This document shows, piece after piece, positions 1 to 64,000 of a DNA stretch of 64,000 bases. Position numbers and translations under genes: made by a program. Source of the DNA: an uncultured Deferribacterales bacterium. Lineage in GTDB: Bacteria > Chrysiogenota > Deferribacteres > Deferribacterales > Calditerrivibrionaceae. Location of the stretch: NCBI GenBank assembly GCA_964519265.1, contig CAZFHX010000009.1, positions 11,450-75,449 of the forward strand, read 5' to 3'. The notes below the pieces were generated by a model. That model searched no databases, was not told where the DNA came from, and saw nothing but the letters and a program-made list of their open reading frames with translations. Every line of letters begins with the position of its first letter. Position 1 is the first letter of the stretch.

Positions 1-1425
1 TTTTAATTTCCTACCAACCACATTCACCCTTGTTTTTGCCTTATCTATTGTATCTGTAGCCTGTTCCAATTTCTTTTTAACCTGCTCTAAGATTTCACCA
101 TATTTAGACCATTCTGTTTTAACAGCTCCCAACAATTGCCATACTTCGCTTGTCCTCTCACTAATGGCTAAAGTCCTAAATCCCATCTGCAGACTGTTAA
201 GTACCGCCCACAATGTGGTAGGACCGGCGATTACCACCTTGTATTCCCTCTGAATATAATCCAATAACCCAGATTTTCTCACTACCTCAGCAAAAAGCCC
301 CTCCACAGGAAGATACATCACAGCAAAATCTGTGGTTGTGGGGGGATTGATATATTTTTCGCAGATATCTTTTGCGGCACTTTTTATCCTTGCCTCGAGT
401 TGTTTTGAAGCGATATCGATAGCATTCGCATCACCCAAATCGTAAGCATCGAGCAGTTTTGCATAGTCTTCCATTGGAAACTTTGCATCAATAGGTAAAA
501 GTAGTTCCTTTTCACCATCTTTACCCGGTAATCTTATGGCAAACTCCACCTTTTCATTATTACCCTTGGTGGAAATATTCTTGTAGTACTGCTCTGGCAT
601 TAAAACCTGCTCCAGCATCTGCTCCAATTGAATCTCACCCAAGATACCCCTCGATTTCACATTGGAAAGAACTTTTTTCAAATCCCCTACACCATTTGCA
701 AGACTCTGCATCTCACCAAGCCCCTTATAAACCTGCTCAAGTCTTTCACTGACAAGTTTAAAAGATTCCCCCAATCTCTTCTCGAGGGTGCCTTGCAATT
801 TCTCATCCACCGTCATTCTCATCTGCTCGAGCTGTTTCGCATTATCTTCCCTGATCTTCTCGAGTCTTTCATCCACAGCAGATCTTAGTTTATCAAATTT
901 ACCATTTAGATTCTCAGATAGCTGCAAAAGGTTAGCCGAAACCTGCTCCAACTGCTGTTTCTGTATCTGACCAAGTTCCCCCATAATTTTGGCATTGCTA
1001 TCCACTATACCCTTAAGATGAGCAGTCAACTCCTCCCTTGACAACTTTAAACTATTATCCAGCATCATCTTGATACTATCTAAGTTTTCGTTTATCTTTG
1101 AAAGAAAATCAGACAAAATTCTACCGAAATTATCCAACTGCTCTTTTTGAACAGTGGAAAGGTCGACAATCCTCTGGGCTGATACATCGGTAAACTGTTG
1201 AAAGTTATCAGACAACTCCCTCCTCTGATCCTGCAACATACCCCTTAATTCATTCTTAGACTGCACCATTTCATCCTTCACAATGCTATTTACGATAGTT
1301 ATACTTTTTTCGAATTCCCCCAACTTTTGAACAATATCTGAAACCCGTATCTCACCAATCTTTTTAAACAAAATCATCGTTAGTACTAAGTTGATCACTA
1401 CTAAGGCAACAACTACATATTCCAT
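1..1425 (-). CDS. rmuC: DNA recombination protein RmuC, first 475 codons (3' end lies beyond window start)
   Basis: Absent from the ORF track because it is open at the window edge. Manual minus-strand translation from ATG 1425 gives MEYVVVALVVINLVLTMILFKK (TM helix), then a long coiled coil, then the RmuC core: ...LLLPIDAKFPMEDYAKLLDAYD...GLFAEVVRKSGLLDYIQREYKVVIAGPTTLWAVLNSLQMG... A GGAGG SD lies at 1432-1437. There are no stops down to nt 1. Confidence 0.85.
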   Translation of the reverse strand, partial: MEYVVVALVVINLVLTMILFKKIGEIRVSDIVQKLGEFEKSITIVNSIVKDEMVQSKNELRGMLQDQRRELSDNFQQFTDVSAQRIVDLSTVQKEQLDNFGRILSDFLSKINENLDSIKMMLDNSLKLSREELTAHLKGIVDSNAKIMGELGQIQKQQLEQVSANLLQLSENLNGKFDKLRSAVDERLEKIREDNAKQLEQMRMTVDEKLQGTLEKRLGESFKLVSERLEQVYKGLGEMQSLANGVGDLKKVLSNVKSRGILGEIQLEQMLEQVLMPEQYYKNISTKGNNEKVEFAIRLPGKDGEKELLLPIDAKFPMEDYAKLLDAYDLGDANAIDIASKQLEARIKSAAKDICEKYINPPTTTDFAVMYLPVEGLFAEVVRKSGLLDYIQREYKVVIAGPTTLWAVLNSLQMGFRTLAISERTSEVWQLLGAVKTEWSKYGEILEQVKKKLEQATDTIDKAKTRVNVVGRKLK

Positions 1426-1428
1426 ACC

Positions 1429-2595
1429 CTACCTCCTCACAAGTACTGCAACAGACTCTATATGATAGGTTTTATAAAATTGATCTATTATTGTAAACTT
1501 TTCCAAATTATATTTGCCTAAAAAATGTTTTAGATCCCTTGCCATTGTTTGGGGATTACAGGATACATAAACGATCTTTTCGGGTCTCTTATCCCAAATC
1601 AACTGAATTACCTTTTTAGAAAGCCCGTGTCTATCGGGATCTACCAACACAGCGTCAAATCTCCCTTTAAAATGGGGCATATTTTTTTGTAGATCCGATT
1701 TTACTACCTCTACACGATCATTCGCATACAGTCTCAAAAGATTAAGCGACTCCTGATTGTTGTCTACCGCTATAACCTTTCTTACCTTGTGAGATAGAGG
1801 AATAGTAAAAAATCCACTGCCACAATAGAGTTCAAGGACAGTATCAAATTCTTCAAGTTCATCTATCAGCAATTTTTGAAAATCACTAAACAAAAACCTA
1901 TTCGTCTGAAAAAATGTGGTATATCCTGCAGGGATTCTGAACCCATTTATATCGAATTCTATATTTTTAAGCCCTTTTAAGCCTGATTTAGACTTGAGAT
2001 TGTATTTATAATCACTCAACGGAATTTCTTCATCCAAAAAGATCAACTCTTCCCCTTTCTCATTTTCGATAATAGAAATATCTGCTAAAATATCTTTATA
2101 ATACTCCGCCAAATCGGATAGTTTTCCAAACAACCCTTTTTTTAGTATTGGACAGTTTTCTATGAAAACAAGTTCATTAGAATTGAACTTTTTATAAAAA
2201 AGACCACCCTTATCGACTTTCATCCTGCATCGTACACGATAATCCAATCTCGCAATCCTTATATAGCTATCAATTTTGAACCCTTCAAAATTTCTAAAGC
2301 AATTATCAACAATACTCTTTTTTACATCCAACTCGAATTGATCATCCAAAAACCCGAAACTACATCCACCACACTCGCCAATATACCTACAGAACCCATC
2401 TCTTCGATAAGGGGAGCTTTTTGTTATCTGTAAAATTTCTGCATAGGCAAAACTCTTCTTCTCATCCTTAATTTTGATATCTACAACATCATCTTTAACA
2501 GCAAAAGGCACAAATACCACCTTACCCGTTTCAAGTCTCCCCAAACCGTATCCACCATACACATTGTCTAATATCTTAAGATTTTTATAGATCAT
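1429..2595 (-). CDS. TRAM-domain SAM-dependent RNA (uracil-5)-methyltransferase, RlmD/RumA/TrmA family
   Basis: 388 aa. It has an N-terminal TRAM-like barrel, the RumA-type Fe-S Cys cluster CRYIGECGGCSF, the SAM motif LELYCGSGFFT and the catalytic YVSCNP near the C-terminus. Confidence 0.85.
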   Translation of the reverse strand: MIYKNLKILDNVYGGYGLGRLETGKVVFVPFAVKDDVVDIKIKDEKKSFAYAEILQITKSSPYRRDGFCRYIGECGGCSFGFLDDQFELDVKKSIVDNCFRNFEGFKIDSYIRIARLDYRVRCRMKVDKGGLFYKKFNSNELVFIENCPILKKGLFGKLSDLAEYYKDILADISIIENEKGEELIFLDEEIPLSDYKYNLKSKSGLKGLKNIEFDINGFRIPAGYTTFFQTNRFLFSDFQKLLIDELEEFDTVLELYCGSGFFTIPLSHKVRKVIAVDNNQESLNLLRLYANDRVEVVKSDLQKNMPHFKGRFDAVLVDPDRHGLSKKVIQLIWDKRPEKIVYVSCNPQTMARDLKHFLGKYNLEKFTIIDQFYKTYHIESVAVLVRR

Positions 2596-2607
2596 CTACA
2601 CCATCCT

Positions 2608-3462
2608 TTAAGCTAATATCTCAAAACCGCCAATCTGTTCTAAAGCATCCTTTACGGGATTTATATCTTGATACTCTTTTGAGTCCAACTTTTTCCATGT
2701 TATCCTTACCCCATCTATCTTCACATCTTTTAACTCTTCCGAGATATCCACCTCAGATTTCACCACACACTCGATCAGATTATACCCCGTATCCCGGATA
2801 TAGATCAGCGTATCCCCTATTTTACTGAAATGTGTTTTTATCACTATCCCTGTCCTTGTATCTTTCCTTATGAATATCTCGATGTCATCCAAATCTGAAT
2901 CTTCACTTTTTATTGGTAAATAGGCTTCAAGCCCTGCAAGCAATGTAATGATCTGTAGTTTGCTTATTTGAGATGCAGAGTCACCTTCCCCTTTTTGAAA
3001 TAGATTAAACTTCACATCATCCTTTAAATCTACTCCATTTGCCATCCTATTCTCAAAAAAAATCCCACTATCCTTGATCATCTTTTTAATCTGTTCGGGG
3101 GATACCTCTTTTGGATCTATTTTGAAACCAAACTTATCCAAAAGTTCAACGATAACCTTCCTATCAAACTTCAAAAGCTCACCTTTGAATTTTAGGGTAT
3201 CAGACTGGACATCCCCTTCCTTCGTCAAAAGTTTCAACTCCAAAACAGGATCTGTCTTAACCACCTCAGCCATGAATCTACCCACCTGAGGAAGAGATTG
3301 AAAAGATGCGGTAAACAGTTTACCTTTTATATTCACCAAAAACAGACCATTTTCCAATGGTTTTACTATTGAGATGGGTAGCTTTTCACCCTGCTTTATT
3401 TCGATAGAATTGGGATCAAGGGAAAACCTGATGAGATCCTGAAGCCTTACACCGTCTATCAT
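2608..3462 (-). CDS. hypothetical protein at the distal end of the motility operon (only a weak FliK-C-like pattern)
   Basis: 284-aa ORF with a 4-nt overlap with the upstream ORF. I cannot name any firm motif. The C-terminal beta-rich stretch IVIKTHFSKIGDTLIYIRDTGYNLIECVVKSE vaguely recalls hook-length-control C-domains. Confidence 0.55.
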   Translation of the reverse strand: MIDGVRLQDLIRFSLDPNSIEIKQGEKLPISIVKPLENGLFLVNIKGKLFTASFQSLPQVGRFMAEVVKTDPVLELKLLTKEGDVQSDTLKFKGELLKFDRKVIVELLDKFGFKIDPKEVSPEQIKKMIKDSGIFFENRMANGVDLKDDVKFNLFQKGEGDSASQISKLQIITLLAGLEAYLPIKSEDSDLDDIEIFIRKDTRTGIVIKTHFSKIGDTLIYIRDTGYNLIECVVKSEVDISEELKDVKIDGVRITWKKLDSKEYQDINPVKDALEQIGGFEILA

Positions 3463-3968
3463 CTACCATGTTTTAATACTAAATTGACCTCTGTCACAGA
3501 TATACCCAGCCTTTTTGCCACATCCACAGGTGATAAACCGTTTTGGCTTAGGTAGATCACCTTCTCCCTCAAACTCATACCAGATAGATCAAAGTTTTTC
3601 ATCTGACTATTCTGTTGTGGTTGAGTATAAGTTAGAGTTATGTTATCTTCAACTATATCTGTGCCAGATAAATTATACGAATTTGAGCTATTTACCTGCT
3701 CCAATCTTTTTAATTTTGCATCTATGAGATCCACCAAATCCTCGAGAATAGCCTCTTTCTCCTTTATAGATATGTCCAACTTTTCTGATACCTTCTCAGA
3801 CTCCACCACGAGATCTTTCAATGTGTCGGTGATCAATTTAACATCTTCATAAGACACATTTACCAATTTACGCTGAATAGATTTAATCTTCAAAAAAAGG
3901 TACGCTATTAAAAAAAGCATCAGGAAATTTAAAACAAAAAGTATTATCAAAAACGGTGTCAGATTCAT
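3459..3968 (-). CDS. membrane-anchored coiled-coil protein with C-terminal helix-turn-helix (DUF2802/DUF6115-like flagellar-locus protein)
   Basis: 169 aa. N-terminal TM helix LTPFLIILFVLNFLMLFLIAYLFL, a coiled-coil middle, and a C-terminal HTH-like LREKVIYLSQNGLSPVDVAKRLGISVTEVNLVLK. It overlaps both neighbours by 4 nt. Confidence 0.6.
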   Translation of the reverse strand: MNLTPFLIILFVLNFLMLFLIAYLFLKIKSIQRKLVNVSYEDVKLITDTLKDLVVESEKVSEKLDISIKEKEAILEDLVDLIDAKLKRLEQVNSSNSYNLSGTDIVEDNITLTYTQPQQNSQMKNFDLSGMSLREKVIYLSQNGLSPVDVAKRLGISVTEVNLVLKHGR

Positions 3969-4753
3969 AACATCTTGGCTTCTTTGAGCATCTCCCTATC
4001 TTTGTCAAATACATATTTTACTATATTTTCTCTAATCTCGTTGTCGATCTCTTCAAAAACAGTTCCGCAAATGACACCTTTTTTAGTCTCATGTCTTGAC
4101 ACAACACGGGATATGCTGGCAAACTTTATCTTTGTGGATCCATCATCTATCAATCCATCAACAAATAATATATCATCAACATTAAAATTCTTATCCACCG
4201 AAAAGAAACTAAAACCACCACCACTAATGTCTATAGTTTTCACCTTCATAAAATCGGCATACATATCTTTCTGTTCTTTTAAGATCTCAAGGATCTCATC
4301 GATCTTGTTGTCCAATTCAAAAAGATACCATAAAACATACTGCATCTGTGGAATCTCTTTGCTTATAACACTCTTAATTTTGTATGAGAGGGAATTTTTA
4401 ATATTGTCATTTAAATTTTTAACCTGCTGGTAATACATCGTAAGATCACCCGTGATCTTCTTGATACGGAAATAGCCGCTATACCCTATTCTGTAATGGG
4501 ATCTATCGGTTTTGGCAGGAAGCTCTTTAATTACAGCCAAATCCAGCGTGGTACCATTGTACCTTAGGGGTTTTACCTCGTAGATCTTATTTTGACCCGA
4601 TTCAAAAAAGTTTATCTGTGTGAGGATGGCTTCGTTGAAAGGAAGAGTGGATGGTAATCTAACATTGAGTTTTAGAGGGTCCTTTGAAACGATGTTCCCA
4701 TAAGCCCTTACCACATTATCATCAAAGATGATCTTTAATTTTACGATAGCCAT
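3965..4753 (-). CDS. PilZ-domain c-di-GMP receptor, YcgR-like (candidate flagellar brake), with an unusual insertion
   Basis: 262 aa. It carries an RxxxR motif (DRSHYRIGY) and a DxSxxG motif (IDISGGGFSF), preceded by a PilZN-like N-domain. The two motifs are about 87 aa apart instead of about 20-30. Confidence 0.75.
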   Translation of the reverse strand: MAIVKLKIIFDDNVVRAYGNIVSKDPLKLNVRLPSTLPFNEAILTQINFFESGQNKIYEVKPLRYNGTTLDLAVIKELPAKTDRSHYRIGYSGYFRIKKITGDLTMYYQQVKNLNDNIKNSLSYKIKSVISKEIPQMQYVLWYLFELDNKIDEILEILKEQKDMYADFMKVKTIDISGGGFSFFSVDKNFNVDDILFVDGLIDDGSTKIKFASISRVVSRHETKKGVICGTVFEEIDNEIRENIVKYVFDKDREMLKEAKML

Positions 4754-4756
4754 AGA

Positions 4757-5011
4757 TTACCCCTTTAGATCTATTATTTTCCCCTCTTCTTCCTCAGGAG
4801 CTTTTACGATTTCTGGTTTTCTTTTGCGTTGATCATTACCCTTTTTTTTCTCCTGCTCCTGCCTTCTCTTATCATCAATTACGACCATTTCACCCTTCTT
4901 TACCTCTTCTACCTCTTCCAATTTGTTGTCTGCCTGCTCCTTAAACTCCTGAGAGACTACTACCACTTTATTGTCAACAGATCGATCCTGCACATCCTGA
5001 ACCTTTTCCAC
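4757..5011 (-). CDS. small highly charged K/E-rich protein, unknown function
   Basis: 84-aa ORF ending 3 nt before the PilZ start. It has low complexity and a weak SD, so it could be non-coding. Confidence 0.45.
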   Translation of the reverse strand: MEKVQDVQDRSVDNKVVVVSQEFKEQADNKLEEVEEVKKGEMVVIDDKRRQEQEKKKGNDQRKRKPEIVKAPEEEEGKIIDLKG

Positions 5012-5070
5012 ATAGCTTATCTTTCCGATAACATTCTGTAGATCTACAGGACCTACCCCATAAAAAGCTC

Positions 5071-5901
5071 CTATTTTACATAGGCTATGCCCGTACCAAA
5101 GTTTACCATCTTAAACCTATCATCTATCTTACTGAGGGTTTCAGAATGCCCCAAGTATAGATGACCACCAATATTTAATGTCTTATAGAATATATCGACC
5201 ACTTTTTTCTTTGCTTCAACATCGAAATATATAAGCACATTCCTACAGAATATAAAATCGGCCATACCGATCTTACTTGCCGCCAAACTCTCCATAAGAT
5301 TTGCTTGAAAAAACTTCACCTTTGACTTTATCTCAGGCTTCAGAGTGAAATCGAGCCCTGTTTTGGTAAAATATTTATCTATAATCGATGGTGGAACTCC
5401 CCTGAATGATACAGAACGGTATAATCCTTTTTCAGCAATCGCAATAACCTCTGTGTTGATATCTGTTCCGTAGATCTCGATATTATATTTTCCGTACATC
5501 CCCTCTTCATTGAGGAGCATGGCAATGGAATAAGGCTCTTCGCCTGAGGAACATGCAGCAGACCAGATCTTAAAACTTCTTTTCCCTTTTGTAGCCATTT
5601 CTGGGATCACTTTTTTTATCATGTGATCCATTTGAGCCCTTTCCCTTAGAAAGTATGTTTCATTGATCGTAACCAGATTCATCAAAACCTTAAGTTCGTC
5701 CCTTCTCTTGAGATCGTATTTAAGATAGTAGATGTAATCTTTATAAGAGGTAAAGTTTAGTTCATTTAACCTCTTGGTAAGCCTATTCTCCAGCAGGTAC
5801 TTCTTGTTTATAGTGAAAGTAATACCTGCATTTTTGTATATGATATCCGCAAGCTCTGCAAACTCCTCATCCTTCATCTTGATTGTAGCTGAAGTAATCA
5901 T
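5071..5901 (-). CDS. cheR: chemotaxis protein methyltransferase CheR
   Basis: 276 aa. N-terminal helical CheR_N, then a SAM-binding domain with IWSAACSSGEEPYSIAM and FCRNVLIYFD. Confidence 0.9.
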   Translation of the reverse strand: MITSATIKMKDEEFAELADIIYKNAGITFTINKKYLLENRLTKRLNELNFTSYKDYIYYLKYDLKRRDELKVLMNLVTINETYFLRERAQMDHMIKKVIPEMATKGKRSFKIWSAACSSGEEPYSIAMLLNEEGMYGKYNIEIYGTDINTEVIAIAEKGLYRSVSFRGVPPSIIDKYFTKTGLDFTLKPEIKSKVKFFQANLMESLAASKIGMADFIFCRNVLIYFDVEAKKKVVDIFYKTLNIGGHLYLGHSETLSKIDDRFKMVNFGTGIAYVK

Positions 5902-7316
5902 AGCTCACCCACTACTGAATATATTTTTTCCTTTACATATCTATTTGTTTCCGATTTGGCATGGGTTCGTAGCTTATCCAGGAAGCCTTCTGGTTTTAAT
6001 TCTTCCAATATCTCTACAGCCTTGAATCTCACCACCCAACTGCTATCCTTGAGGCAGTTGTATGCCGATTCTATTGCCATATCCCTATTCAATAGCGATA
6101 TCGAATTGAGAGCCTCCTTTCTGATATCTTCATTTGTATCATCCATAAGTTGGAAAAGAAATTCGGACACATCGTTGCCAATATTACCTAAAGCCTCGAT
6201 GATGGCAATTCTTACCTGTGTATCAACCGTAGGGTATAGCTTCACAAGCTGATCACTGCACCTTGCCTCTTTACACAATGCACCAATTGCCTTTACAGCA
6301 AAATAAGCAACCCAAACATCCTTATCATGTACAAGATCCATGATCTGATCGATCTTGTCTGTTGCCTTTATCCTGATCAGAGATGATGCAGCAGCTTCTC
6401 TTATCTTTATAGATCCCTCTTTGAGCATATTCAAAAGGATATCGGCAACCTCTGGCTTATTAAAATAGGAGATCGCCTTTGCAAGCTGTGCCCTAAGCAG
6501 TTCATTCTCCTCTTTTTTGAGATGTTCTATAAGAAACTTGTAAGCAAAATCATCATTTATCAGGCTCAAAGCTTGGATTGCTATCTTTCTTAATCTTTCA
6601 TCTGAGCTATTTAAATACTCTTTGATGGCTATAGAATCGTTTTCATCCGCCAAAAGAGCTATTGTGGCTGCAGCAGCCTCGGCCACATCGATATGTTCAT
6701 CTTCTAAGAATGAGTATATCCTCTCCTTACAATCATCCTCTCCAAACCAGCCCAAAACGAGAATAGCAGATCTCACCACATTTGGATATGGGCTATCCAA
6801 ACACCCCTTTACCACATCCACATAGTCGTAGTTGTGGGATTTCCCTACTATAAGGATAGCAGATTCTATCAATATAGGGTCATCAGAAGCAAAGAACTCT
6901 TTTACCAAACTTGCATATTCATCATTAAAATTTGCAACGATAAACTCTATTATCGCCTCGTTCATCTCGGGATCCAAGATGAGATAACTCAATTCATGGG
7001 GGGAATAACTGCTAAAATCCCTATCCAAAGTAAAATGATCCAGTAGATTGGATATTTCGAGTACCTGCTGAACCCCTTCCTGAATATTGGTAAGCACAAG
7101 TTTTAAATTTTTAGATATGGCAACCTTCTTTATCCCCAAAAGTTCGGCTATCAATTTACTTTGAAGGTATGGAACATCTTTGAAATCCAGTCTTATCTCT
7201 CTGATATCGGCATGTTTGTTTATCTCGTCCTTTGCTTCTTTGAAATCTTTTACATCCAAATCATGGGGCAATTTAACGGATAAAACCTTCTTATCTTTAT
7301 CTAAAAAGACATTCAT
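5898..7316 (-). CDS. STAS-like N-terminal domain fused to HEAT/PBS-lyase-like repeat protein
   Basis: 472 aa. The first ~100 aa resemble an anti-sigma antagonist fold (...DFKDVPYLQSKLIAELLGIKK...LVLTNIQEGVQQVLEISNL). The rest is repeated about 30-aa units of the type D..VR..A...LG.. (e.g. PNVVRSAILVLGWFG, ERLRKIAIQALSLI, IKIREAAASSLIRI, VWVAYFAVKAIGAL, TQVRIAIIEALGNIG, EDIRKEALNSISLL, SWVVRFKAVEILEEL). Confidence 0.75.
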   Translation of the reverse strand: MNVFLDKDKKVLSVKLPHDLDVKDFKEAKDEINKHADIREIRLDFKDVPYLQSKLIAELLGIKKVAISKNLKLVLTNIQEGVQQVLEISNLLDHFTLDRDFSSYSPHELSYLILDPEMNEAIIEFIVANFNDEYASLVKEFFASDDPILIESAILIVGKSHNYDYVDVVKGCLDSPYPNVVRSAILVLGWFGEDDCKERIYSFLEDEHIDVAEAAAATIALLADENDSIAIKEYLNSSDERLRKIAIQALSLINDDFAYKFLIEHLKKEENELLRAQLAKAISYFNKPEVADILLNMLKEGSIKIREAAASSLIRIKATDKIDQIMDLVHDKDVWVAYFAVKAIGALCKEARCSDQLVKLYPTVDTQVRIAIIEALGNIGNDVSEFLFQLMDDTNEDIRKEALNSISLLNRDMAIESAYNCLKDSSWVVRFKAVEILEELKPEGFLDKLRTHAKSETNRYVKEKIYSVVGEL

Positions 7317-7320
7317 AACT

Positions 7321-7644
7321 CTACCCTTTTAATGCTTGAGATTCATCACTATAAATCTTAAACACCTTATCCAACCCTGTAAAAGCAAACATCTCCTTTA
7401 TATCATTGGACATATCACACAATCTTAAATTCTTGTTCTCCTTCTTACTTCTCTTGAGAAGATCTATGATCTCCCTCAACCCAGAGCTATTCATATACAT
7501 AACACCCTTGAAAGATAAAACAACTGTCCCCACCTTTTTAAAGATATCAAGAACCTTATTTTTGAGTTCTAAACCTGATTGTGCATTTACCTCACCTTTC
7601 AAATATACAACAGTAACTCCACCTACTTCTTTTACATCAAACAT
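7321..7644 (-). CDS. STAS-domain anti-sigma-factor antagonist (SpoIIAA/RsbV family)
   Basis: 107 aa. VTVVYLKGEVNA...LSFKGVMYMNSSGLREIIDLLK carries the conserved phosphorylatable Ser loop. Its start codon abuts the phosphatase stop, and the SD AAGGGGGT lies inside the upstream gene. Confidence 0.85.
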   Translation of the reverse strand: MFDVKEVGGVTVVYLKGEVNAQSGLELKNKVLDIFKKVGTVVLSFKGVMYMNSSGLREIIDLLKRSKKENKNLRLCDMSNDIKEMFAFTGLDKVFKIYSDESQALKG

Positions 7645-9222
7645 TTATACCCCCTTTTTCTTTATAACAAGTATAGTTATATCGTCGTTAAACTTTCTTC
7701 CTCTGCAAAACTCTTTTACATCTGCCATAATATTATCCACGATCTCCTGACAAGACAACTCATTAAACATGATAATTTTTGAGATAAGCCGATCATACCC
7801 ATATAGCTCATCTTCGGGATTCATCGCCTCCACCAACCCATCGGTGTACATGAAAGCTATATCTCCATCCTTTAAATTAAATGAACCACTCTCATACTCC
7901 ACATCATCAAAAACCCCTAAGAACATCCCGCCAACCGTTAGTTTTTTTACCATCATATTATCTTTTTCAAATAAAAGCAATGGGTTATGTCCCGCACTGG
8001 CAAAATTACACTCCCCTGTTGCAGAATTCATAACAACATAAAGCATCGTAACAAAATCGTTTGTATAGATATTGCTACAGAGAATCTCATTGACCATCGA
8101 GATAGCTTCACTTGCATTTATAACATCGTAGGTGTAAGATCGCATGATAGCCCTTGTGATCGCCATGATGACCGCAGCAGGTGTCCCATGACCTGAAACA
8201 TCAGCAACGGCAAATCCCCAATAGCCATTGCTCATTTCTATACAATCGTAATAATCCCCCCCTGCATGCTCCGCAGGGATATAAAGTGAGCCAAACTCAT
8301 AACCTTCCAAATCTGGTAGAGAAGATGGTAATAAACTCGCCTGAATCTCACCCACTTGCCTTAATTCATCATCTATGGTCTTCTGAGCATGTTGCAATTT
8401 CTCATTCATCTTCAGCAGATCAGCATTCAACAGAGACATCTGCCTCTGTTTCTCCTCAAGCTCTTTCTGCTGTTTCTTGATCTCATCTATGAGATAGACC
8501 TCTTTTGTAACATCCCTGATGCTTTCCACCATGAAATTTTCAAACTTATTAAAGTGAACAGACAAACTCTTTCCATTAGTCTTCCTCGAACTCTTTGATG
8601 TAGATTTATTTGTGTAGGGGCAATCAGGGCATTGACCATCAAATCCGTAAATATGAAAACATTTTTTATCTTTCAAATCTGAGTCTTTTATATCGAAAAT
8701 CTCTTTGGTAACATAGTTGGAAAAGACCACATCAAAGTTTTCGTTTACTACAAGGATCCCTTCGTTGGTACTGTTTAGAACCTTTTCCATAAAGTACTGC
8801 TTTTTCTCGATCTCTTTCTTTTGGAGATTTAGCATTACATTTTTGGCTTTGAGTTCCTTAGTTTGGTGGGTCATGGTATCTACAAGCTTTTTATTCTCAG
8901 TGATATCTGTAATGATCTCTACAAAGGAACCATTTTCCACTTTTTCAAACTTTGCTGAATAGATCCTTCTAAATCCCCTATGGGTAATCGCATCATGAAT
9001 AATATTTATGGGGATCTTATTATTCTTGATATTTTCGATCTGACAATTTGGACAAGGCTCGCTGAGACCGAATAGAACACTAAAACACTTCTTGTTTATG
9101 TGTTTTTCTGGAGTTTTTCCTGTGAGGGTTTTAACGGGAGCATTGATATATTTTATCTTATAATTTTCATCTATCTCAACTATTATGCTATCGATGGCAT
9201 TTAATAATAAAGTATAATCCAT
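7645..9222 (-). CDS. PAS-PAS-coiled-coil-PP2C (SpoIIE/RsbU family) serine phosphatase
   Basis: 525 aa. Two PAS-like modules each end in a C-x9-10-CPxC motif. A coiled coil follows, then a PP2C core (GGDYYD, ADVSGHGTPAA, YTDGLVEA, DDITILV). Confidence 0.85.
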   Translation of the reverse strand: MDYTLLLNAIDSIIVEIDENYKIKYINAPVKTLTGKTPEKHINKKCFSVLFGLSEPCPNCQIENIKNNKIPINIIHDAITHRGFRRIYSAKFEKVENGSFVEIITDITENKKLVDTMTHQTKELKAKNVMLNLQKKEIEKKQYFMEKVLNSTNEGILVVNENFDVVFSNYVTKEIFDIKDSDLKDKKCFHIYGFDGQCPDCPYTNKSTSKSSRKTNGKSLSVHFNKFENFMVESIRDVTKEVYLIDEIKKQQKELEEKQRQMSLLNADLLKMNEKLQHAQKTIDDELRQVGEIQASLLPSSLPDLEGYEFGSLYIPAEHAGGDYYDCIEMSNGYWGFAVADVSGHGTPAAVIMAITRAIMRSYTYDVINASEAISMVNEILCSNIYTNDFVTMLYVVMNSATGECNFASAGHNPLLLFEKDNMMVKKLTVGGMFLGVFDDVEYESGSFNLKDGDIAFMYTDGLVEAMNPEDELYGYDRLISKIIMFNELSCQEIVDNIMADVKEFCRGRKFNDDITILVIKKKGV

Positions 9223-9249
9223 CTGCTCTCCGCTTTTTTGTTAATTATA

Positions 9250-9278
9250 ATTCTAATACAAACCTTAAAAAAATTCAA
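9250..9278 (-). promoter_or_regulatory. candidate sigma-70 promoter for the phosphatase-STAS-STAS/HEAT-cheR unit
   Basis: The minus strand reads TTGAAT (9278-9273), a 17-nt spacer, then TAGAAT (9255-9250). A GGAGAG SD and ATG 9222 follow. Confidence 0.4.
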
Positions 9279-9290
9279 TTCGTATTTGAA
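9267..9290 (-). terminator. weak AT-rich hairpin plus T7 run after the 332-aa ORF (possible partial terminator)
   Basis: After the stop, the minus strand reads TTCAA-ATACGAA-TTGAA-TTTTTTT. The stem is only 5 bp and it overlaps the proposed -35. Confidence 0.3.
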
Positions 9291-10289
9291 CTATTTTGTA
9301 AAAAAAACAATTATCAATGCTACTATAGAAACAACTATAACTATCACAGACAACTTCTTAAGTTGCTTCGTAATCTGATCTAACTGCTCTATATTTTTCT
9401 TTTTCATTTCTTCAAGGATCTGTTCATACTTAAAGAGGTTGTTTTTTCTGTTGTTGAATTCATCAAGGTACTTGTTCATATCCTCTTCAAGTTCATACTC
9501 TGCAAGGGCTCCAAGATATAAAACAAGATTTTGAATCATATAAAAAAAATCCTCTTTCATCCAACCGAAAGGTTCTTCAAATTCGAGGGATGAGATATTA
9601 AGGAGATCTGTTAGCAATGCAAATTGATAGGCTTTCAATTTCTTTCTAACTTCAGCGTCAATATCATTAATATCATCAATTGATTTAACTAATTCAAAAA
9701 TTGGTTCAAATTGTACCACGAGTTTATCCCGAAACTCAGGAATAAGTTTTATTGGAACCGTTGTTTTCTGCTCTTTGGGTTTATTTTCCTTTAAGAAATT
9801 TTTTATCAAAACAAAACCTGAAGGTGTTTTGGGCTTTTTCCTTTTTATCTTGGGTTTCACCACAAGTTCGGTCTTCTTTTTGATGGCAATGAGGGTTTCA
9901 ATTATATTATCAGGGGTAAATATAAAGTGCCCTTTATCCTCTAAAACATCCCTGCTGGAATCATCTATACCACCATTCGTGAAGAAGAAGAGTTTGAGCA
10001 TGTTTAGATCATTCAAAGTTCTAAGCACTTCGTAAGATATATCTCTCGTTACATCGTTTCCAGGTTTTACAATTTCTACCCATACAAGGGCATAATCATC
10101 CAAGTTTTTCTGATGTTTCCAAACCTCTATTCTCCTGTAATCCTGCACATCCCTGATTGCTCTATGAAAGCTAAAATTGAGATCCCCCATGATATGTGCA
10201 ATGTAATCATAAAATGTGGAGATATCCATCTCCACAAAATCTTTAAAACTTAGTTCTTCTATATCCTCAAAGATATCCCTTTTCATCAA
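9291..10289 (-). CDS. tail-anchored protein with N-terminal Mrr-like (restriction-endonuclease-fold) domain, K-rich linker and coiled coil
   Basis: 332 aa. The N-terminal ~135 aa follow the Mrr_cat pattern (FKDFVE...YIAHIMGDL...DYALVWVEIVK...LFFFTNGGIDDSSRDVLED...IFTPDNIIETLI). A lysine-rich linker and a helical region follow. The C-terminal TM helix is LSVIVIVVSIVALIIVFF. Confidence 0.6.
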   Translation of the reverse strand: MMKRDIFEDIEELSFKDFVEMDISTFYDYIAHIMGDLNFSFHRAIRDVQDYRRIEVWKHQKNLDDYALVWVEIVKPGNDVTRDISYEVLRTLNDLNMLKLFFFTNGGIDDSSRDVLEDKGHFIFTPDNIIETLIAIKKKTELVVKPKIKRKKPKTPSGFVLIKNFLKENKPKEQKTTVPIKLIPEFRDKLVVQFEPIFELVKSIDDINDIDAEVRKKLKAYQFALLTDLLNISSLEFEEPFGWMKEDFFYMIQNLVLYLGALAEYELEEDMNKYLDEFNNRKNNLFKYEQILEEMKKKNIEQLDQITKQLKKLSVIVIVVSIVALIIVFFTK

Positions 10290-10879
10290 TTCTTAACCTT
10301 CTTTATCTCCAATTTGATACTCTGCTCTGGGATATTAAATCTCTCAGAGATAACAGTTTTTAGACCATTTATATCCATCTGTTCACTACCGTTATCCAAT
10401 GATGCAGGTTGACCTATAAAAATATTTACCTGATTACAATAACTAACTTGCTTATTAATAGACTTTGCTTTTGATTTAGATGTTGGTTTAACTTTAGACT
10501 TCTTATATACCTGCTGAGAATATTTTTTCGCTTTTTGGGAAGGTGCAGTTTTTTTGACACTATCCTGTTCTATTTTCTTAACTTTTTCCAAACTCTTATC
10601 ATCTTTTTCAAGCAAAGCAAGTTTGGTCTCATTTTGACTATTAGAACTTAATCTTTTTACACTTAAAACCTTCCAGCCGTTTAAACTTACCTCCTCTTTG
10701 GCATCTATTTCGGAACTACTGTGAACAATAAACTCTGTTTTTATACCACTATCAACCTTTTCTGCTAATACAGAATATCTCCCTCTTTCGTAAGCAAAAA
10801 GATTACCTCCACCATATATAAGGATTAGCAGACCTATCATCAGGAGCTTTCTTGGGCAACAGTACATTGACATTCTCAC
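10286..10879 (-). CDS. secreted or periplasmic K/S-rich hypothetical protein
   Basis: 197 aa with a clear signal peptide (PRKLLMIGLLILIYGGGNLFA). The real start is probably ATG 10873 or 10867 rather than GTG 10879. It overlaps the next ORF by 4 nt. Confidence 0.6.
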   Translation of the reverse strand: MRMSMYCCPRKLLMIGLLILIYGGGNLFAYERGRYSVLAEKVDSGIKTEFIVHSSSEIDAKEEVSLNGWKVLSVKRLSSNSQNETKLALLEKDDKSLEKVKKIEQDSVKKTAPSQKAKKYSQQVYKKSKVKPTSKSKAKSINKQVSYCNQVNIFIGQPASLDNGSEQMDINGLKTVISERFNIPEQSIKLEIKKVKN

Positions 10880-11132
10880 TTTCTAATTTAAATTCTTTCA
10901 GTGCCTTCTTAAAATCATTATCGGCATAAACCTTCACAACCTTTAACTCTTTAATGAGGTCCTTTCCACCATTGCTCAATAAAAATGTATCAGGAGACAA
11001 CTTCGAAGCGGTTTGAAATCTCCTATCTGCCGTGGTCACTTCGTAAACATAGATATATGCATACAAGTCAAAAACAGGTAACAAAATCAGTGCAATCGCA
11101 ATTAATCTACCTATTTGCACCCACCAATTCAT
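10803..11132 (-). CDS. small membrane-anchored hypothetical protein
   Basis: 109 aa with N-terminal TM helix WWVQIGRLIAIALILLPVF. It overlaps the cheA 3' end by 26 nt and the downstream ORF by 65-77 nt, so its coding status is uncertain. Confidence 0.45.
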   Translation of the reverse strand: MNWWVQIGRLIAIALILLPVFDLYAYIYVYEVTTADRRFQTASKLSPDTFLLSNGGKDLIKELKVVKVYADNDFKKALKEFKLESENVNVLLPKKAPDDRSANPYIWWR

Positions 11133-13206
11133 CGATCTTGTTTAACATCTCCTGGAGGTTTATAGGCTTTGTCATAAAGGCATTTAGTCCCGAAATCTTC
11201 GCTTTCTGACCAGCAGCTGCCTCTCCTCTACCGGAAACACCTATGATAGGTTTATCAAAGCCTCTTTCCCTCAATATACGGGCAAGTTCAAAACCATCTA
11301 TATCTGGCATCATAATATCGGTGATGATAAGATCTATCTTGAGATCCTGTGCAGCTGTTATCGCATCGTGAGGATTTGTTACCTCTATACAGTTTATCCA
11401 TCCAGAAGAGGTAAGTAGTCTCTTCATGATCTTTCTATCCGTTGATGAATCATCCACTATCAGGGCATTAATAGTATTACCGCTCGAAGTCACCGCTGAC
11501 TTTAGAGATTTATGCTTTTTGATCTTCTTTGGCATTTTAGATGCAATCTCCATGACACCGGAAACATCGAGGATCAACCTCACCTTACCATCCCCCATGA
11601 TAGTGGCACCAGCAATACCAACATTTCCACTCAAGTATTCACCAAGTGATTTGATAACGATCTCCTCCTGCCCTACAAGGCGATCCACCACGAGACCTAT
11701 TCTCTTTTCTGCTAAAGCAACAACTACTACATATAGATCCTGAGAGAAAGACCCCTCAAGTCCAAAAACATCATCAAGCCTTACAAGGGATAGCACTGAA
11801 TCCCTGAGTTTTAAGACCTCTCTACCTTCAAAATTGTGTATTTCGTTTTCATTAATCCTAACCGTTTCGATAACTGACACGAGTGGTATCGCAAACACCT
11901 CACCAGATACATCCACGAGAAGTGCCTGAATAATGGCGAGGGTAAGTGGTAGTTTCAGTTTAAAAACAGATCCTTTGTCCACTTCAGATTCGATACTGAT
12001 GATACCGTTGAGTTTTTCGATATTGGTTTTTACCACATCCATACCTACACCACGCCCAGAAACACCTGTAACCTTCTCAGCAGTGGAAAATCCAGGTTTG
12101 AAAATAAGCCCAAAAGCCTCATCTCTGCTCATGTTTTTGGCTTCATCTGGGGTGATCACCTTCTTTTCGATAGCCTTCTTTTTCAACTTTTCAGGATCCA
12201 TCCCCTTACCGTCATCGGTGATCTCGATTACTATGTGATTCCCCTCATGGTAGGCAGCCAAATGAACCTTACCCTTGGCAGGTTTCCCCTTTCTCATCCT
12301 CTCTTCAGGGCTTTCTATGCCGTGATCTACAGCATTTCTAATCATATGCACAAGGGGATCGCCGATCTCTTCGACAACGGATTTATCAAGTTCTGTATCC
12401 TCACCGGTGATTATAAGGTCTACATCCTTTTTTAGATCCCTCGCCAAATCTCTGATCATTCTGGGGAATTTATTGAATACCTTTCCAATCGGCACCATTC
12501 TTGTCTTCATCACTGCAAGCTGTAGCTCAGTGGTAATAAGACCGATTTGAGATGTGGTCTCGAGAAGCTGCTCAACAAGATAATCCCCTTCGAACTTCCT
12601 CTCCAGTTCGGAAGATATCTGGGCTATCCTGTTCCTACTTAAAACCAATTCACCAACCAAGTTCATAAGGGAATCGAGCCTTGATACATCAACCCTAATC
12701 GTTTGTTCTATAGCCTTAGTTGCTTTTTTGAGATTTGCACCTTCGCCGTCATCCTTATGTTCAGCCTTTTGCTGTTTCTTATCAGAATCTGTTGAAACAG
12801 TAGATGGTGCTACATTGACCTTGCCTTCATTGGCCAACTTCAATTTTTTTACGATCTGATCTATATTGATTGTGTCTCTACCATTTTTGATATCATCTAA
12901 GATCTTTTTGATAACATCGACAAACTCGAGAAGAATATCCATTATCTCAGGAACAACAACCATCTCCCCTTTTCTGAGTTTGTTTAATATCTCTTCGGCA
13001 TGGTGAGTCACAGTACTCATCTTGTCGAAACCTAAGAATGAAGAGGAACCTTTTATAGTGTGGGCAGCACGGAAGATCTTGTTTAACAGATCGAGGTCAT
13101 TTTTTCTATGTTCGAGTTCCACAAGGTCTTGATCCAACTGTTCTATTATCTCCGACGATTCTAAAATAAAATCTTGAATCAAATCATCCATCTCACCATG
13201 GGACAT
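11107..13206 (-). CDS. cheA: chemotaxis histidine kinase CheA with C-terminal receiver domain (CheA-REC, no P2 domain)
   Basis: 699 aa. Hpt P1 (FRAAHTIKGSS), a short linker directly to P3, HATPase (HMIRNAVDHG, DDGKGMD, GRGVGMDVV), a P5 CheW-like domain, then REC (LIVDDS...IITDIMMPDIDG...KP). Confidence 0.92.
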   Translation of the reverse strand: MSHGEMDDLIQDFILESSEIIEQLDQDLVELEHRKNDLDLLNKIFRAAHTIKGSSSFLGFDKMSTVTHHAEEILNKLRKGEMVVVPEIMDILLEFVDVIKKILDDIKNGRDTINIDQIVKKLKLANEGKVNVAPSTVSTDSDKKQQKAEHKDDGEGANLKKATKAIEQTIRVDVSRLDSLMNLVGELVLSRNRIAQISSELERKFEGDYLVEQLLETTSQIGLITTELQLAVMKTRMVPIGKVFNKFPRMIRDLARDLKKDVDLIITGEDTELDKSVVEEIGDPLVHMIRNAVDHGIESPEERMRKGKPAKGKVHLAAYHEGNHIVIEITDDGKGMDPEKLKKKAIEKKVITPDEAKNMSRDEAFGLIFKPGFSTAEKVTGVSGRGVGMDVVKTNIEKLNGIISIESEVDKGSVFKLKLPLTLAIIQALLVDVSGEVFAIPLVSVIETVRINENEIHNFEGREVLKLRDSVLSLVRLDDVFGLEGSFSQDLYVVVVALAEKRIGLVVDRLVGQEEIVIKSLGEYLSGNVGIAGATIMGDGKVRLILDVSGVMEIASKMPKKIKKHKSLKSAVTSSGNTINALIVDDSSTDRKIMKRLLTSSGWINCIEVTNPHDAITAAQDLKIDLIITDIMMPDIDGFELARILRERGFDKPIIGVSGRGEAAAGQKAKISGLNAFMTKPINLQEMLNKIDELVGANR

Positions 13207-13215
13207 AGGTGCCTC

Positions 13216-13848
13216 CTATAAGCCGAATTCTTTTAATAACTGATTAACAAGATCTTGATCATTTAAAATGCTATCCTTTTCTCCCAATCTATTCAGTGTA
13301 TCGACATCTATCTTGTTATGCTTTAGTCCAAACTTTATGATCAGATCACTTAATCTCTTTTCTAAGTCTTTAACCACTTTTAAGAGCTTATCGATCTTCT
13401 GCTTTGTGATATCTTGAAACTCGAGAGCCGATATCATATCAAAAGCGATATCCTGCCCCTCTATCGATTTATCCACAAGTCGATCAATCAAACCCAACGC
13501 CTTACTAAAATCCTCGCTATCTAAAGACTCCTTGAGGAGTGAGATATTATCTTTTATCTCACTTATATTGAAATTTATACTATCTGTTAGATTAAGGATC
13601 TTTTCTGAAGCAGACTTTGTATCCCTGACTACCTCTTTCAATACCTTTTCAAATACTGGCAGATCCTCGTAGCTATCCTCAACTACATCTCTGACGGTGG
13701 TGATCTTTTTAATCGACTCATTGAAAAACTGCACTACTTCGAAAAGCTCATGATTTGGATCTATAGAGATAGTGGTCAATTCGTATTCGCCAGAATTGAT
13801 CTTCTTAGCGATCTCTATCAATTCTGAGAGATCTTTTACTTCGTACAT
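13216..13848 (-). CDS. cheZ: CheY-P phosphatase CheZ
   Basis: 210 aa. The active-site helix ALEFQDITKQKI matches the CheZ FQDLTGQ motif (catalytic D and Q). The C-terminal peptide DQDLVNQLLKEFGL resembles the CheY-binding tail of E. coli CheZ. Confidence 0.8.
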   Translation of the reverse strand: MYEVKDLSELIEIAKKINSGEYELTTISIDPNHELFEVVQFFNESIKKITTVRDVVEDSYEDLPVFEKVLKEVVRDTKSASEKILNLTDSINFNISEIKDNISLLKESLDSEDFSKALGLIDRLVDKSIEGQDIAFDMISALEFQDITKQKIDKLLKVVKDLEKRLSDLIIKFGLKHNKIDVDTLNRLGEKDSILNDQDLVNQLLKEFGL

Positions 13849-13849
13849 A

Positions 13850-14227
13850 TTACAGTCCTAAAAGCTTAAAAACTTTCTCCTGTAGCGTCTCAGGTGTAAA
13901 TGGTTTTACGATGTAGTTATTTACACCGCTTCTTAGAGCAGTGAGGATATCCTCCTTTGCAGCTTCGGTGGTAACCATTAGAATCGGAAGCTCTTTATAT
14001 TCTGGTTTGGCTCTGATAGCTTTTACAAATGTGAGACCATCCATCTCAGGCATATTCCAGTCTGTGATGACGAGATCCACTTTATTTTTGGCCAACACAT
14101 CCAAACCCTCTATCCCATTACCAGCCTCTAAGATATTTGAAAAACCTAATTTTTGAAGGGTATTCTTTATGATCCTGCGCATCGTGGATGAATCATCGAC
14201 TGTAATAATCACATGTTCATAAGCCAT
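13850..14227 (-). CDS. cheY: chemotaxis response regulator CheY
   Basis: 125-aa single REC domain: TVDDSSTMRR, LVITDWNMPEMDG, MVTTEA, YIVKPF. Confidence 0.92.
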   Translation of the reverse strand: MAYEHVIITVDDSSTMRRIIKNTLQKLGFSNILEAGNGIEGLDVLAKNKVDLVITDWNMPEMDGLTFVKAIRAKPEYKELPILMVTTEAAKEDILTALRSGVNNYIVKPFTPETLQEKVFKLLGL

Positions 14228-14261
14228 TTATATGCCTCCTGCTTTCTTGAGTGCTTATTTT

Positions 14262-14291
14262 ATTATACTTGATACAAATATATTATGTCAA
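14262..14291 (-). promoter_or_regulatory. near-consensus sigma-70 promoter for cheY-cheZ-cheA
   Basis: The minus strand reads TTGACA (14291-14286), an 18-nt spacer, then TATAAT (14267-14262). AGGAGG follows, then ATG 14227 seven nt later. Confidence 0.6.
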
Positions 14292-14301
14292 TATAAATTT
14301 C

Positions 14302-15183
14302 TTAGTCCCTTAGTTTTTTTATCCTCTCTTCTTTACTGATTATCTCTTTGATCCTTACCCCAAAATAGCCATCCACGATAACCACCTCACCTTTGGCTAT
14401 AGGTTTATTATTTACCATTACAACTACAGGTTCCTCCGCATATTCATCAAGCTCTACTATATTTCCGGGGCTCAAACTCACTATATCTTTGAGGAACATT
14501 CGGGTGGAACCGATCCTAATACTCACAGGAACCTCCACATCGAGTAAAAGATCGATATTCTTCCCACCAGATTGCTTCTGCTGTTTGGGCATAGGATTTA
14601 CTGCTGTGATGTCTGGTGAAAAATCGAAATCATCATCCTCTGTATCTTCAGGCATGATCAATTCTTTAAACTTAGATGAGAAAAATAACTTAAACTTTAC
14701 ATCCTTACCATTATATTTTGAACTCATTTCGAAAATTATTATATTCCCAGCATAACTCGATGTATCAAGGAGTGTATCCACAGAGATTACACCAAAAGCG
14801 ACTTTTTTCTTAAATTTCTCATTGAAAGGGATGTTAAGTCCAGATATAGTCTGATTTATCAACTCCTTAATAGCATCCTTGAGATCATCATTCAGCTCTG
14901 ATACCCCATCTCCAGGACCCATGAGCATAAGATCAGCCAAACCTGTAATCGTCAGGGTATCTATGAGAATACCACCATCTATACCATTTAAGCTCTCTTT
15001 TAGATTTATGAGGGTCTGCCCCATATACTCGAGAGCAATATCATTCAACTCCCCTTCATTCACAGCCTCAACATGAAAATCGAAGCTTTTACCCAAAAGA
15101 GAGGAGAAACTCCCATTAAAGATCTCCACCAAAAGTTCAGAAAAATTGCTTATCTCAATGCTCGGCTTCAGTTGTTTCAACAC
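14302..15183 (-). CDS. fliY: flagellar motor switch protein FliY/FliN (CheC-like N-domain plus FliN/SpoA C-domain)
   Basis: The C-terminal LLLDVEVPVSIRIGSTRMFLKDIVSLSPGNIVELD...GEVVIVDGYFGVRIKEI is FliN. The middle region has a CheC-type D-x3-E-x2-N motif (DAIKELIN). I prefer the GTG 15183 start (AGGAGA SD 6 nt upstream) over the track's TTG 15198. Confidence 0.85.
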   Translation of the reverse strand: MLKQLKPSIEISNFSELLVEIFNGSFSSLLGKSFDFHVEAVNEGELNDIALEYMGQTLINLKESLNGIDGGILIDTLTITGLADLMLMGPGDGVSELNDDLKDAIKELINQTISGLNIPFNEKFKKKVAFGVISVDTLLDTSSYAGNIIIFEMSSKYNGKDVKFKLFFSSKFKELIMPEDTEDDDFDFSPDITAVNPMPKQQKQSGGKNIDLLLDVEVPVSIRIGSTRMFLKDIVSLSPGNIVELDEYAEEPVVVMVNNKPIAKGEVVIVDGYFGVRIKEIISKEERIKKLRD

Positions 15184-16174
15184 CTTCGCTCTCCTCAATT
15201 ATATTCTTTATCAATGCACCCTTCTTAACACCTACCACACCGATCTCTGTGGCAAACTTCCCCAAATTGTTAGCTTTTAAAATCACATCCTCGTCAGCCT
15301 TGTGTTCAAAAACAATAGTATCCCCACTTACAAGATCCAAAATGTCACCTACCGTTAGGAAGGTAGGACCTATCTCCAACCTTAAAGGGATATTTACCTC
15401 TAATAAAATTTCCAAAATTCTATCCACATAGTCAGTACTCTTTGCCTTTTTAGCACCTACGAGCCAATCCTGTGAACTGATCTTGCCCAAAATCGGTTCG
15501 AGCACAACCGCTGGAAGACAAAGGTTTATCATTCCAGAAACCTCGGCAAACTTCACTTCAAATACCACGAGGACAACAACCTCATTCTGGGCAACTATCT
15601 GTACAACCTGAGGGCTATTTTCTGTGATCTCTTTTCTAAATTTTATGTTTGGAATTACCTGCTTCCATGTATCCTCAAGCTCCTTAAGTAAAAGGTAGAT
15701 GACGCTTTCCATTATATGCTGTTCGAGGGCAGTAAGCTCCCTTACCTTATACATCGGTAAACCAGGACCACCCAAAAGTTTGTCAACTATTGGAAAAACA
15801 AGTGATGGGTTTATTTCAAGTACTGCACTACCATCAAGGGGTATCATACTTATAATATTAAAGTTTGTGGGATCAGGTAGAGACATCAAAAACTCACCAT
15901 AGGTCATCTGATCCACACTTACCAAGTTTATATCTGTTATTGTCCTTAAAAAGTTCGAAAGTGATGAACTGAAGTTTCTTGCAAATTTATCATGCAGGTT
16001 CCTGATGGATCTAATCTGCTCTTTTGACACCCTGTCGGGTCTTCTGAAATCGTAAACAGAGATCTTCTTTGGAACAAAATCAACCTCAGGAGAGAATATC
16101 TCATCCTTTATACCTGTATCGGCTACGGTAGATAAAAGGGCATCGATCTCTTCCTGACTTAAAATATCCGCCAT
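15155..16174 (-). CDS. fliM: flagellar motor switch protein FliM
   Basis: 339 aa. It has the N-terminal CheY-P binding peptide LSQEEIDALL, a FliM middle domain and a C-terminal SpoA-like domain. Confidence 0.9.
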   Translation of the reverse strand: MADILSQEEIDALLSTVADTGIKDEIFSPEVDFVPKKISVYDFRRPDRVSKEQIRSIRNLHDKFARNFSSSLSNFLRTITDINLVSVDQMTYGEFLMSLPDPTNFNIISMIPLDGSAVLEINPSLVFPIVDKLLGGPGLPMYKVRELTALEQHIMESVIYLLLKELEDTWKQVIPNIKFRKEITENSPQVVQIVAQNEVVVLVVFEVKFAEVSGMINLCLPAVVLEPILGKISSQDWLVGAKKAKSTDYVDRILEILLEVNIPLRLEIGPTFLTVGDILDLVSGDTIVFEHKADEDVILKANNLGKFATEIGVVGVKKGALIKNIIEESEGVETTEAEH

Positions 16175-16192
16175 AAGGCTCCTCTAAAAAGT

Positions 16193-17251
16193 CTATTTGC
16201 AGTACTTCATAATGTAAGAAGCTATATCATCAAGAGGCACAACCTCATCGGCTATACCAGCTTCCACCACTGCACGGGGCATACCATAAACCACACAGGA
16301 GTCTTTATCCTGTGCTATTACAGCACCACCTTTTTCCTTTAACTTTCTAAGGCCAACAAGTCCGTCGCTACCCATACCCGTCATAATGACACCCAAGGCA
16401 TCGCTACCGAAATTCTCAGCTACAGATGCAGTCATCACATCCACGCTGGGTATGTGCAAAACATTTGATGGCTCCGTAGTAGTCTCTATATAGTAATTCG
16501 TCCCAACTTTCTTAATCTTTAGATGAAATCCACCTTTTGCAATATAAACTATATTTGGTTCCACCTTCTCCTTACCTTCAACCTCTATCACCTCCAACTG
16601 ACTCATCGTGTTTAATCGTGTTGCCAGGGATTTGGTAAAGTTGGGCGGCATGTGCTGAACTATAAAAACAGGTCTGTTTAACTCTTTTGTAAGTTTTGGT
16701 ATAACTCTTTGTAGAGATTGTGGGCCACCGGTGGATGTCCCGATAGCAACAACTTTTTTATTGCCATTGAATGCTCCGGTTCTCTTGGGTGCAGTAGGTG
16801 CCACAGGTGTAGGAGCAGCAGGAGGTCTTGAAACTGGAGCCTTTGCTATAATCCTTCTACCTGCAAAGGTTTTTATCTTCTCTATCAACTGATCCTCGAT
16901 CTTCATGATACCCAAACTTGCAAAAGACTTATCTTTTGGGATGAAATCAACAGCACCTATCTCCAATGCCCTAAGAGTAGCCTCTGCACCTTCAGTGGTG
17001 AGGGAACTCACCATGATTACTGGAATTGGAGCGATCTCCAATATTTTCCTCAAAGCAGTCAAACCATCCATTTGAGGCATCTCTATATCAAGGGTAACGA
17101 TATCGGGCTTCAATTTTTGAACCATATCTATAGCTTCCACGCCATTTCTGGCGAAACCGACAACTTCGATATTTGGTTCCTTCTTCAACATATTTTCAAT
17201 GGCTTTCCTCATGAAAGCAGAATCATCCACTACCAAAACCTTTATGCTCAT
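16193..17251 (-). CDS. cheB: chemotaxis methylesterase/deamidase CheB (REC plus methylesterase)
   Basis: 352 aa. REC (VLVVDDS, VTLDIEMPQMDG) and a catalytic domain with GTSTGGPQ, VQHMPP.FT and GMGSDG. Confidence 0.92.
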   Translation of the reverse strand: MSIKVLVVDDSAFMRKAIENMLKKEPNIEVVGFARNGVEAIDMVQKLKPDIVTLDIEMPQMDGLTALRKILEIAPIPVIMVSSLTTEGAEATLRALEIGAVDFIPKDKSFASLGIMKIEDQLIEKIKTFAGRRIIAKAPVSRPPAAPTPVAPTAPKRTGAFNGNKKVVAIGTSTGGPQSLQRVIPKLTKELNRPVFIVQHMPPNFTKSLATRLNTMSQLEVIEVEGKEKVEPNIVYIAKGGFHLKIKKVGTNYYIETTTEPSNVLHIPSVDVMTASVAENFGSDALGVIMTGMGSDGLVGLRKLKEKGGAVIAQDKDSCVVYGMPRAVVEAGIADEVVPLDDIASYIMKYCK

Positions 17252-17976
17252 ACTACCCCCTTTAATTTTTTCCTCAATTTTTTAACAGCTTCAGAGTGAA
17301 TTTGAGATACCCTCGACTCAGATATCTTCAAAACCTCACCTATCTCCTTCATTGTAAGCTCTTCGTAATAGTATAATGTAATGACAAGTCTTTCCTTTTC
17401 GGGAAGGGACTCGATGATTTCACCCAACTTTTCCACCAACTGTTCTTTACTTACCGTATCCTCAGGTCCTTCAACAAAAGATTTTATAGTATCTATAAGG
17501 GAGATGTCCCCATCCTCATCCAAGGCAGAATCTAAGCTTGTAACCTGACCTGTTTCTATTAGATTGAGAAAATTAAACACCTCATCCAAGGTAAGGTTAG
17601 TGTATTCCACAAGCTCATCGGAATTCGGTTTTCTCCCCAACTTTGTGGTTAATTCTTGCAGTTTCTCTTCAAAATTCTTCAGTTTTGTTCTAACATTTCG
17701 CGGTAGAAAATCCATCTGCCTTAACGCATCAAGAATGGCACCCTTTATCCTGCGCTCAGCATAAGTGTGAAAGTCCACACTTCTACCTTTATCAAATTTC
17801 TGCAAGGATTCCACCAAGCCCATACAAGCTGCGGAATAGAGATCATCATTATCCACATTTGCAGGTAGCCTATGACTCACCCTCAAAACCCAAGCTTTGA
17901 TCTTAGGAAGAAATGCCTTTATAATCTCTTCCTGCTCTACCCTGTCTAAGCTACCCTGATACATAGTAATACTCAT
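17248..17976 (-). CDS. fliA: flagellar sigma factor sigma-28 (FliA/WhiG)
   Basis: 242 aa. Region 2 (DDLYSAACMGLVESLQKFD...F.TYAERRIKGAILD) and region 4 HTH (LTMKEIGEVLKISESRVSQIHSEAVKKLR). Confidence 0.9.
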   Translation of the reverse strand: MSITMYQGSLDRVEQEEIIKAFLPKIKAWVLRVSHRLPANVDNDDLYSAACMGLVESLQKFDKGRSVDFHTYAERRIKGAILDALRQMDFLPRNVRTKLKNFEEKLQELTTKLGRKPNSDELVEYTNLTLDEVFNFLNLIETGQVTSLDSALDEDGDISLIDTIKSFVEGPEDTVSKEQLVEKLGEIIESLPEKERLVITLYYYEELTMKEIGEVLKISESRVSQIHSEAVKKLRKKLKGVV

Positions 17977-18182
17977 TCACTACTCACCTTCTTACTTAAA
18001 ACAAAGATAGTCTCCACTTTTGATAATATCATCTTACTTATCCAATATATACCCAAAAACATAACACAGTCTCTTAAGAATAGACTTACTGAAATAATAT
18101 CGAAAATGAATTTAATTGTAAAGGAAATTAGAAAAATTATAGAAGCCAAGAGGATTGCCAAATACTGGTGTATACTTCTCAT
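17973..18182 (-). CDS. small two-TM membrane protein between flhG and fliA
   Basis: 69 aa, hydrophobic, with 4-nt overlaps on both sides. A small ORF sits at the same position in Campylobacterota flhF-flhG-x-fliA loci. Confidence 0.5.
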   Translation of the reverse strand: MRSIHQYLAILLASIIFLISFTIKFIFDIISVSLFLRDCVMFLGIYWISKMILSKVETIFVLSKKVSSE

Positions 18183-19018
18183 AAGCTCCTCCTGAATATA
18201 TTAAATATATCGCTGTTGTGATTCTTCTCAATATGCATATTAACTATTTTTTTACTGATAAGAATGAGATCCTTCATATAAACAGATTCTGAGTTTATCT
18301 CAGCAATCGGTTTCTGCTCCCTTACCGAAGAAACAACCTCTCTACAATCCCTTATCACACCGAGTAGTTCTAAATCTATACTTAAAAATCGTTTGAGAAC
18401 ATTTTTAAGATTCTCATATATCCCTAAACCATCCTCTTTGGTTCGGGCTTTGTTTACCACCAAATATGGTCTTGATATATTAAACTCTTTATTTACCACC
18501 TTCATAAATGCATAGGCATCTGTGACCGCCGTCGGTTCTGGCTGGGTAATCACGATCAACATATCCGATACAGATGAAAACTTTATCACATTTTCACCGA
18601 TACCTGCACCTGTATCAAAGATGATATAATCGTATTTAGAATCATACTTTACAAATAGATCGATCAACTTGTCGTATTGAGACTCTTCCAATTTAGTAAG
18701 ATTGACAAAGCCACTCGATGCTGGAATTACATCAAAACCGTAGCCTGAATCCACCACGAGGTTCTCTGCAGATATAACACCATCCAGATAGTCTTTTATA
18801 TTCGTTTTATTGTTGAGATTTAGGATGATATCCACATTCGCCAACCCCAAATCTGCATCGAATAGTAGAACTTTTTTCCCCATCTTTGCCAATGTGTAGG
18901 AAAGATTTACTGCAAAATTGGTCTTCCCCACTCCACCCTTACCGCTGGAGATCGATATGTAGTTCGATTTCCTTTTTACACCCCATGCTATCTTTCTTAG
19001 ATTTTGAGCCTGATCCAT
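18179..19018 (-). CDS. flhG: MinD/ParA-type ATPase FlhG (FleN/YlxH)
   Basis: 279 aa. Deviant Walker A SGKGGVGKT and the N-terminal FlhF-activating motif DQAxxLR (MDQAQNLRK). Confidence 0.9.
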   Translation of the reverse strand: MDQAQNLRKIAWGVKRKSNYISISSGKGGVGKTNFAVNLSYTLAKMGKKVLLFDADLGLANVDIILNLNNKTNIKDYLDGVISAENLVVDSGYGFDVIPASSGFVNLTKLEESQYDKLIDLFVKYDSKYDYIIFDTGAGIGENVIKFSSVSDMLIVITQPEPTAVTDAYAFMKVVNKEFNISRPYLVVNKARTKEDGLGIYENLKNVLKRFLSIDLELLGVIRDCREVVSSVREQKPIAEINSESVYMKDLILISKKIVNMHIEKNHNSDIFNIFRRSL

Positions 19019-19021
19019 ACG

Positions 19022-20188
19022 CTATTCTCTCCACTGTACCGGAATTTCGTTTAAAACCATTTTAGCAATCTTTTTGCCATCAGGGATCTCCATATCATCG
19101 GGAACATTTTGCCCCGTGGAAAGAAGCATGATTGGGATCTTTTTTATAAGAGGTATGTTTACAAGGGGGCCAAAATACCTTGTTTCATCCAATTTGGTAA
19201 ATATCACAAAATTGGGCATCAGTTTTGCGTATCTATCGTATATATCGTACAACTCGATATGATTACTGCTCATAGACATGACAAGTGCAACCGATACAAG
19301 GGGGCTAACCTCCAAAAACTTTTTCAACTCCATAATCTGCTCACTGTCAAATTGGCTTCTCCCCATTGAGTCGAGTAAGATGTAATCGTAGTGTCTTACC
19401 TCATTTATTATCTCATCCAGATCTGCAGGATTCGAAGCCACATACAGAGGCACATCTATGATCTCAGAATAGGTTTTTAACTGCTCAACGGCACCAATGC
19501 GAAAAGTATCAACAGATATAAGGCAGACCTTTTTCTGCAGTTTGAGTGCCAAATTGGCAGCTATCTTAGCGATGGTTGTCGTTTTCCCCACCCCTGTGGG
19601 ACCTACGAGGGCTAATACCTTCTGTTTTATGCTGGAAAAATAGTCCTTCTCAACAGGGATAAGTTCGGATAAAAGCTGCATAATGATGTTTTTTATCTGC
19701 ATCTTTCCAGCATTGGCTGGAACTCTATTTTCAACCTTTTTGAGAAACTTATAGACGATCATATCATCAACACCATTTTTGGTGAGCAATTGATAGATTT
19801 CTTTTAGATGCGGCTCCACATCCGCCATCACATTTTCAGAGATGACAGATTTCATCTCCATAATCTGCTTTTTTATATCTAAAACATCGTTAACAAGGGA
19901 TTCAAATTTATTAAGACCCAAGCTATTTATGATCTCTGCAATCTTATCGGTGTTGTCTATCGGTTTTTCTCTCTCCACCTCTGTGAACTTGTTGGGCAGT
20001 TTATACTCCTTTTTGGCATCGTAATCTATAGCCGCAGTCACCTCGATCATAGGTTTGGAAAATATTCCATAACCACTGGATTTATTTATCTTTCTTGTGG
20101 AAAGTATTACAGCATCGGGCCCAAGCTCCTTTTTTATAAGTGCCAAAGCCTCTTTCATATCGTAAACTTCATACTTTTTTATCTTCAT
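19022..20188 (-). CDS. flhF: SRP-type GTPase FlhF
   Basis: 388 aa. G1 GPTGVGKTTT, DTFRIGA and DSMGR motifs of the SRP-GTPase family. Confidence 0.9.
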   Translation of the reverse strand: MKIKKYEVYDMKEALALIKKELGPDAVILSTRKINKSSGYGIFSKPMIEVTAAIDYDAKKEYKLPNKFTEVEREKPIDNTDKIAEIINSLGLNKFESLVNDVLDIKKQIMEMKSVISENVMADVEPHLKEIYQLLTKNGVDDMIVYKFLKKVENRVPANAGKMQIKNIIMQLLSELIPVEKDYFSSIKQKVLALVGPTGVGKTTTIAKIAANLALKLQKKVCLISVDTFRIGAVEQLKTYSEIIDVPLYVASNPADLDEIINEVRHYDYILLDSMGRSQFDSEQIMELKKFLEVSPLVSVALVMSMSSNHIELYDIYDRYAKLMPNFVIFTKLDETRYFGPLVNIPLIKKIPIMLLSTGQNVPDDMEIPDGKKIAKMVLNEIPVQWRE

Positions 20189-22260
20189 AACTCAATCTCC
20201 AATGACCCCAATGATTCAATCCTGACATTATCTGCAATCTCGTTGTGAGATATAATATTCACATTCTTGACAAACTTTTCTACAAACCTTCTAAAAGGTA
20301 GTCTGATAGGTGGTGAAATCACTAAATTGGCAGGGATCCCTTTTGCTACTATCTCGTCCACTTTGTTTATAATTGCACTCAGAATCTTCTGGGCAATGGA
20401 CGGATCCATAACTATTTCCCTACCATCCTCGGTCATCTGTACATTTTTGGCCAAAAACTGCTCAATTGCAGAATTGAGGGTAAAAAGATACAATGTACCA
20501 TCCGGTGCAAGTAATGACTCTGTGATCTGTCTTCTAAGTACATACCTCACCCTTTCTGTCAGTAAATCCACATCTTTATTTTGCACACCATAGGTAGCCA
20601 GGGTTTCAAGAATAGTGGGCAGATTTCTAATCGAAACCCTCTCTTTCAACAGATTTAAAATAACCCTATGTACAGAACCCAAATCTAAAATGTTTGGAAT
20701 AAGATCATCCACAAGTTTTGGAGATTTCTCTTTCACCTTGTCAAGAAGCTCCTGAACCTCCTGTCTGCCGACAATCTCGTGGGCATTGGATTTTATCACC
20801 TCGGTTAGATGGGTAACTATGACAGTAGTAGGATCCACCACAGTAAACCCTTCCAGCACTGCCCTCTCCTTTTCATCCTCATCCACCCATTTTGCATCTA
20901 TGCCAAAGGCTGGCTCTTTAGTGGGGATACCATTTATTTGATCCAGACTTCCTCCACTTGCCATTGCTAAATACTTACCCACCATGACACTTCCACTGAC
21001 GACCTTAACCCCTTTTATAAGTATAATGTAGCTATTGGAATCGAGTTGGAGGTTATCTCTGATTCTTATCGGAGGCACTATAAACCCCATCTCAAGGGCT
21101 ATCTGCCTACGAACAGATTTTATCCTATTTAAAAGTGTCCCACCCTGAGCTGGATCCACAAGGGCAATGAGATTAAATCCTATTTCAAGCTCCATCACAT
21201 CCATCTCTAAAAGACCCTTCACATCATCCTCATCGGTTGTAGGAGTAGATGGCTGTTCTGCCTTCTCCTCCTCTTTTTCAATAGCCTTACCCTTTGCAAC
21301 TGAGTAGCTCAGAGCGATTAACAATCCACCAATGAGAAAAAAAGATATCTTGGGTAAACCTGGAATAAGTCCTAAAAAGATAAGGATATAACCAGAAAGT
21401 CTGAGAACCTTATAGCTTTTAAACATCTGCTCCATCAGATTGAGGTTGAGCTCTTTGTCCTCACCAGATCGGGTCACTATAATACCAGCAGCAGTGGATA
21501 CAATGAGAGCAGGTATCTGACTCACAAGGCCATCACCAACAGTGAGGATTGTAAACCTTTTTGCAGCCTCGGATACAGGCATACCAAACTTGACAACACC
21601 TATGATAAGACCACCTAATATATTGATAAAGGTGATCAAAAGTCCTGCAACGGCATCACCCCTCACAAACTTGCTGGCACCATCCATAGCTCCATAAAAA
21701 TCGGCTTTTTTCTGCAGATCCGCCCTCAATTTCCTTGCCGTTTTGTCATCTATGATACCTGCATTCAGATCCGCATCGATACTCATCTGCTTTCCAGGCA
21801 TAGCATCAAGGGTGAATCTTGCTGCAACCTCAGCCACTCTACCTGAACCCTTTGTAATAACTACAAAGTTTATAATAACAAGTATGATGAATATTATAAG
21901 ACCTACGACAAAATCACCACCCACCACAAACTGCCCAAATGCCATAATAACAGAACCCGCCGCATCCTCCCCTTCGGCACCATAAAGCAAAATTCTTCTC
22001 GTGGTAGCGATATTTAGAGCCAACCTAAAGAGTGTCACTATTAAAAGTACTGATGGAAATGTAGAAAAATCGAGGGTATCCTCAACATATATGGATACAA
22101 AAAGGATCATTACAGATACGCTGATACTCAATGTCAAAAGTATGTCTAAAATAAAAGGGTGTACCGGTAATATCATAACGACAATAATACCGATAACCGC
22201 CACGGGAACAAAAAGATCCAATCTTTTGCTTATCTGTGCAAGAATCCCTTCAGTTGCCAT
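20185..22260 (-). CDS. flhA: flagellar type III export gate protein FlhA
   Basis: 691 aa. N-terminal polytopic FHIPEP domain (GAEGEDAAGSVIMAFGQFVVGG, MPGKQMSIDADL), a linker and the cytoplasmic FlhA-C domain. Confidence 0.95.
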   Translation of the reverse strand: MATEGILAQISKRLDLFVPVAVIGIIVVMILPVHPFILDILLTLSISVSVMILFVSIYVEDTLDFSTFPSVLLIVTLFRLALNIATTRRILLYGAEGEDAAGSVIMAFGQFVVGGDFVVGLIIFIILVIINFVVITKGSGRVAEVAARFTLDAMPGKQMSIDADLNAGIIDDKTARKLRADLQKKADFYGAMDGASKFVRGDAVAGLLITFINILGGLIIGVVKFGMPVSEAAKRFTILTVGDGLVSQIPALIVSTAAGIIVTRSGEDKELNLNLMEQMFKSYKVLRLSGYILIFLGLIPGLPKISFFLIGGLLIALSYSVAKGKAIEKEEEKAEQPSTPTTDEDDVKGLLEMDVMELEIGFNLIALVDPAQGGTLLNRIKSVRRQIALEMGFIVPPIRIRDNLQLDSNSYIILIKGVKVVSGSVMVGKYLAMASGGSLDQINGIPTKEPAFGIDAKWVDEDEKERAVLEGFTVVDPTTVIVTHLTEVIKSNAHEIVGRQEVQELLDKVKEKSPKLVDDLIPNILDLGSVHRVILNLLKERVSIRNLPTILETLATYGVQNKDVDLLTERVRYVLRRQITESLLAPDGTLYLFTLNSAIEQFLAKNVQMTEDGREIVMDPSIAQKILSAIINKVDEIVAKGIPANLVISPPIRLPFRRFVEKFVKNVNIISHNEIADNVRIESLGSLEIEL

Positions 22261-22371
22261 CTACCCCTAAACTTTAACTTATTTTTCTTGCAATATTACA
22301 CTTATATTGTTGTATATATTATAATTTTTAAAAATTATCCATAAGAATTTAAACAAAATCTCTTACGATAC

Positions 22372-22393
22372 AAAAAAAAGGGGGAACACCCCC
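22372..22393 (-). terminator. rho-independent terminator downstream of the tautomerase gene
   Basis: Minus strand: GGGGG-TGTT-CCCCC followed by T8, 4 nt after the stop. Confidence 0.8.
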
Positions 22394-22397
22394 TTCG

Positions 22398-22598
22398 TTA
22401 TCTCTTATCAGGGTAAAGCTCGAGATGTGATCTTCCAGCAGTATACCAATCCCCCTTTGGTCTTTCATCATATACGATCGTCACACCCTCTGCTGGACAT
22501 CCAACATGCCTAACCACAACATCGGTAATATCCTTTGCCAAAGCATCTTTCAATTCTTTACTCTTACCTGCCCATAATTCTATTCTTACTGTAGGCAT
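22398..22598 (-). CDS. 4-oxalocrotonate tautomerase family enzyme
   Basis: 66 aa. It starts MPTVRIEL (catalytic Pro1) and has the typical beta-alpha-beta length. Confidence 0.85.
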   Translation of the reverse strand: MPTVRIELWAGKSKELKDALAKDITDVVVRHVGCPAEGVTIVYDERPKGDWYTAGRSHLELYPDKR

Positions 22599-22607
22599 TC
22601 TTCACTC

Positions 22608-23075
22608 CTATGGCATCACAAACTTGAAATTTTTGGGTTTGACTGTAAACACGGGGCAAGGAGCCTTTCTAACAACCTTTTCAGCCGTACTACCAAACAG
22701 TACATGCTCGAGACCGCTTCTGCCGTGAGTACCTATGATAATTAAATCCACATTCGATTCCTTTGCCTCATTGATAATCTCCAAGAATGCAGTTCCTTTG
22801 AGCATCTTTACAGAATATGAAATATCTTTCAACTCTGGGAATGATGCCAAAAATTGCTCCATCTGTTTTTTTGCAGACTCTTCCAACTCCTGATCTAAAT
22901 TTTGAAAAGTAACCTGAGGTAGATAAAAGGCAACGATCTGACTCTCATCGAAAATTACATGAACTATCTCCAACTCAGCATTAAAACTTTTTGCAAATTC
23001 GATGGCATATTGCATAGCATACCTTGAAGTCTCCGAAAAATCTGTGGGAACGAGGATCTTTTTGATACTGATCAT
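22608..23075 (-). CDS. universal stress protein (UspA family)
   Basis: KKILVPTDFSETS...IIIGTHGRSGLEHVLFGSTAEKVVRKAPCPVFTV. I prefer the ATG 23075 start (GGAGGT SD 5 nt upstream). The track start at 23126 adds a non-homologous 17 aa. Confidence 0.85.
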   Translation of the reverse strand: MISIKKILVPTDFSETSRYAMQYAIEFAKSFNAELEIVHVIFDESQIVAFYLPQVTFQNLDQELEESAKKQMEQFLASFPELKDISYSVKMLKGTAFLEIINEAKESNVDLIIIGTHGRSGLEHVLFGSTAEKVVRKAPCPVFTVKPKNFKFVMP

Positions 23076-23173
23076 AATCAACCTCCATTTTTTTCTTATT
23101 ATAATAAATCTTACGAAAGAATACAACCAAATCTGTTATAAACAATACTTCAGAAATATAAAAATATACAGTC

Positions 23174-23539
23174 TCAATACTGGGATTCCAACACCCCTTT
23201 TACAATCTCCAAAAAGTTGTCTATATCAAAAGGCTTTTCCAATATCTCCACGGCACCTAAATCGTAGGCAGCCATGACATTTTCCGTTGTATCGTATGCA
23301 GTCACAACAATTACTGGGGTATCTATCCCAATTGCCCTAATCCTGTGGAGAAAATTCAACCCATCAAGCTCCGGCATCATGATATCTGTGATTATAAGGT
23401 TATACTGGTTCTCCTTCAAAAGTTCGAAAGCAGTTTTACCATTCATCACATGATCCACAAGATACCCTTCGGAATTAAACAACTCAATAAGCCCACCAGC
23501 GCTAAACTTGTCATCCTCAACGAGCAATATCTTTACCAT
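23174..23539 (-). CDS. single-domain response regulator (REC only)
   Basis: 121 aa: ILLVEDD, LIITDIMMPELDG, VVTAYD, EKPF. Confidence 0.85.
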   Translation of the reverse strand: MVKILLVEDDKFSAGGLIELFNSEGYLVDHVMNGKTAFELLKENQYNLIITDIMMPELDGLNFLHRIRAIGIDTPVIVVTAYDTTENVMAAYDLGAVEILEKPFDIDNFLEIVKGVLESQY

Positions 23540-24384
23540 TTCAACTCACCAAAGAGATTTTTTATATTCCTTTCTAAAATTTCAGCCACATTAAACAGAG
23601 GTAAAGATTTAACACGAGAAACCGTATAAGCGTTAAATACAACATAGGCCGGTTCATTCATCTTCCCTCTCATGGGGGATGGTGTAAGATATGGGCAATC
23701 TGTTTCTATAAAAAGTCTATCGATGGGGACATATTTTAGGGTATCCCTTAAATCATCCTCTTTTTTAAAAGTTACAGGACCTGCATAGGATATGTAAAAC
23801 CCCTTATCCAGAGCCCATTTCAAAAATTTTCTATCCCCATTAAAACAGTGAATGATCCCTATCTTTTCACTTGGAGACATATAGAAGTCGATAATTTCTG
23901 AAACCTTATCAGAAGCATCTCTGTTGTGGATTACTACAGGCTTACTATTTATCCTTGCAAACTCCAGCATCTGTTCTAAAACCTTTATCTGTATCGATGG
24001 ATCAGAAATATTTCTGTAAAAATCGAGACCTATCTCCCCTATGGCAATCATCTTCGCATCATTGACATAATTTTGAAACTCTACCAACACATCAGTAGAA
24101 AATTTCTTGCTATCATGGGGATGAAACCCCAAAGTATAATAAACATTATCATACTTTTCAGCCAAGTTCTTAGCCTTTAAAGAATCCTCCAAATCTATCC
24201 CTATTGTAATTACTCTTCTCACACCATAAGAAAACGCATTATTTATAAATTGATCTATATCGTTATACTCATCAAAGTGTAGATGAGCATGGGTATCTGT
24301 AAAAAAAAGACCGCTTTGTTTTAAAAACTCTAATTCTCCCAAAAAGTGTTTGTATTGTTCAGAGTCGATCTTTTCAATGATCAC
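23533..24384 (-). CDS. TatD-family metal-dependent hydrolase/DNase
   Basis: 283 aa. It has DTHAHL, GEIGLDF, HNRDA, HCFNG and ETDCPYL motifs. Confidence 0.88.
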   Translation of the reverse strand: MIIEKIDSEQYKHFLGELEFLKQSGLFFTDTHAHLHFDEYNDIDQFINNAFSYGVRRVITIGIDLEDSLKAKNLAEKYDNVYYTLGFHPHDSKKFSTDVLVEFQNYVNDAKMIAIGEIGLDFYRNISDPSIQIKVLEQMLEFARINSKPVVIHNRDASDKVSEIIDFYMSPSEKIGIIHCFNGDRKFLKWALDKGFYISYAGPVTFKKEDDLRDTLKYVPIDRLFIETDCPYLTPSPMRGKMNEPAYVVFNAYTVSRVKSLPLFNVAEILERNIKNLFGELKW

Positions 24385-26291
24385 TTAATGATACTCCCAG
24401 CTTCTACATTGTCGGGTAATTCTAAAATAAAGTGCCTATCTCCACTCGTCGCCGCAAGGACCATCCCTTCAGAAACAAGCCCCATTAACTTTGCAGGCTT
24501 GAGATTTGCAACGATAGCTACCGTTTTACCAACAAGTTCTTCAGGTTTGTAGCTTTTTGCAATTCCAGCTATGATCTGACGCTGTTCGGTACCGAGATCC
24601 ACCTTCAATTTTAGAAGTTTTTCAGACTTTTCCACCTTTTCGGCAGATAAGATCTTACCAGCCCTCAACTGCATCTTCGAAAAGTACTCATACTCGATTA
24701 GCTCCTCAAGCTTCGACTCTTCATTCTCCTTTTTTACTTCCAACTGGACAGAATCCTCATCCACCCTTGGGAAAAGCTGTTTTACTTCACCAATCTTCTG
24801 ACCCGATTCAAGCACCCTCACTTTGCATAAATCTTCAAATGTAGATTTATAGATCTCTCTCTTAGTATTGATCTGTCTTCTCATCTCAAGGGCAGTTTCA
24901 GGCATAAAGGGATATATCATGAGGGATAGCGCCCTTATACCATCGAGAACCACATAGAGAACAGAACCCAACCTATCCTTCTTGGATGGGTCTTTGGCCA
25001 AATTCCAAGGTGCCATCGTATCTATATACTTATTCAAAGCACCCACCAGATCCCAGATGACGCTAAGAGCCTTATTGAAGGCTAAATCAGAAATATTTTT
25101 ATCAAGCTCTTTAAATGTACTTACGATCTGCTCGGCGATTTTATCATCGGCCTCATCTGAAACAGTATAAGGTTGAACTATGCCATCGAAATATCTATTC
25201 ATCATCCCCAGTGTTCTATTCAGTAAATTACCTAAGTCGTTGGATAGATCGCCATTTATTCTATGGATCAACGCCTTGAAGGAGAAATCACCATCAAGTC
25301 CAAAAGGAACCTCACGCATCAAGAAATACCTGATCTGATCCACTCCAAATTTATCCACAAGCCAGTTTGGATCAATGGCATTGCCAAGAGATTTCGACAT
25401 CTTCTGCCCTTCCACAGTCCACCATCCATGAGCAAATACCGATTTTGGAAGGGGCACACCAATACTCATCAACATAGTAGGCCAATAAACTGTGTGAAAT
25501 CTCAATATATCCTTACCAACGATATGATAATCCGCTGGCCAATATTTTCCGTAGAGATCCTCCTCATTTGGATAACCGAGGGCTGAGATATAGTTTGTGA
25601 GAGCATCTATCCATACATATATCACATGCTTAGGATCATTTGGCACAGGGATACCCCATTTGAAAGATGCACGACTCACCGATAGATCCCTCAACCCCTC
25701 TTTGATAAACGACACGATTTCATTTTTCCTCGAAGAAGGTCTTATAAAATCGGGATTCTCTTCGATATGCTTTAAAAGAGCATCCTGATACTTGGACATT
25801 CTAAAAAAATAGCTTGGCTCTTTGAGTCTCGTGGTTTCTCTGCGGCATGAAGGGCAACAGTTCCCATCCAACAGTTGAGTTTCTGTCCAATAGGTTTCAC
25901 AAGGGGTACAGTACCAACCCTCATACTCCCCTCTGTATATATCACCATTTTCCATCATCTTTTTAAATATATATTGAACCGACTTTTTATGATATTCATC
26001 CGTAGTTCTTATAAATTTATCGTAAGAAATATTTAGTTTTATCCAGAGGCTCTTAAACCTTTCTACCACCCTGTCAGCCAACTGCTTAGGAGTGACCCCC
26101 TGCTTTTCGGCAGCCATCTCGATCTTTTGCCCATGTTCATCGGTACCTGTCAAGAAGAAAACATCGTATCCCGATAATCTTTTGTATCTGCTGATCACAT
26201 CGGCGGCAACCGTTGTATAGGCATGTCCTATATGAGGCACATCGTTTACATAGTAAATAGGGGTGGTAACATAAAATGTCGGTTTATTCAT
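24381..26291 (-). CDS. metG: methionine--tRNA ligase with C-terminal tRNA-binding (EMAP-like) domain
   Basis: 636 aa. HIGH motif (PHIGHAYT), zinc knuckle CTPC...CPSC, KMSKS (QKMSKSLGN) and a C-terminal OB fold. Confidence 0.95.
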   Translation of the reverse strand: MNKPTFYVTTPIYYVNDVPHIGHAYTTVAADVISRYKRLSGYDVFFLTGTDEHGQKIEMAAEKQGVTPKQLADRVVERFKSLWIKLNISYDKFIRTTDEYHKKSVQYIFKKMMENGDIYRGEYEGWYCTPCETYWTETQLLDGNCCPSCRRETTRLKEPSYFFRMSKYQDALLKHIEENPDFIRPSSRKNEIVSFIKEGLRDLSVSRASFKWGIPVPNDPKHVIYVWIDALTNYISALGYPNEEDLYGKYWPADYHIVGKDILRFHTVYWPTMLMSIGVPLPKSVFAHGWWTVEGQKMSKSLGNAIDPNWLVDKFGVDQIRYFLMREVPFGLDGDFSFKALIHRINGDLSNDLGNLLNRTLGMMNRYFDGIVQPYTVSDEADDKIAEQIVSTFKELDKNISDLAFNKALSVIWDLVGALNKYIDTMAPWNLAKDPSKKDRLGSVLYVVLDGIRALSLMIYPFMPETALEMRRQINTKREIYKSTFEDLCKVRVLESGQKIGEVKQLFPRVDEDSVQLEVKKENEESKLEELIEYEYFSKMQLRAGKILSAEKVEKSEKLLKLKVDLGTEQRQIIAGIAKSYKPEELVGKTVAIVANLKPAKLMGLVSEGMVLAATSGDRHFILELPDNVEAGSIIK

Positions 26292-27004
26292 ATATTTCCT
26301 CCGCTGTTGTCATCTATAATATCTTTTAATTCTACAAACTCTGTACCCTCTCCAACCTGCTCGTCGTAGAGATCCTTCTCATACATCAGACAACACATGA
26401 GTCTTCCACAAATACCAGAAATTTTTGATGGATTTAGCAGGAGGTTCTGATCCTTTGCCATTTTAATTGATATGTTGTCAAAATGCCTCAGAAAAGTGGC
26501 ACAACACAGATCTCTACCACATATCCCAAATCCGCCAAGTATCTTAGTGGCGTCCCTTATCCCCACCTGCCTCATCTCTATACGGGTTTTGAATATTCTT
26601 GCCAAATCTTTCACCAGCTGTCTAAAATCTATCCTTCCATCCGCAGTAAAATAGAATGTTAGTTTCTTGCGATCCAAGGTATATTCTGCTCTTAGGAGCT
26701 TCATAGGTAATCCATGCTCTTTTATGAGCCTCTTACATTCTTTGAAAGCCTCTGGTTCATCTTTTCTATTCTCTGCTGCTAATCTTATATCCTCAGGGGT
26801 TGCTTTTCGAAGTATACTTTTCATCACCTGCTCATCGGGTACCTCGATCTCCCGATCAGGATATACGACAACAGCTATATCTTCCCCTTTCTCAGTTTCT
26901 ACTATGGCAAAATCACCCGTTTTTAGCTCTACACCATTTGTCAAAAAATCGTATATCTTTCCAGCTTTCTTGAAAGCAACACCGGTAGCTCTATATCTTT
27001 TCAC
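26288..27004 (-). CDS. ricT: PSP1-domain protein (RicT/YaaT family)
   Basis: 238 aa. PSP1 C-terminal domain with Cys cluster GICGRDLCCATFL...CGRLMCCLMYE. The tmk-holB-ricT-metG-tatD synteny matches Firmicutes. Confidence 0.85.
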   Translation of the reverse strand: MKRYRATGVAFKKAGKIYDFLTNGVELKTGDFAIVETEKGEDIAVVVYPDREIEVPDEQVMKSILRKATPEDIRLAAENRKDEPEAFKECKRLIKEHGLPMKLLRAEYTLDRKKLTFYFTADGRIDFRQLVKDLARIFKTRIEMRQVGIRDATKILGGFGICGRDLCCATFLRHFDNISIKMAKDQNLLLNPSKISGICGRLMCCLMYEKDLYDEQVGEGTEFVELKDIIDDNSGGNI

Positions 27005-27902
27005 TCAATACTCCATCGATTTTAGTTAAAATATTGGCTTTTAGTATACGCAGGTTTACATTATAGTCAAGCATTCTGTAAGTATCCAAGAGCATATCAA
27101 AAAGCACTAAATACTTATATTCCTTCTGCTTACGGTAGATCTCTATTATCCTGCCTAAAAGGAATATTATATAGTATCTTAAATCATCCTTTTCAGCCAT
27201 TTTAAAGATATTCAAGGCATGTTTTAAAATATCATTCCACTCGAAATCCTCTTCGATCCAACCCAATTTACCACCAGAGTGATCTTGAAAAAGGTATTTT
27301 ATATGTTTCATTGCCAGAAGAGCAGAACCACCCGATATATCCAAAATATCATCGACTACGCTTTCATCAAACCCTTGCTGAGTAAGGATCCTTCTTAAAT
27401 CCTCATCCCCAAGTCTTGAAAATCTCAGATGAATGCACCTTGATCTGATAGTAGGAATAATTTTATCCAATTGACTTGTAATTAGAAAAAAAACCGTATT
27501 CTCACCAGGTTCTTCCAATGTTTTCAAAAAAGCATTACACGCCTCTTTTCTCAAAACATGAAAATTATCGAGAATATAAAACTTATAACCACCCATAAAT
27601 GAAGAAAGATAACTATTTTCCGAGATTTCACGAATCTGATCTATCCCATAATCGTTATCATCTTCATTGGTAAAGATAGTCAAATCGGGGTGACAATCGC
27701 CCAATATCAATTTACAGGACTCGCATCTACAATCCTCATTAAAGAAAGACCCTTTTTTACACAACGCCACTCTGGCAATCTCTTTGGCAAATAGCTTTTT
27801 ACCGATACCCTCATTTCCGTAAAAGAGGTATCCATTGGCAAACCTATGATTCCTTATGATACTATCAAAATATTTTATATACTTATCAAACCCATACAGC
27901 AT
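26991..27902 (-). CDS. holB: DNA polymerase III delta' subunit
   Basis: 303 aa. AAA+-like GNEGIGKKLFA, zinc module CKKGSFFNEDCRCESC, sensor motif TIRSRC. Confidence 0.85.
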   Translation of the reverse strand: MLYGFDKYIKYFDSIIRNHRFANGYLFYGNEGIGKKLFAKEIARVALCKKGSFFNEDCRCESCKLILGDCHPDLTIFTNEDDNDYGIDQIREISENSYLSSFMGGYKFYILDNFHVLRKEACNAFLKTLEEPGENTVFFLITSQLDKIIPTIRSRCIHLRFSRLGDEDLRRILTQQGFDESVVDDILDISGGSALLAMKHIKYLFQDHSGGKLGWIEEDFEWNDILKHALNIFKMAEKDDLRYYIIFLLGRIIEIYRKQKEYKYLVLFDMLLDTYRMLDYNVNLRILKANILTKIDGVLSEKI

Positions 27903-28530
27903 CTAAAAACCCATTCACATAACTTTTGATCTCGTCAAATAATTCATCAATAGCACGATTCCCATCTACAATTACGACATTTTCAAAATTATCCCTATAC
28001 CATAAAAACCCTTCCCTGACCCTGTTGTAGAATTCGAGATTCAACGATTCAAACTTCCCCTCTGCCGACATCAGGTTCTCTTTTTTTAACCTCTCCTTTG
28101 CTCTACTCAGGGCAATTTCAGGTTCCACATCGATAATGATCGTTAGCGATGGGTATACAAAAACGGATATATCTTTAAGAAAATCGAGGATCTTTAGATC
28201 AAGTCCACGCCCAAAAATCTGATAAGCATAGGTTGAAGATATAAACCTATCGGAAATCACGGCATAATTCATTTCAAGATGAGGCAAAATCACCTTTTTC
28301 TGATGCTCCAATCTATCCGCAGAATATAGTAGCAGTTCAGTTTCTGGTTCTAAATGGTAATCCTTGGATATGAGTATCTTTCTAAGTATTGCTCCGAGTT
28401 CTGTTCCACCTGGTTCTTTGGTTAGGCGAAATGGGACATTCAATCCAGTCAAGTAATCTGCCAATTTATTTATCTGCGTCGTTTTACCACAACCATCTAT
28501 ACCATCTATCGCTATGAAGAAACCTCTCAT
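27886..28530 (-). CDS. tmk: thymidylate kinase
   Basis: 214 aa. P-loop GIDGCGKTT, the TKEPGGT motif, and a DRF motif in the LID region. Confidence 0.92.
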   Translation of the reverse strand: MRGFFIAIDGIDGCGKTTQINKLADYLTGLNVPFRLTKEPGGTELGAILRKILISKDYHLEPETELLLYSADRLEHQKKVILPHLEMNYAVISDRFISSTYAYQIFGRGLDLKILDFLKDISVFVYPSLTIIIDVEPEIALSRAKERLKKENLMSAEGKFESLNLEFYNRVREGFLWYRDNFENVVIVDGNRAIDELFDEIKSYVNGFLDAVWV

Positions 28531-28543
28531 CTTGAGCCTTTAA

Positions 28544-29473
28544 TCAGTTTGTAGCACAGTCTGCGGTGCTTCCTTGGATCTTTTCAATAGTATGTTCTAT
28601 TGCACTGGATATTACTGCTAAATTTTCCATGGCACCTTTGGGGCTACCCGGTAGATTGATGATCAAACTCTCTCTTCTAATCCCTACAACAGCTCTCGAA
28701 ATCAACGCCCTCGGTGTCTTTTTAAAGCTTTCCATACGCATCGCCTCTTCAAACCCTGGTAATCTCTTTTCTATAACCTTAAGAGTGACATCGGGAGCAA
28801 TATCCCTCGGAGATACCCCTGTTGAGCCATTTGTAATTATGAGATCAAATCTCTGTAGATCACAGAAATCTACCAACATATTCTCAAGTATGTTTTTCTC
28901 ATCAGGAATCATCTCTTTACGAATAAAACTTACCTTAAAATTATTTTCAAAATATTTTTTCAATTCTTCACCGGTGATATCCACCCTCTCACCTTTGCTA
29001 CCTTTGTCGCTAAGAGTGATGATCGCCACAGATACTCCATCTTTCTTTTTGACATCTATGGGGTCCCCCACTTTGATCTCACCACTACCCCTCACCACCG
29101 CAAAAATCCCTTCTTTAGGCATGATGCAATCACCAGCCTGATAGAAGATAGCACATCTATGATGACATACCTTACCTATCTGTGATACTACAAAGTCTAT
29201 CCCATTGATGCTCAATATATCACCAACTTTAAATTTACAAAGATCCAGCCCTTCAGTGGTAATATTCTCAGCAAAATCGCCACTTTTCACATTTAACCCT
29301 AACTTTACCATCTTTTCTATACTTTCTTTGGCAAGAAAACTAACCTGCCTGTGCATATACCCTGCATGAGCATCACCCTCTATACCAAAATTGTCCAGAA
29401 GGATGGCACTGTTCACATTGCTCTTTCTCATACCTTTTTTTTCGCTTGTCGAAATAGAAAATACTCTGCCCAA
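28544..29473 (-). CDS. MOSC domain fused to MoaB/MogA-type molybdopterin-binding domain
   Basis: MOSC part (GIEGDAHAG...RQVSFL...GDFAENITTEG) and MoaB/Mog part (AIITLSDKGSKGER.D.TG...TNGSTGVSPRD). I prefer the TTG 29473 start (GGAGGT SD 4 nt upstream). The track's start at 29533 is actually a -35 box. Confidence 0.8.
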   Translation of the reverse strand: MGRVFSISTSEKKGMRKSNVNSAILLDNFGIEGDAHAGYMHRQVSFLAKESIEKMVKLGLNVKSGDFAENITTEGLDLCKFKVGDILSINGIDFVVSQIGKVCHHRCAIFYQAGDCIMPKEGIFAVVRGSGEIKVGDPIDVKKKDGVSVAIITLSDKGSKGERVDITGEELKKYFENNFKVSFIRKEMIPDEKNILENMLVDFCDLQRFDLIITNGSTGVSPRDIAPDVTLKVIEKRLPGFEEAMRMESFKKTPRALISRAVVGIRRESLIINLPGSPKGAMENLAVISSAIEHTIEKIQGSTADCATN

Positions 29474-29504
29474 ATGTACCTCCAAAACGATTAGAAACTT
29501 AAGA

Positions 29505-29533
29505 ATTTTAGTAAAAATATACGACAATGTCAA
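29505..29533 (-). promoter_or_regulatory. sigma-70 promoter for MOSC-MoaB/tmk/holB...
   Basis: The minus strand reads TTGACA (29533-29528), a 17-nt spacer, then TAAAAT (29510-29505). Confidence 0.55.
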
Positions 29534-29580
29534 TCTATAAGAGATGTACCTTGCTAATTATAACAAAGAATCAAGATGAA

Positions 29581-29603
29581 AATAAAAAACCCCCTTTCGG
29601 GGG
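29581..29603 (-). terminator. rho-independent terminator of the sdhCDAB operon
   Basis: Stem CCCCC/GGGGG with a 4-nt loop (29590-29603). T-runs flank it on both strands, and it starts 7 nt after the sdhB stop. Confidence 0.8.
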
Positions 29604-29609
29604 CTTTTA

Positions 29610-30329
29610 TTAATACCCTCTCTCGAGGAGCATTCTTCTGATACCAACGATAGCTTTGGTTGGATTAAGCTGCTTTGGACATGCCTCTACGCAGTTGTAG
29701 ATAGTGTGGCATCTCCATACCCCATGCTTATCATTGAGTATTGGGAGTCTATCTTCTGCACCTTCATCCCTTGAATCGATGAGATATCTATAAGCTCTAA
29801 GGAAAGCGTTTGGTCCCAAATATTTTTCATCAGCCCAATAGGATGGACAGGATGAAGAGCAGCATCCGCAGAGGATACACTCATAAAGACCATCGAGAAG
29901 CTTTCTATCCTCTGGTGATTGATAGAATTCTTTGTCTGGTGCAGGGCTTTTTCTGATGAGGTATGGCTTAACTGTGATGAACTTCTGGAAGAAATCATCC
30001 ACATCTGTAACAAGATCTCTAATCACCCTCATACCAGGTAAAGGCTGGATTACTATATGATCTGTACCCAAATCTTCGATCTTTGTCATGCATGAAAGCA
30101 TGTTTACACCATTTACATTCAAACCATCAGAACCACACACACCTTCACGGCATGATCTCCTAAAACTCAATGTAGGATCAAGCTCCCACTTAACCTGATT
30201 GAGACCTTCAAGAAGAAGCATTCCCGATCTTCTGATCTCAACCTTGTATGTCTGATAGTACGGTTCTTTGTCCTTTTCTGGATCGTATCTAAATATCTCA
30301 AAAGTAACGAATTTATTTGTACTCATCAT
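29610..30329 (-). CDS. sdhB: succinate dehydrogenase/fumarate reductase iron-sulfur subunit
   Basis: 239 aa with three Cys clusters: CREGVCGSDG, CILCGCCSSSC and CHTIYNCVEACP. Confidence 0.92.
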   Translation of the reverse strand: MMSTNKFVTFEIFRYDPEKDKEPYYQTYKVEIRRSGMLLLEGLNQVKWELDPTLSFRRSCREGVCGSDGLNVNGVNMLSCMTKIEDLGTDHIVIQPLPGMRVIRDLVTDVDDFFQKFITVKPYLIRKSPAPDKEFYQSPEDRKLLDGLYECILCGCCSSSCPSYWADEKYLGPNAFLRAYRYLIDSRDEGAEDRLPILNDKHGVWRCHTIYNCVEACPKQLNPTKAIVGIRRMLLERGY

Positions 30330-30340
30330 ATTCCTCCCTA

Positions 30341-32110
30341 TTAATATACTCTTGGTTTAAGTGGGAATGGTTCAACAGTGAGAGGTTTCATACGAACAGG
30401 TCTATAGTCGATTTTGATATTACCATCACCATCAAGAGTAACTTCTGTGTGCTTATGGAAGTTTACATCATCTCTCTCTGGATAGTCCTCTCTTGCATGT
30501 CCACCTCTGGACTCTTTTCTCATAAGAGCCGCCTCTGTAAGAGCCTGAGAAACGAGAACCATATTGTTAAGCTCAAGAGCTTCAATCAGTTCTAAGTTGT
30601 AAACTGTAGATTTATCGTTAACTCTATAGTCTTCAAGCTGCTGCTTTAATTCAGCCAAAATACCTTTAGCAGTTGTCATTGTCTCTTCTGTTCTAAACAC
30701 ACCAACATACTTCTCCATAGTTTCTGTCAGTGTTTTGTACATAGGTCCAAAGGTATTCTTGCCATTCGAGTTGAGGAACTTCTGAAGTAGTTCGATACCT
30801 TCCTTTCCTGCATTATCAGCCAATGGTACAAAGTTGTTCTCTTTTGCATATTTAGCAGACTGCTCACCAGCCGTTCTACCAAACACAACAAGGTCGAGAA
30901 GTGAGTTTGTACCCAATCTGTTGGCACCATGAACAGATGCAGAAGCGATCTCACCAGCAGCGAAGAAACCTGGTACAGTCTCCTCTGGGTTAGGTCCAAC
31001 ACCTCTGATAACCTGAGTGAGGTAGTTAGTTGGGATACCACCATTTTGATAATGTGCTGTAGGCATAACAGGGATAGGCTCCTTTGTACAATCCACACCA
31101 GCAAATACGAGAGCCAATTCGTGGATACCTGGAAGCTTCTCATGGATAGCTTCAGCACCTATATGATCTATCTTTAAAAGAACATGGTCTTTGTTTGGTC
31201 CTACACCTCTACCAGCAAGAACCTCTTTTACCATAGATCTTGAAACGATATCCCTTGGTGCGAGGTCTTTAATAGTTGGGGCGTATCTCTCCATGAATCT
31301 CTCACCCTGAGCATTGAGAAGGATACCACCCTCACCTCTAACACCCTCAGTAATAAGGTTACCAGCTAAATAGATACCTGTTGGGTGGAACTGAATAAAT
31401 TCAGCATCAGACCAAGAAAAACCTTTTCTTAAAGCAAGAGCCAAACCATCACCAGTATTTATATGAGCATTTGAGTTAGTTTTAAAAATTCTGCAGCATC
31501 CACCAGTGGCAAATACAACTGCCTTGGCATGGAAGATATGGAATCCACCATTTTTGATGTCCCAGCAGAGAACACCATTTACTGCACCTTCGTTTGTGAG
31601 AAGCTCGAGAGCGTAAAACTCACTGAAGAACTGTGTTTTCTGAGCAACAGCCTTTTCAAAAAGCGTCTGAAGCATAACATGACCTGTTCTGTCTGCGGCA
31701 TAACATGCTCTTTTAACAGGTCTTTTACCAAACTCAGCAGTATGACCACCAAATGGTCTCTGAGCAATCTTACCCTCTTTTGTTCTACTAAAAGGAACAC
31801 CGATATGCTCAAGCTCGATAATGTACTGAGGAGCCAATTTTGTCATATACTCGCAGGCATCTTGGTCAGCCAAATAGTCGCTACCTTTTACAGTATCATA
31901 CATATGCCAGATCCAGTGATCCTCTTCCAAGTTACCCAGTGCAGCAGAAATACCACCCTGGGCAGAAATTGTGTGGCTTCTTGTGGGGTACACTTCTGAG
32001 ATCACGGCAGTGCTAACATACTGAGATGCCACCTGAGCTGCATTAAGCCCTGCACCACCAGCACCTAAAACAACCACATCATATTTATGATATTCAACTT
32101 TTACAGACAT
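30341..32110 (-). CDS. sdhA: succinate dehydrogenase/fumarate reductase flavoprotein subunit
   Basis: 589 aa. FAD motif VVLGAGGAGL, covalent-FAD His region SHTISAQGG, plus HPTG and RGEGG. Confidence 0.95.
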   Translation of the reverse strand: MSVKVEYHKYDVVVLGAGGAGLNAAQVASQYVSTAVISEVYPTRSHTISAQGGISAALGNLEEDHWIWHMYDTVKGSDYLADQDACEYMTKLAPQYIIELEHIGVPFSRTKEGKIAQRPFGGHTAEFGKRPVKRACYAADRTGHVMLQTLFEKAVAQKTQFFSEFYALELLTNEGAVNGVLCWDIKNGGFHIFHAKAVVFATGGCCRIFKTNSNAHINTGDGLALALRKGFSWSDAEFIQFHPTGIYLAGNLITEGVRGEGGILLNAQGERFMERYAPTIKDLAPRDIVSRSMVKEVLAGRGVGPNKDHVLLKIDHIGAEAIHEKLPGIHELALVFAGVDCTKEPIPVMPTAHYQNGGIPTNYLTQVIRGVGPNPEETVPGFFAAGEIASASVHGANRLGTNSLLDLVVFGRTAGEQSAKYAKENNFVPLADNAGKEGIELLQKFLNSNGKNTFGPMYKTLTETMEKYVGVFRTEETMTTAKGILAELKQQLEDYRVNDKSTVYNLELIEALELNNMVLVSQALTEAALMRKESRGGHAREDYPERDDVNFHKHTEVTLDGDGNIKIDYRPVRMKPLTVEPFPLKPRVY

Positions 32111-32131
32111 ATTCTCTACCTCTCCTTATTT

Positions 32132-32452
32132 TTATAAACCTGATACTACCTTAAGAGCCAAAACTGCTGCGGTCACCCCAACAATCCAATAGATTGCAAG
32201 GATGATAGCCCTCCAGGTAGTGGATGATACATAATCATCGGTGATCATTTTAAAACCGTTCATTGTATGGAAGATACCAAAGGCAAAAAGTGGTCCTAAA
32301 ACTATACTCTTAAGTCCCCAAGCACCAGATTTTATCATTGAAAAGAAATGCACTGCTATTACCACTATGAGAATAACACCGGAAATCCTTTGAAGCAACC
32401 ACTCAAGCAATCCTGAGTCGCTGTGACCGTTATATTTATACCCTTTCATCAT
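32132..32452 (-). CDS. sdhD: succinate dehydrogenase/fumarate reductase small membrane anchor subunit
   Basis: 106 aa with three TM helices and conserved His residues. Position in the operon supports the call. Confidence 0.75.
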   Translation of the reverse strand: MMKGYKYNGHSDSGLLEWLLQRISGVILIVVIAVHFFSMIKSGAWGLKSIVLGPLFAFGIFHTMNGFKMITDDYVSSTTWRAIILAIYWIVGVTAAVLALKVVSGL

Positions 32453-32465
32453 ATTCTAACCTCCC

Positions 32466-32819
32466 TTAAGAAAATAGCGGTATCGCACCGATGATCGTAA
32501 CCACTATTGTAAGAAGGATTACAACCATAAACTGCTTTGAAAACACTTCCCTCTCGGCACCATTAGAAAAGTCGATCAAAACTATCCTAAAACCATTAAA
32601 CGCATGATAAGCAAACGCTACCAACACAATGATTCTCGCGATAGCATTGCCTGTCAATGCACCAAACCAATCTGCATAACCAGCTTTTCCAAAAATGTGA
32701 AGAATTAGATATAAACCCAAAATTACCCCAGTAATACGATGAAGAAGCCATGCCGTCATTCCGGTATGCTTCTTGTAGGAAACCTTTTTGGGATAGGTCA
32801 CCAAATCTTTTCTTGGCAT
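32466..32819 (-). CDS. sdhC: succinate dehydrogenase/fumarate reductase cytochrome b subunit
   Basis: Three TM helices, with WLLHRITG typical of SdhC. I prefer the ATG 32819 start (AAGGGGTG SD). The track start at 32882 lies in the promoter region. Confidence 0.8.
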   Translation of the reverse strand: MPRKDLVTYPKKVSYKKHTGMTAWLLHRITGVILGLYLILHIFGKAGYADWFGALTGNAIARIIVLVAFAYHAFNGFRIVLIDFSNGAEREVFSKQFMVVILLTIVVTIIGAIPLFS

Positions 32820-32895
32820 TTTGCACCCCTTATATTTTATTTTACAAACAGCGTTAAATATTTTCAGGCTAACTTTTACCAAAAAAAATCGATGT

Positions 32896-32927
32896 TGTCA
32901 ATAATTCTGTATACAATATACAAATTA
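32896..32927 (-). promoter_or_regulatory. sdhCDAB promoter region: 20-nt palindromic box plus TTGACA -35
   Basis: Minus strand: TAATTTGTATATTGTATACA (32927-32908), 6 nt, TTGACA (32901-32896), 17 nt, TAAAAG. The 20-mer is identical to the one upstream of gltA (39561-39580). Confidence 0.55.
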
Positions 32928-33039
32928 ATCATCATCTATGCTGGATTTGATAGAATTAATCTTTCTACGATATTGAAAAAATAAATTCCATCTTGAATTA
33001 TTAAAAATAATAACAATGTTTTACAGAAAGGAGGATTAA

Positions 33040-33432
33040 TTAATCAATGAGTTGTAAAACCCTCTTCAATTTGAGATTAGCCTGAGCCATCAAAGCTGAT
33101 GAGCTATTCATCTTAATCTGAGCAGAAACAAGCTCCGCAATCTGCTCAATATTTTGTTGGGTTTGCTCCAGCATCTTTTTTCTCTGCTCACTCTCCTGTA
33201 AGCTTACGATGGCATACTCCAAAGATCTCAAACGAGCATTCAAACTATTTACCATGTAGTTCACATCACTTACAGAATTAGATACAATAGAAGATTTATA
33301 ACTACTCGACACTTGAACATTGGAGGATGCTTGAGGAGTCTTATCATCCTGCCTATCTATCTCTTGGGATTTTTTGACTTTAGAGTTTAGTATATATTCA
33401 GATACAGGGTTTATATTATCTATCTTTGTCAT
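33040..33432 (-). CDS. 130-aa protein whose C-terminus resembles the flagellin C-terminal D0/D1 helix (no flagellin N-terminus)
   Basis: The C-terminus ...NIEQIAELVSAQIKMNSSSALMAQANLKLKRVLQLID follows the flagellin tail pattern (..ILAQ....AMAQAN....VL.LL.). The N-terminal half is S/N/Q-rich and looks disordered. A sigma-28-like promoter precedes the gene. Confidence 0.6.
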   Translation of the reverse strand: MTKIDNINPVSEYILNSKVKKSQEIDRQDDKTPQASSNVQVSSSYKSSIVSNSVSDVNYMVNSLNARLRSLEYAIVSLQESEQRKKMLEQTQQNIEQIAELVSAQIKMNSSSALMAQANLKLKRVLQLID

Positions 33433-33485
33433 GACGCACCTTCACGGCACATCCATGTAGTATTTCAGCTTCCCTGCGTTATTAT

Positions 33486-33513
33486 AAATCGACCAAAAAA
33501 AACAAAAACTTTA
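33486..33513 (-). promoter_or_regulatory. sigma-28 (FliA)-type promoter
   Basis: Minus strand: TAAAGTTT (33513-33506), 12 nt, GTCGATTT (33493-33486). The consensus is TAAAGTTT-N11-GCCGATAA. The CGAT core is conserved and the spacer is 1 nt longer. Confidence 0.55.
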
Positions 33514-33520
33514 GGATTTT

Positions 33521-33763
33521 TTAAAAGATTACTTTCGATACTATCTCTTCTAAGCTATCCCTGCCATTTATCTTTATTATCTTCTTTCCATCAATTACAG
33601 CAACAGGAGGATTTAAAATACCGTACTTCTCTGGGATTACATGCTCATTTGTGTCAAATAGTGATACCGAAACATTCTTCCCAAATTTATATTTGATGCT
33701 CTCCATCAACTCAGGTGTTTCTTTGTCTATATTCCCATTGTAATAAACCTCTAACTTCACCAT
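33521..33763 (-). CDS. thioredoxin_3-like small protein lacking the CxxC active site
   Basis: 80 aa from ATG 33763 (GGAGGT SD). Its pattern is that of small glutaredoxin-like proteins (..YGILNPPVAVIDGKKIIKINGR.SLEEI), but there is no redox Cys pair. Confidence 0.55.
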   Translation of the reverse strand: MVKLEVYYNGNIDKETPELMESIKYKFGKNVSVSLFDTNEHVIPEKYGILNPPVAVIDGKKIIKINGRDSLEEIVSKVIF

Positions 33764-33802
33764 ACACACCTCCTACTCTAATTATATCACAGAATAAATT
33801 TT

Positions 33803-36175
33803 TTACTTCAATTTAGTGGAAAAATATGTAAATCTTTTGGATCTATCGGGAAATTTGATCAAAGCCTTGTCTAAATAGCGTTTTGCATCTGATTTTTTGT
33901 TGAGCTTTAAATAACCTTCTATAGCTGCGGCATACAGCTCAGGATCGTTAAATTTCTCTATCCCCAACATCTCAAAGATCTTTGTCCCCTCTTCGTAGTT
34001 TCCCTTTCTTATGAGGGCAAATGCATAGTAAACCATTATCTCTTCATCGTTAGCAAAGGCGTTGTAAGCTTTGATAAATGAGTCTACAGCATCATTTATC
34101 CGCCCCATATTAAGATAAACCTTACCACTTGTGAGAAGTTGCTCCGCTAAAAGGATATTTTTTATATCTATCTTTTTATTCGGTTTACCAGATTCATTTT
34201 TTTGAATAAGGGAGTCGTATGCATATTTTATAATTTCAAATATCTCCCTTGCCAACTGCTTCCCCTGGGGGTCAGTCACAAGATCGGGGTGATATTTTTT
34301 AGAAAACTTGAGATAGGTCTGCTTAATCTTTTCCAAACTATGATCTCCACCCTTCACATCGAAGATCTCCTCTGGTGTCATCTGCTTTATCTTGTTTAGA
34401 TACTCCTGCAACTCTTTCAGTGGTATCTCAGGTTCTTCATATTCTTTTATATAACCCAACCTGTAGAGGACATTTAAGGTAGCCATTTCGTACTCATTTA
34501 GATTTTCCAGCTCATCAGAAGACAACCTTCCATCTTTGAAGCGATCTAAAAGATTTACCAACAACCCTATATTATCAAACTCTGAAACTAAGACATTCCT
34601 ATCCTTCAAAAGCTCGTAATCTGCCTGGATATTCAACTCGTTCTTTAACTTCACTCTACCATTTACAATGGACAGTAGCAGCATAAAAAGCATATTAAAA
34701 TCGTACTCAATATCTATCGGTATCGTCTTGTCATACACAAAAATCGATGAAAATACCTCACTACCTAAGATTTCGTAAAAGAGCATATTCTCGTAAACTT
34801 CCAAAACACCCCTTATATCATCGAAAGAGTAGTTGTTCTTTTCCATAAAATTCGTAAAAAAAGTTATAAAATCGTCAGATGCATCCACTTGAAATGTTAC
34901 AAACACACTGGTCTTTTCGTGCAAAAACTTTGATATGGAAAAATCATCAGATATGGAATATAAAAATACAAGTTTCCCTTGCTTAAAAAAAAGTTTTGCC
35001 GTCATGATGTTGGTCACAATCTCAAGCTCACCAGTCAATTCCCGCTTGTAAATATCGAGTAGGACGGAAATAATATCGTTGGACATCACCTCTGTCTTGT
35101 TTTTTTCCTGCTGCTTTATCAATAAAAGCCCTAATTTATGCAACTTATCGATTATAAGATAAAGCTCTGCCTTTGTAATGTTGACTACCTTAGACAGTTT
35201 AGCCACCGTTGGATAATCATCCATTCTTGATAAAACGAAACCCTCCACTGGAGATATATAGATCTTTTCATCGAGCAATTTGAGCCTATTCACAGAAAAA
35301 ATGGTATTCTCGCCGCCAAATTTTTTCGTAAAATATTTAGTTATGTAAAGCACCATATTGTCGTAAAACTTCTTAATCTGATCATTCTGGTAGCCGGAGT
35401 TTAGTATCGATATTATACTTTTGAGGGATTCGTATATCTTATTTTTATTGAACAGCTCCAAAGCCACTATAAACTTAACTATAGGGTCCTCAGGCTCCAC
35501 AAACTCTTTCTCAGAAACGATCTTCATCGTTCCATTGATTATTCCTGTATAGATCTGTTCATAAGTAGAAAAGTAATCCCCACCTATCTCCCTAACGATC
35601 TCCCCCACAGATTTTGTACCATCAGCATACTTTTTTAATGGGTTCTGTTCATCCTTAACCACAATAACGGAATTTTGGGAGAACACCTTAAAAAACCTCG
35701 ACATATCATCCTTTCTTCTGAGCCCTTCCAGAATAAGAAAATCAACAGGCATAGATACCATCGTATCCCTGACATCCTTTTCATCGAATACAAAAAATCC
35801 GCTCTCCCAATTTAAAATATGATAGACCACTTCCTCTACCTGTATTTCAAGAATCCTCTTTACACTTGATTCATCAAGGAAATTATACTCAATCAAAACT
35901 TGACCAATCGGTATTTTTAACTGCTTTTGTAGAGAAAGCCCCTTAACCAGACTACTTTTATTCAGCATTTTGTACCTAAGCAAAAGTTGACCTACAAGAA
36001 GAGAAGGTATATTGGAAGTGACATAGACAATTCTACCGTTTTTGAAGATGATATTTACTTCATCATTATCTTTTTGAAGGTGCAACTCTCCATTCTTATT
36101 GGAAAAGGCGATCCACTGAAAAACTTCGGTAATCGGCATCGCTTTGAGATCGCCAACAAGCCCTTTACTGACCAT
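33803..36175 (-). CDS. PATAN (DUF4388) x2 - DnaJ J-domain - TPR multidomain protein
   Basis: 790 aa. N-terminal LVGDLKAMPITEVFQWIAFSNKNGELHLQKD..VNIIFKNGRIVYV is DUF4388. A second copy lies near aa 380 (LTGELEIVTNIMTAKLFFKQGKLVFLY). The J-domain has HPD (LKFSKKYHPDLV), and TPR repeats close the C-terminus. Confidence 0.8.
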   Translation of the reverse strand: MVSKGLVGDLKAMPITEVFQWIAFSNKNGELHLQKDNDEVNIIFKNGRIVYVTSNIPSLLVGQLLLRYKMLNKSSLVKGLSLQKQLKIPIGQVLIEYNFLDESSVKRILEIQVEEVVYHILNWESGFFVFDEKDVRDTMVSMPVDFLILEGLRRKDDMSRFFKVFSQNSVIVVKDEQNPLKKYADGTKSVGEIVREIGGDYFSTYEQIYTGIINGTMKIVSEKEFVEPEDPIVKFIVALELFNKNKIYESLKSIISILNSGYQNDQIKKFYDNMVLYITKYFTKKFGGENTIFSVNRLKLLDEKIYISPVEGFVLSRMDDYPTVAKLSKVVNITKAELYLIIDKLHKLGLLLIKQQEKNKTEVMSNDIISVLLDIYKRELTGELEIVTNIMTAKLFFKQGKLVFLYSISDDFSISKFLHEKTSVFVTFQVDASDDFITFFTNFMEKNNYSFDDIRGVLEVYENMLFYEILGSEVFSSIFVYDKTIPIDIEYDFNMLFMLLLSIVNGRVKLKNELNIQADYELLKDRNVLVSEFDNIGLLVNLLDRFKDGRLSSDELENLNEYEMATLNVLYRLGYIKEYEEPEIPLKELQEYLNKIKQMTPEEIFDVKGGDHSLEKIKQTYLKFSKKYHPDLVTDPQGKQLAREIFEIIKYAYDSLIQKNESGKPNKKIDIKNILLAEQLLTSGKVYLNMGRINDAVDSFIKAYNAFANDEEIMVYYAFALIRKGNYEEGTKIFEMLGIEKFNDPELYAAAIEGYLKLNKKSDAKRYLDKALIKFPDRSKRFTYFSTKLK

Positions 36176-36932
36176 TTATAACCCTTAAAAGTTTATCATG
36201 TATATAGCCATTCGATGCAACAATAAAATCGGACAAAAGATCAAAATCTTCACCATTTCTTCCAGAAACCTTACCTCCAGCCTCCTCCAAAATGATAACC
36301 CCAGCGGCAACATCCCACGGTTTTAAGTTAGCTTCATAATACCCTTGAAATACCCCCTTTGCTACATAACATAGATCCAAAGAGGCAGAACCAGCCCTTC
36401 TTATACCCCTGCTGTTTTTCAGGACAGACTTTAGTATATCAAGGAGATAATCCTTTCCACCATCAACGATGGAATACGGAAATCCTGTGGCTATAAGACT
36501 TTTTATGATCTCATCTTCTTTACTTACCGTGATCTTTTTGTCGTTGCAAAAAGCTCCTTTACCACTTTCTGCATAGAATAGTTCATTCAAAATAGGGTTA
36601 TAAACAACACCTATTCGGCAACTTTTTGAAATAAACCCCACCGATATGGCACAAAAAGGGAAACCATGAACAAAATTTGTAGTCCCATCTATCGGATCGA
36701 TAAAAAAACTCCCCACTTCATTGTAATCTATGTTTTCATTAAACTCTTCAGAGATAAAAATCGATTCAGGAAAAGATCTTTTCAATTCATCCAAAAGATA
36801 GTTTTCGATCTTTCTATCATATTCCGTTACAAGATCGATGGTTCCTTTAAAATCAATTTCCAATCTGGAATAGTAACCTTCACTTAAAATTTTACCAGCA
36901 GTCAACACGATGTCTATTATTTTATTCAACAT
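36165..36932 (-). CDS. inositol monophosphatase family protein (SuhB-like)
   Basis: 255 aa with SEE, IDPIDGTTNF and WDVAAG motifs. Confidence 0.88.
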   Translation of the reverse strand: MLNKIIDIVLTAGKILSEGYYSRLEIDFKGTIDLVTEYDRKIENYLLDELKRSFPESIFISEEFNENIDYNEVGSFFIDPIDGTTNFVHGFPFCAISVGFISKSCRIGVVYNPILNELFYAESGKGAFCNDKKITVSKEDEIIKSLIATGFPYSIVDGGKDYLLDILKSVLKNSRGIRRAGSASLDLCYVAKGVFQGYYEANLKPWDVAAGVIILEEAGGKVSGRNGEDFDLLSDFIVASNGYIHDKLLRVINGQ

Positions 36933-36981
36933 AGTCCATTATAATACCAAAAAAATCGTTTATGCAATAGAATTTTGCAGA

Positions 36982-38019
36982 TTATTTGTCGAAAAATACA
37001 GACAATTCACCCAACCTTGACAAACATCTCAGTAATTTTTTCTGAAAGCATGACTCTAACATCTCTTTGGAGAATAGATCATGAGGCTGGCATGATGTCT
37101 TGACAAAGATACTTGTATTGTAATAATAGCAGCTATCTATGAAATGGGCAAATCTTAGAGCATCGTTTAGATGAGGAAACGGCTCAAGCCCATCAATAAA
37201 GAGAGATTCCACCTTTTCAGGAATAACAAAGTATTTGAATGGATGATTATCCACAAGCACCTTGATTAACTCATCCACTTTTACGAGCATCTTAGATTCG
37301 GAGGTATCATGCTTGAAAAATTCATAGAAGTGATCATCGGTCACCTTTCTTTTTACCTGATGTTTCTTCTTGCGGTAATCCTCACCTTCAACTATCACAG
37401 TTTTGAATGTGTTTGCAATAACCCCCAACTCCTTTGTGAACTCATCTGCCTGAAACCTAAATTTACCCAAATCGGAGGGTAGAGTGTTTGATGTGGTAAT
37501 GATAAGTGTATTTTTGTTTATGTTGGCAAAAAACTTTGCGATCATCCTCGTAGTTGCAGGATCATCGAGTTCAAACTCATCTATGAGCAAAAGATCAATT
37601 TTTGAAAACTCCTCTATACATTTCTCCACTCCCCAGTAAACGAAAAAATAGTTCAGATCACCGAAACTCATAAATGCTTTCTTAACATTAGCTGTGTTGT
37701 AGCATGCAGATATCAGATGTGTCTTACCCACACCATACCCACCATCGATATATAGATTCTTGACGGGCAACCCCTCTTCCTCTTTTTTTGAAAAAAGACC
37801 AAAAAAACCCCTTTTATTAGACTTTGGTTTGTTTTTAAACTCATTTAATCTATTGATCTTGTCGATCAAGGTCTCTTTTATGTAATACTGGGAAGGGTAG
37901 TTGTCATCGGGGATATAGTTTTCAAATGTACAATGGGAAAACTTAGGATGTGGCCTTAAATTTTCAAAACACTTTTCTATTGACACTTCAAACGATATAT
38001 CATCTATACTATAAATCAT
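36982..38019 (-). CDS. zapE: AFG1/ZapE-family ATPase
   Basis: 345 aa. Walker A GGYGVGKTHL, Walker B LLLIDEFELDD, and AFG1-like length and layout. Confidence 0.8.
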   Translation of the reverse strand: MIYSIDDISFEVSIEKCFENLRPHPKFSHCTFENYIPDDNYPSQYYIKETLIDKINRLNEFKNKPKSNKRGFFGLFSKKEEEGLPVKNLYIDGGYGVGKTHLISACYNTANVKKAFMSFGDLNYFFVYWGVEKCIEEFSKIDLLLIDEFELDDPATTRMIAKFFANINKNTLIITTSNTLPSDLGKFRFQADEFTKELGVIANTFKTVIVEGEDYRKKKHQVKRKVTDDHFYEFFKHDTSESKMLVKVDELIKVLVDNHPFKYFVIPEKVESLFIDGLEPFPHLNDALRFAHFIDSCYYYNTSIFVKTSCQPHDLFSKEMLESCFQKKLLRCLSRLGELSVFFDK

Positions 38020-38102
38020 ACCTTACCTTTACCGTTATTTTGAAGGAGAATTATTACAAAATTTGTATGATAAAATCAAGCAGTATTTGAAAATCTTGAA
38101 AC

Positions 38103-38125
38103 AAAAAATGGGGGCATACGCCCCC
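38103..38125 (-). terminator. rho-independent terminator of gltA
   Basis: Minus strand: GGGGGC-GTAT-GCCCCC followed by ATTTTTTGT. Confidence 0.8.
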
Positions 38126-38150
38126 TTTATTTTTACTGCTTTATTATAAT

Positions 38151-39476
38151 TTATAATTGTGGAGGATTTGCAGCCCACTGCTCAAGCATGTCTGTTGTAA
38201 CAGACTTAGGTCTTTCGATTGGATATCCAAGACCTCTATCCCAAGTAATGTTAGCCATACAACCCAACGCTCTACCAACACCGAAGAGTACAGTGTAGAA
38301 ATCCCACTCTCTTACACCATAGTACCACTGAATTACACCAGACTGAGCATCAACATTTGGCCATGGGTTCTTAGCCTTACCATGCTTCATCAATACATCT
38401 GGAGCAACTTCATAGATCATAGAAACAACCTTGAAGAGAGGATCATCTCTCAATCCAGGAGTTTCAAGACAGAAATTCCTCTGAGCAGTGTATCTTGGGT
38501 CTGTCTTACGAAGAACTGCATGACCATAACCTGGGATAACCTGTCCAGAGTTAAGTGTATCCCAAAGAGCCTGCTCAATAAGCTCTTTTGTAGGCTCAGC
38601 ACCTTTTAAATACTTCTCCTCAAACTTGATTATCCAATCAAGCACTTCCTGGTTTGCAAGACCATGAAGTGGGCCTGCAAGACCATTAAGACCAGCAGAG
38701 TAAGCATAGTATGGATCTGAAAGAGCAGAGTGAACAAGGTGAGTAGTATGAGCAGAAACATTACCAGACTCATGGTCAGAGTGAAGGATAAAGTACATTC
38801 TTGCAACATCAGCATACTCTTTGCACTGACCGATCATATGAGCAAAGTTTGCTCCCATATCGAGAGATGGATCTGGAGCTACCTGGAAGTCTCCTCTGTA
38901 CTTGAGGTTGTATATGAAAGCAGCGATTATTGGGATACGAGCAACAAGATCATAAGCATCTTCATACACATATTCCCAAGCAACTTTCTTGTTGAAGTTA
39001 CCTGAGCTATAGAACTTAGCAAACTTAGAATCTTTCTGAAGAGCCAAGATACCAGTAGAAAGCATTACCATTGGATGGCTATCTCTTGGAAGAGCTCTGA
39101 TCACATCCCATACATAAGAAGGAACTACCTGACGAACCTTCCACTCTTTGAGAACCTCATCTACCTGCTCCTGAGTTGGGATGTCACCAGTGAGCAAGAA
39201 ATACCAGAAAGCTTCAACTGTTGGATATTTTGAACCTGGAGCTTTTGGAAGAGCCTCAAAAGTCTCAGGAATAGTTTTACCACGGAATCTAATACCTTCA
39301 TGTGGATCAAGATAAGAAATATCTGTAACAAGACATTTAATATCTCTCATTCCACCCAATGCCTGGCTGATAGTTACCTTGTCAATAACAACATTAGCAA
39401 ATTCCTTGTTGAGTCTTTGGGTCCTTACACTGTGCTCGGCTATCTTTTTAGCCAATGTTTGCTTTAATTGAGACAT
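38151..39476 (-). CDS. gltA: citrate synthase
   Basis: Signature PGYGHAVLRKTDPR plus catalytic His/Asp context. I prefer the ATG 39476 start (GGAGGT SD 5 nt upstream, protein MSQLKQ...). The track start at 39515 adds 13 aa. Confidence 0.92.
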   Translation of the reverse strand: MSQLKQTLAKKIAEHSVRTQRLNKEFANVVIDKVTISQALGGMRDIKCLVTDISYLDPHEGIRFRGKTIPETFEALPKAPGSKYPTVEAFWYFLLTGDIPTQEQVDEVLKEWKVRQVVPSYVWDVIRALPRDSHPMVMLSTGILALQKDSKFAKFYSSGNFNKKVAWEYVYEDAYDLVARIPIIAAFIYNLKYRGDFQVAPDPSLDMGANFAHMIGQCKEYADVARMYFILHSDHESGNVSAHTTHLVHSALSDPYYAYSAGLNGLAGPLHGLANQEVLDWIIKFEEKYLKGAEPTKELIEQALWDTLNSGQVIPGYGHAVLRKTDPRYTAQRNFCLETPGLRDDPLFKVVSMIYEVAPDVLMKHGKAKNPWPNVDAQSGVIQWYYGVREWDFYTVLFGVGRALGCMANITWDRGLGYPIERPKSVTTDMLEQWAANPPQL

Positions 39477-39545
39477 ATGTGACCTCCTGTTTTTAATTGG
39501 TAAATTATAAACCACTGTTTATTTTCTATCATCAAAAAGAGAATT

Positions 39546-39580
39546 TGTCAACAGATTTATTGTATACAATATACAAATTA
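39546..39580 (-). promoter_or_regulatory. gltA promoter region: the same 20-nt palindromic box plus TTGACA -35
   Basis: Minus strand: TAATTTGTATATTGTATACA (39580-39561), 9 nt, TTGACA (39551-39546), 17 nt, TAGAAA. Confidence 0.55.
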
Positions 39581-39769
39581 CATTCACAGACATTATTGTT
39601 TTTATTGATAAATTAGATTATTAAAACTTATAATAAAAATTAAAAAAATATTTTAATATGAAACATTACCAAAAAACTGTTTTCAAAAACAAACTGTATT
39701 ATCTTTTAGTTATAACATAACATAGAAATTTTAGTTGAATAACTTCGAAAAATTTATTAGTTTCGAAGA

Positions 39770-40609
39770 ATGTTAGGTGTTTCCCTTATCATATTCAGCG
39801 CTTTGATGCATGCTCTATGGAATTTTTTTCTCAAAAAATCCACAGACAAACATATATTTAACTATCAGATGCACACCTTTAATTTAGCATTGATGACAAT
39901 AGCTTACCCTATCTTTTTCAGAAAATATATACATTTTGATATCAGACCCATTGCTTACGGATTTTTAGCAGGCATATTCTTCTCTGCATACCACCTCTTT
40001 CTGAGTCAAAGTTATAAAACAGAAGATGTATCAAAAGTCTATCCCATCACCACATCATCACCAATATTTGTGACGGTTTTAGCAATAATATTTCTGGGAG
40101 AAAAAATTTCCCTCATCGGTTTTATAGGTATCTTAACTGTAATATTTGGAATACTGATACTAAACATGAATTCCATAGGGGGCATAAGGTTTACAAAAGG
40201 GGTATTATTCGCCATTCTATCATCGATCGCCTATTCTTTTGGTGCCATTATAGAAAAATCTGGAGTTGGAAAGGGGAATATCTTTTTATATATATATTCT
40301 GTAACCTTCTTCATGACCCTTTTTCTCTTTATATATTCCAAAAAGCACTCTCAAGGTCATGTAAAGTTTGTCAAAGAAAACCTACACCTCTTGATACCAG
40401 CAAGTGCCGTTCTTTTCCTATCAGTGGTCACATACAGATTCGGCCTTGAGAAAATAAATGTATCCTACGCTACATCGATAAGGCAGATCAATGCTCTTTT
40501 TGGCGTTTTTATTGGTGTTTTACTCCTCAAAGAACCTTTTGAGAAAAAGAGAGTCATCGGAGCCATCACTATCATACTGGGAATTATTTTCATCAAAAGT
40601 GGCATGTAA
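39770..40609 (+). CDS. EamA/DMT-family transporter
   Basis: 279 aa with 10 predicted TM helices arranged as two EamA repeats. Confidence 0.85.
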   Translation: MLGVSLIIFSALMHALWNFFLKKSTDKHIFNYQMHTFNLALMTIAYPIFFRKYIHFDIRPIAYGFLAGIFFSAYHLFLSQSYKTEDVSKVYPITTSSPIFVTVLAIIFLGEKISLIGFIGILTVIFGILILNMNSIGGIRFTKGVLFAILSSIAYSFGAIIEKSGVGKGNIFLYIYSVTFFMTLFLFIYSKKHSQGHVKFVKENLHLLIPASAVLFLSVVTYRFGLEKINVSYATSIRQINALFGVFIGVLLLKEPFEKKRVIGAITIILGIIFIKSGM

Positions 40610-40682
40610 GATTGGCATAAAAAATGCTATATCATCTATGAAAAGTAGTGGAACAACCACGCTTTTAAGAAGGACCGTCACC

Positions 40683-40710
40683 TGCCGGCTGGATGCCGGC
40701 ACCTTTTTTT
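40683..40710 (+). terminator. rho-independent terminator after the EamA gene
   Basis: GCCGGC-TGGAT-GCCGGC stem-loop (40684-40700) followed by ACC-T7. Confidence 0.7.
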
Positions 40711-40712
40711 AT

Positions 40713-40741
40713 TTGATTTTTGAAGACTTTTATTGTATAGT
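40713..40741 (+). promoter_or_regulatory. candidate sigma-70 promoter for the crotonase-polA-...-csd4 gene string
   Basis: TTGATT (40713-40718), 17-nt spacer, TATAGT (40736-40741). Confidence 0.45.
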
Positions 40742-40765
40742 TTCCATATATTTGCGAGGTGTGTA

Positions 40766-41407
40766 TTGATAGATCTAAATATTATCGGAGAAATAGCCAA
40801 GATCACCCTGACCCCAGATGAAAAGTTTAACATTTTAAGTCCGACAAATATAAAAAAACTCACATCAACCTTCGAGCAACTCAAAGATACCCAAGTGAAG
40901 TGTATCATAGTTTATGGTGAAGGTGGATCGTTCGCCGTAGGAGCAAATATAAAACAGATGTATGAGTATGATGGATTCATGGCAAAGGGGTTTTCGATTT
41001 TGGGCAATAAACTTTTTACACTAATGTCGGATCTACCTCAAATTATAATTGCCGAGATCGATGGATTTTGTATGGGTGGTGGTGTAGATTTCGCCGCAGC
41101 ATGCGATTTTAGATTTGCTACCATAAAAAGTAAGTTTGCACATCCAGGTGCCCAATTGGGGATAATCACAGGTTTTGGTGGCACCCAAAGGCTTCCGAGA
41201 CTGATGAAACAAAACGCCATATCTGAGATATTTCTAACCGGCGAACTTTTCGATGCAAAATTCATGTTTGAATCATACTTCCTAAACGGTATATTTGAAA
41301 ATTACCAAGAATTATCCAAAAATACCGAGAAGATAGCCCAGAAGATCACCTCAAAAAATAAAATTTTCCTCAGAGAATTAAAAAATACGCCTAATAGGAA
41401 ATGCTGA
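40766..41407 (+). CDS. enoyl-CoA hydratase/isomerase (crotonase) family protein
   Basis: Crotonase fold with GEGGSFAVGANI and the oxyanion-hole region GFCMGGGVDFAAACD. I prefer the TTG 40766 start (GAGGTG SD). The track's TTG 40733 lies inside the putative promoter spacer. Confidence 0.75.
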   Translation: MIDLNIIGEIAKITLTPDEKFNILSPTNIKKLTSTFEQLKDTQVKCIIVYGEGGSFAVGANIKQMYEYDGFMAKGFSILGNKLFTLMSDLPQIIIAEIDGFCMGGGVDFAAACDFRFATIKSKFAHPGAQLGIITGFGGTQRLPRLMKQNAISEIFLTGELFDAKFMFESYFLNGIFENYQELSKNTEKIAQKITSKNKIFLRELKNTPNRKC

Positions 41408-41408
41408 A

Positions 41409-43784
41409 ATGATCATTATTGTTGATGGACACTCCCTCGCGTACAAAATATTTTATAAAACACCCCCTCTTTATAACTCTCAGAAGATTCCAACCTCTAT
41501 GATCCATTCCTTTTTAAACACAATATTATCCATTAGAGAAAAATTTGATCCTGAAAGGATGATCGTAGTTTTCGATTCCAAAGGGGAAACATTTAGACAT
41601 GAGATTTTTACAGATTACAAGGCAAACCGATCTAAAGCTCCTGAGGATCTCATCGTTCAAGTTGAACTTTTAAAGAAGATCATCCCTCTACTCAATATCG
41701 AACTCTATGCAAAAGAGGGGTTTGAAGCAGATGACCTCATCTATACTTTTTCAGTTGATTCAAAGGATCCCGTTTTAATTGTAACAAAGGACAAAGATCT
41801 TGCCCAAATAGTAAGCGACAAAATAAAAATATTGGATTATCAAACAAGTGAAGTTCTTGATAGAAAAAAAGTATACGAAAAGTTTGGCATTTACCCCGAG
41901 CAGATAATAGACTATCTTGCCCTCACAGGGGATAGCTCAGATAACATCCCCGGTGTAAAAGGGATAGGGGAGAAAACAGCCCTCTCACTCCTGAATGAAT
42001 TTGGTAGTCTCGACAATATCTATAAAAATTTGGAAAAAATCAAACCTTCCATCAAGGAAAAATTAGAAAAAGATAGAGATATGGCCTATCTAAGCAGAGA
42101 CCTCGTAACCCTCAAATACTTGGACGATGCAAACACCGCCAAACTGCAATCAGATGGTGATTTGGAAAAGATTTTATCAGAACTTGAACTAAAATCTATT
42201 TACAAGAGGATCTTCGGTGAAAATAAAAAAGTTTTACTCACACGAAGAGAGGTAAGTAAACCCGAGGTCATTGCCTTTTTAAACGGAAAAATATACTTGG
42301 CAGACGGCAAAAATTACCAAGAGTCTGACAACCTGTACGACATAAATTGCGAATACTTCTACAACCTAAAAGATCTCATCAAACATTACAATATAAGTAC
42401 AGATAACATCAAAGATTTAGAGATCCTTAGCTGGCTAACCGATCCCGATACAGGAACTATCAAATTTACCGAACAAGATACAATCGAATCTTTCTTCGAA
42501 AAACTTTTTTATCAAAAAGATAAAATTATAAAAAAGATGGAAGAATACGATCTATGGGAACTGTATTGGGGGATAGAGCACAAGATAATCCAGATCTTAG
42601 CAGATATGGAAAAGATAGGTATAAAATTAGATCCCATAAGACTCAAAGAAACCGATGAAAAGATAAGAGTCCTATTAAGCAATGAAAAGAAACATATCGA
42701 CAGTATCCTTGGCGAAGATATCAACCTAAACTCTCCAAAACAGCTATCTTTTGTACTTTTTGAAAAACTTAAGATGATCCCATTCAAAAAGAATAAAACA
42801 GGGTTTTCTACAGATGAGGACTCCCTGAGAAATATGATTTCACTCAATCCATCATACGAAGAACTACTCAAAGCCATATTGAGATACCGTGAATACAGTA
42901 AATTGATATCGACCTACACATCAAAACTCTCCGAATACATCAATCCACAAACCAAACGGATACACACTCAATTCAAACAAACAGGAACCGCCACAGGAAG
43001 ACTATCCTCAAACAATCCAAACTTACAGAATATACCACAAAAAGGTGAATTAGGCTCTGAGATAAGATCCGCATTTATTGCTGAAGATGGGTATTCATTT
43101 TTATCTGTGGATTACTCCCAAATAGAGTTGAGGATATTAGCCCATATTACTGATGATGAAGGTTTAAAAGAGGCATTCGAAAAAGATCTCGACATTCATA
43201 ATCTAACTGCGATGAAGGTTTTTGGTCTTAAAGAGTCAGAAATTACAAAAGAAATAAGAAGAATAGCAAAAGCGGTAAACTTCGGTATAATCTACGGTTT
43301 AAGCCCTTACGGATTATCAAGGGATGTGGGGATATCCCAAACCGAAGCAAAGAACTTTATAAAAAAATATTTTGATACATACCCTAAGGTAAAAAAATAC
43401 ATGACAGATATCGTCAATGAGGCAGAAGAGAAAGGCTTTGTAAGCACAATCTGTAAAAGACCCCGATTTATACCCGACATAAAAAGTGCCAACAACACAG
43501 TAAAACAGAGGGCAGAAAGGATCGCCATCAATTCCCCCATTCAAGGATCAGCCGCAGACATCATAAAACTTGCAATGATAAAAAGCTATGAGTACCTTCG
43601 AGATCAGAAAATAGATGGAAAACTTATCCTTCAAATTCATGACGAACTAATTTTTGAAATAAATGATAAAGATATTGACAAAACTGCCAAAGATATTAAA
43701 GTAATTATGGAAAGCATTTACCCTCTAAAAGTACCACTCAAGGTAAATGTGAGTATTTCGAGAAATCTTGGAGAACTTAAGTGA
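41409..43784 (+). CDS. polA: DNA polymerase I (5'-nuclease plus polymerase; vestigial 3'-5' exonuclease region)
   Basis: 791 aa. 5'-3' exonuclease/FEN domain (GDSSDNIPGVKGIGEKTA), pol motif A DYSQIELR, motif B RRIAKAVNFGIIYG and motif C QIHDELIFE. Confidence 0.95.
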   Translation: MIIIVDGHSLAYKIFYKTPPLYNSQKIPTSMIHSFLNTILSIREKFDPERMIVVFDSKGETFRHEIFTDYKANRSKAPEDLIVQVELLKKIIPLLNIELYAKEGFEADDLIYTFSVDSKDPVLIVTKDKDLAQIVSDKIKILDYQTSEVLDRKKVYEKFGIYPEQIIDYLALTGDSSDNIPGVKGIGEKTALSLLNEFGSLDNIYKNLEKIKPSIKEKLEKDRDMAYLSRDLVTLKYLDDANTAKLQSDGDLEKILSELELKSIYKRIFGENKKVLLTRREVSKPEVIAFLNGKIYLADGKNYQESDNLYDINCEYFYNLKDLIKHYNISTDNIKDLEILSWLTDPDTGTIKFTEQDTIESFFEKLFYQKDKIIKKMEEYDLWELYWGIEHKIIQILADMEKIGIKLDPIRLKETDEKIRVLLSNEKKHIDSILGEDINLNSPKQLSFVLFEKLKMIPFKKNKTGFSTDEDSLRNMISLNPSYEELLKAILRYREYSKLISTYTSKLSEYINPQTKRIHTQFKQTGTATGRLSSNNPNLQNIPQKGELGSEIRSAFIAEDGYSFLSVDYSQIELRILAHITDDEGLKEAFEKDLDIHNLTAMKVFGLKESEITKEIRRIAKAVNFGIIYGLSPYGLSRDVGISQTEAKNFIKKYFDTYPKVKKYMTDIVNEAEEKGFVSTICKRPRFIPDIKSANNTVKQRAERIAINSPIQGSAADIIKLAMIKSYEYLRDQKIDGKLILQIHDELIFEINDKDIDKTAKDIKVIMESIYPLKVPLKVNVSISRNLGELK

Positions 43785-44818
43785 AAAAAGTAAACGATAT
43801 ACTTAAAGAAAATCAGTTGCTAAAAAAAGAGCTCGAAGGGATCTTGGAAGTTATCGCTGAAAATGAGGTTAAATCCAAAGGGTTAAAAGTCGTTGAGTAC
43901 TCATTTCTGCTTGCAGAAAGTATCCACGATATAGATGAAAAGCCGATGAGTTATTTAGAGGAGATATTTGAGATAGACAAGGCAGTCCTTTTTATAAACT
44001 TTGAAGAATTAGCAATAGAGGTTGACAATAGTCTCAAACATATAATGAAAGCCAATAGTAAAACATTCAAATATTTTTTCATCGAAAAAAGGCCTTACCT
44101 AAGTTCTGGCACTGTAAATCTCATATCAGAATTCAATGTAATGGAGGATATCGGTTCATACCTGATTGCACCTATAATAATTAATGATAAGATCATAGGA
44201 AGCCTAAATCTATACAGTAAAAACCCTCTCAGATATACCAATGAGTATAATTCAGATTTCATAAAAGATCTCTGCTTTAAAATAGGGGTATCTCTCAAAA
44301 ATATTAATACTCGACAGATGCTTATAAATCAATCGATGGTGGATGAATCCTCCCACTGTTATAACAAAAAAGCGATGTATGTATTTCTAAATTCTTTTGT
44401 AAATAGATGCTATAGATACAATCAACCTTTCACTTTTATATTGATGGATATCGATGATTTCAAAAGGATCAACGATAGTAAGGGGCATCTTACCGGTGAT
44501 CTTATCTTATCAAAATTTGGTCAGAACCTACTCAAGAGCTTTAGAAAAAGCGATATCGTTGGTAGATTCGGTGGAGATGAGTTTTACATAATAACACCCG
44601 AACACAACAAAAGCAAAATAGAGCTTATGCTAAATAAGGCAGTGTCCATCTTAGACAATGTCTACAAAAGCACAGGACTAAGAAAAAAGGCATCTATATC
44701 TTTTGGCGTTTCAACCATTGAAACAATTGATAAAACAACTGAAAATCCCGAAGTAATATTCAAGTTGGCAGATACAGATATGTACAAAAAGAAAAAGGAG
44801 AAGCACAGTAAAAGATGA
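43781..44818 (+). CDS. GAF-GGDEF diguanylate cyclase
   Basis: 345 aa with a GTG start overlapping the polA stop. It has a GAF-like sensor, an active site GGDEF (GRFGGDEFYI) and an RxxD I-site (RKSD) 5 residues upstream. Confidence 0.88.
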   Translation: MKKVNDILKENQLLKKELEGILEVIAENEVKSKGLKVVEYSFLLAESIHDIDEKPMSYLEEIFEIDKAVLFINFEELAIEVDNSLKHIMKANSKTFKYFFIEKRPYLSSGTVNLISEFNVMEDIGSYLIAPIIINDKIIGSLNLYSKNPLRYTNEYNSDFIKDLCFKIGVSLKNINTRQMLINQSMVDESSHCYNKKAMYVFLNSFVNRCYRYNQPFTFILMDIDDFKRINDSKGHLTGDLILSKFGQNLLKSFRKSDIVGRFGGDEFYIITPEHNKSKIELMLNKAVSILDNVYKSTGLRKKASISFGVSTIETIDKTTENPEVIFKLADTDMYKKKKEKHSKR

Positions 44819-46074
44819 TATACACAGATATTAATGAAATACTCCCAAGGATTTTAAATCGCAATGAAGAATACGAAGAAAGGTACTTACAAACAGTTTT
44901 AGAAATAATAAATGATGTCAGAAAAAATGGCGACAATGCACTTAGAAACTATTCAAAACGCTTCGATAACAACCTCGATGAACAACTGGAAATAACAAAA
45001 AAAGAGCTGATCTCAGCTTACGATGCCACAGATGAACAACTGAAGTTGGATCTACAATTGGCTAAAAAAAATATCGAAGACTACCACAAAAATCAGATGG
45101 AAAAATCTTGGTTTGTCGAGAAAGATGGGATCATTTTAGGTCAAAAGATAACACCCCTTGAAAGAGTTGGTGTATATGTACCTGGTGGCAAAGCAAGTTA
45201 CCCATCTACCGTACTAATGAATGTAATTCCTGCAAAAGTTGCAGGTGTAAAAGAGGTAATACTTGTTACACCAGCAAAGGATGGAAGTATAAACAATATA
45301 GTTCTTGCAGCCTGCTATATTGCTGGTGTAGATAGAGTATTCAAAGTGGGTGGTGCCCAGGCGGTTGCAGCTTTAGCCTACGGTACGGAATCTATTCCTA
45401 AGGTGGATAAGATAGTTGGTCCGGGTAATATATATGTCGCTTTGGCCAAAAAGATCGTTTTCGGCAAGGTTGATATAGATATGATCGCTGGTCCCAGTGA
45501 GATCCTCATTATAGCAGATGAAACGGCAAATCCAGAATTCATAGCAGCAGATATGCTCTCCCAAGCAGAACACGACGAATTGGCATCATCTATCACCATT
45601 ACAAACAGCCTCAGTTTAGCCAAAGAGATAGAAAAATATTTAAACCTACATCTAAGCAATCTACCCAAAAAGGAGATCGCTGAAAAATCTCTCAAAAACT
45701 ACGGTGGCATCATAGTGGTGGAAGATCTAAATCACGCTGTGGAGTTATCAAACAGCATAGCTCCAGAACATTTAGAGCTATCCGTTCAAAACCCCTTTGA
45801 ACTTCTACCAAAAATCAAAAACGCAGGTGCTATCTTTATGGGGCATTATACCCCAGAATCGATGGGTGACTATTTCGCAGGTCCAAACCATACACTACCC
45901 ACAGGTGGTACCGCCAAATTTTCATCCCCCCTTGGCACATATGACTTTTTTAAAAGATCAAGTATCATATCCTACTCCAAAGAAAGCTTTTTAAAACAGA
46001 AAGATCATGTCTTTAGACTTGCACTCTCAGAAGATCTCGATGCCCATGCACTTTCTGTAAAGGTAAGGGGTTAA
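44815..46074 (+). CDS. hisD: histidinol dehydrogenase
   Basis: 419 aa with GGKASYPSTVLM, GPGNIYV, AGPSE, QAEHD and APEHLEL motifs. Confidence 0.95.
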   Translation: MIYTDINEILPRILNRNEEYEERYLQTVLEIINDVRKNGDNALRNYSKRFDNNLDEQLEITKKELISAYDATDEQLKLDLQLAKKNIEDYHKNQMEKSWFVEKDGIILGQKITPLERVGVYVPGGKASYPSTVLMNVIPAKVAGVKEVILVTPAKDGSINNIVLAACYIAGVDRVFKVGGAQAVAALAYGTESIPKVDKIVGPGNIYVALAKKIVFGKVDIDMIAGPSEILIIADETANPEFIAADMLSQAEHDELASSITITNSLSLAKEIEKYLNLHLSNLPKKEIAEKSLKNYGGIIVVEDLNHAVELSNSIAPEHLELSVQNPFELLPKIKNAGAIFMGHYTPESMGDYFAGPNHTLPTGGTAKFSSPLGTYDFFKRSSIISYSKESFLKQKDHVFRLALSEDLDAHALSVKVRG

Positions 46075-46077
46075 GAT

Positions 46078-46719
46078 ATGATCGTAGCCCCTTCAATCCT
46101 CAGCGCCGATTTTTCTAAATTGGGTCAAGAAATCATTGATATAGACAAAGCTGGTGCAGATTGGATCCATATAGATGTAATGGATGGAAACTTTGTCCCA
46201 AACATCACCATAGGCCCCATCGTGGTAGAATCTATCAGAAAATACACTGATAAGCCTTTTGATGTTCACCTTATGATAGTGAACCCTGAAAAATATGTAG
46301 ATCAATTTGCTGATGCCGGAGCAGATATAATCACTATCCATTATGAGGCGTCTATCCACCTTCACAGACTTATTCATCAGATAAAAGACAAAGGTAAAAA
46401 GGCTGGTGTATCGATAAACCCTTCCACCCCTGTATCATTCCTCGAAGAGATCCTTCCATACTTAGATCTCGTCCTAATAATGAACGTTAATCCCGGTTTT
46501 GGTGGTCAGAAATTCATAGAATCTTCACTCATGAAGGTGAAAAAACTAAAGCAGATGGTAGATGAATATGAATTGAATACCATTATCGAAGTGGATGGTG
46601 GTGTATCCGACAAAAACATCAAGCAGTTGAAAGATGCAGGGTGTAACGCTGTGGTAGCCGGCAACTATGTCTTTAAATCATCCGATTACAAAAAAGCAAT
46701 AACATCTCTAAAAATCTAA
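46078..46719 (+). CDS. rpe: ribulose-phosphate 3-epimerase
   Basis: 213 aa with PSILSADF, HIDVMDGNFVPN, NPGFGGQKF and VDGG motifs. Confidence 0.95.
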   Translation: MIVAPSILSADFSKLGQEIIDIDKAGADWIHIDVMDGNFVPNITIGPIVVESIRKYTDKPFDVHLMIVNPEKYVDQFADAGADIITIHYEASIHLHRLIHQIKDKGKKAGVSINPSTPVSFLEEILPYLDLVLIMNVNPGFGGQKFIESSLMKVKKLKQMVDEYELNTIIEVDGGVSDKNIKQLKDAGCNAVVAGNYVFKSSDYKKAITSLKI

Positions 46720-48042
46720 ATGAACAAAGATTTTATACAAAAATATAAAGCAATATTCGGCACCGAATCTGATGATTTTTTATCATCTCTGAAAAAAGAG
46801 AGAAAACGGTATTTTAGACTAAACACAGCAAGAGGGATAAACTATTTTGAAGAGCTAAGTGATTACAAAATCACCGAAACTGTTCTTCCAGCCATTTACC
46901 TTTATGAAGAACCAAACGATATAATCACAAATACAATCTCCTTTCTCACAGGTGGCATCTATATACAAAACCCCTCTTCGATAATCCCACCGATGATATT
47001 AAATGAACTCCTAAATGGCAAAGGTTTGGTTCTTGATGTATCAGCAGCCCCAGGTGGTAAGACCACAGCCCTAAGCGAATTTTCCAAGAGAAATCTCACT
47101 ATAATCGCCAACGAACCCTCTAATGCACGATTAAAATCGCTGAACTTTAATCTTGAAAAGTTTGGTGCTTGGAATGTAAACACCATTTCTTACGATGGCA
47201 GAATCCTTCACAAAAAATTACCACCATTGTTTGACGGAATACTCCTCGATGCTCCATGCAGCAATGAAAATAAGATAGGTTTCAACGAAGAGGTAAATAA
47301 AAGTTGGTCAAACGAACTTGTAATGAGAATGAAAAAACTTCAAAAAGAGATCCTATTATCGGTCATCCAACTTCTAAAACCTGGCGGAATATTAATATAT
47401 TCAACATGCACCTTCTCCATCGAAGAAAATGAAGAAAATATATTGGAAATACTAAGAGAAAACAACGATTTAGAGTTGATAAACATCAACAACGGTAAAT
47501 TCAACAATGGAATCTCCGGCAACTCTTTTTTAGATGAGTCTGTAATAAGAGTTTTCCCTCACAAAAGCGATTACGATGGATTTTTCATCGCTGGAATCAA
47601 GAAAAAAGGTGAACTGACACCTTATAAAGATAGACATTTCAATACCCACAACCTCTTCAAAGATTATTTTCCAAACGATATATTTAAAGGAGAATTTAAG
47701 TTAATAGAAGATATGATCTTTTATCAGTCAGATATCGATCTTATCAAACAGATAAAATTTGTAAAAACAGGTATAAAGGCTGGCAAAAAGATCAAAAATG
47801 ATGTAGAAATGTCATCTCAATTCCTCTGGGAATTTGGTGCCCATATCAATGAGAACAAAAAAATAGATATAAAAAAAGAAAATGCTATTGAATTTTTGTC
47901 AGGTTTTGATATAAGTTTAAAAGTTGATAAAAATAGAAATACTCTTTTTTTTAAAAATATACCAGTAGGTATTGTAAAGAATTTGGACGGAGTACTCAAG
48001 AATAAATTAGACAGATACTTTCTGTATGGAAGAGGAATGTAA
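46720..48042 (+). CDS. NOL1/NOP2/Sun-family RNA cytosine-C5 methyltransferase (RsmB/RsmF-like)
   Basis: 440 aa with LDVSAAPGGKT, DAPCS and STCT (catalytic Cys) motifs, plus a C-terminal PUA-like extension. Confidence 0.85.
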   Translation: MNKDFIQKYKAIFGTESDDFLSSLKKERKRYFRLNTARGINYFEELSDYKITETVLPAIYLYEEPNDIITNTISFLTGGIYIQNPSSIIPPMILNELLNGKGLVLDVSAAPGGKTTALSEFSKRNLTIIANEPSNARLKSLNFNLEKFGAWNVNTISYDGRILHKKLPPLFDGILLDAPCSNENKIGFNEEVNKSWSNELVMRMKKLQKEILLSVIQLLKPGGILIYSTCTFSIEENEENILEILRENNDLELININNGKFNNGISGNSFLDESVIRVFPHKSDYDGFFIAGIKKKGELTPYKDRHFNTHNLFKDYFPNDIFKGEFKLIEDMIFYQSDIDLIKQIKFVKTGIKAGKKIKNDVEMSSQFLWEFGAHINENKKIDIKKENAIEFLSGFDISLKVDKNRNTLFFKNIPVGIVKNLDGVLKNKLDRYFLYGRGM

Positions 48043-49328
48043 TGCCTGAAGCCCTCGTTGTTGAAGATAGCAAATTTTTCCAAAAGCTCGTAGAAAATGA
48101 ATTTAGAGAACTTGAATACAATGTAACTATAGCCTCCTCTTTTTCGGAAGCAAAAGAGATTCTAAAAAGCGGAAAAAGATTTCATATCGCCACTATCGAT
48201 ATCGAACTGCCTGATGGTTCGGGTTTCGATCTGTGCAGACAGATAAAGGATAATCCATCTTTAAATTATCTCCAACTTATCATAGTTACAAGCTCAAGTG
48301 ATGAAGAAAGCAGAAAGAAAGCCTTTGAATCTGGTGCAATAGCCTTTATAAATAAAGACGAGGTCACCAAAAGATTAAAAAGCTATGTAAAAAATCTAAA
48401 CTCCATCATTACAAACCTCACATATACCACCAACCCCATCGTTCTTCTTGAAGATAGCGATTTTCAAAGAAAATATATCAAAAGTATCCTCGAATTTGCC
48501 GGACTAAAAGTGTTGGATTTCAAAGACAACGAATCGCTGATAAGCTTCCTTGAAAACAATAGACCCACTATAGATTTGGCAATAATGGATTTCTTTTTAG
48601 AAAAGGATACTTCACTCAAATCTATCTCCTTTCTGAGACAAACGAAACTTTACGAACAGGTACCAGTGATTATGCTCACCGTTTCAAACGATCTCTCACA
48701 TAAATATGAGATCTTCATGATAGGAGCAAATGACTTTATATTAAAACCTTTCGATACCGGTGATTTCTATCTTCGAATCAGAAACCAACTCAAAACAAAA
48801 TACCTCATAGATATGCTCGACGCGAAAAATAAGCTTCTGACTATTACTTCTATCACAGATGAATTGACAAAACTTTACAATAGAAGATTTTTCTGGGAAA
48901 ACTTAGAAAAGGAGCACAAAAGACACAGCAGAACAAACTCCGAATATTCAATAATCATGCTCGACATAGATCATTTCAAAAAGATAAACGATAACTATGG
49001 ACACAGCACTGGCGATCTCGTACTGATCGATGTAGCTTTTACAGTAAAAAACTCTGTGAGAAATACTGATATAGTGGCAAGGTATGGTGGGGAAGAATTC
49101 ATCATTCTGCTCCCTGACACGAAAAAAGAAAACGCCATTATTGTAGCACAAAAAGTTTTAGAAGCGATAAGAGAGATACCTGTAAGTTTCCGTAAAGAAC
49201 CTATAACGGCAAGCTTAGGTATAGCCTCCTCGAGAGAGGCTGACAACCCAGAGAGAATAATAAGTTTGGCCGATGAAAGACTATACAAGGCAAAAAACAA
49301 TGGGAGAAACAGAGTAGAATATGATTAG
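48042..49328 (+). CDS. REC-REC-GGDEF response regulator diguanylate cyclase (PleD-like)
   Basis: 428 aa with two receiver domains (VVEDS...IDIELPDG; LLEDS...IMDFFL). The active site is GGEEF (ARYGGEEFII), with I-site RNTD. Confidence 0.9.
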   Translation: MPEALVVEDSKFFQKLVENEFRELEYNVTIASSFSEAKEILKSGKRFHIATIDIELPDGSGFDLCRQIKDNPSLNYLQLIIVTSSSDEESRKKAFESGAIAFINKDEVTKRLKSYVKNLNSIITNLTYTTNPIVLLEDSDFQRKYIKSILEFAGLKVLDFKDNESLISFLENNRPTIDLAIMDFFLEKDTSLKSISFLRQTKLYEQVPVIMLTVSNDLSHKYEIFMIGANDFILKPFDTGDFYLRIRNQLKTKYLIDMLDAKNKLLTITSITDELTKLYNRRFFWENLEKEHKRHSRTNSEYSIIMLDIDHFKKINDNYGHSTGDLVLIDVAFTVKNSVRNTDIVARYGGEEFIILLPDTKKENAIIVAQKVLEAIREIPVSFRKEPITASLGIASSREADNPERIISLADERLYKAKNNGRNRVEYD

Positions 49329-50748
49329 GGTTATTTTTCTAACGATACTATCTATTTTTATAATAGACAACAATATAACCTATGCTTCAACAAAAATATT
49401 CGCCGATGTTATGACAAAAGGTGTCGACAAACAGAGAGTTTTCCTCGTTGATAAAGGTCTAAAAAAAACCTTTCTCATCGAGGTTAAAAATGATCATCCC
49501 ACTCTGGTAAAAGAATTTGATAAAATTATAGTAGGTGAAGGTAACGGAGATAAACTTAGAGAAGGTGATAAAAAAACCCCCACAGGTGTTTATTATGTGG
49601 TAGGGTTTATACCTCCATCAAAATTAGATAAAATATATGGTACAGGGGCATTCCCCCTTAATTACCCCAACTTTGTGGATAAACTATACGGCAAAACTGG
49701 TCATGGGATTTGGATACATGGTAGGGACCCAAAAGAAAACAAGCAGGTATCACGAGGATGCGTAGTTCTAAAAAATGAGGATATAGATTACCTTAAAACT
49801 ATAAACTTCATAGGCACCCCAGTAGTTATTGCCGAAAAACTTCACTTTACTGATGAGATAAGCTACAATACTGAAAAATCTTACTGGCTAAACTTTTTAA
49901 ACGAATTCTATGAAAGCTGGAAAAACAACGATATAAATAGACTGAGTAAACTGATCCATGTTAGATTCAAAGATAGCAACCACAAAAGTTACGCAGAATA
50001 TATACAAAGAAAAAAGATGCTGATGGAAAAATTCCCCGAAAAAACCATAGTATTTGAAAATATCAAGATATTTAAGGAAAACGATTCCGAGGTAGTTTTC
50101 GACTTTGATCAATACTACTCTGCACCAAATATAACCACTTACGGAACAAAGAGATTGTATCTCATCAAAGAGGCAAACGATTTCAAAATCATAGCAGAAG
50201 AATATATAGCCAAACCTATCCCGGATAAATTTAAAAATTATGTGAAAACACAAACAGTAAAAGAAACTACCAAACCTGTTGAAGAGAAAAAAGAAGAGAT
50301 TAAAGAGATCAAAAAACCTGAACAGATAACCATATCAAAAGATAACGAAGCGACTAAACCATCAAAAGATAAAGTAGCAAAAGTTCCAGAACAAAAGATG
50401 GATATAAATAAAACTATCACTGAATTTGTAGAGCAGTGGAGAGTTAGTTGGGAATCAAAAGAGATCGACAGATATATGGAGTTTTACAGCAAGAACTTCA
50501 AATCTGGTGAATTAGATTACGAAGGCTGGAAGCAAGATAAAGGTGGTAAATTTGAGAGGATAAAGAGTATCTCAGTATCTGTATCCAATATAAAGATAAA
50601 GAAGATGAAAAATGGAAACTATGAAGTCACATTCACACAACATTACAAAACTGAAACGATGAACAACAAAGGAATCAAGACACTCATACTGACAATGGAA
50701 AACAATAAACTCAAGATCATAGGAGAATCCTGGAGACCGGCAAGATGA
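49321..50748 (+). CDS. secreted YkuD (L,D-transpeptidase-fold) protein with two NTF2/SnoaL-like domains (Csd6/Pgp2-like or YafK-like)
   Basis: 475 aa. Signal peptide, YkuD catalytic region GDKKTPTGVYY...GIWIHGR...SRGCVVL, a K/E-rich linker, and two NTF2-like modules (WLNFLNEFYESWKNND...; FVEQWRVSWESKEIDRYMEFYS...LKIIGESW). Confidence 0.8.
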   Translation: MIRVIFLTILSIFIIDNNITYASTKIFADVMTKGVDKQRVFLVDKGLKKTFLIEVKNDHPTLVKEFDKIIVGEGNGDKLREGDKKTPTGVYYVVGFIPPSKLDKIYGTGAFPLNYPNFVDKLYGKTGHGIWIHGRDPKENKQVSRGCVVLKNEDIDYLKTINFIGTPVVIAEKLHFTDEISYNTEKSYWLNFLNEFYESWKNNDINRLSKLIHVRFKDSNHKSYAEYIQRKKMLMEKFPEKTIVFENIKIFKENDSEVVFDFDQYYSAPNITTYGTKRLYLIKEANDFKIIAEEYIAKPIPDKFKNYVKTQTVKETTKPVEEKKEEIKEIKKPEQITISKDNEATKPSKDKVAKVPEQKMDINKTITEFVEQWRVSWESKEIDRYMEFYSKNFKSGELDYEGWKQDKGGKFERIKSISVSVSNIKIKKMKNGNYEVTFTQHYKTETMNNKGIKTLILTMENNKLKIIGESWRPAR

Positions 50749-52166
50749 TTATAAGAGCAATTATATTTGCTCTTTTAATACCCATAACCCTGCTTGCCCA
50801 AGATAGACCCTCATTGAAACATGAGGTCTATCTTCAGGGAACTGACTACGAATTACACATTTACAGAATTTATGGAAAAGAGCCTGGTAAAAAAGGCTTA
50901 ATAGTGGGAGGTATCCAGGGGGATGAACCTGGGGGGTATCTTTCTGCTGATCTATATGTTGATGCCTGGCTTGATAAAGGGGACCTCATAATCATACCCA
51001 GAGCAAATTTCAAATCTATCATACTTTTCAATCGTGGCGTCGATGGAGATATGAACAGAAGATTTATAGACAACAAAACAAAGCACGAGATGGATCAGGT
51101 AGTTGATATAATACAGAAACTGATGTCAGAAGTGGATTTTTTCCTTCATTTACACGATGGTTCGGGATTCTATTCTCCAAAATATGTCAATGCTCTCAGA
51201 AATCCCTTTAGATGGGGGCAATCTGTGATAGTAGATGCAGAAAAATACACTTGTAATGGTAAAGAACTAAATTTGGGTAAAATTGCAAGACAAGTGGTAA
51301 GTGAAACAAACAAAAAGATCAAAAATAAAGATTATCATTTTGAATACTTCAACACAGATACCGACAACCCCAATACCAAATACAAAGATATGAAGAAAAC
51401 TGCCACATACTACGCTCTCAAAAACTTCTGCATACCATCCTTCGGACTTGAAACATCAAAAAACCTCCCCGATGATAAGACGAAAATACTTCACAAGACC
51501 TATCTGATAAACGAATTTTTCAAAATCTTTGACATCAAACCTGAATTACCAGAAATAAACCTACCAAAACCTGAATTGAAGTATATCAAGATCACATTGG
51601 ACAATAAAACCATAGATGTTATGAATGGATCAGTTATCACCGCTGAAAAAGGAGCAACGCTAAAGATCAATGATATCGTATCCAATTACAGCAGAGGGCT
51701 TTCCTGCGATATTTTAAACTTCAATGGTTTAAACGATAAAGGTGTAGAATATACATTAAACAAAGATACTGAAATAAAATGTAGAAAAGATCATAGAGTC
51801 ATCGGTTCTATAAAAATATTAGTAAAAGATGAAAAATATACCCCTGAGGAGAGCAAATACTTTGAAATTTCCATTAACGGTAGAACCGAAAAAGTATACA
51901 ACAATCAAAAACTCACTGTAAAAATGGGAGATAAATTAGTTCTTTTGAATTTCAACGGTGAAGAGAATACTCCGGTAAATCTAAGAGGTTTCGTACCTCC
52001 CAACATTAAGATTAATGATGGTGATGACAGAAATATAACAATCATAGCAAGTAATAGATATTTTATGAAAAAATATGCTCTTGAAGATGGGAATTCTTAC
52101 GAAATCATAGCTGGTACACTGGACAATATTAAGGGTAAGATTTTATTGTCAATTGACAACCGATGA
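50745..52166 (+). CDS. M14-like (M99/Csd4/Pgp1-type) peptidoglycan carboxypeptidase candidate
   Basis: 473 aa. Signal peptide, then GLIVGGIQGDEPGG with Q-x-x-E in place of the usual H-x-x-E zinc motif (as in H. pylori Csd4). A candidate third ligand is FFLHLHDG, 77-79 aa later. Beta-rich C-terminal domains follow. Confidence 0.7.
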   Translation: MIIRAIIFALLIPITLLAQDRPSLKHEVYLQGTDYELHIYRIYGKEPGKKGLIVGGIQGDEPGGYLSADLYVDAWLDKGDLIIIPRANFKSIILFNRGVDGDMNRRFIDNKTKHEMDQVVDIIQKLMSEVDFFLHLHDGSGFYSPKYVNALRNPFRWGQSVIVDAEKYTCNGKELNLGKIARQVVSETNKKIKNKDYHFEYFNTDTDNPNTKYKDMKKTATYYALKNFCIPSFGLETSKNLPDDKTKILHKTYLINEFFKIFDIKPELPEINLPKPELKYIKITLDNKTIDVMNGSVITAEKGATLKINDIVSNYSRGLSCDILNFNGLNDKGVEYTLNKDTEIKCRKDHRVIGSIKILVKDEKYTPEESKYFEISINGRTEKVYNNQKLTVKMGDKLVLLNFNGEENTPVNLRGFVPPNIKINDGDDRNITIIASNRYFMKKYALEDGNSYEIIAGTLDNIKGKILLSIDNR

Positions 52167-52213
52167 AAGATAATTTATTATATTATTTTTACAACTAAAA
52201 CGATGGAGGATAT

Positions 52214-53272
52214 ATGTATAAGCGACTCTTAATTTTGGTAATTTTTCTATTCTCTTTGAATGTGGCTTGGGCTAAGGATCTCAATGTGGCTTTTGTATAT
52301 GTAGGTCCCGTTGGTGATGGTGGTTGGACCTATGCCCATGATTTAGGTAGGCAAGAATTGGCAAAACTTCCATTCGTAAAAAAGACTCAATACATCGAAT
52401 CTGTACCAGAAGGTGCTGATGCAACAAGAGTAATCACTAATTTAGCTCAAAAAGGGTACAACCTCATTTTTACCACAAGCTTTGGATATATGGATCCAAC
52501 CATAGAAGTGGCTAAGAAGTTTAAAGATGTTGTATTTATGCACTGTTCTGGATATAAAACAGCCGAAAATGTAGGAAACTACTTCGGTAGAATGTATCAG
52601 GCAAGATATCTATCAGGTATCATTGCAGGTTCTATGACAAAGAGCAACATTATCGGATATGTAGCCGCCCACCCTATTCCAGAAGTTATCAGAGGTATAA
52701 ATGCTTTTACTTTGGGAGTAAGGAGTGTAAACCCAAACGCTGTGGTGAAGGTTGTTTGGACGAATACCTGGTTTGATCCAGCCACTGAAAGAAATGCAGC
52801 AGAAAGCTTACTTGATGTAGGTGCAGATGTACTTACAATGCACCAGGACACTCCCGCAACACTTCAAGCTGCTGAAAAAAGAAGTAAATTCGTCATAGGA
52901 TACAATACCGATATGAGGAAATACGCACCAAACGGATTTTTAACAGCTCCAGTGTGGAATTGGGGTGTGTTGTATAAAGAGATTGCCACTCAGGTTAGCA
53001 AAGGTACATGGAAACCATCTGCAATCTGGTGGGGTATAGAAACAGGGATAGTAGATTTAGCACCTATTAGTGAAAAAGTACCAGCAAAAGTTGTAGAAAA
53101 AGTAAAAGCAGAAAAAGCAAACATTATAGCAGGTAAAAATAAAATATTCGTTGGACCGATAAAGGATAATCAAGGTAAACTTGTTGTACCTGCAGGAAAG
53201 GTAATGTCTGATCAAGAACTCTTAAGTTTCAATTTCTTCGTTGAAGGCGTTCAGGGAACAATTAAAAAATAG
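52214..53272 (+). CDS. BMP-family (PnrA-like) nucleoside ABC transporter substrate-binding protein
   Basis: 352 aa. Signal peptide, then VAFVYVGPVGDGGWTYAHD...GYVAAHPIPEV, typical of Bmp/Med proteins. Confidence 0.9.
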   Translation: MYKRLLILVIFLFSLNVAWAKDLNVAFVYVGPVGDGGWTYAHDLGRQELAKLPFVKKTQYIESVPEGADATRVITNLAQKGYNLIFTTSFGYMDPTIEVAKKFKDVVFMHCSGYKTAENVGNYFGRMYQARYLSGIIAGSMTKSNIIGYVAAHPIPEVIRGINAFTLGVRSVNPNAVVKVVWTNTWFDPATERNAAESLLDVGADVLTMHQDTPATLQAAEKRSKFVIGYNTDMRKYAPNGFLTAPVWNWGVLYKEIATQVSKGTWKPSAIWWGIETGIVDLAPISEKVPAKVVEKVKAEKANIIAGKNKIFVGPIKDNQGKLVVPAGKVMSDQELLSFNFFVEGVQGTIKK

Positions 53273-53276
53273 TAAA

Positions 53277-53294
53277 GGGTGGCATAAGCCACCC
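53277..53294 (+). terminator. intra-operon stem-loop after the binding-protein gene (attenuator or mRNA stabiliser)
   Basis: GGGTGGC-ATAA-GCCACCC, 5 nt after the stop. Only a weak T tract follows, so termination is probably partial. Confidence 0.5.
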
Positions 53295-53307
53295 CTCTTA
53301 TATTGAT

Positions 53308-54825
53308 ATGGAAAAACCTATCTTACAATTAAAAAATATTTCTAAAAGCTTCGGTGATTTTAAGGCCAATAAAGGTATTTCATTCGATCTAAAAAAAGGT
53401 GAAATTTTAACTGTACTGGGTGAAAATGGTGCTGGTAAAAGCACACTGATGAACATAATCACAGGATTTTACAGAAGTGATGAGGGGGAGATATTCTTAA
53501 ACGGAGAACCGATCTTTTTACACAGCCCAAAGGATGCCATTAAATATGGCATAGGGATGGTTCATCAACACTTCATGCTTGTGAAAAATAATACTGTTTT
53601 CGAAAACCTTCTCGTTGCACTAAAGGAAAAAGAGTTTTTTATAAATAAAGAAAAATACACCAAAAAGTTTCTGGAACTGTTTGAAAAATTCAATCTAAAC
53701 ATAGACCTAAATATACCACTATGGAAATTATCGATTGGTGAACAGCAATGGATAGAGATCATCAAACTACTTATAAATGACTGTCAGATACTAATTCTGG
53801 ACGAACCCACCACTTTGTTAACCCCTCAAGAAACAGACTTTCTCTTTGAATTTCTCATAAATCTAAAAAAGGAAGGAAAATCGATCATCTTCATATCCCA
53901 CAAGATTAGAGAGGTGATGGAGATATCTGATAGAATAGTAATTTTAAAAAAAGGTGAACTTGTAGGTACTATCAATAGAGATGAGTTCGATGAAAATAAA
54001 ATTTCATACATGATGGTAGGATCAGCATTAAAAGAGAAATACGAAAAAGATGTTAAACCATCCGATGAGATATTATTGGAATTAAGAGATATCTATGCAA
54101 AAAATGATAAAGGGCTTTCAGATCTTTTGGGATTCAATTTGGAGGTTAAAAAAGGGGAGATCTTAGGTATTGCAGGGGTTTCAGGTAATGGGCAAAAGGC
54201 ACTTGCCGAAGTTCTCACTGGGCTTAAAGACCCCTACAAAGGACACATATACCTCAACGGACAGGACATTACCTACGGTAATTCAAGACAGAAATATATC
54301 CATGGGATAGCCCATATCCCTGAAGACAGAAAAGCGATGGGTATAGCCCCAGATCTCACTGTGGAGGAAAACCTCATTCTAAAAAATTTCAAAAACGATG
54401 AATTGGGGGGATTTCTCCTCAACAGAAAAAATATACAAAAATATGCAAATGATCTCGTAGAAAGATTTAACATACAGTATGGTGTCAAAAATGCACCTGT
54501 CAGGCTTCTATCTGGAGGCAATATTCAAAAGGTTATCATAGCAAGGGAATTAAGTGAAAATCCAACCGTTTTAGTGGCCCTTTACCCAACGAGGGGTCTC
54601 GATGTAGGTTCTCAGGAGTTCATACATCAAACTATTATAGAACACCAGAAAAAAGGTATGAGCACTATCTATATATCAGAAGACCTCGATGAACTTTTAA
54701 AGATCTCAGACAGAATAGCAGTCATTTTTAGAGGGAAAAATATGGGATATTTAGATCCAAAGAATGCTGATAAAAAAACGATAGGAAAGATGATGGGGGG
54801 GATAGCAAAGAATGATCAAAATTGA
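53308..54825 (+). CDS. ABC transporter ATP-binding protein (duplicated ATPase)
   Basis: 505 aa. Walker A GENGAGKST and GVSGNGQKA, signature motifs LSIGEQQ and LSGGNIQK. Confidence 0.92.
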   Translation: MEKPILQLKNISKSFGDFKANKGISFDLKKGEILTVLGENGAGKSTLMNIITGFYRSDEGEIFLNGEPIFLHSPKDAIKYGIGMVHQHFMLVKNNTVFENLLVALKEKEFFINKEKYTKKFLELFEKFNLNIDLNIPLWKLSIGEQQWIEIIKLLINDCQILILDEPTTLLTPQETDFLFEFLINLKKEGKSIIFISHKIREVMEISDRIVILKKGELVGTINRDEFDENKISYMMVGSALKEKYEKDVKPSDEILLELRDIYAKNDKGLSDLLGFNLEVKKGEILGIAGVSGNGQKALAEVLTGLKDPYKGHIYLNGQDITYGNSRQKYIHGIAHIPEDRKAMGIAPDLTVEENLILKNFKNDELGGFLLNRKNIQKYANDLVERFNIQYGVKNAPVRLLSGGNIQKVIIARELSENPTVLVALYPTRGLDVGSQEFIHQTIIEHQKKGMSTIYISEDLDELLKISDRIAVIFRGKNMGYLDPKNADKKTIGKMMGGIAKNDQN

Positions 54826-55876
54826 AAAAAGACTTTCCATTTCCCCACTCAGTAAAGGTATCGCAAAGGTTTCATCATTCCTATTTGGGATTATAATAAG
54901 TTCTCTGTTTTTGATGATATTATCAGTTGATCTGATAGACCTTTTAAAAAATTTGTACATAGATGCCTTTGGATCCATACATGCCATTACAGAATTACTC
55001 TTAAAAACCATCCCTCTTCTGATATGTAGTATTGGTGTTTCATTTGCTTTTAAAATGAAACTGTGGAATATAGGATCCGAAGGGCAATTATATATCGGTG
55101 CTCTTGCCTCATCCCTTGTTGCCCTTTATGTACCTATGAACTCTCATCTGATAATGATATCCCTAATGTTTGTAGCTGCCTTTGTAGCTGGAGGATTGTG
55201 GAGCAGCTTTGCAGGTGTACTCAAATCGAAATTACAAGTAAACGAAATAATAGTCACCCTACTGATGAACTACATCGCTATACTAAGCGTTGATTACCTC
55301 GTTTATGGTCCACTAAAAGATCCAGAAGGGTTTAACTTCCCTTATTCAAAAAAGTTTGCCGATGTGGCAAAGCTAGCCACTTTTGGTGATACGCGACTGC
55401 ACACAGGTATAATAATCGCCCTAATACTCCTTGTTATCTACTACATATTGATGGAGAAGTCTGTGTGGGGATATGAAATCAGGGTAATCGGAAGTAATCC
55501 TAACGCTGCAAAATATGCTGGGATAAATATAAACAAAAATATCATCTTGATAATGTTTCTGAGCGGTGGGGTGAGTGCTTTGGCAGGTTTTGCTGAAGTA
55601 TCAGGGGTGATTCATAGGCTTCAACACTCCATATCACCAGGCTACGGATATACAGCTATCATCATCGCTTGGCTTTCCAATCAAAATAGTCTGGGCATAC
55701 TATTCTCATCATTATTTATGGCTTTGATATTTATCGCTGGTGATACGCTGCAATTAAATTATCAGATCCCTGTATCTATGGTAAATGCTTTTCAGGGTAT
55801 GATACTTTTCTCTTTACTGGTTGCTGATTTTTTTATAAACCATAAGATAACAATCAAATGGAGAAAAAATGTTTGA
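54812..55876 (+). CDS. ABC transporter permease (BPD_transp_2 type)
   Basis: 354 aa, polytopic, positioned after the ATPase in a Bmp-type operon. Confidence 0.88.
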   Translation: MIKIEKRLSISPLSKGIAKVSSFLFGIIISSLFLMILSVDLIDLLKNLYIDAFGSIHAITELLLKTIPLLICSIGVSFAFKMKLWNIGSEGQLYIGALASSLVALYVPMNSHLIMISLMFVAAFVAGGLWSSFAGVLKSKLQVNEIIVTLLMNYIAILSVDYLVYGPLKDPEGFNFPYSKKFADVAKLATFGDTRLHTGIIIALILLVIYYILMEKSVWGYEIRVIGSNPNAAKYAGININKNIILIMFLSGGVSALAGFAEVSGVIHRLQHSISPGYGYTAIIIAWLSNQNSLGILFSSLFMALIFIAGDTLQLNYQIPVSMVNAFQGMILFSLLVADFFINHKITIKWRKNV

Positions 55877-56786
55877 GATAATCCTCGACACTACCATAAG
55901 AGCTGGAACTCCGATCCTTTACGCTACAATGGGAACCATACTGATGGAGAAGAGTGGAATAATAAATTTAGGTGTCGAAGGTCTAATGCTCATTGGGGCC
56001 CTTTCAGGGTTTTATTTTACCTTCATTACAGGTAATCTATTCATCGGATTCTTAGCAGCCATTTTTTTATCTGCATTGGCTGGATCGATCCACGCATTCA
56101 TCACAACTTATCTAAAAGCCAATCAGATAGTCAGTGGTCTTGCCCTTACGATGTTTGGTACAGGGATTACAGCAATGTTGGGGAAATCTGTAGTAGGGGA
56201 AAATATAAAAGGTCTCGAGAGACTTAATCTCTTTTCATTAAAAGACACCGCAATAGTGGGACCACTTTTTAATCAAGATATAATGGTGTATATAAGCATT
56301 TTACTTCTCATTCTCATACACTTATTTTTACATAGGACTACTGCTGGATTAAACCTTAGAACGGTAGGAGAAAACCCTTATGCAGCTGATAATGCAGGTA
56401 TAAATGTAAATGTTTATAGATTTTGGACTGTGGTTATAGGTTCTGGAATAGTCGGAATCGGTGGAGCATACCTATCTTTGGTGTATACACCACTTTGGAT
56501 TGAAAATATGACTGCTGGTAGAGGTTGGATAGCAGTTGCCCTTGTTATCTTCTCAAGTTGGGATGTAAGAAAAGCACTCATCGGTGCATACTTTTTTGGT
56601 GGCATAGCTGCAAATCAATTGAGACTTCAAGCAATGGGAACAAATATTTCAGTCCAAATCTTGCAGTCACTACCCTACATCTTTACTATACTTGTACTTA
56701 TTATAACATCCCTTAGGAAAGAGAAATCCACCCAAAATCAACCTGAGGCATTGGGCAATCCATACGATAGAGAAGACCGAATATGA
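55869..56786 (+). CDS. ABC transporter permease (second subunit)
   Basis: 305 aa, polytopic, with an 8-nt overlap with the first permease. Confidence 0.88.
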   Translation: MFEIILDTTIRAGTPILYATMGTILMEKSGIINLGVEGLMLIGALSGFYFTFITGNLFIGFLAAIFLSALAGSIHAFITTYLKANQIVSGLALTMFGTGITAMLGKSVVGENIKGLERLNLFSLKDTAIVGPLFNQDIMVYISILLLILIHLFLHRTTAGLNLRTVGENPYAADNAGINVNVYRFWTVVIGSGIVGIGGAYLSLVYTPLWIENMTAGRGWIAVALVIFSSWDVRKALIGAYFFGGIAANQLRLQAMGTNISVQILQSLPYIFTILVLIITSLRKEKSTQNQPEALGNPYDREDRI

Positions 56787-57337
56787 ATAAAGATGTAAAA
56801 AATCTTTTAATTGAGTATATATTGGAAAAAGGTGAAATAAACGGTGATATCATTAATGTAGAACAGTTTTTAAATCATCAAGTAGACCCTTTTTTATTAA
56901 CAGCAATCACAGATTTTTTCGATTCTCATCTGACCAACTTGGATTTCGATAAAATAATCACAGTGGAATCAAGTGGAATAGTATTTGCCACTGCCCTATC
57001 TATCCGATTAAACAAACCATTCATCTTTATCAAAAAGAAAAAGCCTATCACCATGAAGGAGTTTGTTTCAACATCATCATATTCCTTTACCAAAAAGATC
57101 AGTACTGAGCTATTCCTATCGAAAAGATGTATTTCAAACAAAGATACTGTAGTCGTAGTGGATGATTTCTACGCAAATGGTGATACCCATAAGGCATTAT
57201 TGAACCTATCAGAACAGGTAGGTTTCAAGATTTCGAAGTATCTTGTGGTGATAAATAAATCCGAAAACAACGACATAGTTTCCATTTTGAATAGAAATGA
57301 TATAAAAGAGCTTACAAATGAAAAAAAGCGCCCCTAA
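56783..57337 (+). CDS. xpt: xanthine phosphoribosyltransferase
   Basis: 184 aa. FLNHQVDP, ITVESSGI, SYSFTK and the PRPP loop VVVVDDFYANGDT align by eye with Xpt. Confidence 0.85.
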   Translation: MNKDVKNLLIEYILEKGEINGDIINVEQFLNHQVDPFLLTAITDFFDSHLTNLDFDKIITVESSGIVFATALSIRLNKPFIFIKKKKPITMKEFVSTSSYSFTKKISTELFLSKRCISNKDTVVVVDDFYANGDTHKALLNLSEQVGFKISKYLVVINKSENNDIVSILNRNDIKELTNEKKRP

Positions 57338-58805
57338 GAAAAACCTTCAAATAAAAATTACACTATTGATATTCATACTACTTATCTCTGTATCCCTACT
57401 CGTATCAACTTATCTTACTGCTACAGCAGAGAAAAAAGCCACAGAATTAGCCACAAACTACGCCCACGCCATATCAAAAATAGTTGACTCCTCTTTATCT
57501 TACTACATGCAACACGGACATAAAACTGAGATAACAAAGCTTGTTGGCGAACTATCAAATAATGAATATATTCAGGGAATTCATATATTCGACAATACCA
57601 AAGAGATAGCATGTATAAGTTCAAGAGATAAGATACATAAACTAACCTCAGAATATTTCGAAGAGATTCTCAAAAATGTTGAGTTTAGACCTACCCTAAA
57701 GATAATCAAAACAAAAAACTACCACTTTCTCGCCTACTATTCCCCGTATACAAATAAAGGTGAATGTAAAAGATGCCATTTCGAAAAAGATATAATTGGA
57801 ACCCTAAATGTAAATATCAACTTAAAACAGATATACGAATCAACATTGCTACAAGCAAAAAAAACATTCATCGTACTCATATTATCAAGTTTACTCATCG
57901 CATTGATACTATCCATTTTAATCAACATCCTTGTAATAAAACCTATCAAAAAGATAGAAAAAGGGATGGAAGAGATAAAAAATAACAATTTCGATGTAAA
58001 AGTGGATATCAAATCGGGAGATGAACTGGAACTTCTTGCCAATAATTTCAATGGAATGATTCAAGCATTAAATAATGCCAACAAAACCATAGACAACATG
58101 CACAAAAGCATCATTCATACGGATAGACTCATGACAATAGGAACATTGACAGCCTCTATCAGTCATGAAATAAAAAATCCATTAAACTCAATTATGATTT
58201 CAACTGATATCTTATTGGAGCACTGCAAAAAAAATGTAGGGGATGAAAAATTAAAGAAATTCCTGATCTCAATCATCGAAGATGCTCAGCGGATAAAAGA
58301 TATCATTGATCAAACCCTAAATTTCTCCAGATACGAAACTTCAACCACCGAAAAGATCAACATCAAGCAACTGCTAAAAAGTATAGTAATGTACTCCAAA
58401 AGAATACTTTTTTATAAAGAGAACATCAATTTTCAGATATTAAATGAGGTCAGCGACAATAGTTTCATTATTGGAAACAAGACCAATATTGAGCAGATGC
58501 TCATCAATATCCTAAAAAATGCCGTAGAAAGTATCCCAGAAAACAGCAGAGGGGAAGTAACTATAACTGCATCTGAAACGGAAGACGATGTACAATTTAT
58601 CATCTCCGATAACGGTGTAGGAATACCAGAAGATAAATTGGAATTGATTTTCAAAGAATTTTATTCTACTAAAACGAACGGAACAGGACTTGGATTATCT
58701 ATAGTAAAAGAGATTGTTGAAAATCATAACGGCACCCTCGAGATAAAATCAGAGGTTGGAAAGGGAACGACAGTAATTATAAAAATACCAATACACAAGG
58801 AATAG
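57318..58805 (+). CDS. sensor histidine kinase with periplasmic CxxCH-containing domain, HAMP, HisKA and HATPase
   Basis: 495 aa. TM1 at aa 13-33, a periplasmic domain with CKRCH (nt 57765-57779), then TM2 and HAMP. H-box SHEIKNPLN, N-box NAVES, G-boxes DNGVGIP and GTGLGLSIV. Confidence 0.88.
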   Translation: MKKSAPKKNLQIKITLLIFILLISVSLLVSTYLTATAEKKATELATNYAHAISKIVDSSLSYYMQHGHKTEITKLVGELSNNEYIQGIHIFDNTKEIACISSRDKIHKLTSEYFEEILKNVEFRPTLKIIKTKNYHFLAYYSPYTNKGECKRCHFEKDIIGTLNVNINLKQIYESTLLQAKKTFIVLILSSLLIALILSILINILVIKPIKKIEKGMEEIKNNNFDVKVDIKSGDELELLANNFNGMIQALNNANKTIDNMHKSIIHTDRLMTIGTLTASISHEIKNPLNSIMISTDILLEHCKKNVGDEKLKKFLISIIEDAQRIKDIIDQTLNFSRYETSTTEKINIKQLLKSIVMYSKRILFYKENINFQILNEVSDNSFIIGNKTNIEQMLINILKNAVESIPENSRGEVTITASETEDDVQFIISDNGVGIPEDKLELIFKEFYSTKTNGTGLGLSIVKEIVENHNGTLEIKSEVGKGTTVIIKIPIHKE

Positions 58806-58807
58806 CC

Positions 58808-59536
58808 ATGCCAGAAGTTAAAAAGATTTCATTCGTTTTACCTGTTTACAACGAAGAAGGGAATATTGAAAACCTATACGATGAGATAACATCAGTAGCA
58901 GACAAACTACCCCACGAATATGAAATACTCTTTGTGGATGATTGTAGCAAAGATAGTAGCTTACAAATCATAAAAGCACTTTCAGAAAAAGATAAAAGAG
59001 TAAAATATATATCTTTTGAAAAAAATTCTGGTCAATCTGCTGCACTCTACATGGGATTTCAGCATGCAACAGGTGATACTATAATAACCCTTGATGCTGA
59101 TTTACAAAACGATCCCAAAGATATACCGATGATGTTGGAGTACTATAAAAATTACGATATGGTAAACGGCTGGAGAAAAAATAGGCAGGATACTCTCTCC
59201 AAAAAGATTGGTAGCAAAATAGGGAATGCTGTAAGAAATTGGTTTACAAACGAAACCATCCACGATACAGGATGCGCTCTAAAAGTAATGAGAGCAGACC
59301 TTTTAAAAAAGATAAAAGGTTTTAGAGGATTCCATAGATTTATACCTACCTTGATGAGGCTTGAGGGGGCATCTGTCATCGAAGTAGTAGTTAATCATAG
59401 AAATAGATTTACAGGTGTATCTAAATATAACAACACAAAAAGAGCAATACAGGGGTTGTATGACCTAATAGGTGTCAGATGGATGATATCTCGTCATATA
59501 AAACCTATAATAAAGGAGAAAAAAATTGAAGACTGA
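58808..59536 (+). CDS. GT2 polyprenyl-phosphate glycosyltransferase (ArnC/RgtE-like)
   Basis: 242 aa with FVLPVYNEE, VDDCSKDSS and DADLQND motifs and a short membrane-associated C-terminus. Confidence 0.88.
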   Translation: MPEVKKISFVLPVYNEEGNIENLYDEITSVADKLPHEYEILFVDDCSKDSSLQIIKALSEKDKRVKYISFEKNSGQSAALYMGFQHATGDTIITLDADLQNDPKDIPMMLEYYKNYDMVNGWRKNRQDTLSKKIGSKIGNAVRNWFTNETIHDTGCALKVMRADLLKKIKGFRGFHRFIPTLMRLEGASVIEVVVNHRNRFTGVSKYNNTKRAIQGLYDLIGVRWMISRHIKPIIKEKKIED

Positions 59537-59807
59537 GTGGTGGCTTTTGGCAATAGGTTTTTTAGGTCAGGGATTATTTTTCATGCGGTTTTTCGTTCAG
59601 TGGATATATTCCGAAAAACAGAGAAAAAGTATAATCCCTGAATCATTCTGGTATTTTAGCATCGGAGGTAGCATCTGCCTTCTCATCTATGCAGTATTAA
59701 GAAGAGATATAGTATTCACAATCGGTCAAACTACAGGTTTTATAATATATTTTAGAAATCTATATTTCATAAGAAAAGAGAAAAGGAAAAAACTTGCCAA
59801 CAGATAA
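59526..59807 (+). CDS. lipid A biosynthesis N-terminal (LAB_N) domain membrane protein
   Basis: 93 aa with 3 TM helices. GFLGQGLFFMRFFVQWIYSEK...SIIPESFWYFSIGGS matches the LAB_N pattern. TTG start with an AAGGAG SD. Confidence 0.75.
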   Translation: MKTEWWLLAIGFLGQGLFFMRFFVQWIYSEKQRKSIIPESFWYFSIGGSICLLIYAVLRRDIVFTIGQTTGFIIYFRNLYFIRKEKRKKLANR

Positions 59808-61383
59808 GAAAAAGTTTTTGTTCTTTCTTTTCATTTATGCAGTACTTTCCATCTACACTATAGGTTTTGCTCCGATATTTGAATCCACAGAGGCAAGATA
59901 TGCCGAAATTGCGAGGGAGATGATAGAAAGTGGAAACTACATCGAACCGCATTTCAACGGTATCAAACACTTTCATAAACCCCCAATAACTTATTGGATG
60001 ATAGCAGGAGGATTAAAACTCTTTGGTATAAATAACTTTGGTGCGAGGTTCTTTGGAATAGTTGCATCAATTTTCGTAATTATTTATACAGTCAAGCTTG
60101 CAAAATTTTTTGTAAAAGATGATGAAAAACACTTTCCCGCTTATATTTTGGGTTCATCCATACTTTTTTTAATGGTATCAAAAATCGCTGCGACAGATAT
60201 CTATCTTACATTATGGACTGTAATTGCTCAATATTACTATTTTAAACAGATCTACCATACTAAATCTACCAAGAACGCTATCTTGTTGGGTATTTTTTTA
60301 GGATTGGGATTTCTTACAAAAGGGCCTATAATCTTTATATTTACCCTATTGCCATTTCTAATATCAAAAATATTTGACATTCACTTCAGAAAGGTCTTTA
60401 GTATAAAAGATATTTTCCTATCAATTATTTCTTTCTTTATAATTGCCCTACCCTGGTATGCTATTGTAATTTCAAAAAATCCTGAACTTTTACAATATTT
60501 CTTAAAGGTTCAAACTTTAGAGAGGGTCACTACCAACAGGTTCAACAGAGAAAAACCATTCTACTTCTTTTTAGGAACAATTTTTTTCTCTACACTCCCA
60601 TATTCTATTTTGATCATTTTGAAGATAAAGCAGTTATTTCTGAATTATAAAAGATATCTGATACTAATTGTATATATCATCGTGCCATTTATAGTCTTTT
60701 CATTAGCAAAAAGTAAACTTCATTCTTACCTTGCCCCCCTAACGCCTATTTTAAGTATTTTCGTCTTTAAATTTTATAAAGAGTATTTCAGCAGTGTGTT
60801 CAACAGAATAGTACAATTTTTATTATCCCTATTTCCAGCAATTTTAATCATAGGCACACTTTTTTATGAAAAAATTAGATTCAATCCTACAATTATTTTA
60901 CTTTCCCTAATTGCCATACTTTTTATTTTTCTTTCTCACCAAAAAAATGATTCATTTAATTTCAGCTATAATATTGCACTAATAATATTGGTAATTTTCA
61001 ATATCTTTTATTATTCATCATCATTATTGCAAGATAAGTTAATGGGTTTTGAAAATATGGTAAAAACTGCTAATAAGTTAGATCCTGAAAGAAAATTAGA
61101 ATCTGTGTGTTATAAAAGGGATCTTCCCTCTGTATCTTTTTATAGAAACAAAATAGCTGTAATGGCATTTGGGATGCAGCGGGAAACTCAGTTTGAAAAA
61201 AATGAAACATACAAAAAATATTACATTGAATCTGAAACTGAGATGAAAAATTTTCTTAAGAATAACAAGGAATTTTTCTTATTCACAAGAGGCTTATCTG
61301 GAGAGTTTCAAGATAAATACAAGATTAAATGTGAAGAAAAATTTTTACAAAGGGATTATAGCTTATCCTTATGCAAAAATTGA
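59794..61383 (+). CDS. ArnT-like GT39/GT83 (PMT_2) lipid-linked-sugar glycosyltransferase, copy 1
   Basis: 529 aa, polytopic. The first periplasmic loop has ESTEARYAEIAREMIESGNYIEPHFNGIKHFHKPPITYW, the ArnT/PMT_2 signature. Confidence 0.85.
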   Translation: MPTDKKKFLFFLFIYAVLSIYTIGFAPIFESTEARYAEIAREMIESGNYIEPHFNGIKHFHKPPITYWMIAGGLKLFGINNFGARFFGIVASIFVIIYTVKLAKFFVKDDEKHFPAYILGSSILFLMVSKIAATDIYLTLWTVIAQYYYFKQIYHTKSTKNAILLGIFLGLGFLTKGPIIFIFTLLPFLISKIFDIHFRKVFSIKDIFLSIISFFIIALPWYAIVISKNPELLQYFLKVQTLERVTTNRFNREKPFYFFLGTIFFSTLPYSILIILKIKQLFLNYKRYLILIVYIIVPFIVFSLAKSKLHSYLAPLTPILSIFVFKFYKEYFSSVFNRIVQFLLSLFPAILIIGTLFYEKIRFNPTIILLSLIAILFIFLSHQKNDSFNFSYNIALIILVIFNIFYYSSSLLQDKLMGFENMVKTANKLDPERKLESVCYKRDLPSVSFYRNKIAVMAFGMQRETQFEKNETYKKYYIESETEMKNFLKNNKEFFLFTRGLSGEFQDKYKIKCEEKFLQRDYSLSLCKN

Positions 61384-61994
61384 GTCATTACATTATTATC
61401 ACAATTCTATTTTCAGTTTTTATCGTAATATCATATATTTTTTTAGATATTCCAACTATTAAGTTTCTTTACCAACATAAAGGAAAATTCATCTACAACT
61501 TAGCTAAAAATATTACAGATTATGCAAAAGCTGAGTATCAACTAATCCCTGCACTACTTTTTTATTTATCCTTCAGAAAAAAAAATAGATATTATGCCAA
61601 CATCGCACTTTTAATATTTATAGCTGTTGCCGTAGCGGGTCTAACGACTGATCTATTAAAATTTATTTTAGGAAGATATCGTCCAGTGGAATATTTGGAA
61701 AATGGGAATTTCGGTTTTCAATTTTTTCAGATTAGAGGGAGATTTACATCTATACCATCAGGTCATACCACAACATTCTTTAGCGCAATGTTCCTGTTAT
61801 CATTATTCTTTAAGAGACACAGATATCTATTCATAATCATAGGTATATTGATGGTATCGACACGGGTATTTTCATTAAATCACTACCCCAGCGATGTATT
61901 GGCAGGGATTTATGTTGCAATAATTGTTAGTTCTATACTATATAATCAATTCAAAAAAAGAGGGTTGTTAGAACAGGATGGAAAATCTAATTAA
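61371..61994 (+). CDS. PAP2-family lipid phosphatase (LpxE/LpxF-like candidate)
   Basis: 207 aa with all three acid-phosphatase motifs: KFILGRYRP, PSGH and SRVFSLNHYPSD. Confidence 0.85.
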   Translation: MQKLSHYIIITILFSVFIVISYIFLDIPTIKFLYQHKGKFIYNLAKNITDYAKAEYQLIPALLFYLSFRKKNRYYANIALLIFIAVAVAGLTTDLLKFILGRYRPVEYLENGNFGFQFFQIRGRFTSIPSGHTTTFFSAMFLLSLFFKRHRYLFIIIGILMVSTRVFSLNHYPSDVLAGIYVAIIVSSILYNQFKKRGLLEQDGKSN

Positions 61995-63561
61995 ACATAA
62001 ATATGCAAAGCCGTTAATCTTAGTTGCGTATGTATTGGCAATTTCGATACTTACTGGTGGATATAGAGATCTTTTTTTCGGCGACGAAGTAAGATATGCA
62101 GATGTCTACACCCACTTAAAAGAGGGGAATTTCATCGCACTTACATTAAACGGTGAACCATACCCCGATAAACCACCTCTATTCTTTATATTTATTTACA
62201 TAATTCAATTACTCACGGGAATCACTGCTCCAAAAGTACTTTTTGTAGCCACCTCAATTACAGGTGTAATGTTTATTTTAAGCAGTTATTATTTCCTAAA
62301 AATAACAACAGAAGATGAAAATCTTTCATTTTATTCAAATTTACTATTAGTATCAAATCTCTACACCATAGCACTTATAAATTTTGTCAAAATGGACCTC
62401 ATGTTTTCTTTTTTCATACTTTTATCATTTTCATTTTTTTATAAATATTTTTCGGAAAAGAATATACTATACAACTATCTTGCTTTTATCATGGCAGGTA
62501 TCGCTGTAATGGTCAAAGGTCTTTTGGGTATAGTATTCCCTCTATTATCATTTGTAGTATTCTGCATATTAAAAAAAGAATACAAGTGTATTTTAAATAT
62601 TCATTTTTTAATTGGTTTTATTATATCTTTATTCCCAACAATAGCATGGATATTGGCTCTGATAAACATATACGGTTATGATTATGTCTATAACTCGATA
62701 TTTTACCAGCAAACAGTAAGAAGAGCAGTGGATGCCTTCCATAGCAAAAAACCTTTTTACTTTTACATATATGTTCTACCCATCGTTTGGATACCCATAT
62801 CTCTGATACTCATCTTAAAAATCAAAAAACTAAAAGAATCTCTAATAAATTTCTATCGGTATAACAATAATGGTTATCCATATATATCAATTATATTTAT
62901 CACATCTTTTGTCATTCTATCCCTTGTTAGTAGCAAGTTTGCAAATTATCTTTTGCCTATCTTTCCTATGTTTGCTGCGTTTTTATATTTTATATTAAAA
63001 AAGTTCGATGCAAAAAAAATATTTTGGCTTACCATTTCAGCATTTTATATAATTTTATCAATTTTTTCACTGGGGCTATTAATATACAACAACAAAATCA
63101 ATTTCTTAGATAGAATAAATTACGCATGGATGGTTGCTGTTGTGGGAATTTTTATATCTTTATCATTAATTATTTCTCTTAAAAAAAGTAATGAACACTT
63201 AATACTAACTTACGCTTTTTGTATAATAATATTTTCTAACACTCTAAACCTCACATTCGTTATACCAGCAAGTAGCTATTTTTCTCCAAAACCAATAGGA
63301 GATGCTCTTAAAATTTATGCAGAACAGGGATACAAGCCTATTTCTTTTGATACTTATTCAGGCACCTACTCTTTTTATACTGGTAGACCTGTGTTGGAAA
63401 CGAGGGATAGAAAGTTATTAGAGGATCTTTTATCCCGTGAAAAAATCGTAGTAGCAATGTCTGAAAAAAATTGGAATAGATGGGAAAATAGACCTACAAC
63501 ACTAAAAATTGTAAAAAGACAGTTTATGATGAATAAATACTATTTAGTTTTAACAAATTAG
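61978..63561 (+). CDS. ArnT-like GT39/GT83 glycosyltransferase, copy 2 (divergent)
   Basis: 527 aa, polytopic. GDEVRYADVYTHLKEGNFIALTLNGEPYPDKPPLFF corresponds to the same signature loop. Confidence 0.8.
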   Translation: MENLIKHKYAKPLILVAYVLAISILTGGYRDLFFGDEVRYADVYTHLKEGNFIALTLNGEPYPDKPPLFFIFIYIIQLLTGITAPKVLFVATSITGVMFILSSYYFLKITTEDENLSFYSNLLLVSNLYTIALINFVKMDLMFSFFILLSFSFFYKYFSEKNILYNYLAFIMAGIAVMVKGLLGIVFPLLSFVVFCILKKEYKCILNIHFLIGFIISLFPTIAWILALINIYGYDYVYNSIFYQQTVRRAVDAFHSKKPFYFYIYVLPIVWIPISLILILKIKKLKESLINFYRYNNNGYPYISIIFITSFVILSLVSSKFANYLLPIFPMFAAFLYFILKKFDAKKIFWLTISAFYIILSIFSLGLLIYNNKINFLDRINYAWMVAVVGIFISLSLIISLKKSNEHLILTYAFCIIIFSNTLNLTFVIPASSYFSPKPIGDALKIYAEQGYKPISFDTYSGTYSFYTGRPVLETRDRKLLEDLLSREKIVVAMSEKNWNRWENRPTTLKIVKRQFMMNKYYLVLTN

Positions 63562-63590
63562 TGTTTAACGATTAAGAAACTTTTTCAATA

Positions 63591-64000
63591 CTATCTTACC
63601 TTCTCCCACTCAAATTTAGAAATATTTTTCTTAGTTGAATCAAACTCGATTCCAACAAGGTATATCGGTTTGCCGTAAGATAAGTATTTCTCAAAATATC
63701 TTTTCTCCTTCAACTGCTTCAAAGCATCATCGCCATCAACCTTAAACTCAATTATGTAAATCGCATTGGGCATTTTTAGGATAAGGTCTATCCTGCCTAA
63801 ATTTGTCACATCCTCACCGATTATCTCAAACCCCAAACTCTGTAAATAGACATAAATAATACTCGCATAAAACCCTTCGTAATTCGAAAGGTTGTTATTC
63901 GTGTAGTTGTTATATGGAATAGATGAAAAGACTGAAACAAGTTGATTTTTAAACCCTTCTAAATCCTCATTTAAAAGGGTCTTATATAGGTCAACCTTCT
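63591..64000 (-). CDS. C-terminal PD-(D/E)xK nuclease domain (PDDEXK_9/DUF1703 type) of a larger protein whose 5' part lies beyond the window end
   Basis: The frame stays open upstream of the track's start. Manual translation gives ...KVDLYKTLLNEDLEGFKNQLVSVFSSIPYNNYTNNNLSNYEGFYASIIYVYLQSLGFEIIGEDVTNLGRIDLILK...IYIIEFKVDG. This is typical of AAA-ATPase_like/PDDEXK_9 proteins. Confidence 0.7.
   Translation of the reverse strand, partial: KVDLYKTLLNEDLEGFKNQLVSVFSSIPYNNYTNNNLSNYEGFYASIIYVYLQSLGFEIIGEDVTNLGRIDLILKMPNAIYIIEFKVDGDDALKQLKEKRYFEKYLSYGKPIYLVGIEFDSTKKNISKFEWEKVR

Follow-up and report, generated by a model that had tools for sequence, protein, structure and literature searches.

A cheR-coupled PAS-PAS-PP2C, STAS and STAS-HEAT gene module among flagellar and chemotaxis genes of Deferribacterota and Chrysiogenota

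Introduction

The genes of a partner switch need not lie together at one locus, as Chlamydia shows. Cpc7 of Myxococcus is a partner of CheY7, and FrzF is a CheR-TPR fusion. In Halobacterium, taxis switching requires the HEAT_PBS protein OE2401F, a binding partner of CheD and CheF (PMC2666748). The HsbR-HsbA pair of Pseudomonas is found in a flagellar cluster, where HsbA binds FlgM (PMC5085249, PMC6482189), and the non-sigma partners of HsbA are FlgM and the cyclase HsbD (PMC5085249, PMC9855816). Two anti-sigma-antagonist genes, one Ser phosphatase gene and cheR occur together in the ancestral 'stage 1' F7 che clusters (PMC7184735). RsbM of B. cereus is a CheR-type methyltransferase whose substrate is the signalling helix of RsbK, and RsbK in turn feeds the PP2C RsbY and the RsbV/RsbW switch (PMC4574943). 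Here we describe a locus, in a 64-kb window of Calditerrivibrio that is the whole stretch of DNA analysed, which from its sequence appears to encode the switch proteins and the phosphatase side of a phosphoserine system of the partner-switching type.

Results and Discussion

Gene order and junctions

Four genes on the minus strand make up the unit: a PAS-PAS-PP2C sensor phosphatase gene (7645-9222, 525 aa; Pfam and AF2), a single-domain STAS gene of the anti-sigma-antagonist type (7321-7644, 107 aa; Pfam, NCBIfam and PDB match), a STAS-HEAT fusion gene (5898-7316, 472 aa; Pfam and AF2) and the cheR methyltransferase gene (5071-5901, 276 aa; Pfam). The ORF coordinates agree with the tight junctions given in a preliminary description of this DNA. 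The phosphatase gene ends at 7645 and the STAS gene starts at 7644 (0 nt), 4 nt separate the end of the latter (7321) from the start of the STAS-HEAT gene (7316), and the last two genes overlap by 4 nt (5898-5901, junction -4) with the CheR ORF overlapping the STAS-HEAT stop codon. cheR is translationally coupled to the STAS-HEAT gene. A cheB gene is present in the same cluster, and no second cheR was found in the 64-kb window or in any recovered locus.

The unit had been placed directly downstream of cheA; in fact three conserved minus-strand ORFs intervene between cheA and the phosphatase gene (9291-11132, made up of 10803-11132, 10286-10879 and 9291-10289, with 109, 197 and 332 aa respectively). 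These encode membrane or secreted proteins with signal-peptide or TM-like segments, gave no Pfam or NCBIfam match and have no family assignment; by synteny they are kept in Deferribacterota and lie outside the Chrysiogenota block. Downstream of cheR, also on the minus strand, are four companion genes (2608-5011) encoding a small charged protein (4757-5011), a PilZ-domain protein (3965-4753), a DUF6115 protein with TM and HTH-like segments (3459-3968) and a fast-evolving protein (2608-3462); the group as a whole was defined from Pfam and synteny.

Domain architecture of the switch proteins

The two PAS-like modules and the PP2C/SpoIIE domain seen earlier in the phosphatase were recovered by independent means. 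Pfam finds PAS_9 in residues 11-109 (E 2.7e-10) and, further along in residues 332-521, a SpoIIE/PP2C Ser phosphatase domain (E 2.9e-51), whereas no REC or kinase domain was found by Pfam. BLASTP shows the second PAS to be a copy of the first within the same protein (E 1e-10), and the AF2 model of residues 1-250 consists of two PAS folds and a long connecting helix (pLDDT 91), with Foldseek matches to the tandem-PAS sensors DosP, NifL, FixL, LOV-PAS and PpsR. Each PAS contains a Cys triad (C46/C57/C60 and C188/C198/C201). Neither the triads nor the PP2C motif residues (D323, D341, G344-H345-G346, D461-G462 and D513-D514) vary among 34 orthologues drawn from two phyla or among 24 database homologues.

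A motif of the helical linker that precedes the phosphatase domain, E257-K-Q-R-Q-M262, is conserved at 90% or more. Together with the RsbM precedent this motif raises the idea that CheR methylates a component of the switch, for example the conserved Glu/Gln-rich PAS2-PP2C signalling helix or STAS-HEAT, and so tunes the phosphatase rather than the reverse. We regard this as very improbable: the CheR is a standard two-domain protein with cheB in its cluster, and a methylation consensus like that of MCPs was not recognized in the linker. As there is no other cheR in the window or the recovered loci, receptor methylation is the parsimonious role for CheR.

The single STAS protein contains a STAS domain (Pfam, E 1e-17) and scores 78.5 bits against NCBIfam TIGR00377, for which the cut-off is 53.45 bits. 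Its best PDB matches are SpoIIAA and RsbV, and in the SpoIIAA match (1th8_B, E 6.8e-10) the SSG motif is aligned. The candidate phospho-acceptor motif is Y-M-N-S53-S-G-L, in line with the phosphorylatable MNSSGL loop proposed before, and Y50, N52, S53, G55, L56 and R57 are invariant in 37 orthologues.

In the fusion protein, a STAS domain at residues 8-99 scores 34.4 bits against a Pfam cut-off of 22.6, and five stretches match HEAT_2 (E 7.8e-41). The AF2 model (pLDDT 94.1) has a STAS-like beta/alpha head (1-100) followed by an all-helical solenoid. A helical linker leads from the STAS domain (about 1-100) to the roughly 11 HEAT/PBS-lyase-like helix pairs. Foldseek returned generic HEAT solenoids, alphaRep and the PP2A A subunit only. 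Ser53 of the head (YLQS53K) aligns with phospho-Ser58 of SpoIIAA, which together with the Pfam and AF2 results upholds the assignment of the N-terminus as STAS. All 36 genome orthologues have D44 and S53, and S53 is replaced by A or N in two of the twelve divergent metagenomic cluster representatives. In Deferribacterota the SSG motif no longer has its Gly, whereas the Chrysiogenota copies retain the canonical Y-I-N-S-S-G. Phosphorylation at the module is predicted from motifs only.

Conservation of the unit in two phyla

The order PP2C-STAS-STAS-HEAT-CheR was kept in all 34 Deferribacterota loci that span the four genes, the sample being 38 species loci of which four are interrupted by contig ends. 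The STAS-HEAT to cheR junction lies between -8 and +5 nt in 36 of the 38, and the 4-nt overlap of these two genes recurs in all three Chrysiogenota genera (Desulfurispira, Desulfurispirillum and Chrysiogenes), which strengthens the significance earlier given to the position next to cheR. In these three genera the block adjoins fliD-fliS, after them, instead of cheA/fliA, and there is no fliA or cheA within 10 kb. Since the block adjoins fliD-fliS there, cheR rather than fliA is the invariant che partner. The neighbourhood holds up across genomes, with gene order kept in Deferribacterota and the block among flagellar and chemotaxis genes in two phyla. The module had been thought to be spliced into the chemotaxis operon; the same order across the 38 loci, a GC and GC3 content that is the same as in the flanks and a search that found no flanking repeats around the module all speak against this. 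The arrangement is ancestral.

One lineage retains the PP2C, STAS (YINSSGL intact) and CheR genes while STAS-HEAT is replaced by 640-950 nt of AT-rich non-coding DNA. The fusion is therefore accessory, and its earlier interpretation as an output scaffold is weakened as far as it made STAS-HEAT the sole output. A mirror-tree test, which was uninformative overall, gave no co-evolutionary sign that STAS-HEAT binds CheR (partial correlation -0.62), and the operon adjacency may reflect co-expression alone.

The four downstream genes accompany the unit in both phyla (38 Deferribacterota loci; Chrysiogenota loci L039, L041 and L044). This would suit a phospho-regulated motor or export adaptor role in which STAS-HEAT acts with the PilZ-domain protein, DUF6115 and a FliK-like protein, i.e., with flagellar structural or brake genes, and not with CheR. 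The lineage without STAS-HEAT also lacks the FliK-like last gene, Chrysiogenota counterparts of the 2608-3462 protein give weak FliK C-terminal matches (sub-threshold Flg_hook, E 2e-4 to 0.25), and a haloarchaeal HEAT_PBS protein works between CheY and the motor (PMC2666748). However, the two genes are missing together through one event only, the matches that suggest FliK fall short of the Pfam thresholds and the window protein gives none, and STAS-HEAT is joined most tightly to cheR, with 300-870 nt between cheR and the PilZ gene. We consider such a role improbable.

Kinase and promoter

No HATPase_c_2 or RsbW-type kinase was found by Pfam in window ORFs of at least 100 aa, nor any RsbW-type kinase in its stop-to-stop segments of at least 50 aa, as the preliminary description had noted for the 64 kb. 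The only GHKL proteins in the window are CheA and one HAMP-HisKA kinase (57318-58805). Likewise, no RsbW-like ORF was found in 728 kb comprising the window and 39 loci, and no kinase lies beside the module in any of the approximately 44 loci examined. A kinase that is non-local throughout would also fit a general switch unrelated to motility, where a canonical RsbW-type kinase/anti-sigma factor and its sigma factor are encoded elsewhere, adjacency to cheR is historical co-transcription and STAS-HEAT is a second antagonist or decoy substrate; the PP2C-STAS pair does stand alone in the lineage without STAS-HEAT. Despite relocation, however, the block stays among flagellar and chemotaxis genes in two phyla and translational coupling to cheR is preserved. 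Such retention is difficult to account for unless the genes are functionally linked, and a role outside motility is accordingly unlikely.

The 68-nt intergenic region upstream of the phosphatase gene (9223-9290, minus strand) could hold an internal promoter. The sigma-70 promoter previously assigned to the unit, TTGAAT-17-TAGAAT (9278-9250), matches at 9 of 12 positions, which is at chance level; a motif scan gave 34 sigma-70-like sites against 31.4 +/- 5.0 in shuffles, and the sole perfect consensus is found upstream of cheY (14291-14262). Of all junctions of the unit, only the one in front of the phosphatase gene varies: it ranges from -5 to 529 nt across species and is 214 nt in Desulfurispira.

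An HsbA-like route has also to be weighed, where the dephosphorylated STAS or STAS-HEAT protein would sequester FlgM or another anti-sigma factor and thereby set FliA (sigma-28) activity, giving a transcriptional output. Besides the Pseudomonas precedent, the single STAS protein is of the anti-sigma-antagonist type and, in Deferribacterota, the run of like-oriented genes to which the unit belongs has fliA 8 kb upstream. On the other hand, Pfam and NCBIfam searches of the block and the 64-kb window turned up neither FlgM-like nor anti-sigma genes, no sigma-28-like motif precedes the phosphatase gene in 9223-9290, the phosphatase is devoid of the REC and kinase domains of HsbR, and the block is away from fliA in the three Chrysiogenota genera. 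The sigma-28 link suggested earlier thus finds no comparative support, and we judge this route unlikely, if slightly less so than the three alternatives set out above.

Proposed mechanism

The best reading, which we hold tentatively and at slightly less than even confidence, is an ancestral, tightly coupled motility-behaviour sub-operon of Deferribacterota and Chrysiogenota. It would encode a phosphoserine module of the partner-switch type that has its kinase in trans and adjusts chemotaxis or motility, probably via CheR and adaptation. A GHKL (RsbW-type) Ser kinase encoded elsewhere would act on Ser53 of the single STAS protein; in most lineages it would also phosphorylate Ser53 of the STAS-HEAT head. 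As the Cys triads sit in the usual PAS cofactor region, the PAS domains are likely to contain a metal or Fe-S/redox-active site, the nature of the cofactor being a guess; through these sites they would turn the phosphatase on or off. The phosphorylation state would then set which partners the STAS modules bind, with the HEAT solenoid as a docking adaptor whose likeliest client is CheR or the receptor-adaptation machinery. In this way a redox or metabolic signal might retune chemoreceptor methylation and swimming post-translationally, and not through a sigma factor. STAS-HEAT would be an accessory branch, and the single STAS protein must then have a separate output. If true, the module is an unstudied serine-phosphorylation input into swimming behaviour.

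Comparison with known systems

That che clusters can contain STAS and phosphatase genes has been described before. The STAS-HEAT fusion, by contrast, is undescribed in the literature found: our search returned no paper describing such a protein, in keeping with the earlier statement that none has been characterised. The RsbU-RsbV-RsbW and SpoIIE-SpoIIAA-SpoIIAB systems share with this unit a SpoIIE-family PP2C with an N-terminal sensor region and a single STAS protein with a D/N-S-S-G-L phospho-loop. Here, however, no gene for a GHKL Ser kinase/anti-sigma factor or a sigma factor is part of the unit, a second STAS is fused to a HEAT solenoid, and the genes lie amid flagellar and chemotaxis genes, coupled to cheR.

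HptB-HsbR-HsbA of the Pseudomonas flagellar cluster and CrsR-CrsA/Che1 of Shewanella are likewise STAS-based phosphoserine switches amid flagellar or chemosensory genes. HsbR and CrsR are REC-PP2C-kinase fusions driven by a phosphorelay, unlike the PAS-PAS-PP2C protein without REC or kinase found here, and neither system has a HEAT partner. The F7 'stage 1' clusters resemble the module in having STAS and Ser phosphatase genes inside a che cluster that holds cheR, but they belong to another chemosensory class with a different order of genes, their two STAS proteins are described only as anti-sigma factor antagonists and a HEAT fusion is not reported for them.

OE2401F and Cpc7 are, like STAS-HEAT, alpha-solenoid HEAT_PBS proteins from che/fla regions, and are needed for taxis output. 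They are HEAT-only, whereas the solenoid here has a putatively phosphorylatable STAS domain at its N-terminus and is accompanied by a PP2C and a separate STAS protein; the similarity of STAS-HEAT to HEAT_PBS chemotaxis proteins is that of generic repeats only. Finally, in CheR-TPR fusions such as FrzF and in the RsbM-RsbK pair, too, a CheR-type methyltransferase is functionally connected with an alpha-solenoid or a signalling module, and RsbM ties CheR-type methylation to a PP2C/STAS switch (PMC4574943). In contrast to the FrzF-type fusions, the solenoid of this locus is a separate polypeptide, consists of HEAT and not TPR repeats, and is translationally coupled to CheR rather than fused to it.

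Organization of the gene block

The module consists of four minus-strand ORFs whose coordinates and junctions match the preliminary description exactly. A 525-aa PP2C phosphatase (7645-9222), in which Pfam finds PAS_9 at residues 11-109 (E 2.7e-10) and SpoIIE/PP2C at 332-521 (E 2.9e-51), is followed by a free STAS protein of 107 aa (7321-7644; Pfam STAS, E 1e-17), a 472-aa STAS-HEAT protein (5898-7316; STAS at residues 8-99 and five HEAT_2 stretches) and a 276-aa CheR (5071-5901), which contains both the all-alpha CheR_N domain (E 8.9e-15) and the SAM-binding CheR domain (E 3.6e-57). The PP2C and STAS genes abut (0 nt), 4 nt separate STAS from STAS-HEAT, and STAS-HEAT overlaps cheR by 4 nt.

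The module had been placed directly 3' of cheA, but three minus-strand ORFs of 109, 197 and 332 aa (10803-11132, 10286-10879 and 9291-10289; together spanning 9291-11132) were found to intervene. None of them matches a Pfam or NCBIfam family. The first two have signal-peptide- or TM-like N-termini, the third carries a C-terminal TM segment, and their position is kept across Deferribacterota; they are candidates for flagellar or envelope accessory proteins that have gone unrecognised. The middle ORF is 306 aa long in a low-GC lineage, with a weak OmpA-like match.

The proposal that the phosphatase gene has its own sigma-70 promoter was not supported, as the site at 9278-9250 (9/12 matches) is at chance level (34 sites compared with 31.4 +/- 5.0 in shuffled sequences). 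No sigma-28-like motif was found ahead of the module. The sole 12/12 sigma-70 consensus in 4600-14400, TTGACA-18-TATAAT, lies on the minus strand at 14262-14291 in the 74-nt gap 5' of cheY, and this suggests that a transcript running through cheY, cheZ, cheA and onwards begins there. The gap between the 332-aa ORF and the phosphatase gene varies from -5 to 529 nt among the loci, which is compatible with an internal promoter before the phosphatase gene in many species.

Conservation and synteny

Conservation of the gene neighbourhood, which had been proposed as a check, was observed in all 38 Deferribacterota species loci, where the order CheB-FliM-FliN-CheY-CheZ-CheA(REC)-109-197-332-PP2C-STAS-STAS-HEAT-CheR-(84)-PilZ-DUF6115-284 is kept; 34 of the 38 loci span all four core genes and the other four end at contig edges. 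The spacing is similarly constrained, with 2-13 nt between STAS and STAS-HEAT in 34 of 35 loci and -8 to +5 nt between STAS-HEAT and CheR in 36 of 38. At one locus (L027) the latter junction has a 191-nt gap. In Denitrovibrio sp. BM704 (L035) STAS-HEAT is apparently split into two ORFs with an apparent 389-nt gap ahead of cheR; a frameshift, pseudogenisation or an error in the sequence could each account for this. Among the species that carry the module is Mucispirillum schaedleri (L023), a motile pathobiont of the gut.

The module matches its flanks in GC and GC3, no meaningful flanking repeats surround it, and no Rfam elements were found in positions 1-24000. The view that the module was spliced into the operon is therefore abandoned, and a recent insertion or mobile element is rejected on the same evidence of synteny, composition, repeats and Rfam; the module is ancestral.

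In the Chrysiogenota genera Desulfurispira, Desulfurispirillum and Chrysiogenes, the PP2C-STAS-STAS-HEAT-CheR block is retained with its 4-nt overlap and stands after fliD-fliS-(yjfB), and no cheA, cheY or fliA was found within 10 kb of it. Its 3' tail encodes a small charged protein, a PilZ-like protein of roughly 261 aa, DUF6115 and a protein of 364-516 aa. The corresponding four-gene tail in the window (2608-5011, minus strand; shared with the Chrysiogenota loci L039, L041 and L044) encodes a small charged protein, a 262-aa PilZ-domain protein, a TM- and HTH-like DUF6115 protein and a fast-evolving protein. This relocation indicates that cheR and four downstream genes travel with the switch and that cheA and fliA do not. 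An HsbA-like action on FlgM and sigma-28 is quite unlikely. For the output partner the analysis covered gene neighbourhood, in which cheR is the invariant neighbour. A reversed logic, with CheR methylating the switch as in the RsbM precedent (PMC4574943), is considered very improbable.

A natural loss of STAS-HEAT was found in a low-GC (about 30%) lineage represented by loci L040, L042 and L043, whose CheA and FliM are 60% and 67% identical to those of the window and whose 513-aa phosphatase is about 41% identical. The Deferribacterota order is kept here from FlhG through PP2C-STAS, the STAS protein retains the Y-I-N-S-S-G-L motif, and the phosphatase retains all six Cys. In place of STAS-HEAT, however, STAS and CheR are separated by AT-rich non-coding DNA (640-950 nt, 23% GC; L040, 11893-12531; L042, 7892-8838; L043, 7892-8621), in which no STAS-HEAT remnant was found. 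Because this lineage retains the PP2C-STAS pair without the fusion, STAS-HEAT appears from these sequences to be an accessory branch and PP2C-STAS to have an output of its own. The lineage also lacks the last, FliK-like tail gene. This joint loss is a hint in favour of another explanation, action of the module on the downstream motor, brake or export genes, which on the whole we regard as improbable.

The free and fused STAS domains

The free STAS protein scores above the NCBIfam TIGR00377 cut-off, and in its alignment to SpoIIAA (1th8_B, E 6.8e-10) the SSG motifs coincide. All 37 orthologues keep Y50, N52, S53, G55, L56 and R57 and the N52-S53-S54-G55-L56 loop is conserved, so that the protein is classed by sequence as a STAS antagonist with a putative phosphorylatable Ser53 in a DSSG-type loop.

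The N-terminus of 5898-7316 was likewise found to be STAS, as first read, on the basis of a Pfam score of 34.4 bits (cut-off 22.6) and the beta-alpha fold of its AF2 model. The elements of this head are ordered strand, strand, helix, strand, helix, strand, helix, strand (pLDDT about 90). It has weak PDB sequence matches to TM1442, SpoIIAA and RsbV (E 0.005-0.4), and its TIGR00377 score of 41 bits is under the 53.45 cut-off. In the full model (pLDDT 94.1) the head is followed by a solenoid of about 22 helices which, together with the five HEAT_2 matches (E 7.8e-41), identifies a tandem helix-turn-helix solenoid; the HEAT/PBS-lyase-like assignment refers to the repeat fold only and does not imply bilin-lyase activity. 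In Foldseek against the PDB, all matches were generic solenoids of the HEAT type (alphaRep and the PP2A A subunit; E 1e-10 to 1e-6), which offer no clue to function.

Ser53 of STAS-HEAT aligns to SpoIIAA Ser58 and to the equivalent Ser of TM1442. Both D44 and S53 are invariant in 36 genome orthologues, while Ser53 is replaced by Ala or Asn in two of 12 divergent metagenomic representatives. The loop has the canonical form Y-I-N-S-S-G in Chrysiogenota, whereas it reads Y-[IL]-Q-S-K in Deferribacterota. Free and fused STAS domains match each other in cross-phylum BLAST (E 5e-7 and 3e-8), which suggests that the fusion derived from a duplicate of the adjoining STAS gene.

STAS-HEAT forms a tight family of about 472 aa, with its nearest homologues in Calditerrivibrio (Deferribacterota) and further members in Deferribacter, Flexistipes, Geovibrio, Denitrovibrio, Seleniivibrio, Limisalsivibrio and Mucispirillum; the Chrysiogenota members have 24-27% identity. 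The full-length alignment, searched as a profile against 1.84 billion representatives, gave 106,227 matches, the best 150 of which include 12 full-length family representatives (468-520 aa). The matches are dominated by giant HEAT-repeat proteins, and the search therefore says little on STAS-HEAT fusions in other phyla. Mirror-tree and partial-correlation comparisons for co-evolution of STAS-HEAT with CheR, STAS or PP2C cover only 12 taxa, are dominated by rate classes and carry no information on the point. A literature search found no paper on a STAS-HEAT fusion, in agreement with the earlier statement that no characterised protein of this kind is known.

The phosphatase and its tandem PAS sensors

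The metal-binding motifs of the phosphatase are intact, with D323, D341, GHG344-346, D461-G462 and D513-D514 invariant in 34 orthologues. A second PAS domain, invisible to Pfam, was recognised by its similarity to the first, of which it is a duplicate (28% identity over 122 residues, E 1e-10). The AF2 model of residues 1-250 has two PAS folds and a 40-residue connecting helix (pLDDT 91), and Foldseek matches it to the tandem-PAS sensors DosP, NifL, FixL, LOV-PAS-HK and PpsR. Each PAS domain carries one Cys triad, C46-x10-C57-x2-C60 and C188-x9-C198-x2-C201, and both are invariant in the two phyla. The triads lie at residues 46-60 and 188-202, the former modelled as short helices and a loop; this region of a PAS domain is the usual cofactor site, as in FixL and LOV proteins. 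The triad is absent from all PDB sequence matches. These domains may be metal, Fe-S or thiol-redox sensors, and they may define a sensor type without an earlier description.

The missing kinase

The absence of an RsbW-type kinase from the 64 kb, noted from the start, was borne out by a Pfam search of every ORF of 100 aa or more, in which the only GHKL proteins are CheA and a HAMP-HisKA-HATPase_c kinase (57318-58805). A SpoIIAB/RsbW HMM, a weak test built from two approximate query sequences, was run on every stop-to-stop segment of 50 aa or longer in the window and 39 related loci (728 kb) and matched only the 57318-58805 kinase. No HATPase_c_2 kinase was found in the further contexts of the low-GC lineage and Chrysiogenota either. 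By sequence, the locus thus appears to encode two defining features of a partner switch, the PP2C phosphatase and the phospho-STAS motif, but not the kinase.

Several ORFs of the neighbourhood were considered for this role and rejected. No kinase match was obtained for the 109-, 197- and 332-aa ORFs, with their signal-peptide- or TM-like segments, and the 84-aa ORF encodes a charged protein of low complexity in which Pfam and NCBIfam find no likeness to FlgM. For the 284-aa ORF a homologue search gave Calditerrivibrio-level relatives and no others, and its Chrysiogenota counterparts, the last tail genes, show repeated sub-threshold matches to the FliK C-terminal domain (Flg_hook; E 2e-4, 0.027 and 0.25). 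A remote RsbW-sigma pair serving a switch unrelated to motility would also leave the locus without a kinase; given the neighbourhood described here, we hold that to be improbable too.

Other features of the window

Two diguanylate cyclases, one of them REC-REC-GGDEF, are encoded near the flagellar cluster on the plus strand (43781-44818 and 48042-49328) and could supply the PilZ-domain protein with c-di-GMP. Another signalling gene near this cluster encodes a 790-aa DUF4388(PATAN)-DnaJ-TPR protein (33803-36175, minus). Two neighbouring plus-strand genes (49321-52166) encode a YkuD L,D-transpeptidase that ends in a Cds6 domain and a carboxypeptidase of the Peptidase_M99 family ('controlling helical cell shape', E 3e-36). 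The pair resembles the genes with which Helicobacter and Campylobacter trim peptidoglycan to set cell shape, and it fits a vibrioid organism. At about 39500-39800 the genes turn from all-minus to all-plus at a divergent pair (38151-39515 / 39770-40609), GC skew moves from about -0.2 to about 0/+0.1 and AT skew from negative to positive. This switch may be origin-like or simply reflect gene-strand bias; no dnaA was found near it.

Proposed mechanism and significance

Our best reading, held tentatively and at somewhat less than even confidence, combines a trans-encoded kinase, a PAS-gated phosphatase, a STAS partner switch and docking by the HEAT solenoid, most plausibly of CheR or the adaptation machinery. 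The sequences themselves establish the set of domains, the conservation of the phospho-loops and of the coupling to cheR, and that no kinase is encoded locally. In the proposed scheme a GHKL Ser kinase encoded in trans would phosphorylate the free STAS protein and usually also the STAS-HEAT head. A redox or metal signal, perceived by the Cys-triad PAS domains, would gate the phosphatase, and the resulting phosphorylation state would switch the STAS partner. The HEAT solenoid would then dock a client, with CheR or the adaptation machinery as the most plausible candidate. The narrower proposal, that STAS-HEAT is a phosphoserine-gated adaptor which recruits or withholds CheR at the chemoreceptor array under control of the redox- or metal-sensing phosphatase, is unlikely in this specific form.

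In the current view, CheR/CheB and His-Asp phosphotransfer set chemotactic adaptation. Coupled to cheR, a partner switch based on Ser phosphorylation would be a separate layer of input, through which redox or metabolic state feeds into methylation. If the adaptor proposal is true, Ser phosphorylation would control receptor methylation. Adaptation would then be set in a previously unknown way, shared by Chrysiogenota and by Deferribacterota with their gut pathobiont genus Mucispirillum. The comparison across genomes is unusually clear-cut, as the block is invariant in two phyla, relocates with cheR and has lost STAS-HEAT naturally once, and for these reasons it is a good system for learning what such switches do. 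This pattern makes the CheR-adaptor hypothesis, with its putative target and its predicted kinase, directly testable.

Relation to described systems

Genes for STAS proteins and Ser phosphatases are a recurrent component of chemosensory clusters, although their outputs are poorly understood. They occur within the che clusters of ancestral F7 systems (PMC7184735) and of Shewanella Che1/CrsR-CrsA (PMC9855816), and have been noted in those of Campylobacterota (PMC9239204). The Pseudomonas flagellar cluster holds a STAS switch (PMC5085249), and in haloarchaea HEAT_PBS proteins take part in taxis (PMC2666748). The genome paper of Deferribacter desulfuricans lists che clusters with CheA/Y fusions and leaves the module unmentioned (PMC2885270). 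Switches of the HsbR/CrsR type use a trifunctional REC-PP2C-HATPase_c_2 regulator fed by a phosphorelay, whereas the phosphatase described here is PAS-PAS-PP2C only, without REC or HATPase_c_2, and has identical Pfam content in 94 full-length family members; the module is therefore not of this type. PP2C/STAS switches associated with che or flagellar genes are already known as a class and the module belongs among them, as a real, deeply conserved and uncharacterised member whose novel elements are the STAS-HEAT fusion and the Cys-triad tandem PAS sensors.

Follow-up and report, generated by a model that had tools for sequence, protein, structure and literature searches.

Bacteria need to match flagellin synthesis to export and to set the length of the flagellar filament, and the devices known to serve this need include FlgM, FliS, the FliW-CsrA pair and, most recently, FlaG. 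The chaperone FliS recognizes the C-terminal D0 domain of flagellin, which suffices for FliS, while the main FliW site lies within the N-terminal ~72 residues of flagellin (PMC6070490; PMC5466977). FlaG, a small protein of polar flagellates that is secreted by the flagellum's type III secretion system (T3SS), antagonises the docking of FliS-flagellin at FlhA and its delivery there (PMC11536152). CsrA, for which a 12-nt SELEX consensus (RUACARGGAUGU) has been defined, activates the E. coli ymdA transcript by opening a hairpin that sequesters the Shine-Dalgarno (SD) sequence (PMC7652899).

Here we describe a short gene in a 64,000-nt stretch of DNA from an uncultured Deferribacterales bacterium (GCA_964519265.1, contig CAZFHX010000009.1; hereafter ‘the window’), encoding a protein that we term mini-flagellin, in which a flagellin-like C-terminal helix follows a disordered N-terminal half. 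With due reserve, we favor reading it as a late flagellar gene of class III-like kind that is functional and confined to Calditerrivibrio, and whose product may act as a mimic of the flagellin tail, directed at FliS and FlhA and controlled by CsrA-FliW; mini-flagellin probably regulates flagellin delivery. The gene and the parts of its product are as follows:

33040-33432, minus strand: mini-flagellin coding sequence, 130 aa, ATG start, stop codon at 33040-33042 (ORF list, orthologous clusters, purifying selection)
33304-33432, minus strand: disordered N-terminal half, codons 1-43 (AlphaFold2 pLDDT, pN, family alignment)
33046-33303, minus strand: single long helix, codons 44-129 (AlphaFold2 and alignment to flagellin C-termini)
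33043-33150, minus strand: D0-C-like tail, codons 95-130, the segment bound by FliS in flagellin (alignment to 1ORY_B)

The gene is preceded by an SD sequence, AAGGTG, at 33442-33437 on the minus strand. The disorder that an initial annotation of this DNA had proposed for the N-half is supported by the AlphaFold2 model, in which residues 1-41 have pLDDT values below 50; residues 44-129 form one helix, with block-mean pLDDT values of 82-97 from residue 51 on. An M-x-K/R-I-D/E start is kept at the N-terminus across the family alignment, and we infer that the disordered half could be a flagellar type III export signal. The best-conserved blocks of the helix read SNSVSDVNYxVNSLNARLRSLE and LVSAQxKMxSSxALMAQANxKLKxVLQL. 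Searching PDB with the model in Foldseek gave no matches, a lone long helix being uninformative for a fold search.

Over its full length the tail, which ends in AELVSAQIKMNSSSALMAQANLKLKRVLQLID, aligns with the C-termini of flagellins. When the single sequence was compared with PDB by phmmer, flagellins ranked top (E 0.13-0.9), with query residues 50-129 aligned to residues 206-281 of a 282-aa flagellin; a family profile returned 26 PDB matches, 23 of them flagellins (best E 0.0012), each aligned to the flagellin C-terminal end. An hhalign comparison with an unselected 800-aa Calditerrivibrio flagellin paired family columns 57-136 with residues 717-799 of 800 (E 2.6e-4), and in tblastn residues ~50-129 were 29-36% identical to the C-termini of full-length flagellins, those from other phyla having been chosen by a shared SSxALxAQAN pattern and left out of the homology statistics. 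The phmmer, profile and hhalign results bear out the earlier proposal that the last ~35 aa, together with the heptad-like part before them, correspond to a flagellin C-terminal (D1/D0) helix. The stated absence of a flagellin N-terminal helix and of a variable domain also holds; none of the five family members scanned matched the Pfam models Flagellin_N, FlgM or FlaG even at E≤10. Flagellin_C (PF00700) was matched by 2/5 members only, at E 0.11 at best and under the gathering score, so that hmmscan gave a sub-threshold flagellin match and none to FlgM or FlaG; an NCBIfam scan of the same five proteins found no significant family, and no model at all, FlgM included, at E≤10. These comparisons show the helix, at the level of sequence, to be a remote homologue of flagellin D1-C/D0-C, with modest homology statistics (best E about 1e-3), and they indicate remote homology as distinct from flagellin family membership by Pfam's rule.

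Mini-flagellin residues 94-128 have an aligned counterpart in the fragment of Aquifex FliC with which FliS was co-crystallised (1ORY_B residues 20-54). Within this tail, V125-L126-Q127-L128 presumably matches V299-L300-Q301-L302 of Bacillus subtilis Hag, as judged from an alignment to Hag. The numbering used agrees with residues R57, Q297, V299, L300 and R304 as published, and hardly any filaments are formed by the hag mutants V299D and L300E (PMC6070490). The V-L-Q-L motif is kept in the mini-flagellin family, and the last ~40 residues make up a flagellin-type D0-C tail, as would be looked for in a candidate FliS client. The tail departs from flagellin at the flagellins' most uniform stretch, with NLKLKR in place of NQxPQN, a change that removes a proline and adds positive charge; FliS binding is therefore not to be assumed. 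Because the FliS site falls in the retained D0-C and the N-terminal ~72 flagellin residues holding the main FliW site are absent from mini-flagellin, FliS and FlhA are the plausible partners, FliW being a far less likely one. The initial suggestion that the protein titrates FliS/FliW is to be refined in the light of the published site mapping, toward FliS, with FlhA as a further candidate, and away from FliW (PMC6070490; PMC5466977). Since half of the D0/D1 coiled coil needed for polymerisation is missing, mini-flagellin is, judged from its sequence, unlikely to be a filament subunit.

The family comprises five sequence clusters of 120-139 aa, every one from Calditerrivibrio (Deferribacterota). 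The 139-aa form (P0003) was rejected as a gene-calling artefact, in which an in-frame leader AUG followed by TGA is read through; its DNA is identical to that of locus L008. Scanning contigs from genomes and metagenomes for protein patterns added one further member, in the genome scan only (L008, from a Calditerrivibrio nitroreducens MAG), and otherwise returned full-length flagellins of other phyla. Gene order in Calditerrivibrio is fixed, running from an 80-aa gene through the mini-flagellin gene to sdhCDAB, and the conservation check that the initial annotation had proposed finds the gene kept in relatives, in five diverged clusters with fixed synteny. The first gene of this series is:

33521-33763, minus strand: conserved upstream ORF of 80 aa, cysteine-free and of thioredoxin-like fold (synteny and homologue search)

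This ORF always lies directly upstream of the mini-flagellin gene, its stop codon falling 7 nt before the -35 element described below, and its homologues, 70-99% identical, are found in Calditerrivibrio only (one source calls the protein ‘Thioredoxin-like fold domain-containing’). The gene had been described as standing alone between the sdh operon and a PATAN-J-domain gene, which is correct on the sdh side; on the PATAN-J side the conserved 80-aa ORF intervenes. The same window contains a flhA-flhF-flhG-fliA-che cluster, with flhA about 11 kb and fliA (17248-17976) 15 kb away, in which flhF and flhG are genes that we take to denote polar flagellation. In one MAG (L020), a gene for a full-length, 800-aa flagellin, bearing a TAAAGTTG-N11-TCCGATAC promoter of its own and a GGA leader like that of hag, is located about 640 bp upstream of the mini-flagellin gene, a proximity that speaks for derivation from flagellin. 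A BLASTP comparison between the L020 family member and this adjoining flagellin was not significant, and mini-flagellin is therefore no recent copy of its neighbor.

The mini-flagellin gene is intact at every Calditerrivibrio locus examined. In the closest pair, the helical half has a pN of 0.07 against a saturated pS of about 0.75 (0.64-0.85); constraint is weaker in the N-terminal half (pN 0.29-0.58). By these sequence measures the gene is under strong purifying selection, and the initial annotation's alternative, that it is the remnant of a degraded flagellin gene, is refuted, since the gene is intact at all loci and pN in the helix is so far below pS.

Upstream of the coding sequence lies a promoter candidate:

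33486-33513, minus strand: candidate sigma-28 (FliA)-type promoter, TAAAGTTT (33513-33506), a 12-nt spacer and GTCGATTT (33493-33486), with a predicted transcription start site (TSS) near 33480

A match to TAAAGTTT-N12-GTCGATTT is expected 0.02 times by chance in the window. All five lineages contain TAAAGTTT-N11/12-(G/T)NCGA(T/A), the -35 element being invariant and the -10 core CGA(T/A) kept while the spacer sequence varies, an observation that supports the sigma-28-like promoter noted earlier. The consensus is TAAAGTTT-N11-GCCGATAA, with N11 spacing in the four other lineages and a spacer one base longer (N12) in the window. Two further TAAAG-N15/16-GYCGATW sites occur in the window beside che genes (3 found vs 0.07 expected). 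The comparison across lineages shows a conserved sigma-28-type promoter, which, with fliA itself present, makes mini-flagellin a candidate member of the FliA regulon. Contigs from runs guessed to be RNA were rejected as proof of this promoter or of high expression: contigs from 11 such runs lie on the mini-flagellin gene at low depth, two of the contigs span the predicted TSS, and in a comparison with control regions of equal size, 13 runs for the gene stand against 8 for sdhA and 6 for the PATAN gene.

Between promoter and start codon, 27 of the 29 leader nucleotides from ACAUGG to AUG are invariant in five lineages whose synonymous sites are saturated. The leader contains:

33468-33477, minus strand: leader site 1, the upstream GGA site GCAGGGAAGC, invariant in 5 lineages bar one A/G change in the loop
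33449-33458, minus strand: leader site 2, ACAUGGAUGU, invariant in 5 lineages, 5' arm of a hairpin sequestering SD and AUG
33430-33457, minus strand: predicted hairpin CAUGGAUGUGCCGUGAAGGUGCGUCAUG, in which site 2 pairs with the SD (AAGGUG, 33442-33437) and with the start codon (33432-33430)

Site 2 agrees with 9/10 of the last ten positions (ACARGGAUGU) of the CsrA SELEX consensus, a level of agreement expected 0.5 times in 128 kb (both strands), and its GGA sits in the stem, not the loop; site 1, whose hairpin has a stem of just 2 bp, has a counterpart, CGCAAGGAAGCG, in the leader of the neighboring full-length flagellin in L020. The two GGA sites, about 20 nt apart and kept in 5 lineages, are placed where they could control ribosome access. 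The 71-nt stretch 33415-33485, which takes in the hairpin and the small site-1 hairpin, has a minimum free energy of -14.4 kcal/mol (z = -1.9), and the alignment consensus gives the same hairpin, with two variable positions only (a loop base, and a change from G-U to A-U). The five-lineage alignment contains no two-sided covariation, so that the hairpin is predicted, not proven. Metagenome contigs scanned for an exact match to the leader pattern gave none, and an Rfam scan of 32800-33800 yielded nothing relevant. The arrangement of one site upstream and one inside an SD hairpin suggests, by analogy, CsrA activation of the ymdA type. This near-invariant leader of CsrA type, which the initial annotation had missed, would link the gene, through its RNA, with the CsrA-FliW circuit. 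Neither csrA nor fliW was found in the window or in the Calditerrivibrio loci examined (tblastn was run for CsrA only, and its sole match was an unrelated spirochaete locus); C. nitroreducens DSM 19672 is scored CsrA=1, FliW=1 (PMC4682653 Table S3).

In the scheme that we favor, a flagellin gene would have been reduced to its C-terminal D1-C/D0-C helix and joined to a new, disordered N-terminus of ~43 residues. FliA would transcribe it together with flagellin, and CsrA would gate its translation; mini-flagellin would be switched on by free CsrA, because its leader has the layout of CsrA-activated ymdA. Flagellin piling up in the cytoplasm would hold FliW, and the CsrA so freed would turn mini-flagellin on and flagellin off. 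The flagellin-like D0-C tail would then be offered to the chaperone FliS and, through FliS or directly, to the FlhA export gate, competing with flagellin for delivery and so tuning or limiting the growth of the filament, an effect that FlaG achieves in a different way; mini-flagellin itself is perhaps exported via its disordered N-terminus. The fullest version of the scheme makes the decoy an extra node in the FliW-CsrA-flagellin switch, with free CsrA both repressing flagellin mRNA and opening the mini-flagellin hairpin, and with the mimic occupying FliS and the FlhA gate and possibly being exported; taken whole, we consider this version unlikely.

Another function for a small exported protein would be that of FlgM, i.e. 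a non-canonical anti-sigma-28 factor that sequesters FliA up to completion of the hook and is exported thereafter, with its flagellin-like tail recruiting FliS or FlhA to this end. This had been raised in the initial annotation, and the small size, the disordered N-half and the sigma-28 promoter do agree with it; the M-x-K-I-D...P-V start, which may resemble the M-x-I-D/N starts of FlgM, and the binding of FlgM to FliS reported in Salmonella and Yersinia likewise count in its favor. We nevertheless hold it to be improbable, as no member matches FlgM in Pfam or NCBIfam, the helix aligns to flagellin and not to FlgM's sigma-28-binding region of four helices, and a family limited to one genus would be odd for an essential checkpoint factor.

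A reading of equally low standing is that the protein is a non-structural derivative of flagellin that is secreted and acts outside the cell, exported through the flagellum with the aid of FliS and having no part in assembly control. It is favored by the retained D0-C tail, the disordered N-terminus and the precedent of Campylobacter jejuni FlaC, which binds FliS, not FliW, and is secreted, not assembled (PMC5466977). FlaC, however, retains both D0/D1 halves, a lone amphipathic helix of 85 residues is unlikely as a stable protein outside the cell, the strict control at the leader suggests that the protein acts inside the cell and is sensitive to dose, and no extracellular function is suggested by the sequence; such a role therefore seems to us quite doubtful.

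As little credence attaches to a third possibility, that mini-flagellin shifts the FliW-CsrA switch by titrating FliW, through the secondary site in D1-C, or the N-terminal D0/D1 helices of unassembled flagellin. The block that we take, by alignment to Hag, to be equivalent to Hag 240-260 is SNSVSDVNYxVNSLNARLRSLE, the most conserved of the family, but the position presumed to match the FliW determinant N255 of Hag is occupied by S in 3/5 members and by N in 2/5. A second FliW contact was located at Hag D1-C 240-260 by HDX protection (PMC6070490), and both this and the CsrA-type leader of the gene speak for the reading.

That the gene encodes an unrelated coiled-coil orphan, flagellin-like through helical composition, or a decaying, functionless flagellin fragment is very improbable: the weak E-values against flagellins, the lack of a Foldseek match for a single-helix model and the confinement to one genus would fit, but the matches are almost all flagellins and in every case continue as far as the final residues of the two proteins, the specific motif ALMAQAN...VLQL occurs, the flagellar promoter is conserved, a flagellin gene adjoins in L020, and an intact gene is under strong purifying selection in all lineages.

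If the flagellin-tail mimic proposed here is real, client mimicry would be a new and simple device, in which a chaperone- and gate-binding flagellin tail is wired into the sigma-28 and CsrA circuits, and the leader would be a compact natural case of CsrA-dependent activation outside the gammaproteobacteria. Under the fullest version of the scheme, mini-flagellin would be the first regulator acting by mimicry of its client's chaperone-binding tail, and CsrA would for the first time be seen to repress one flagellar mRNA while activating another. As the family is small and belongs to one thermophilic genus, it matters for its mechanism more than for its breadth. C. nitroreducens can be cultivated, and mini-flagellin and its 60-nt leader are of a size that suits direct biochemistry.

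Among known systems, flagellin itself (FliC/Hag/FlaB; PF00669 and PF00700) is the closest, residues ~48-129 being homologous to D1-C/D0-C through to the final residue, AQAN and VLQL included, and the sigma-28 promoter and GGA-bearing leader recurring in hag/flaA and the L020 Calditerrivibrio flagellin. Unlike flagellin, mini-flagellin lacks the D0-N/D1-N helices and the variable domain and has a new, disordered N-terminus; the conserved ESRIRDxDxAxE of flagellin is degenerate (ESEQRKKMLEQ), basic residues replace QxPQ in the tail, and the leader layout suggests an opposite CsrA response. FlaG (PF03646), the filament-length limiter of polar flagellates, is also small, is encoded by a late, FliA-dependent gene and does a job similar to that proposed here in an organism with flhF and flhG. 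It has no sequence similarity to mini-flagellin and, unlike the single helix of the AlphaFold2 model, is not known to be all-helical; FlaG binds a separate FlhA site, whereas the route proposed for mini-flagellin is mimicry of the client's FliS-binding tail. With FlgM (PF04316), mini-flagellin shares a small size, extensive disorder, candidate sigma-28 dependence and likely export, but there is no profile match, and its structured part resembles flagellin, not the sigma-28-binding region. C. jejuni FlaC is likewise a flagellin paralogue outside the filament that binds FliS and not FliW (PMC5466977), although both D0/D1 regions, N- and C-terminal, are retained in FlaC and the C-terminal half only in mini-flagellin. 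Finally, as in the CsrA-controlled leaders of hag/flaA (repression) and E. coli ymdA (activation), the mini-flagellin leader has two GGA sites, one near-identical to the SELEX consensus; as in ymdA, one site lies upstream and one inside an SD-sequestering hairpin (PMC7652899), which for mini-flagellin is predicted. In contrast to hag, no GGA overlaps the SD, and, unlike these leaders, that of mini-flagellin is conserved far beyond the needs of CsrA recognition alone.

The gene for the mini-flagellin, the 130-aa protein under study, lies among housekeeping genes, with sdhCDAB on the downstream side and, on the upstream side, a DUF4388(PATAN)-DnaJ-TPR gene and genes for an inositol monophosphatase, an AFG1-like ATPase and citrate synthase. 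The initial annotation had set it between the sdh operon and the PATAN-J gene; the sdh side stands, but an 80-aa ORF separates it from its supposed upstream neighbor.

Features of the mini-flagellin locus, and the sigma factor gene of the window
33040-33432, minus strand: mini-flagellin ORF, ATG start, 130 aa
33442-33437, minus strand: SD of the mini-flagellin, AAGGTG
33493-33486, minus strand: -10 element GTCGATTT, after a 12-nt T-rich spacer
33513-33506, minus strand: -35 element TAAAGTTT, upstream of the mini-flagellin
33521-33763, minus strand: 80-aa ORF, directly upstream of the mini-flagellin at every locus
17248-17976: sigma factor in the fliA position, 242 aa, regions 2, 3 and 4

Homologs of the 80-aa ORF occur in Calditerrivibrio only, are 70-99% identical and are far more conserved than the mini-flagellin; the window's copy lacks cysteines, and one source labels a homolog ‘thioredoxin-like fold domain-containing’. 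Its stop codon lies 7 nt from the mini-flagellin -35 box, with no intervening terminator. Beyond it, the PATAN-J gene (33803-36175, minus strand) encodes a 790-aa protein in which two stretches of DUF4388 (PATAN) are combined with a DnaJ domain and, at the C-terminus, TPRs. On the other side, the mini-flagellin-sdhC spacer (32883-33039), whose conservation between the window and the homologous locus L001 exceeds that of synonymous sites, carries a palindrome, TGTATA-TTG-TATACA (e.g. 32908-32922), beside a TTGACA -35-like box, and is probably a regulatory region of the sdh operon.

AlphaFold2, given the five-sequence family alignment, assigned pLDDT <50 to residues 1-41 of the mini-flagellin and modeled residues 44-129 as a single unbroken helix (block-mean pLDDT 82-97 from residue 51); a fold search with this model returned zero matches. 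Pfam and NCBIfam yielded no significant family, with Flagellin_N, FlgM and FlaG unmatched even at E<=10, and Flagellin_C reached E 0.11 at best, in two of the five family members only; judged on sequence by Pfam's criteria, the mini-flagellin is not a flagellin. In a single-sequence search of the PDB, flagellins ranked top, residues 50-129 aligning with residues 206-281 of a 282-aa flagellin (E 0.13), and the Aquifex FliC fragment co-crystallized with FliS (1ORY_B) was matched at E 0.31. With the family profile, flagellins accounted for 23 of 26 PDB matches (best E 0.0012), and all alignments reach the last residues of both proteins. Alignment by hhalign of family columns 57-136 with residues 717-799 of an 800-aa Calditerrivibrio flagellin, chosen by synteny and not similarity, gave E 2.6e-4. 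Together these matches identify the helix as a remote homolog of the flagellin D1-C/D0-C region, which, with the predicted fold, bears out the initial description of a disordered N-terminal half joined to a flagellin C-terminal helix.

An exhaustive phmmer search across 1.84 billion representative proteins turned up four further clusters of 120-139 aa, whose identity in that search runs from 74 down to 40%; in the family alignment the most distant member stands at 35%. Profile searching of 5.8 billion clusters yielded nothing beyond these. Named sources are one Calditerrivibrio nitroreducens MAG and Calditerrivibrio sp. MAGs, and samples come from oil-field, hot-spring and similar metagenomes; the family is genus-restricted. 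A longer, 139-aa form (database entry P0003, locus L034, MDVPWRCVM...) reads through a UGA in the leader and is identical in DNA to the 131-aa form, and was discarded as a gene-calling artifact: the leader (33430-33455, minus strand) holds an AUG in frame with the gene, followed by GAU GUG CCG UGA.

The order 80-aa gene, mini-flagellin, sdhC is constant at every locus. Most Calditerrivibrio genomes have the PATAN-J gene adjoining; at L020, the locus of the most divergent member, in a Calditerrivibrio sp. MAG, a full-length 800-aa flagellin gene and a 58-aa gene replace it, so the mini-flagellin locus is tied to flagellin by position too. In this stretch (L020 3050-5780) the flagellin has a very large variable region and is followed by the 58-aa ORF and a strong terminator. 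Nei-Gojobori counts show synonymous sites saturated in all family pairs (pS 0.64-0.85), and the two closest members differ at nonsynonymous sites with a pN of 0.07 over the helical half versus 0.29 over the N-terminal half. Saturated pS with low pN indicates a gene maintained by selection, and the proposal that it is the remnant of a degraded flagellin gene is therefore rejected.

Upstream regions of the five lineages were aligned to compare promoter and leader. TAAAGTTTT is invariant; the spacer varies in sequence and is one base longer in the window (12 nt) than in the other four lineages (11 nt), and the -10 element reads GTCGATTT, GACGATAT, GTCGATAC, TCCGATAT or TCCGAATA. A fixed -35, a varying spacer and a -10 with its core kept is what a functional sigma-28 promoter should show in such an alignment, and the sigma factor at the fliA position indicates that the organism has the factor required by such a promoter; the sigma-28-type promoter noted initially is thus supported. 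The stringent pattern occurs once in the window (0.02 expected), and the looser TAAAG-N15/16-GYCGATW at three sites (0.07 expected), all on the minus strand. Besides that of the mini-flagellin, the window's best such site (10919-10945; TAAAGGTT-N11-TGCCGATA) precedes two minus-strand ORFs beside che genes, 10286-10879 (197 aa) and 9291-10289 (332 aa), which have cheA on one side and a PAS-SpoIIE phosphatase gene on the other, lack any Pfam match and are candidates for unknown late flagellar or chemotaxis genes. The third (13299-13325; TAAAGCAT-N11-TGTCGATA), within the 3' part of a cheZ-like ORF and ~90 nt ahead of a cheA-cheW-REC fusion gene (11107-13206), may be an internal promoter. Flagellar and chemotaxis genes within the window comprise flhA, flhF, flhG, cheB, fliM, fliN, cheZ, cheA and cheR; 3' of cheR, a minus-strand run (2608-4753) encoding a PilZ-domain protein (3965-4753), a DUF6115 protein (3459-3968) and a protein of 284 aa unmatched in Pfam (2608-3462) could be a c-di-GMP-responsive motility module.

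New relative to the initial annotation, and arguably more striking, is a near-invariant, CsrA-type leader. The predicted leader of ~50 nt is conserved far above the coding sequence: GCAGGGA(A/G)GC is present in all five lineages, and 27 of 29 bases from ACAUGG to the AUG are identical. Single-sequence folding and the alignment consensus agree on a predicted structure in which an upstream 2-bp GC/GC mini-hairpin displays AGGGAA in its loop and a strong hairpin, CAUG-G-AUGUGCC-GUGAA-GGUGCGU-CAUG, pairs the SD and start codon; its only two variable positions lie in the loop and at a G-U pair that becomes A-U, and none of its predicted pairs is changed on both sides among the five lineages. Its 5' arm, ACAUGGAUGU, agrees at 9 of 10 positions with ACARGGAUGU, the last ten of the 12-nt CsrA SELEX consensus RUACARGGAUGU (PMC7652899); the 10-mer is expected 0.5 times in the whole window. 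One GGA site thus lies directly 5' of the SD-sequestering hairpin and a second within it, the arrangement through which CsrA activates E. coli ymdA (PMC7652899) and unlike the hag layout, in which a site overlaps the SD. That hag/flaA-type layout is seen at the L020 flagellin, where a sigma-28-type promoter (TAAAGTTG-N11-TCCGATAC) precedes a CGC-AAGGAA-GCG hairpin (CGCAAGGAAGCG) with SD AAGGAGGA. Rfam gave nothing relevant at the mini-flagellin locus, and csrA was not found in the window or the compared Calditerrivibrio loci; C. nitroreducens DSM 19672 is scored CsrA-positive and FliW-positive in a published survey (PMC4682653 Table S3). On these leader features, the chances that CsrA controls the leader appear evenly balanced; that it would activate rather than repress is doubtful.

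Public runs guessed to be RNA include low-depth contigs on the mini-flagellin gene, two of which cross the predicted TSS; such contigs came from 13 runs, versus 6 and 8 for control regions of equal size, and these runs therefore support neither the predicted TSS nor high expression. Near-identical, very-low-depth fragments of this Calditerrivibrio-like genome (window 24001-44000) recur in many public runs (X11, X14, X17, X25-X34 and X42-X52) that are guessed to be RNA and labeled with unrelated single organisms, with control regions behaving alike; such a spread suggests a contaminant or co-habitant that is widespread at low level, and not expression specific to the gene.

The mini-flagellin was aligned by hand with B. 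subtilis Hag: DVNYMVNSL pairs with Hag KLGAVQNRL, (E)NLQESEQRKK with ENLTAAESRIR, and ALMAQAN...VLQLI with AMLAQAN...VLQLL. The numbering is consistent with R57, Q297, V299, L300 and R304 as named in PMC6070490. The two most conserved family blocks, SNSVSDVNYxVNSLNARLRSLE and LVSAQxKMxSSxALMAQANxKLKxVLQL, fall in this alignment on Hag ~236-260, protected in HDX by FlhA-C and FliW, and ~275-304, protected by FliS and FlhA-C (PMC6070490). ESRIRDxDMAxE, highly uniform among flagellins, is a variable segment in the family, as would fit a protein retaining partner-binding surfaces and freed from filament packing. V-L-Q-L is kept at the positions aligned with Hag V299-L302; in hag, the substitutions V299D and L300E leave almost no filaments (PMC6070490). 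The flagellin C-terminal D0 alone suffices for FliS, and FliW requires the N-terminal part, sufficient by itself in B. subtilis and indispensable in C. jejuni (PMC6070490, PMC5466977); the mini-flagellin keeps the former and lacks the latter.

Homology, architecture, selection and the conserved elements of promoter and leader are established here, and the way the protein works is inferred from them and from the literature. The kept FliS part, the absent FliW part and the kept V-L-Q-L lead us to propose a FliS/FlhA-directed flagellin-tail mimic. Of the FliS/FliW titration suggested initially, FliS, with FlhA, is thus the likely partner and FliW a much less likely one; for FliS binding itself we see about an even chance. 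FliA would transcribe the gene, CsrA would set its translation, and flagellin and the product would compete for delivery to the export gate, the disordered N-terminus of the product perhaps carrying its own export. Were CsrA to activate the leader, synthesis of the mini-flagellin would coincide with the sequestration of FliW by cytoplasmic flagellin, and would reinforce the shut-down of filament growth. As a whole, this model under FliA and CsrA is tentative, a little short of an even chance.

Titration of FliW or of the flagellin N-terminus could draw on the conserved block at ~236-260, and is improbable with the N-terminal part absent. Similarly improbable is an extracellular role after secretion, like that of FlaC, which the disordered N-terminus and the kept FliS part would also fit. 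A non-canonical FlgM, suggested earlier for a small sigma-28-driven protein, is without sequence support and as improbable as these two. Chance likeness or a dead fragment, for which the poor Flagellin_C scores might speak, is very improbable given the profile matches and selection.

The mini-flagellin is a flagellin paralog pared down to its chaperone-binding tail, for which the proposed function is plausible. The window's flhF and flhG are polar-flagellation genes. The nearest functional precedent for the proposed role is FlaG, a small secreted protein that in polar flagellates keeps filament length in check and antagonizes the docking of FliS-flagellin at FlhA (PMC11536152).
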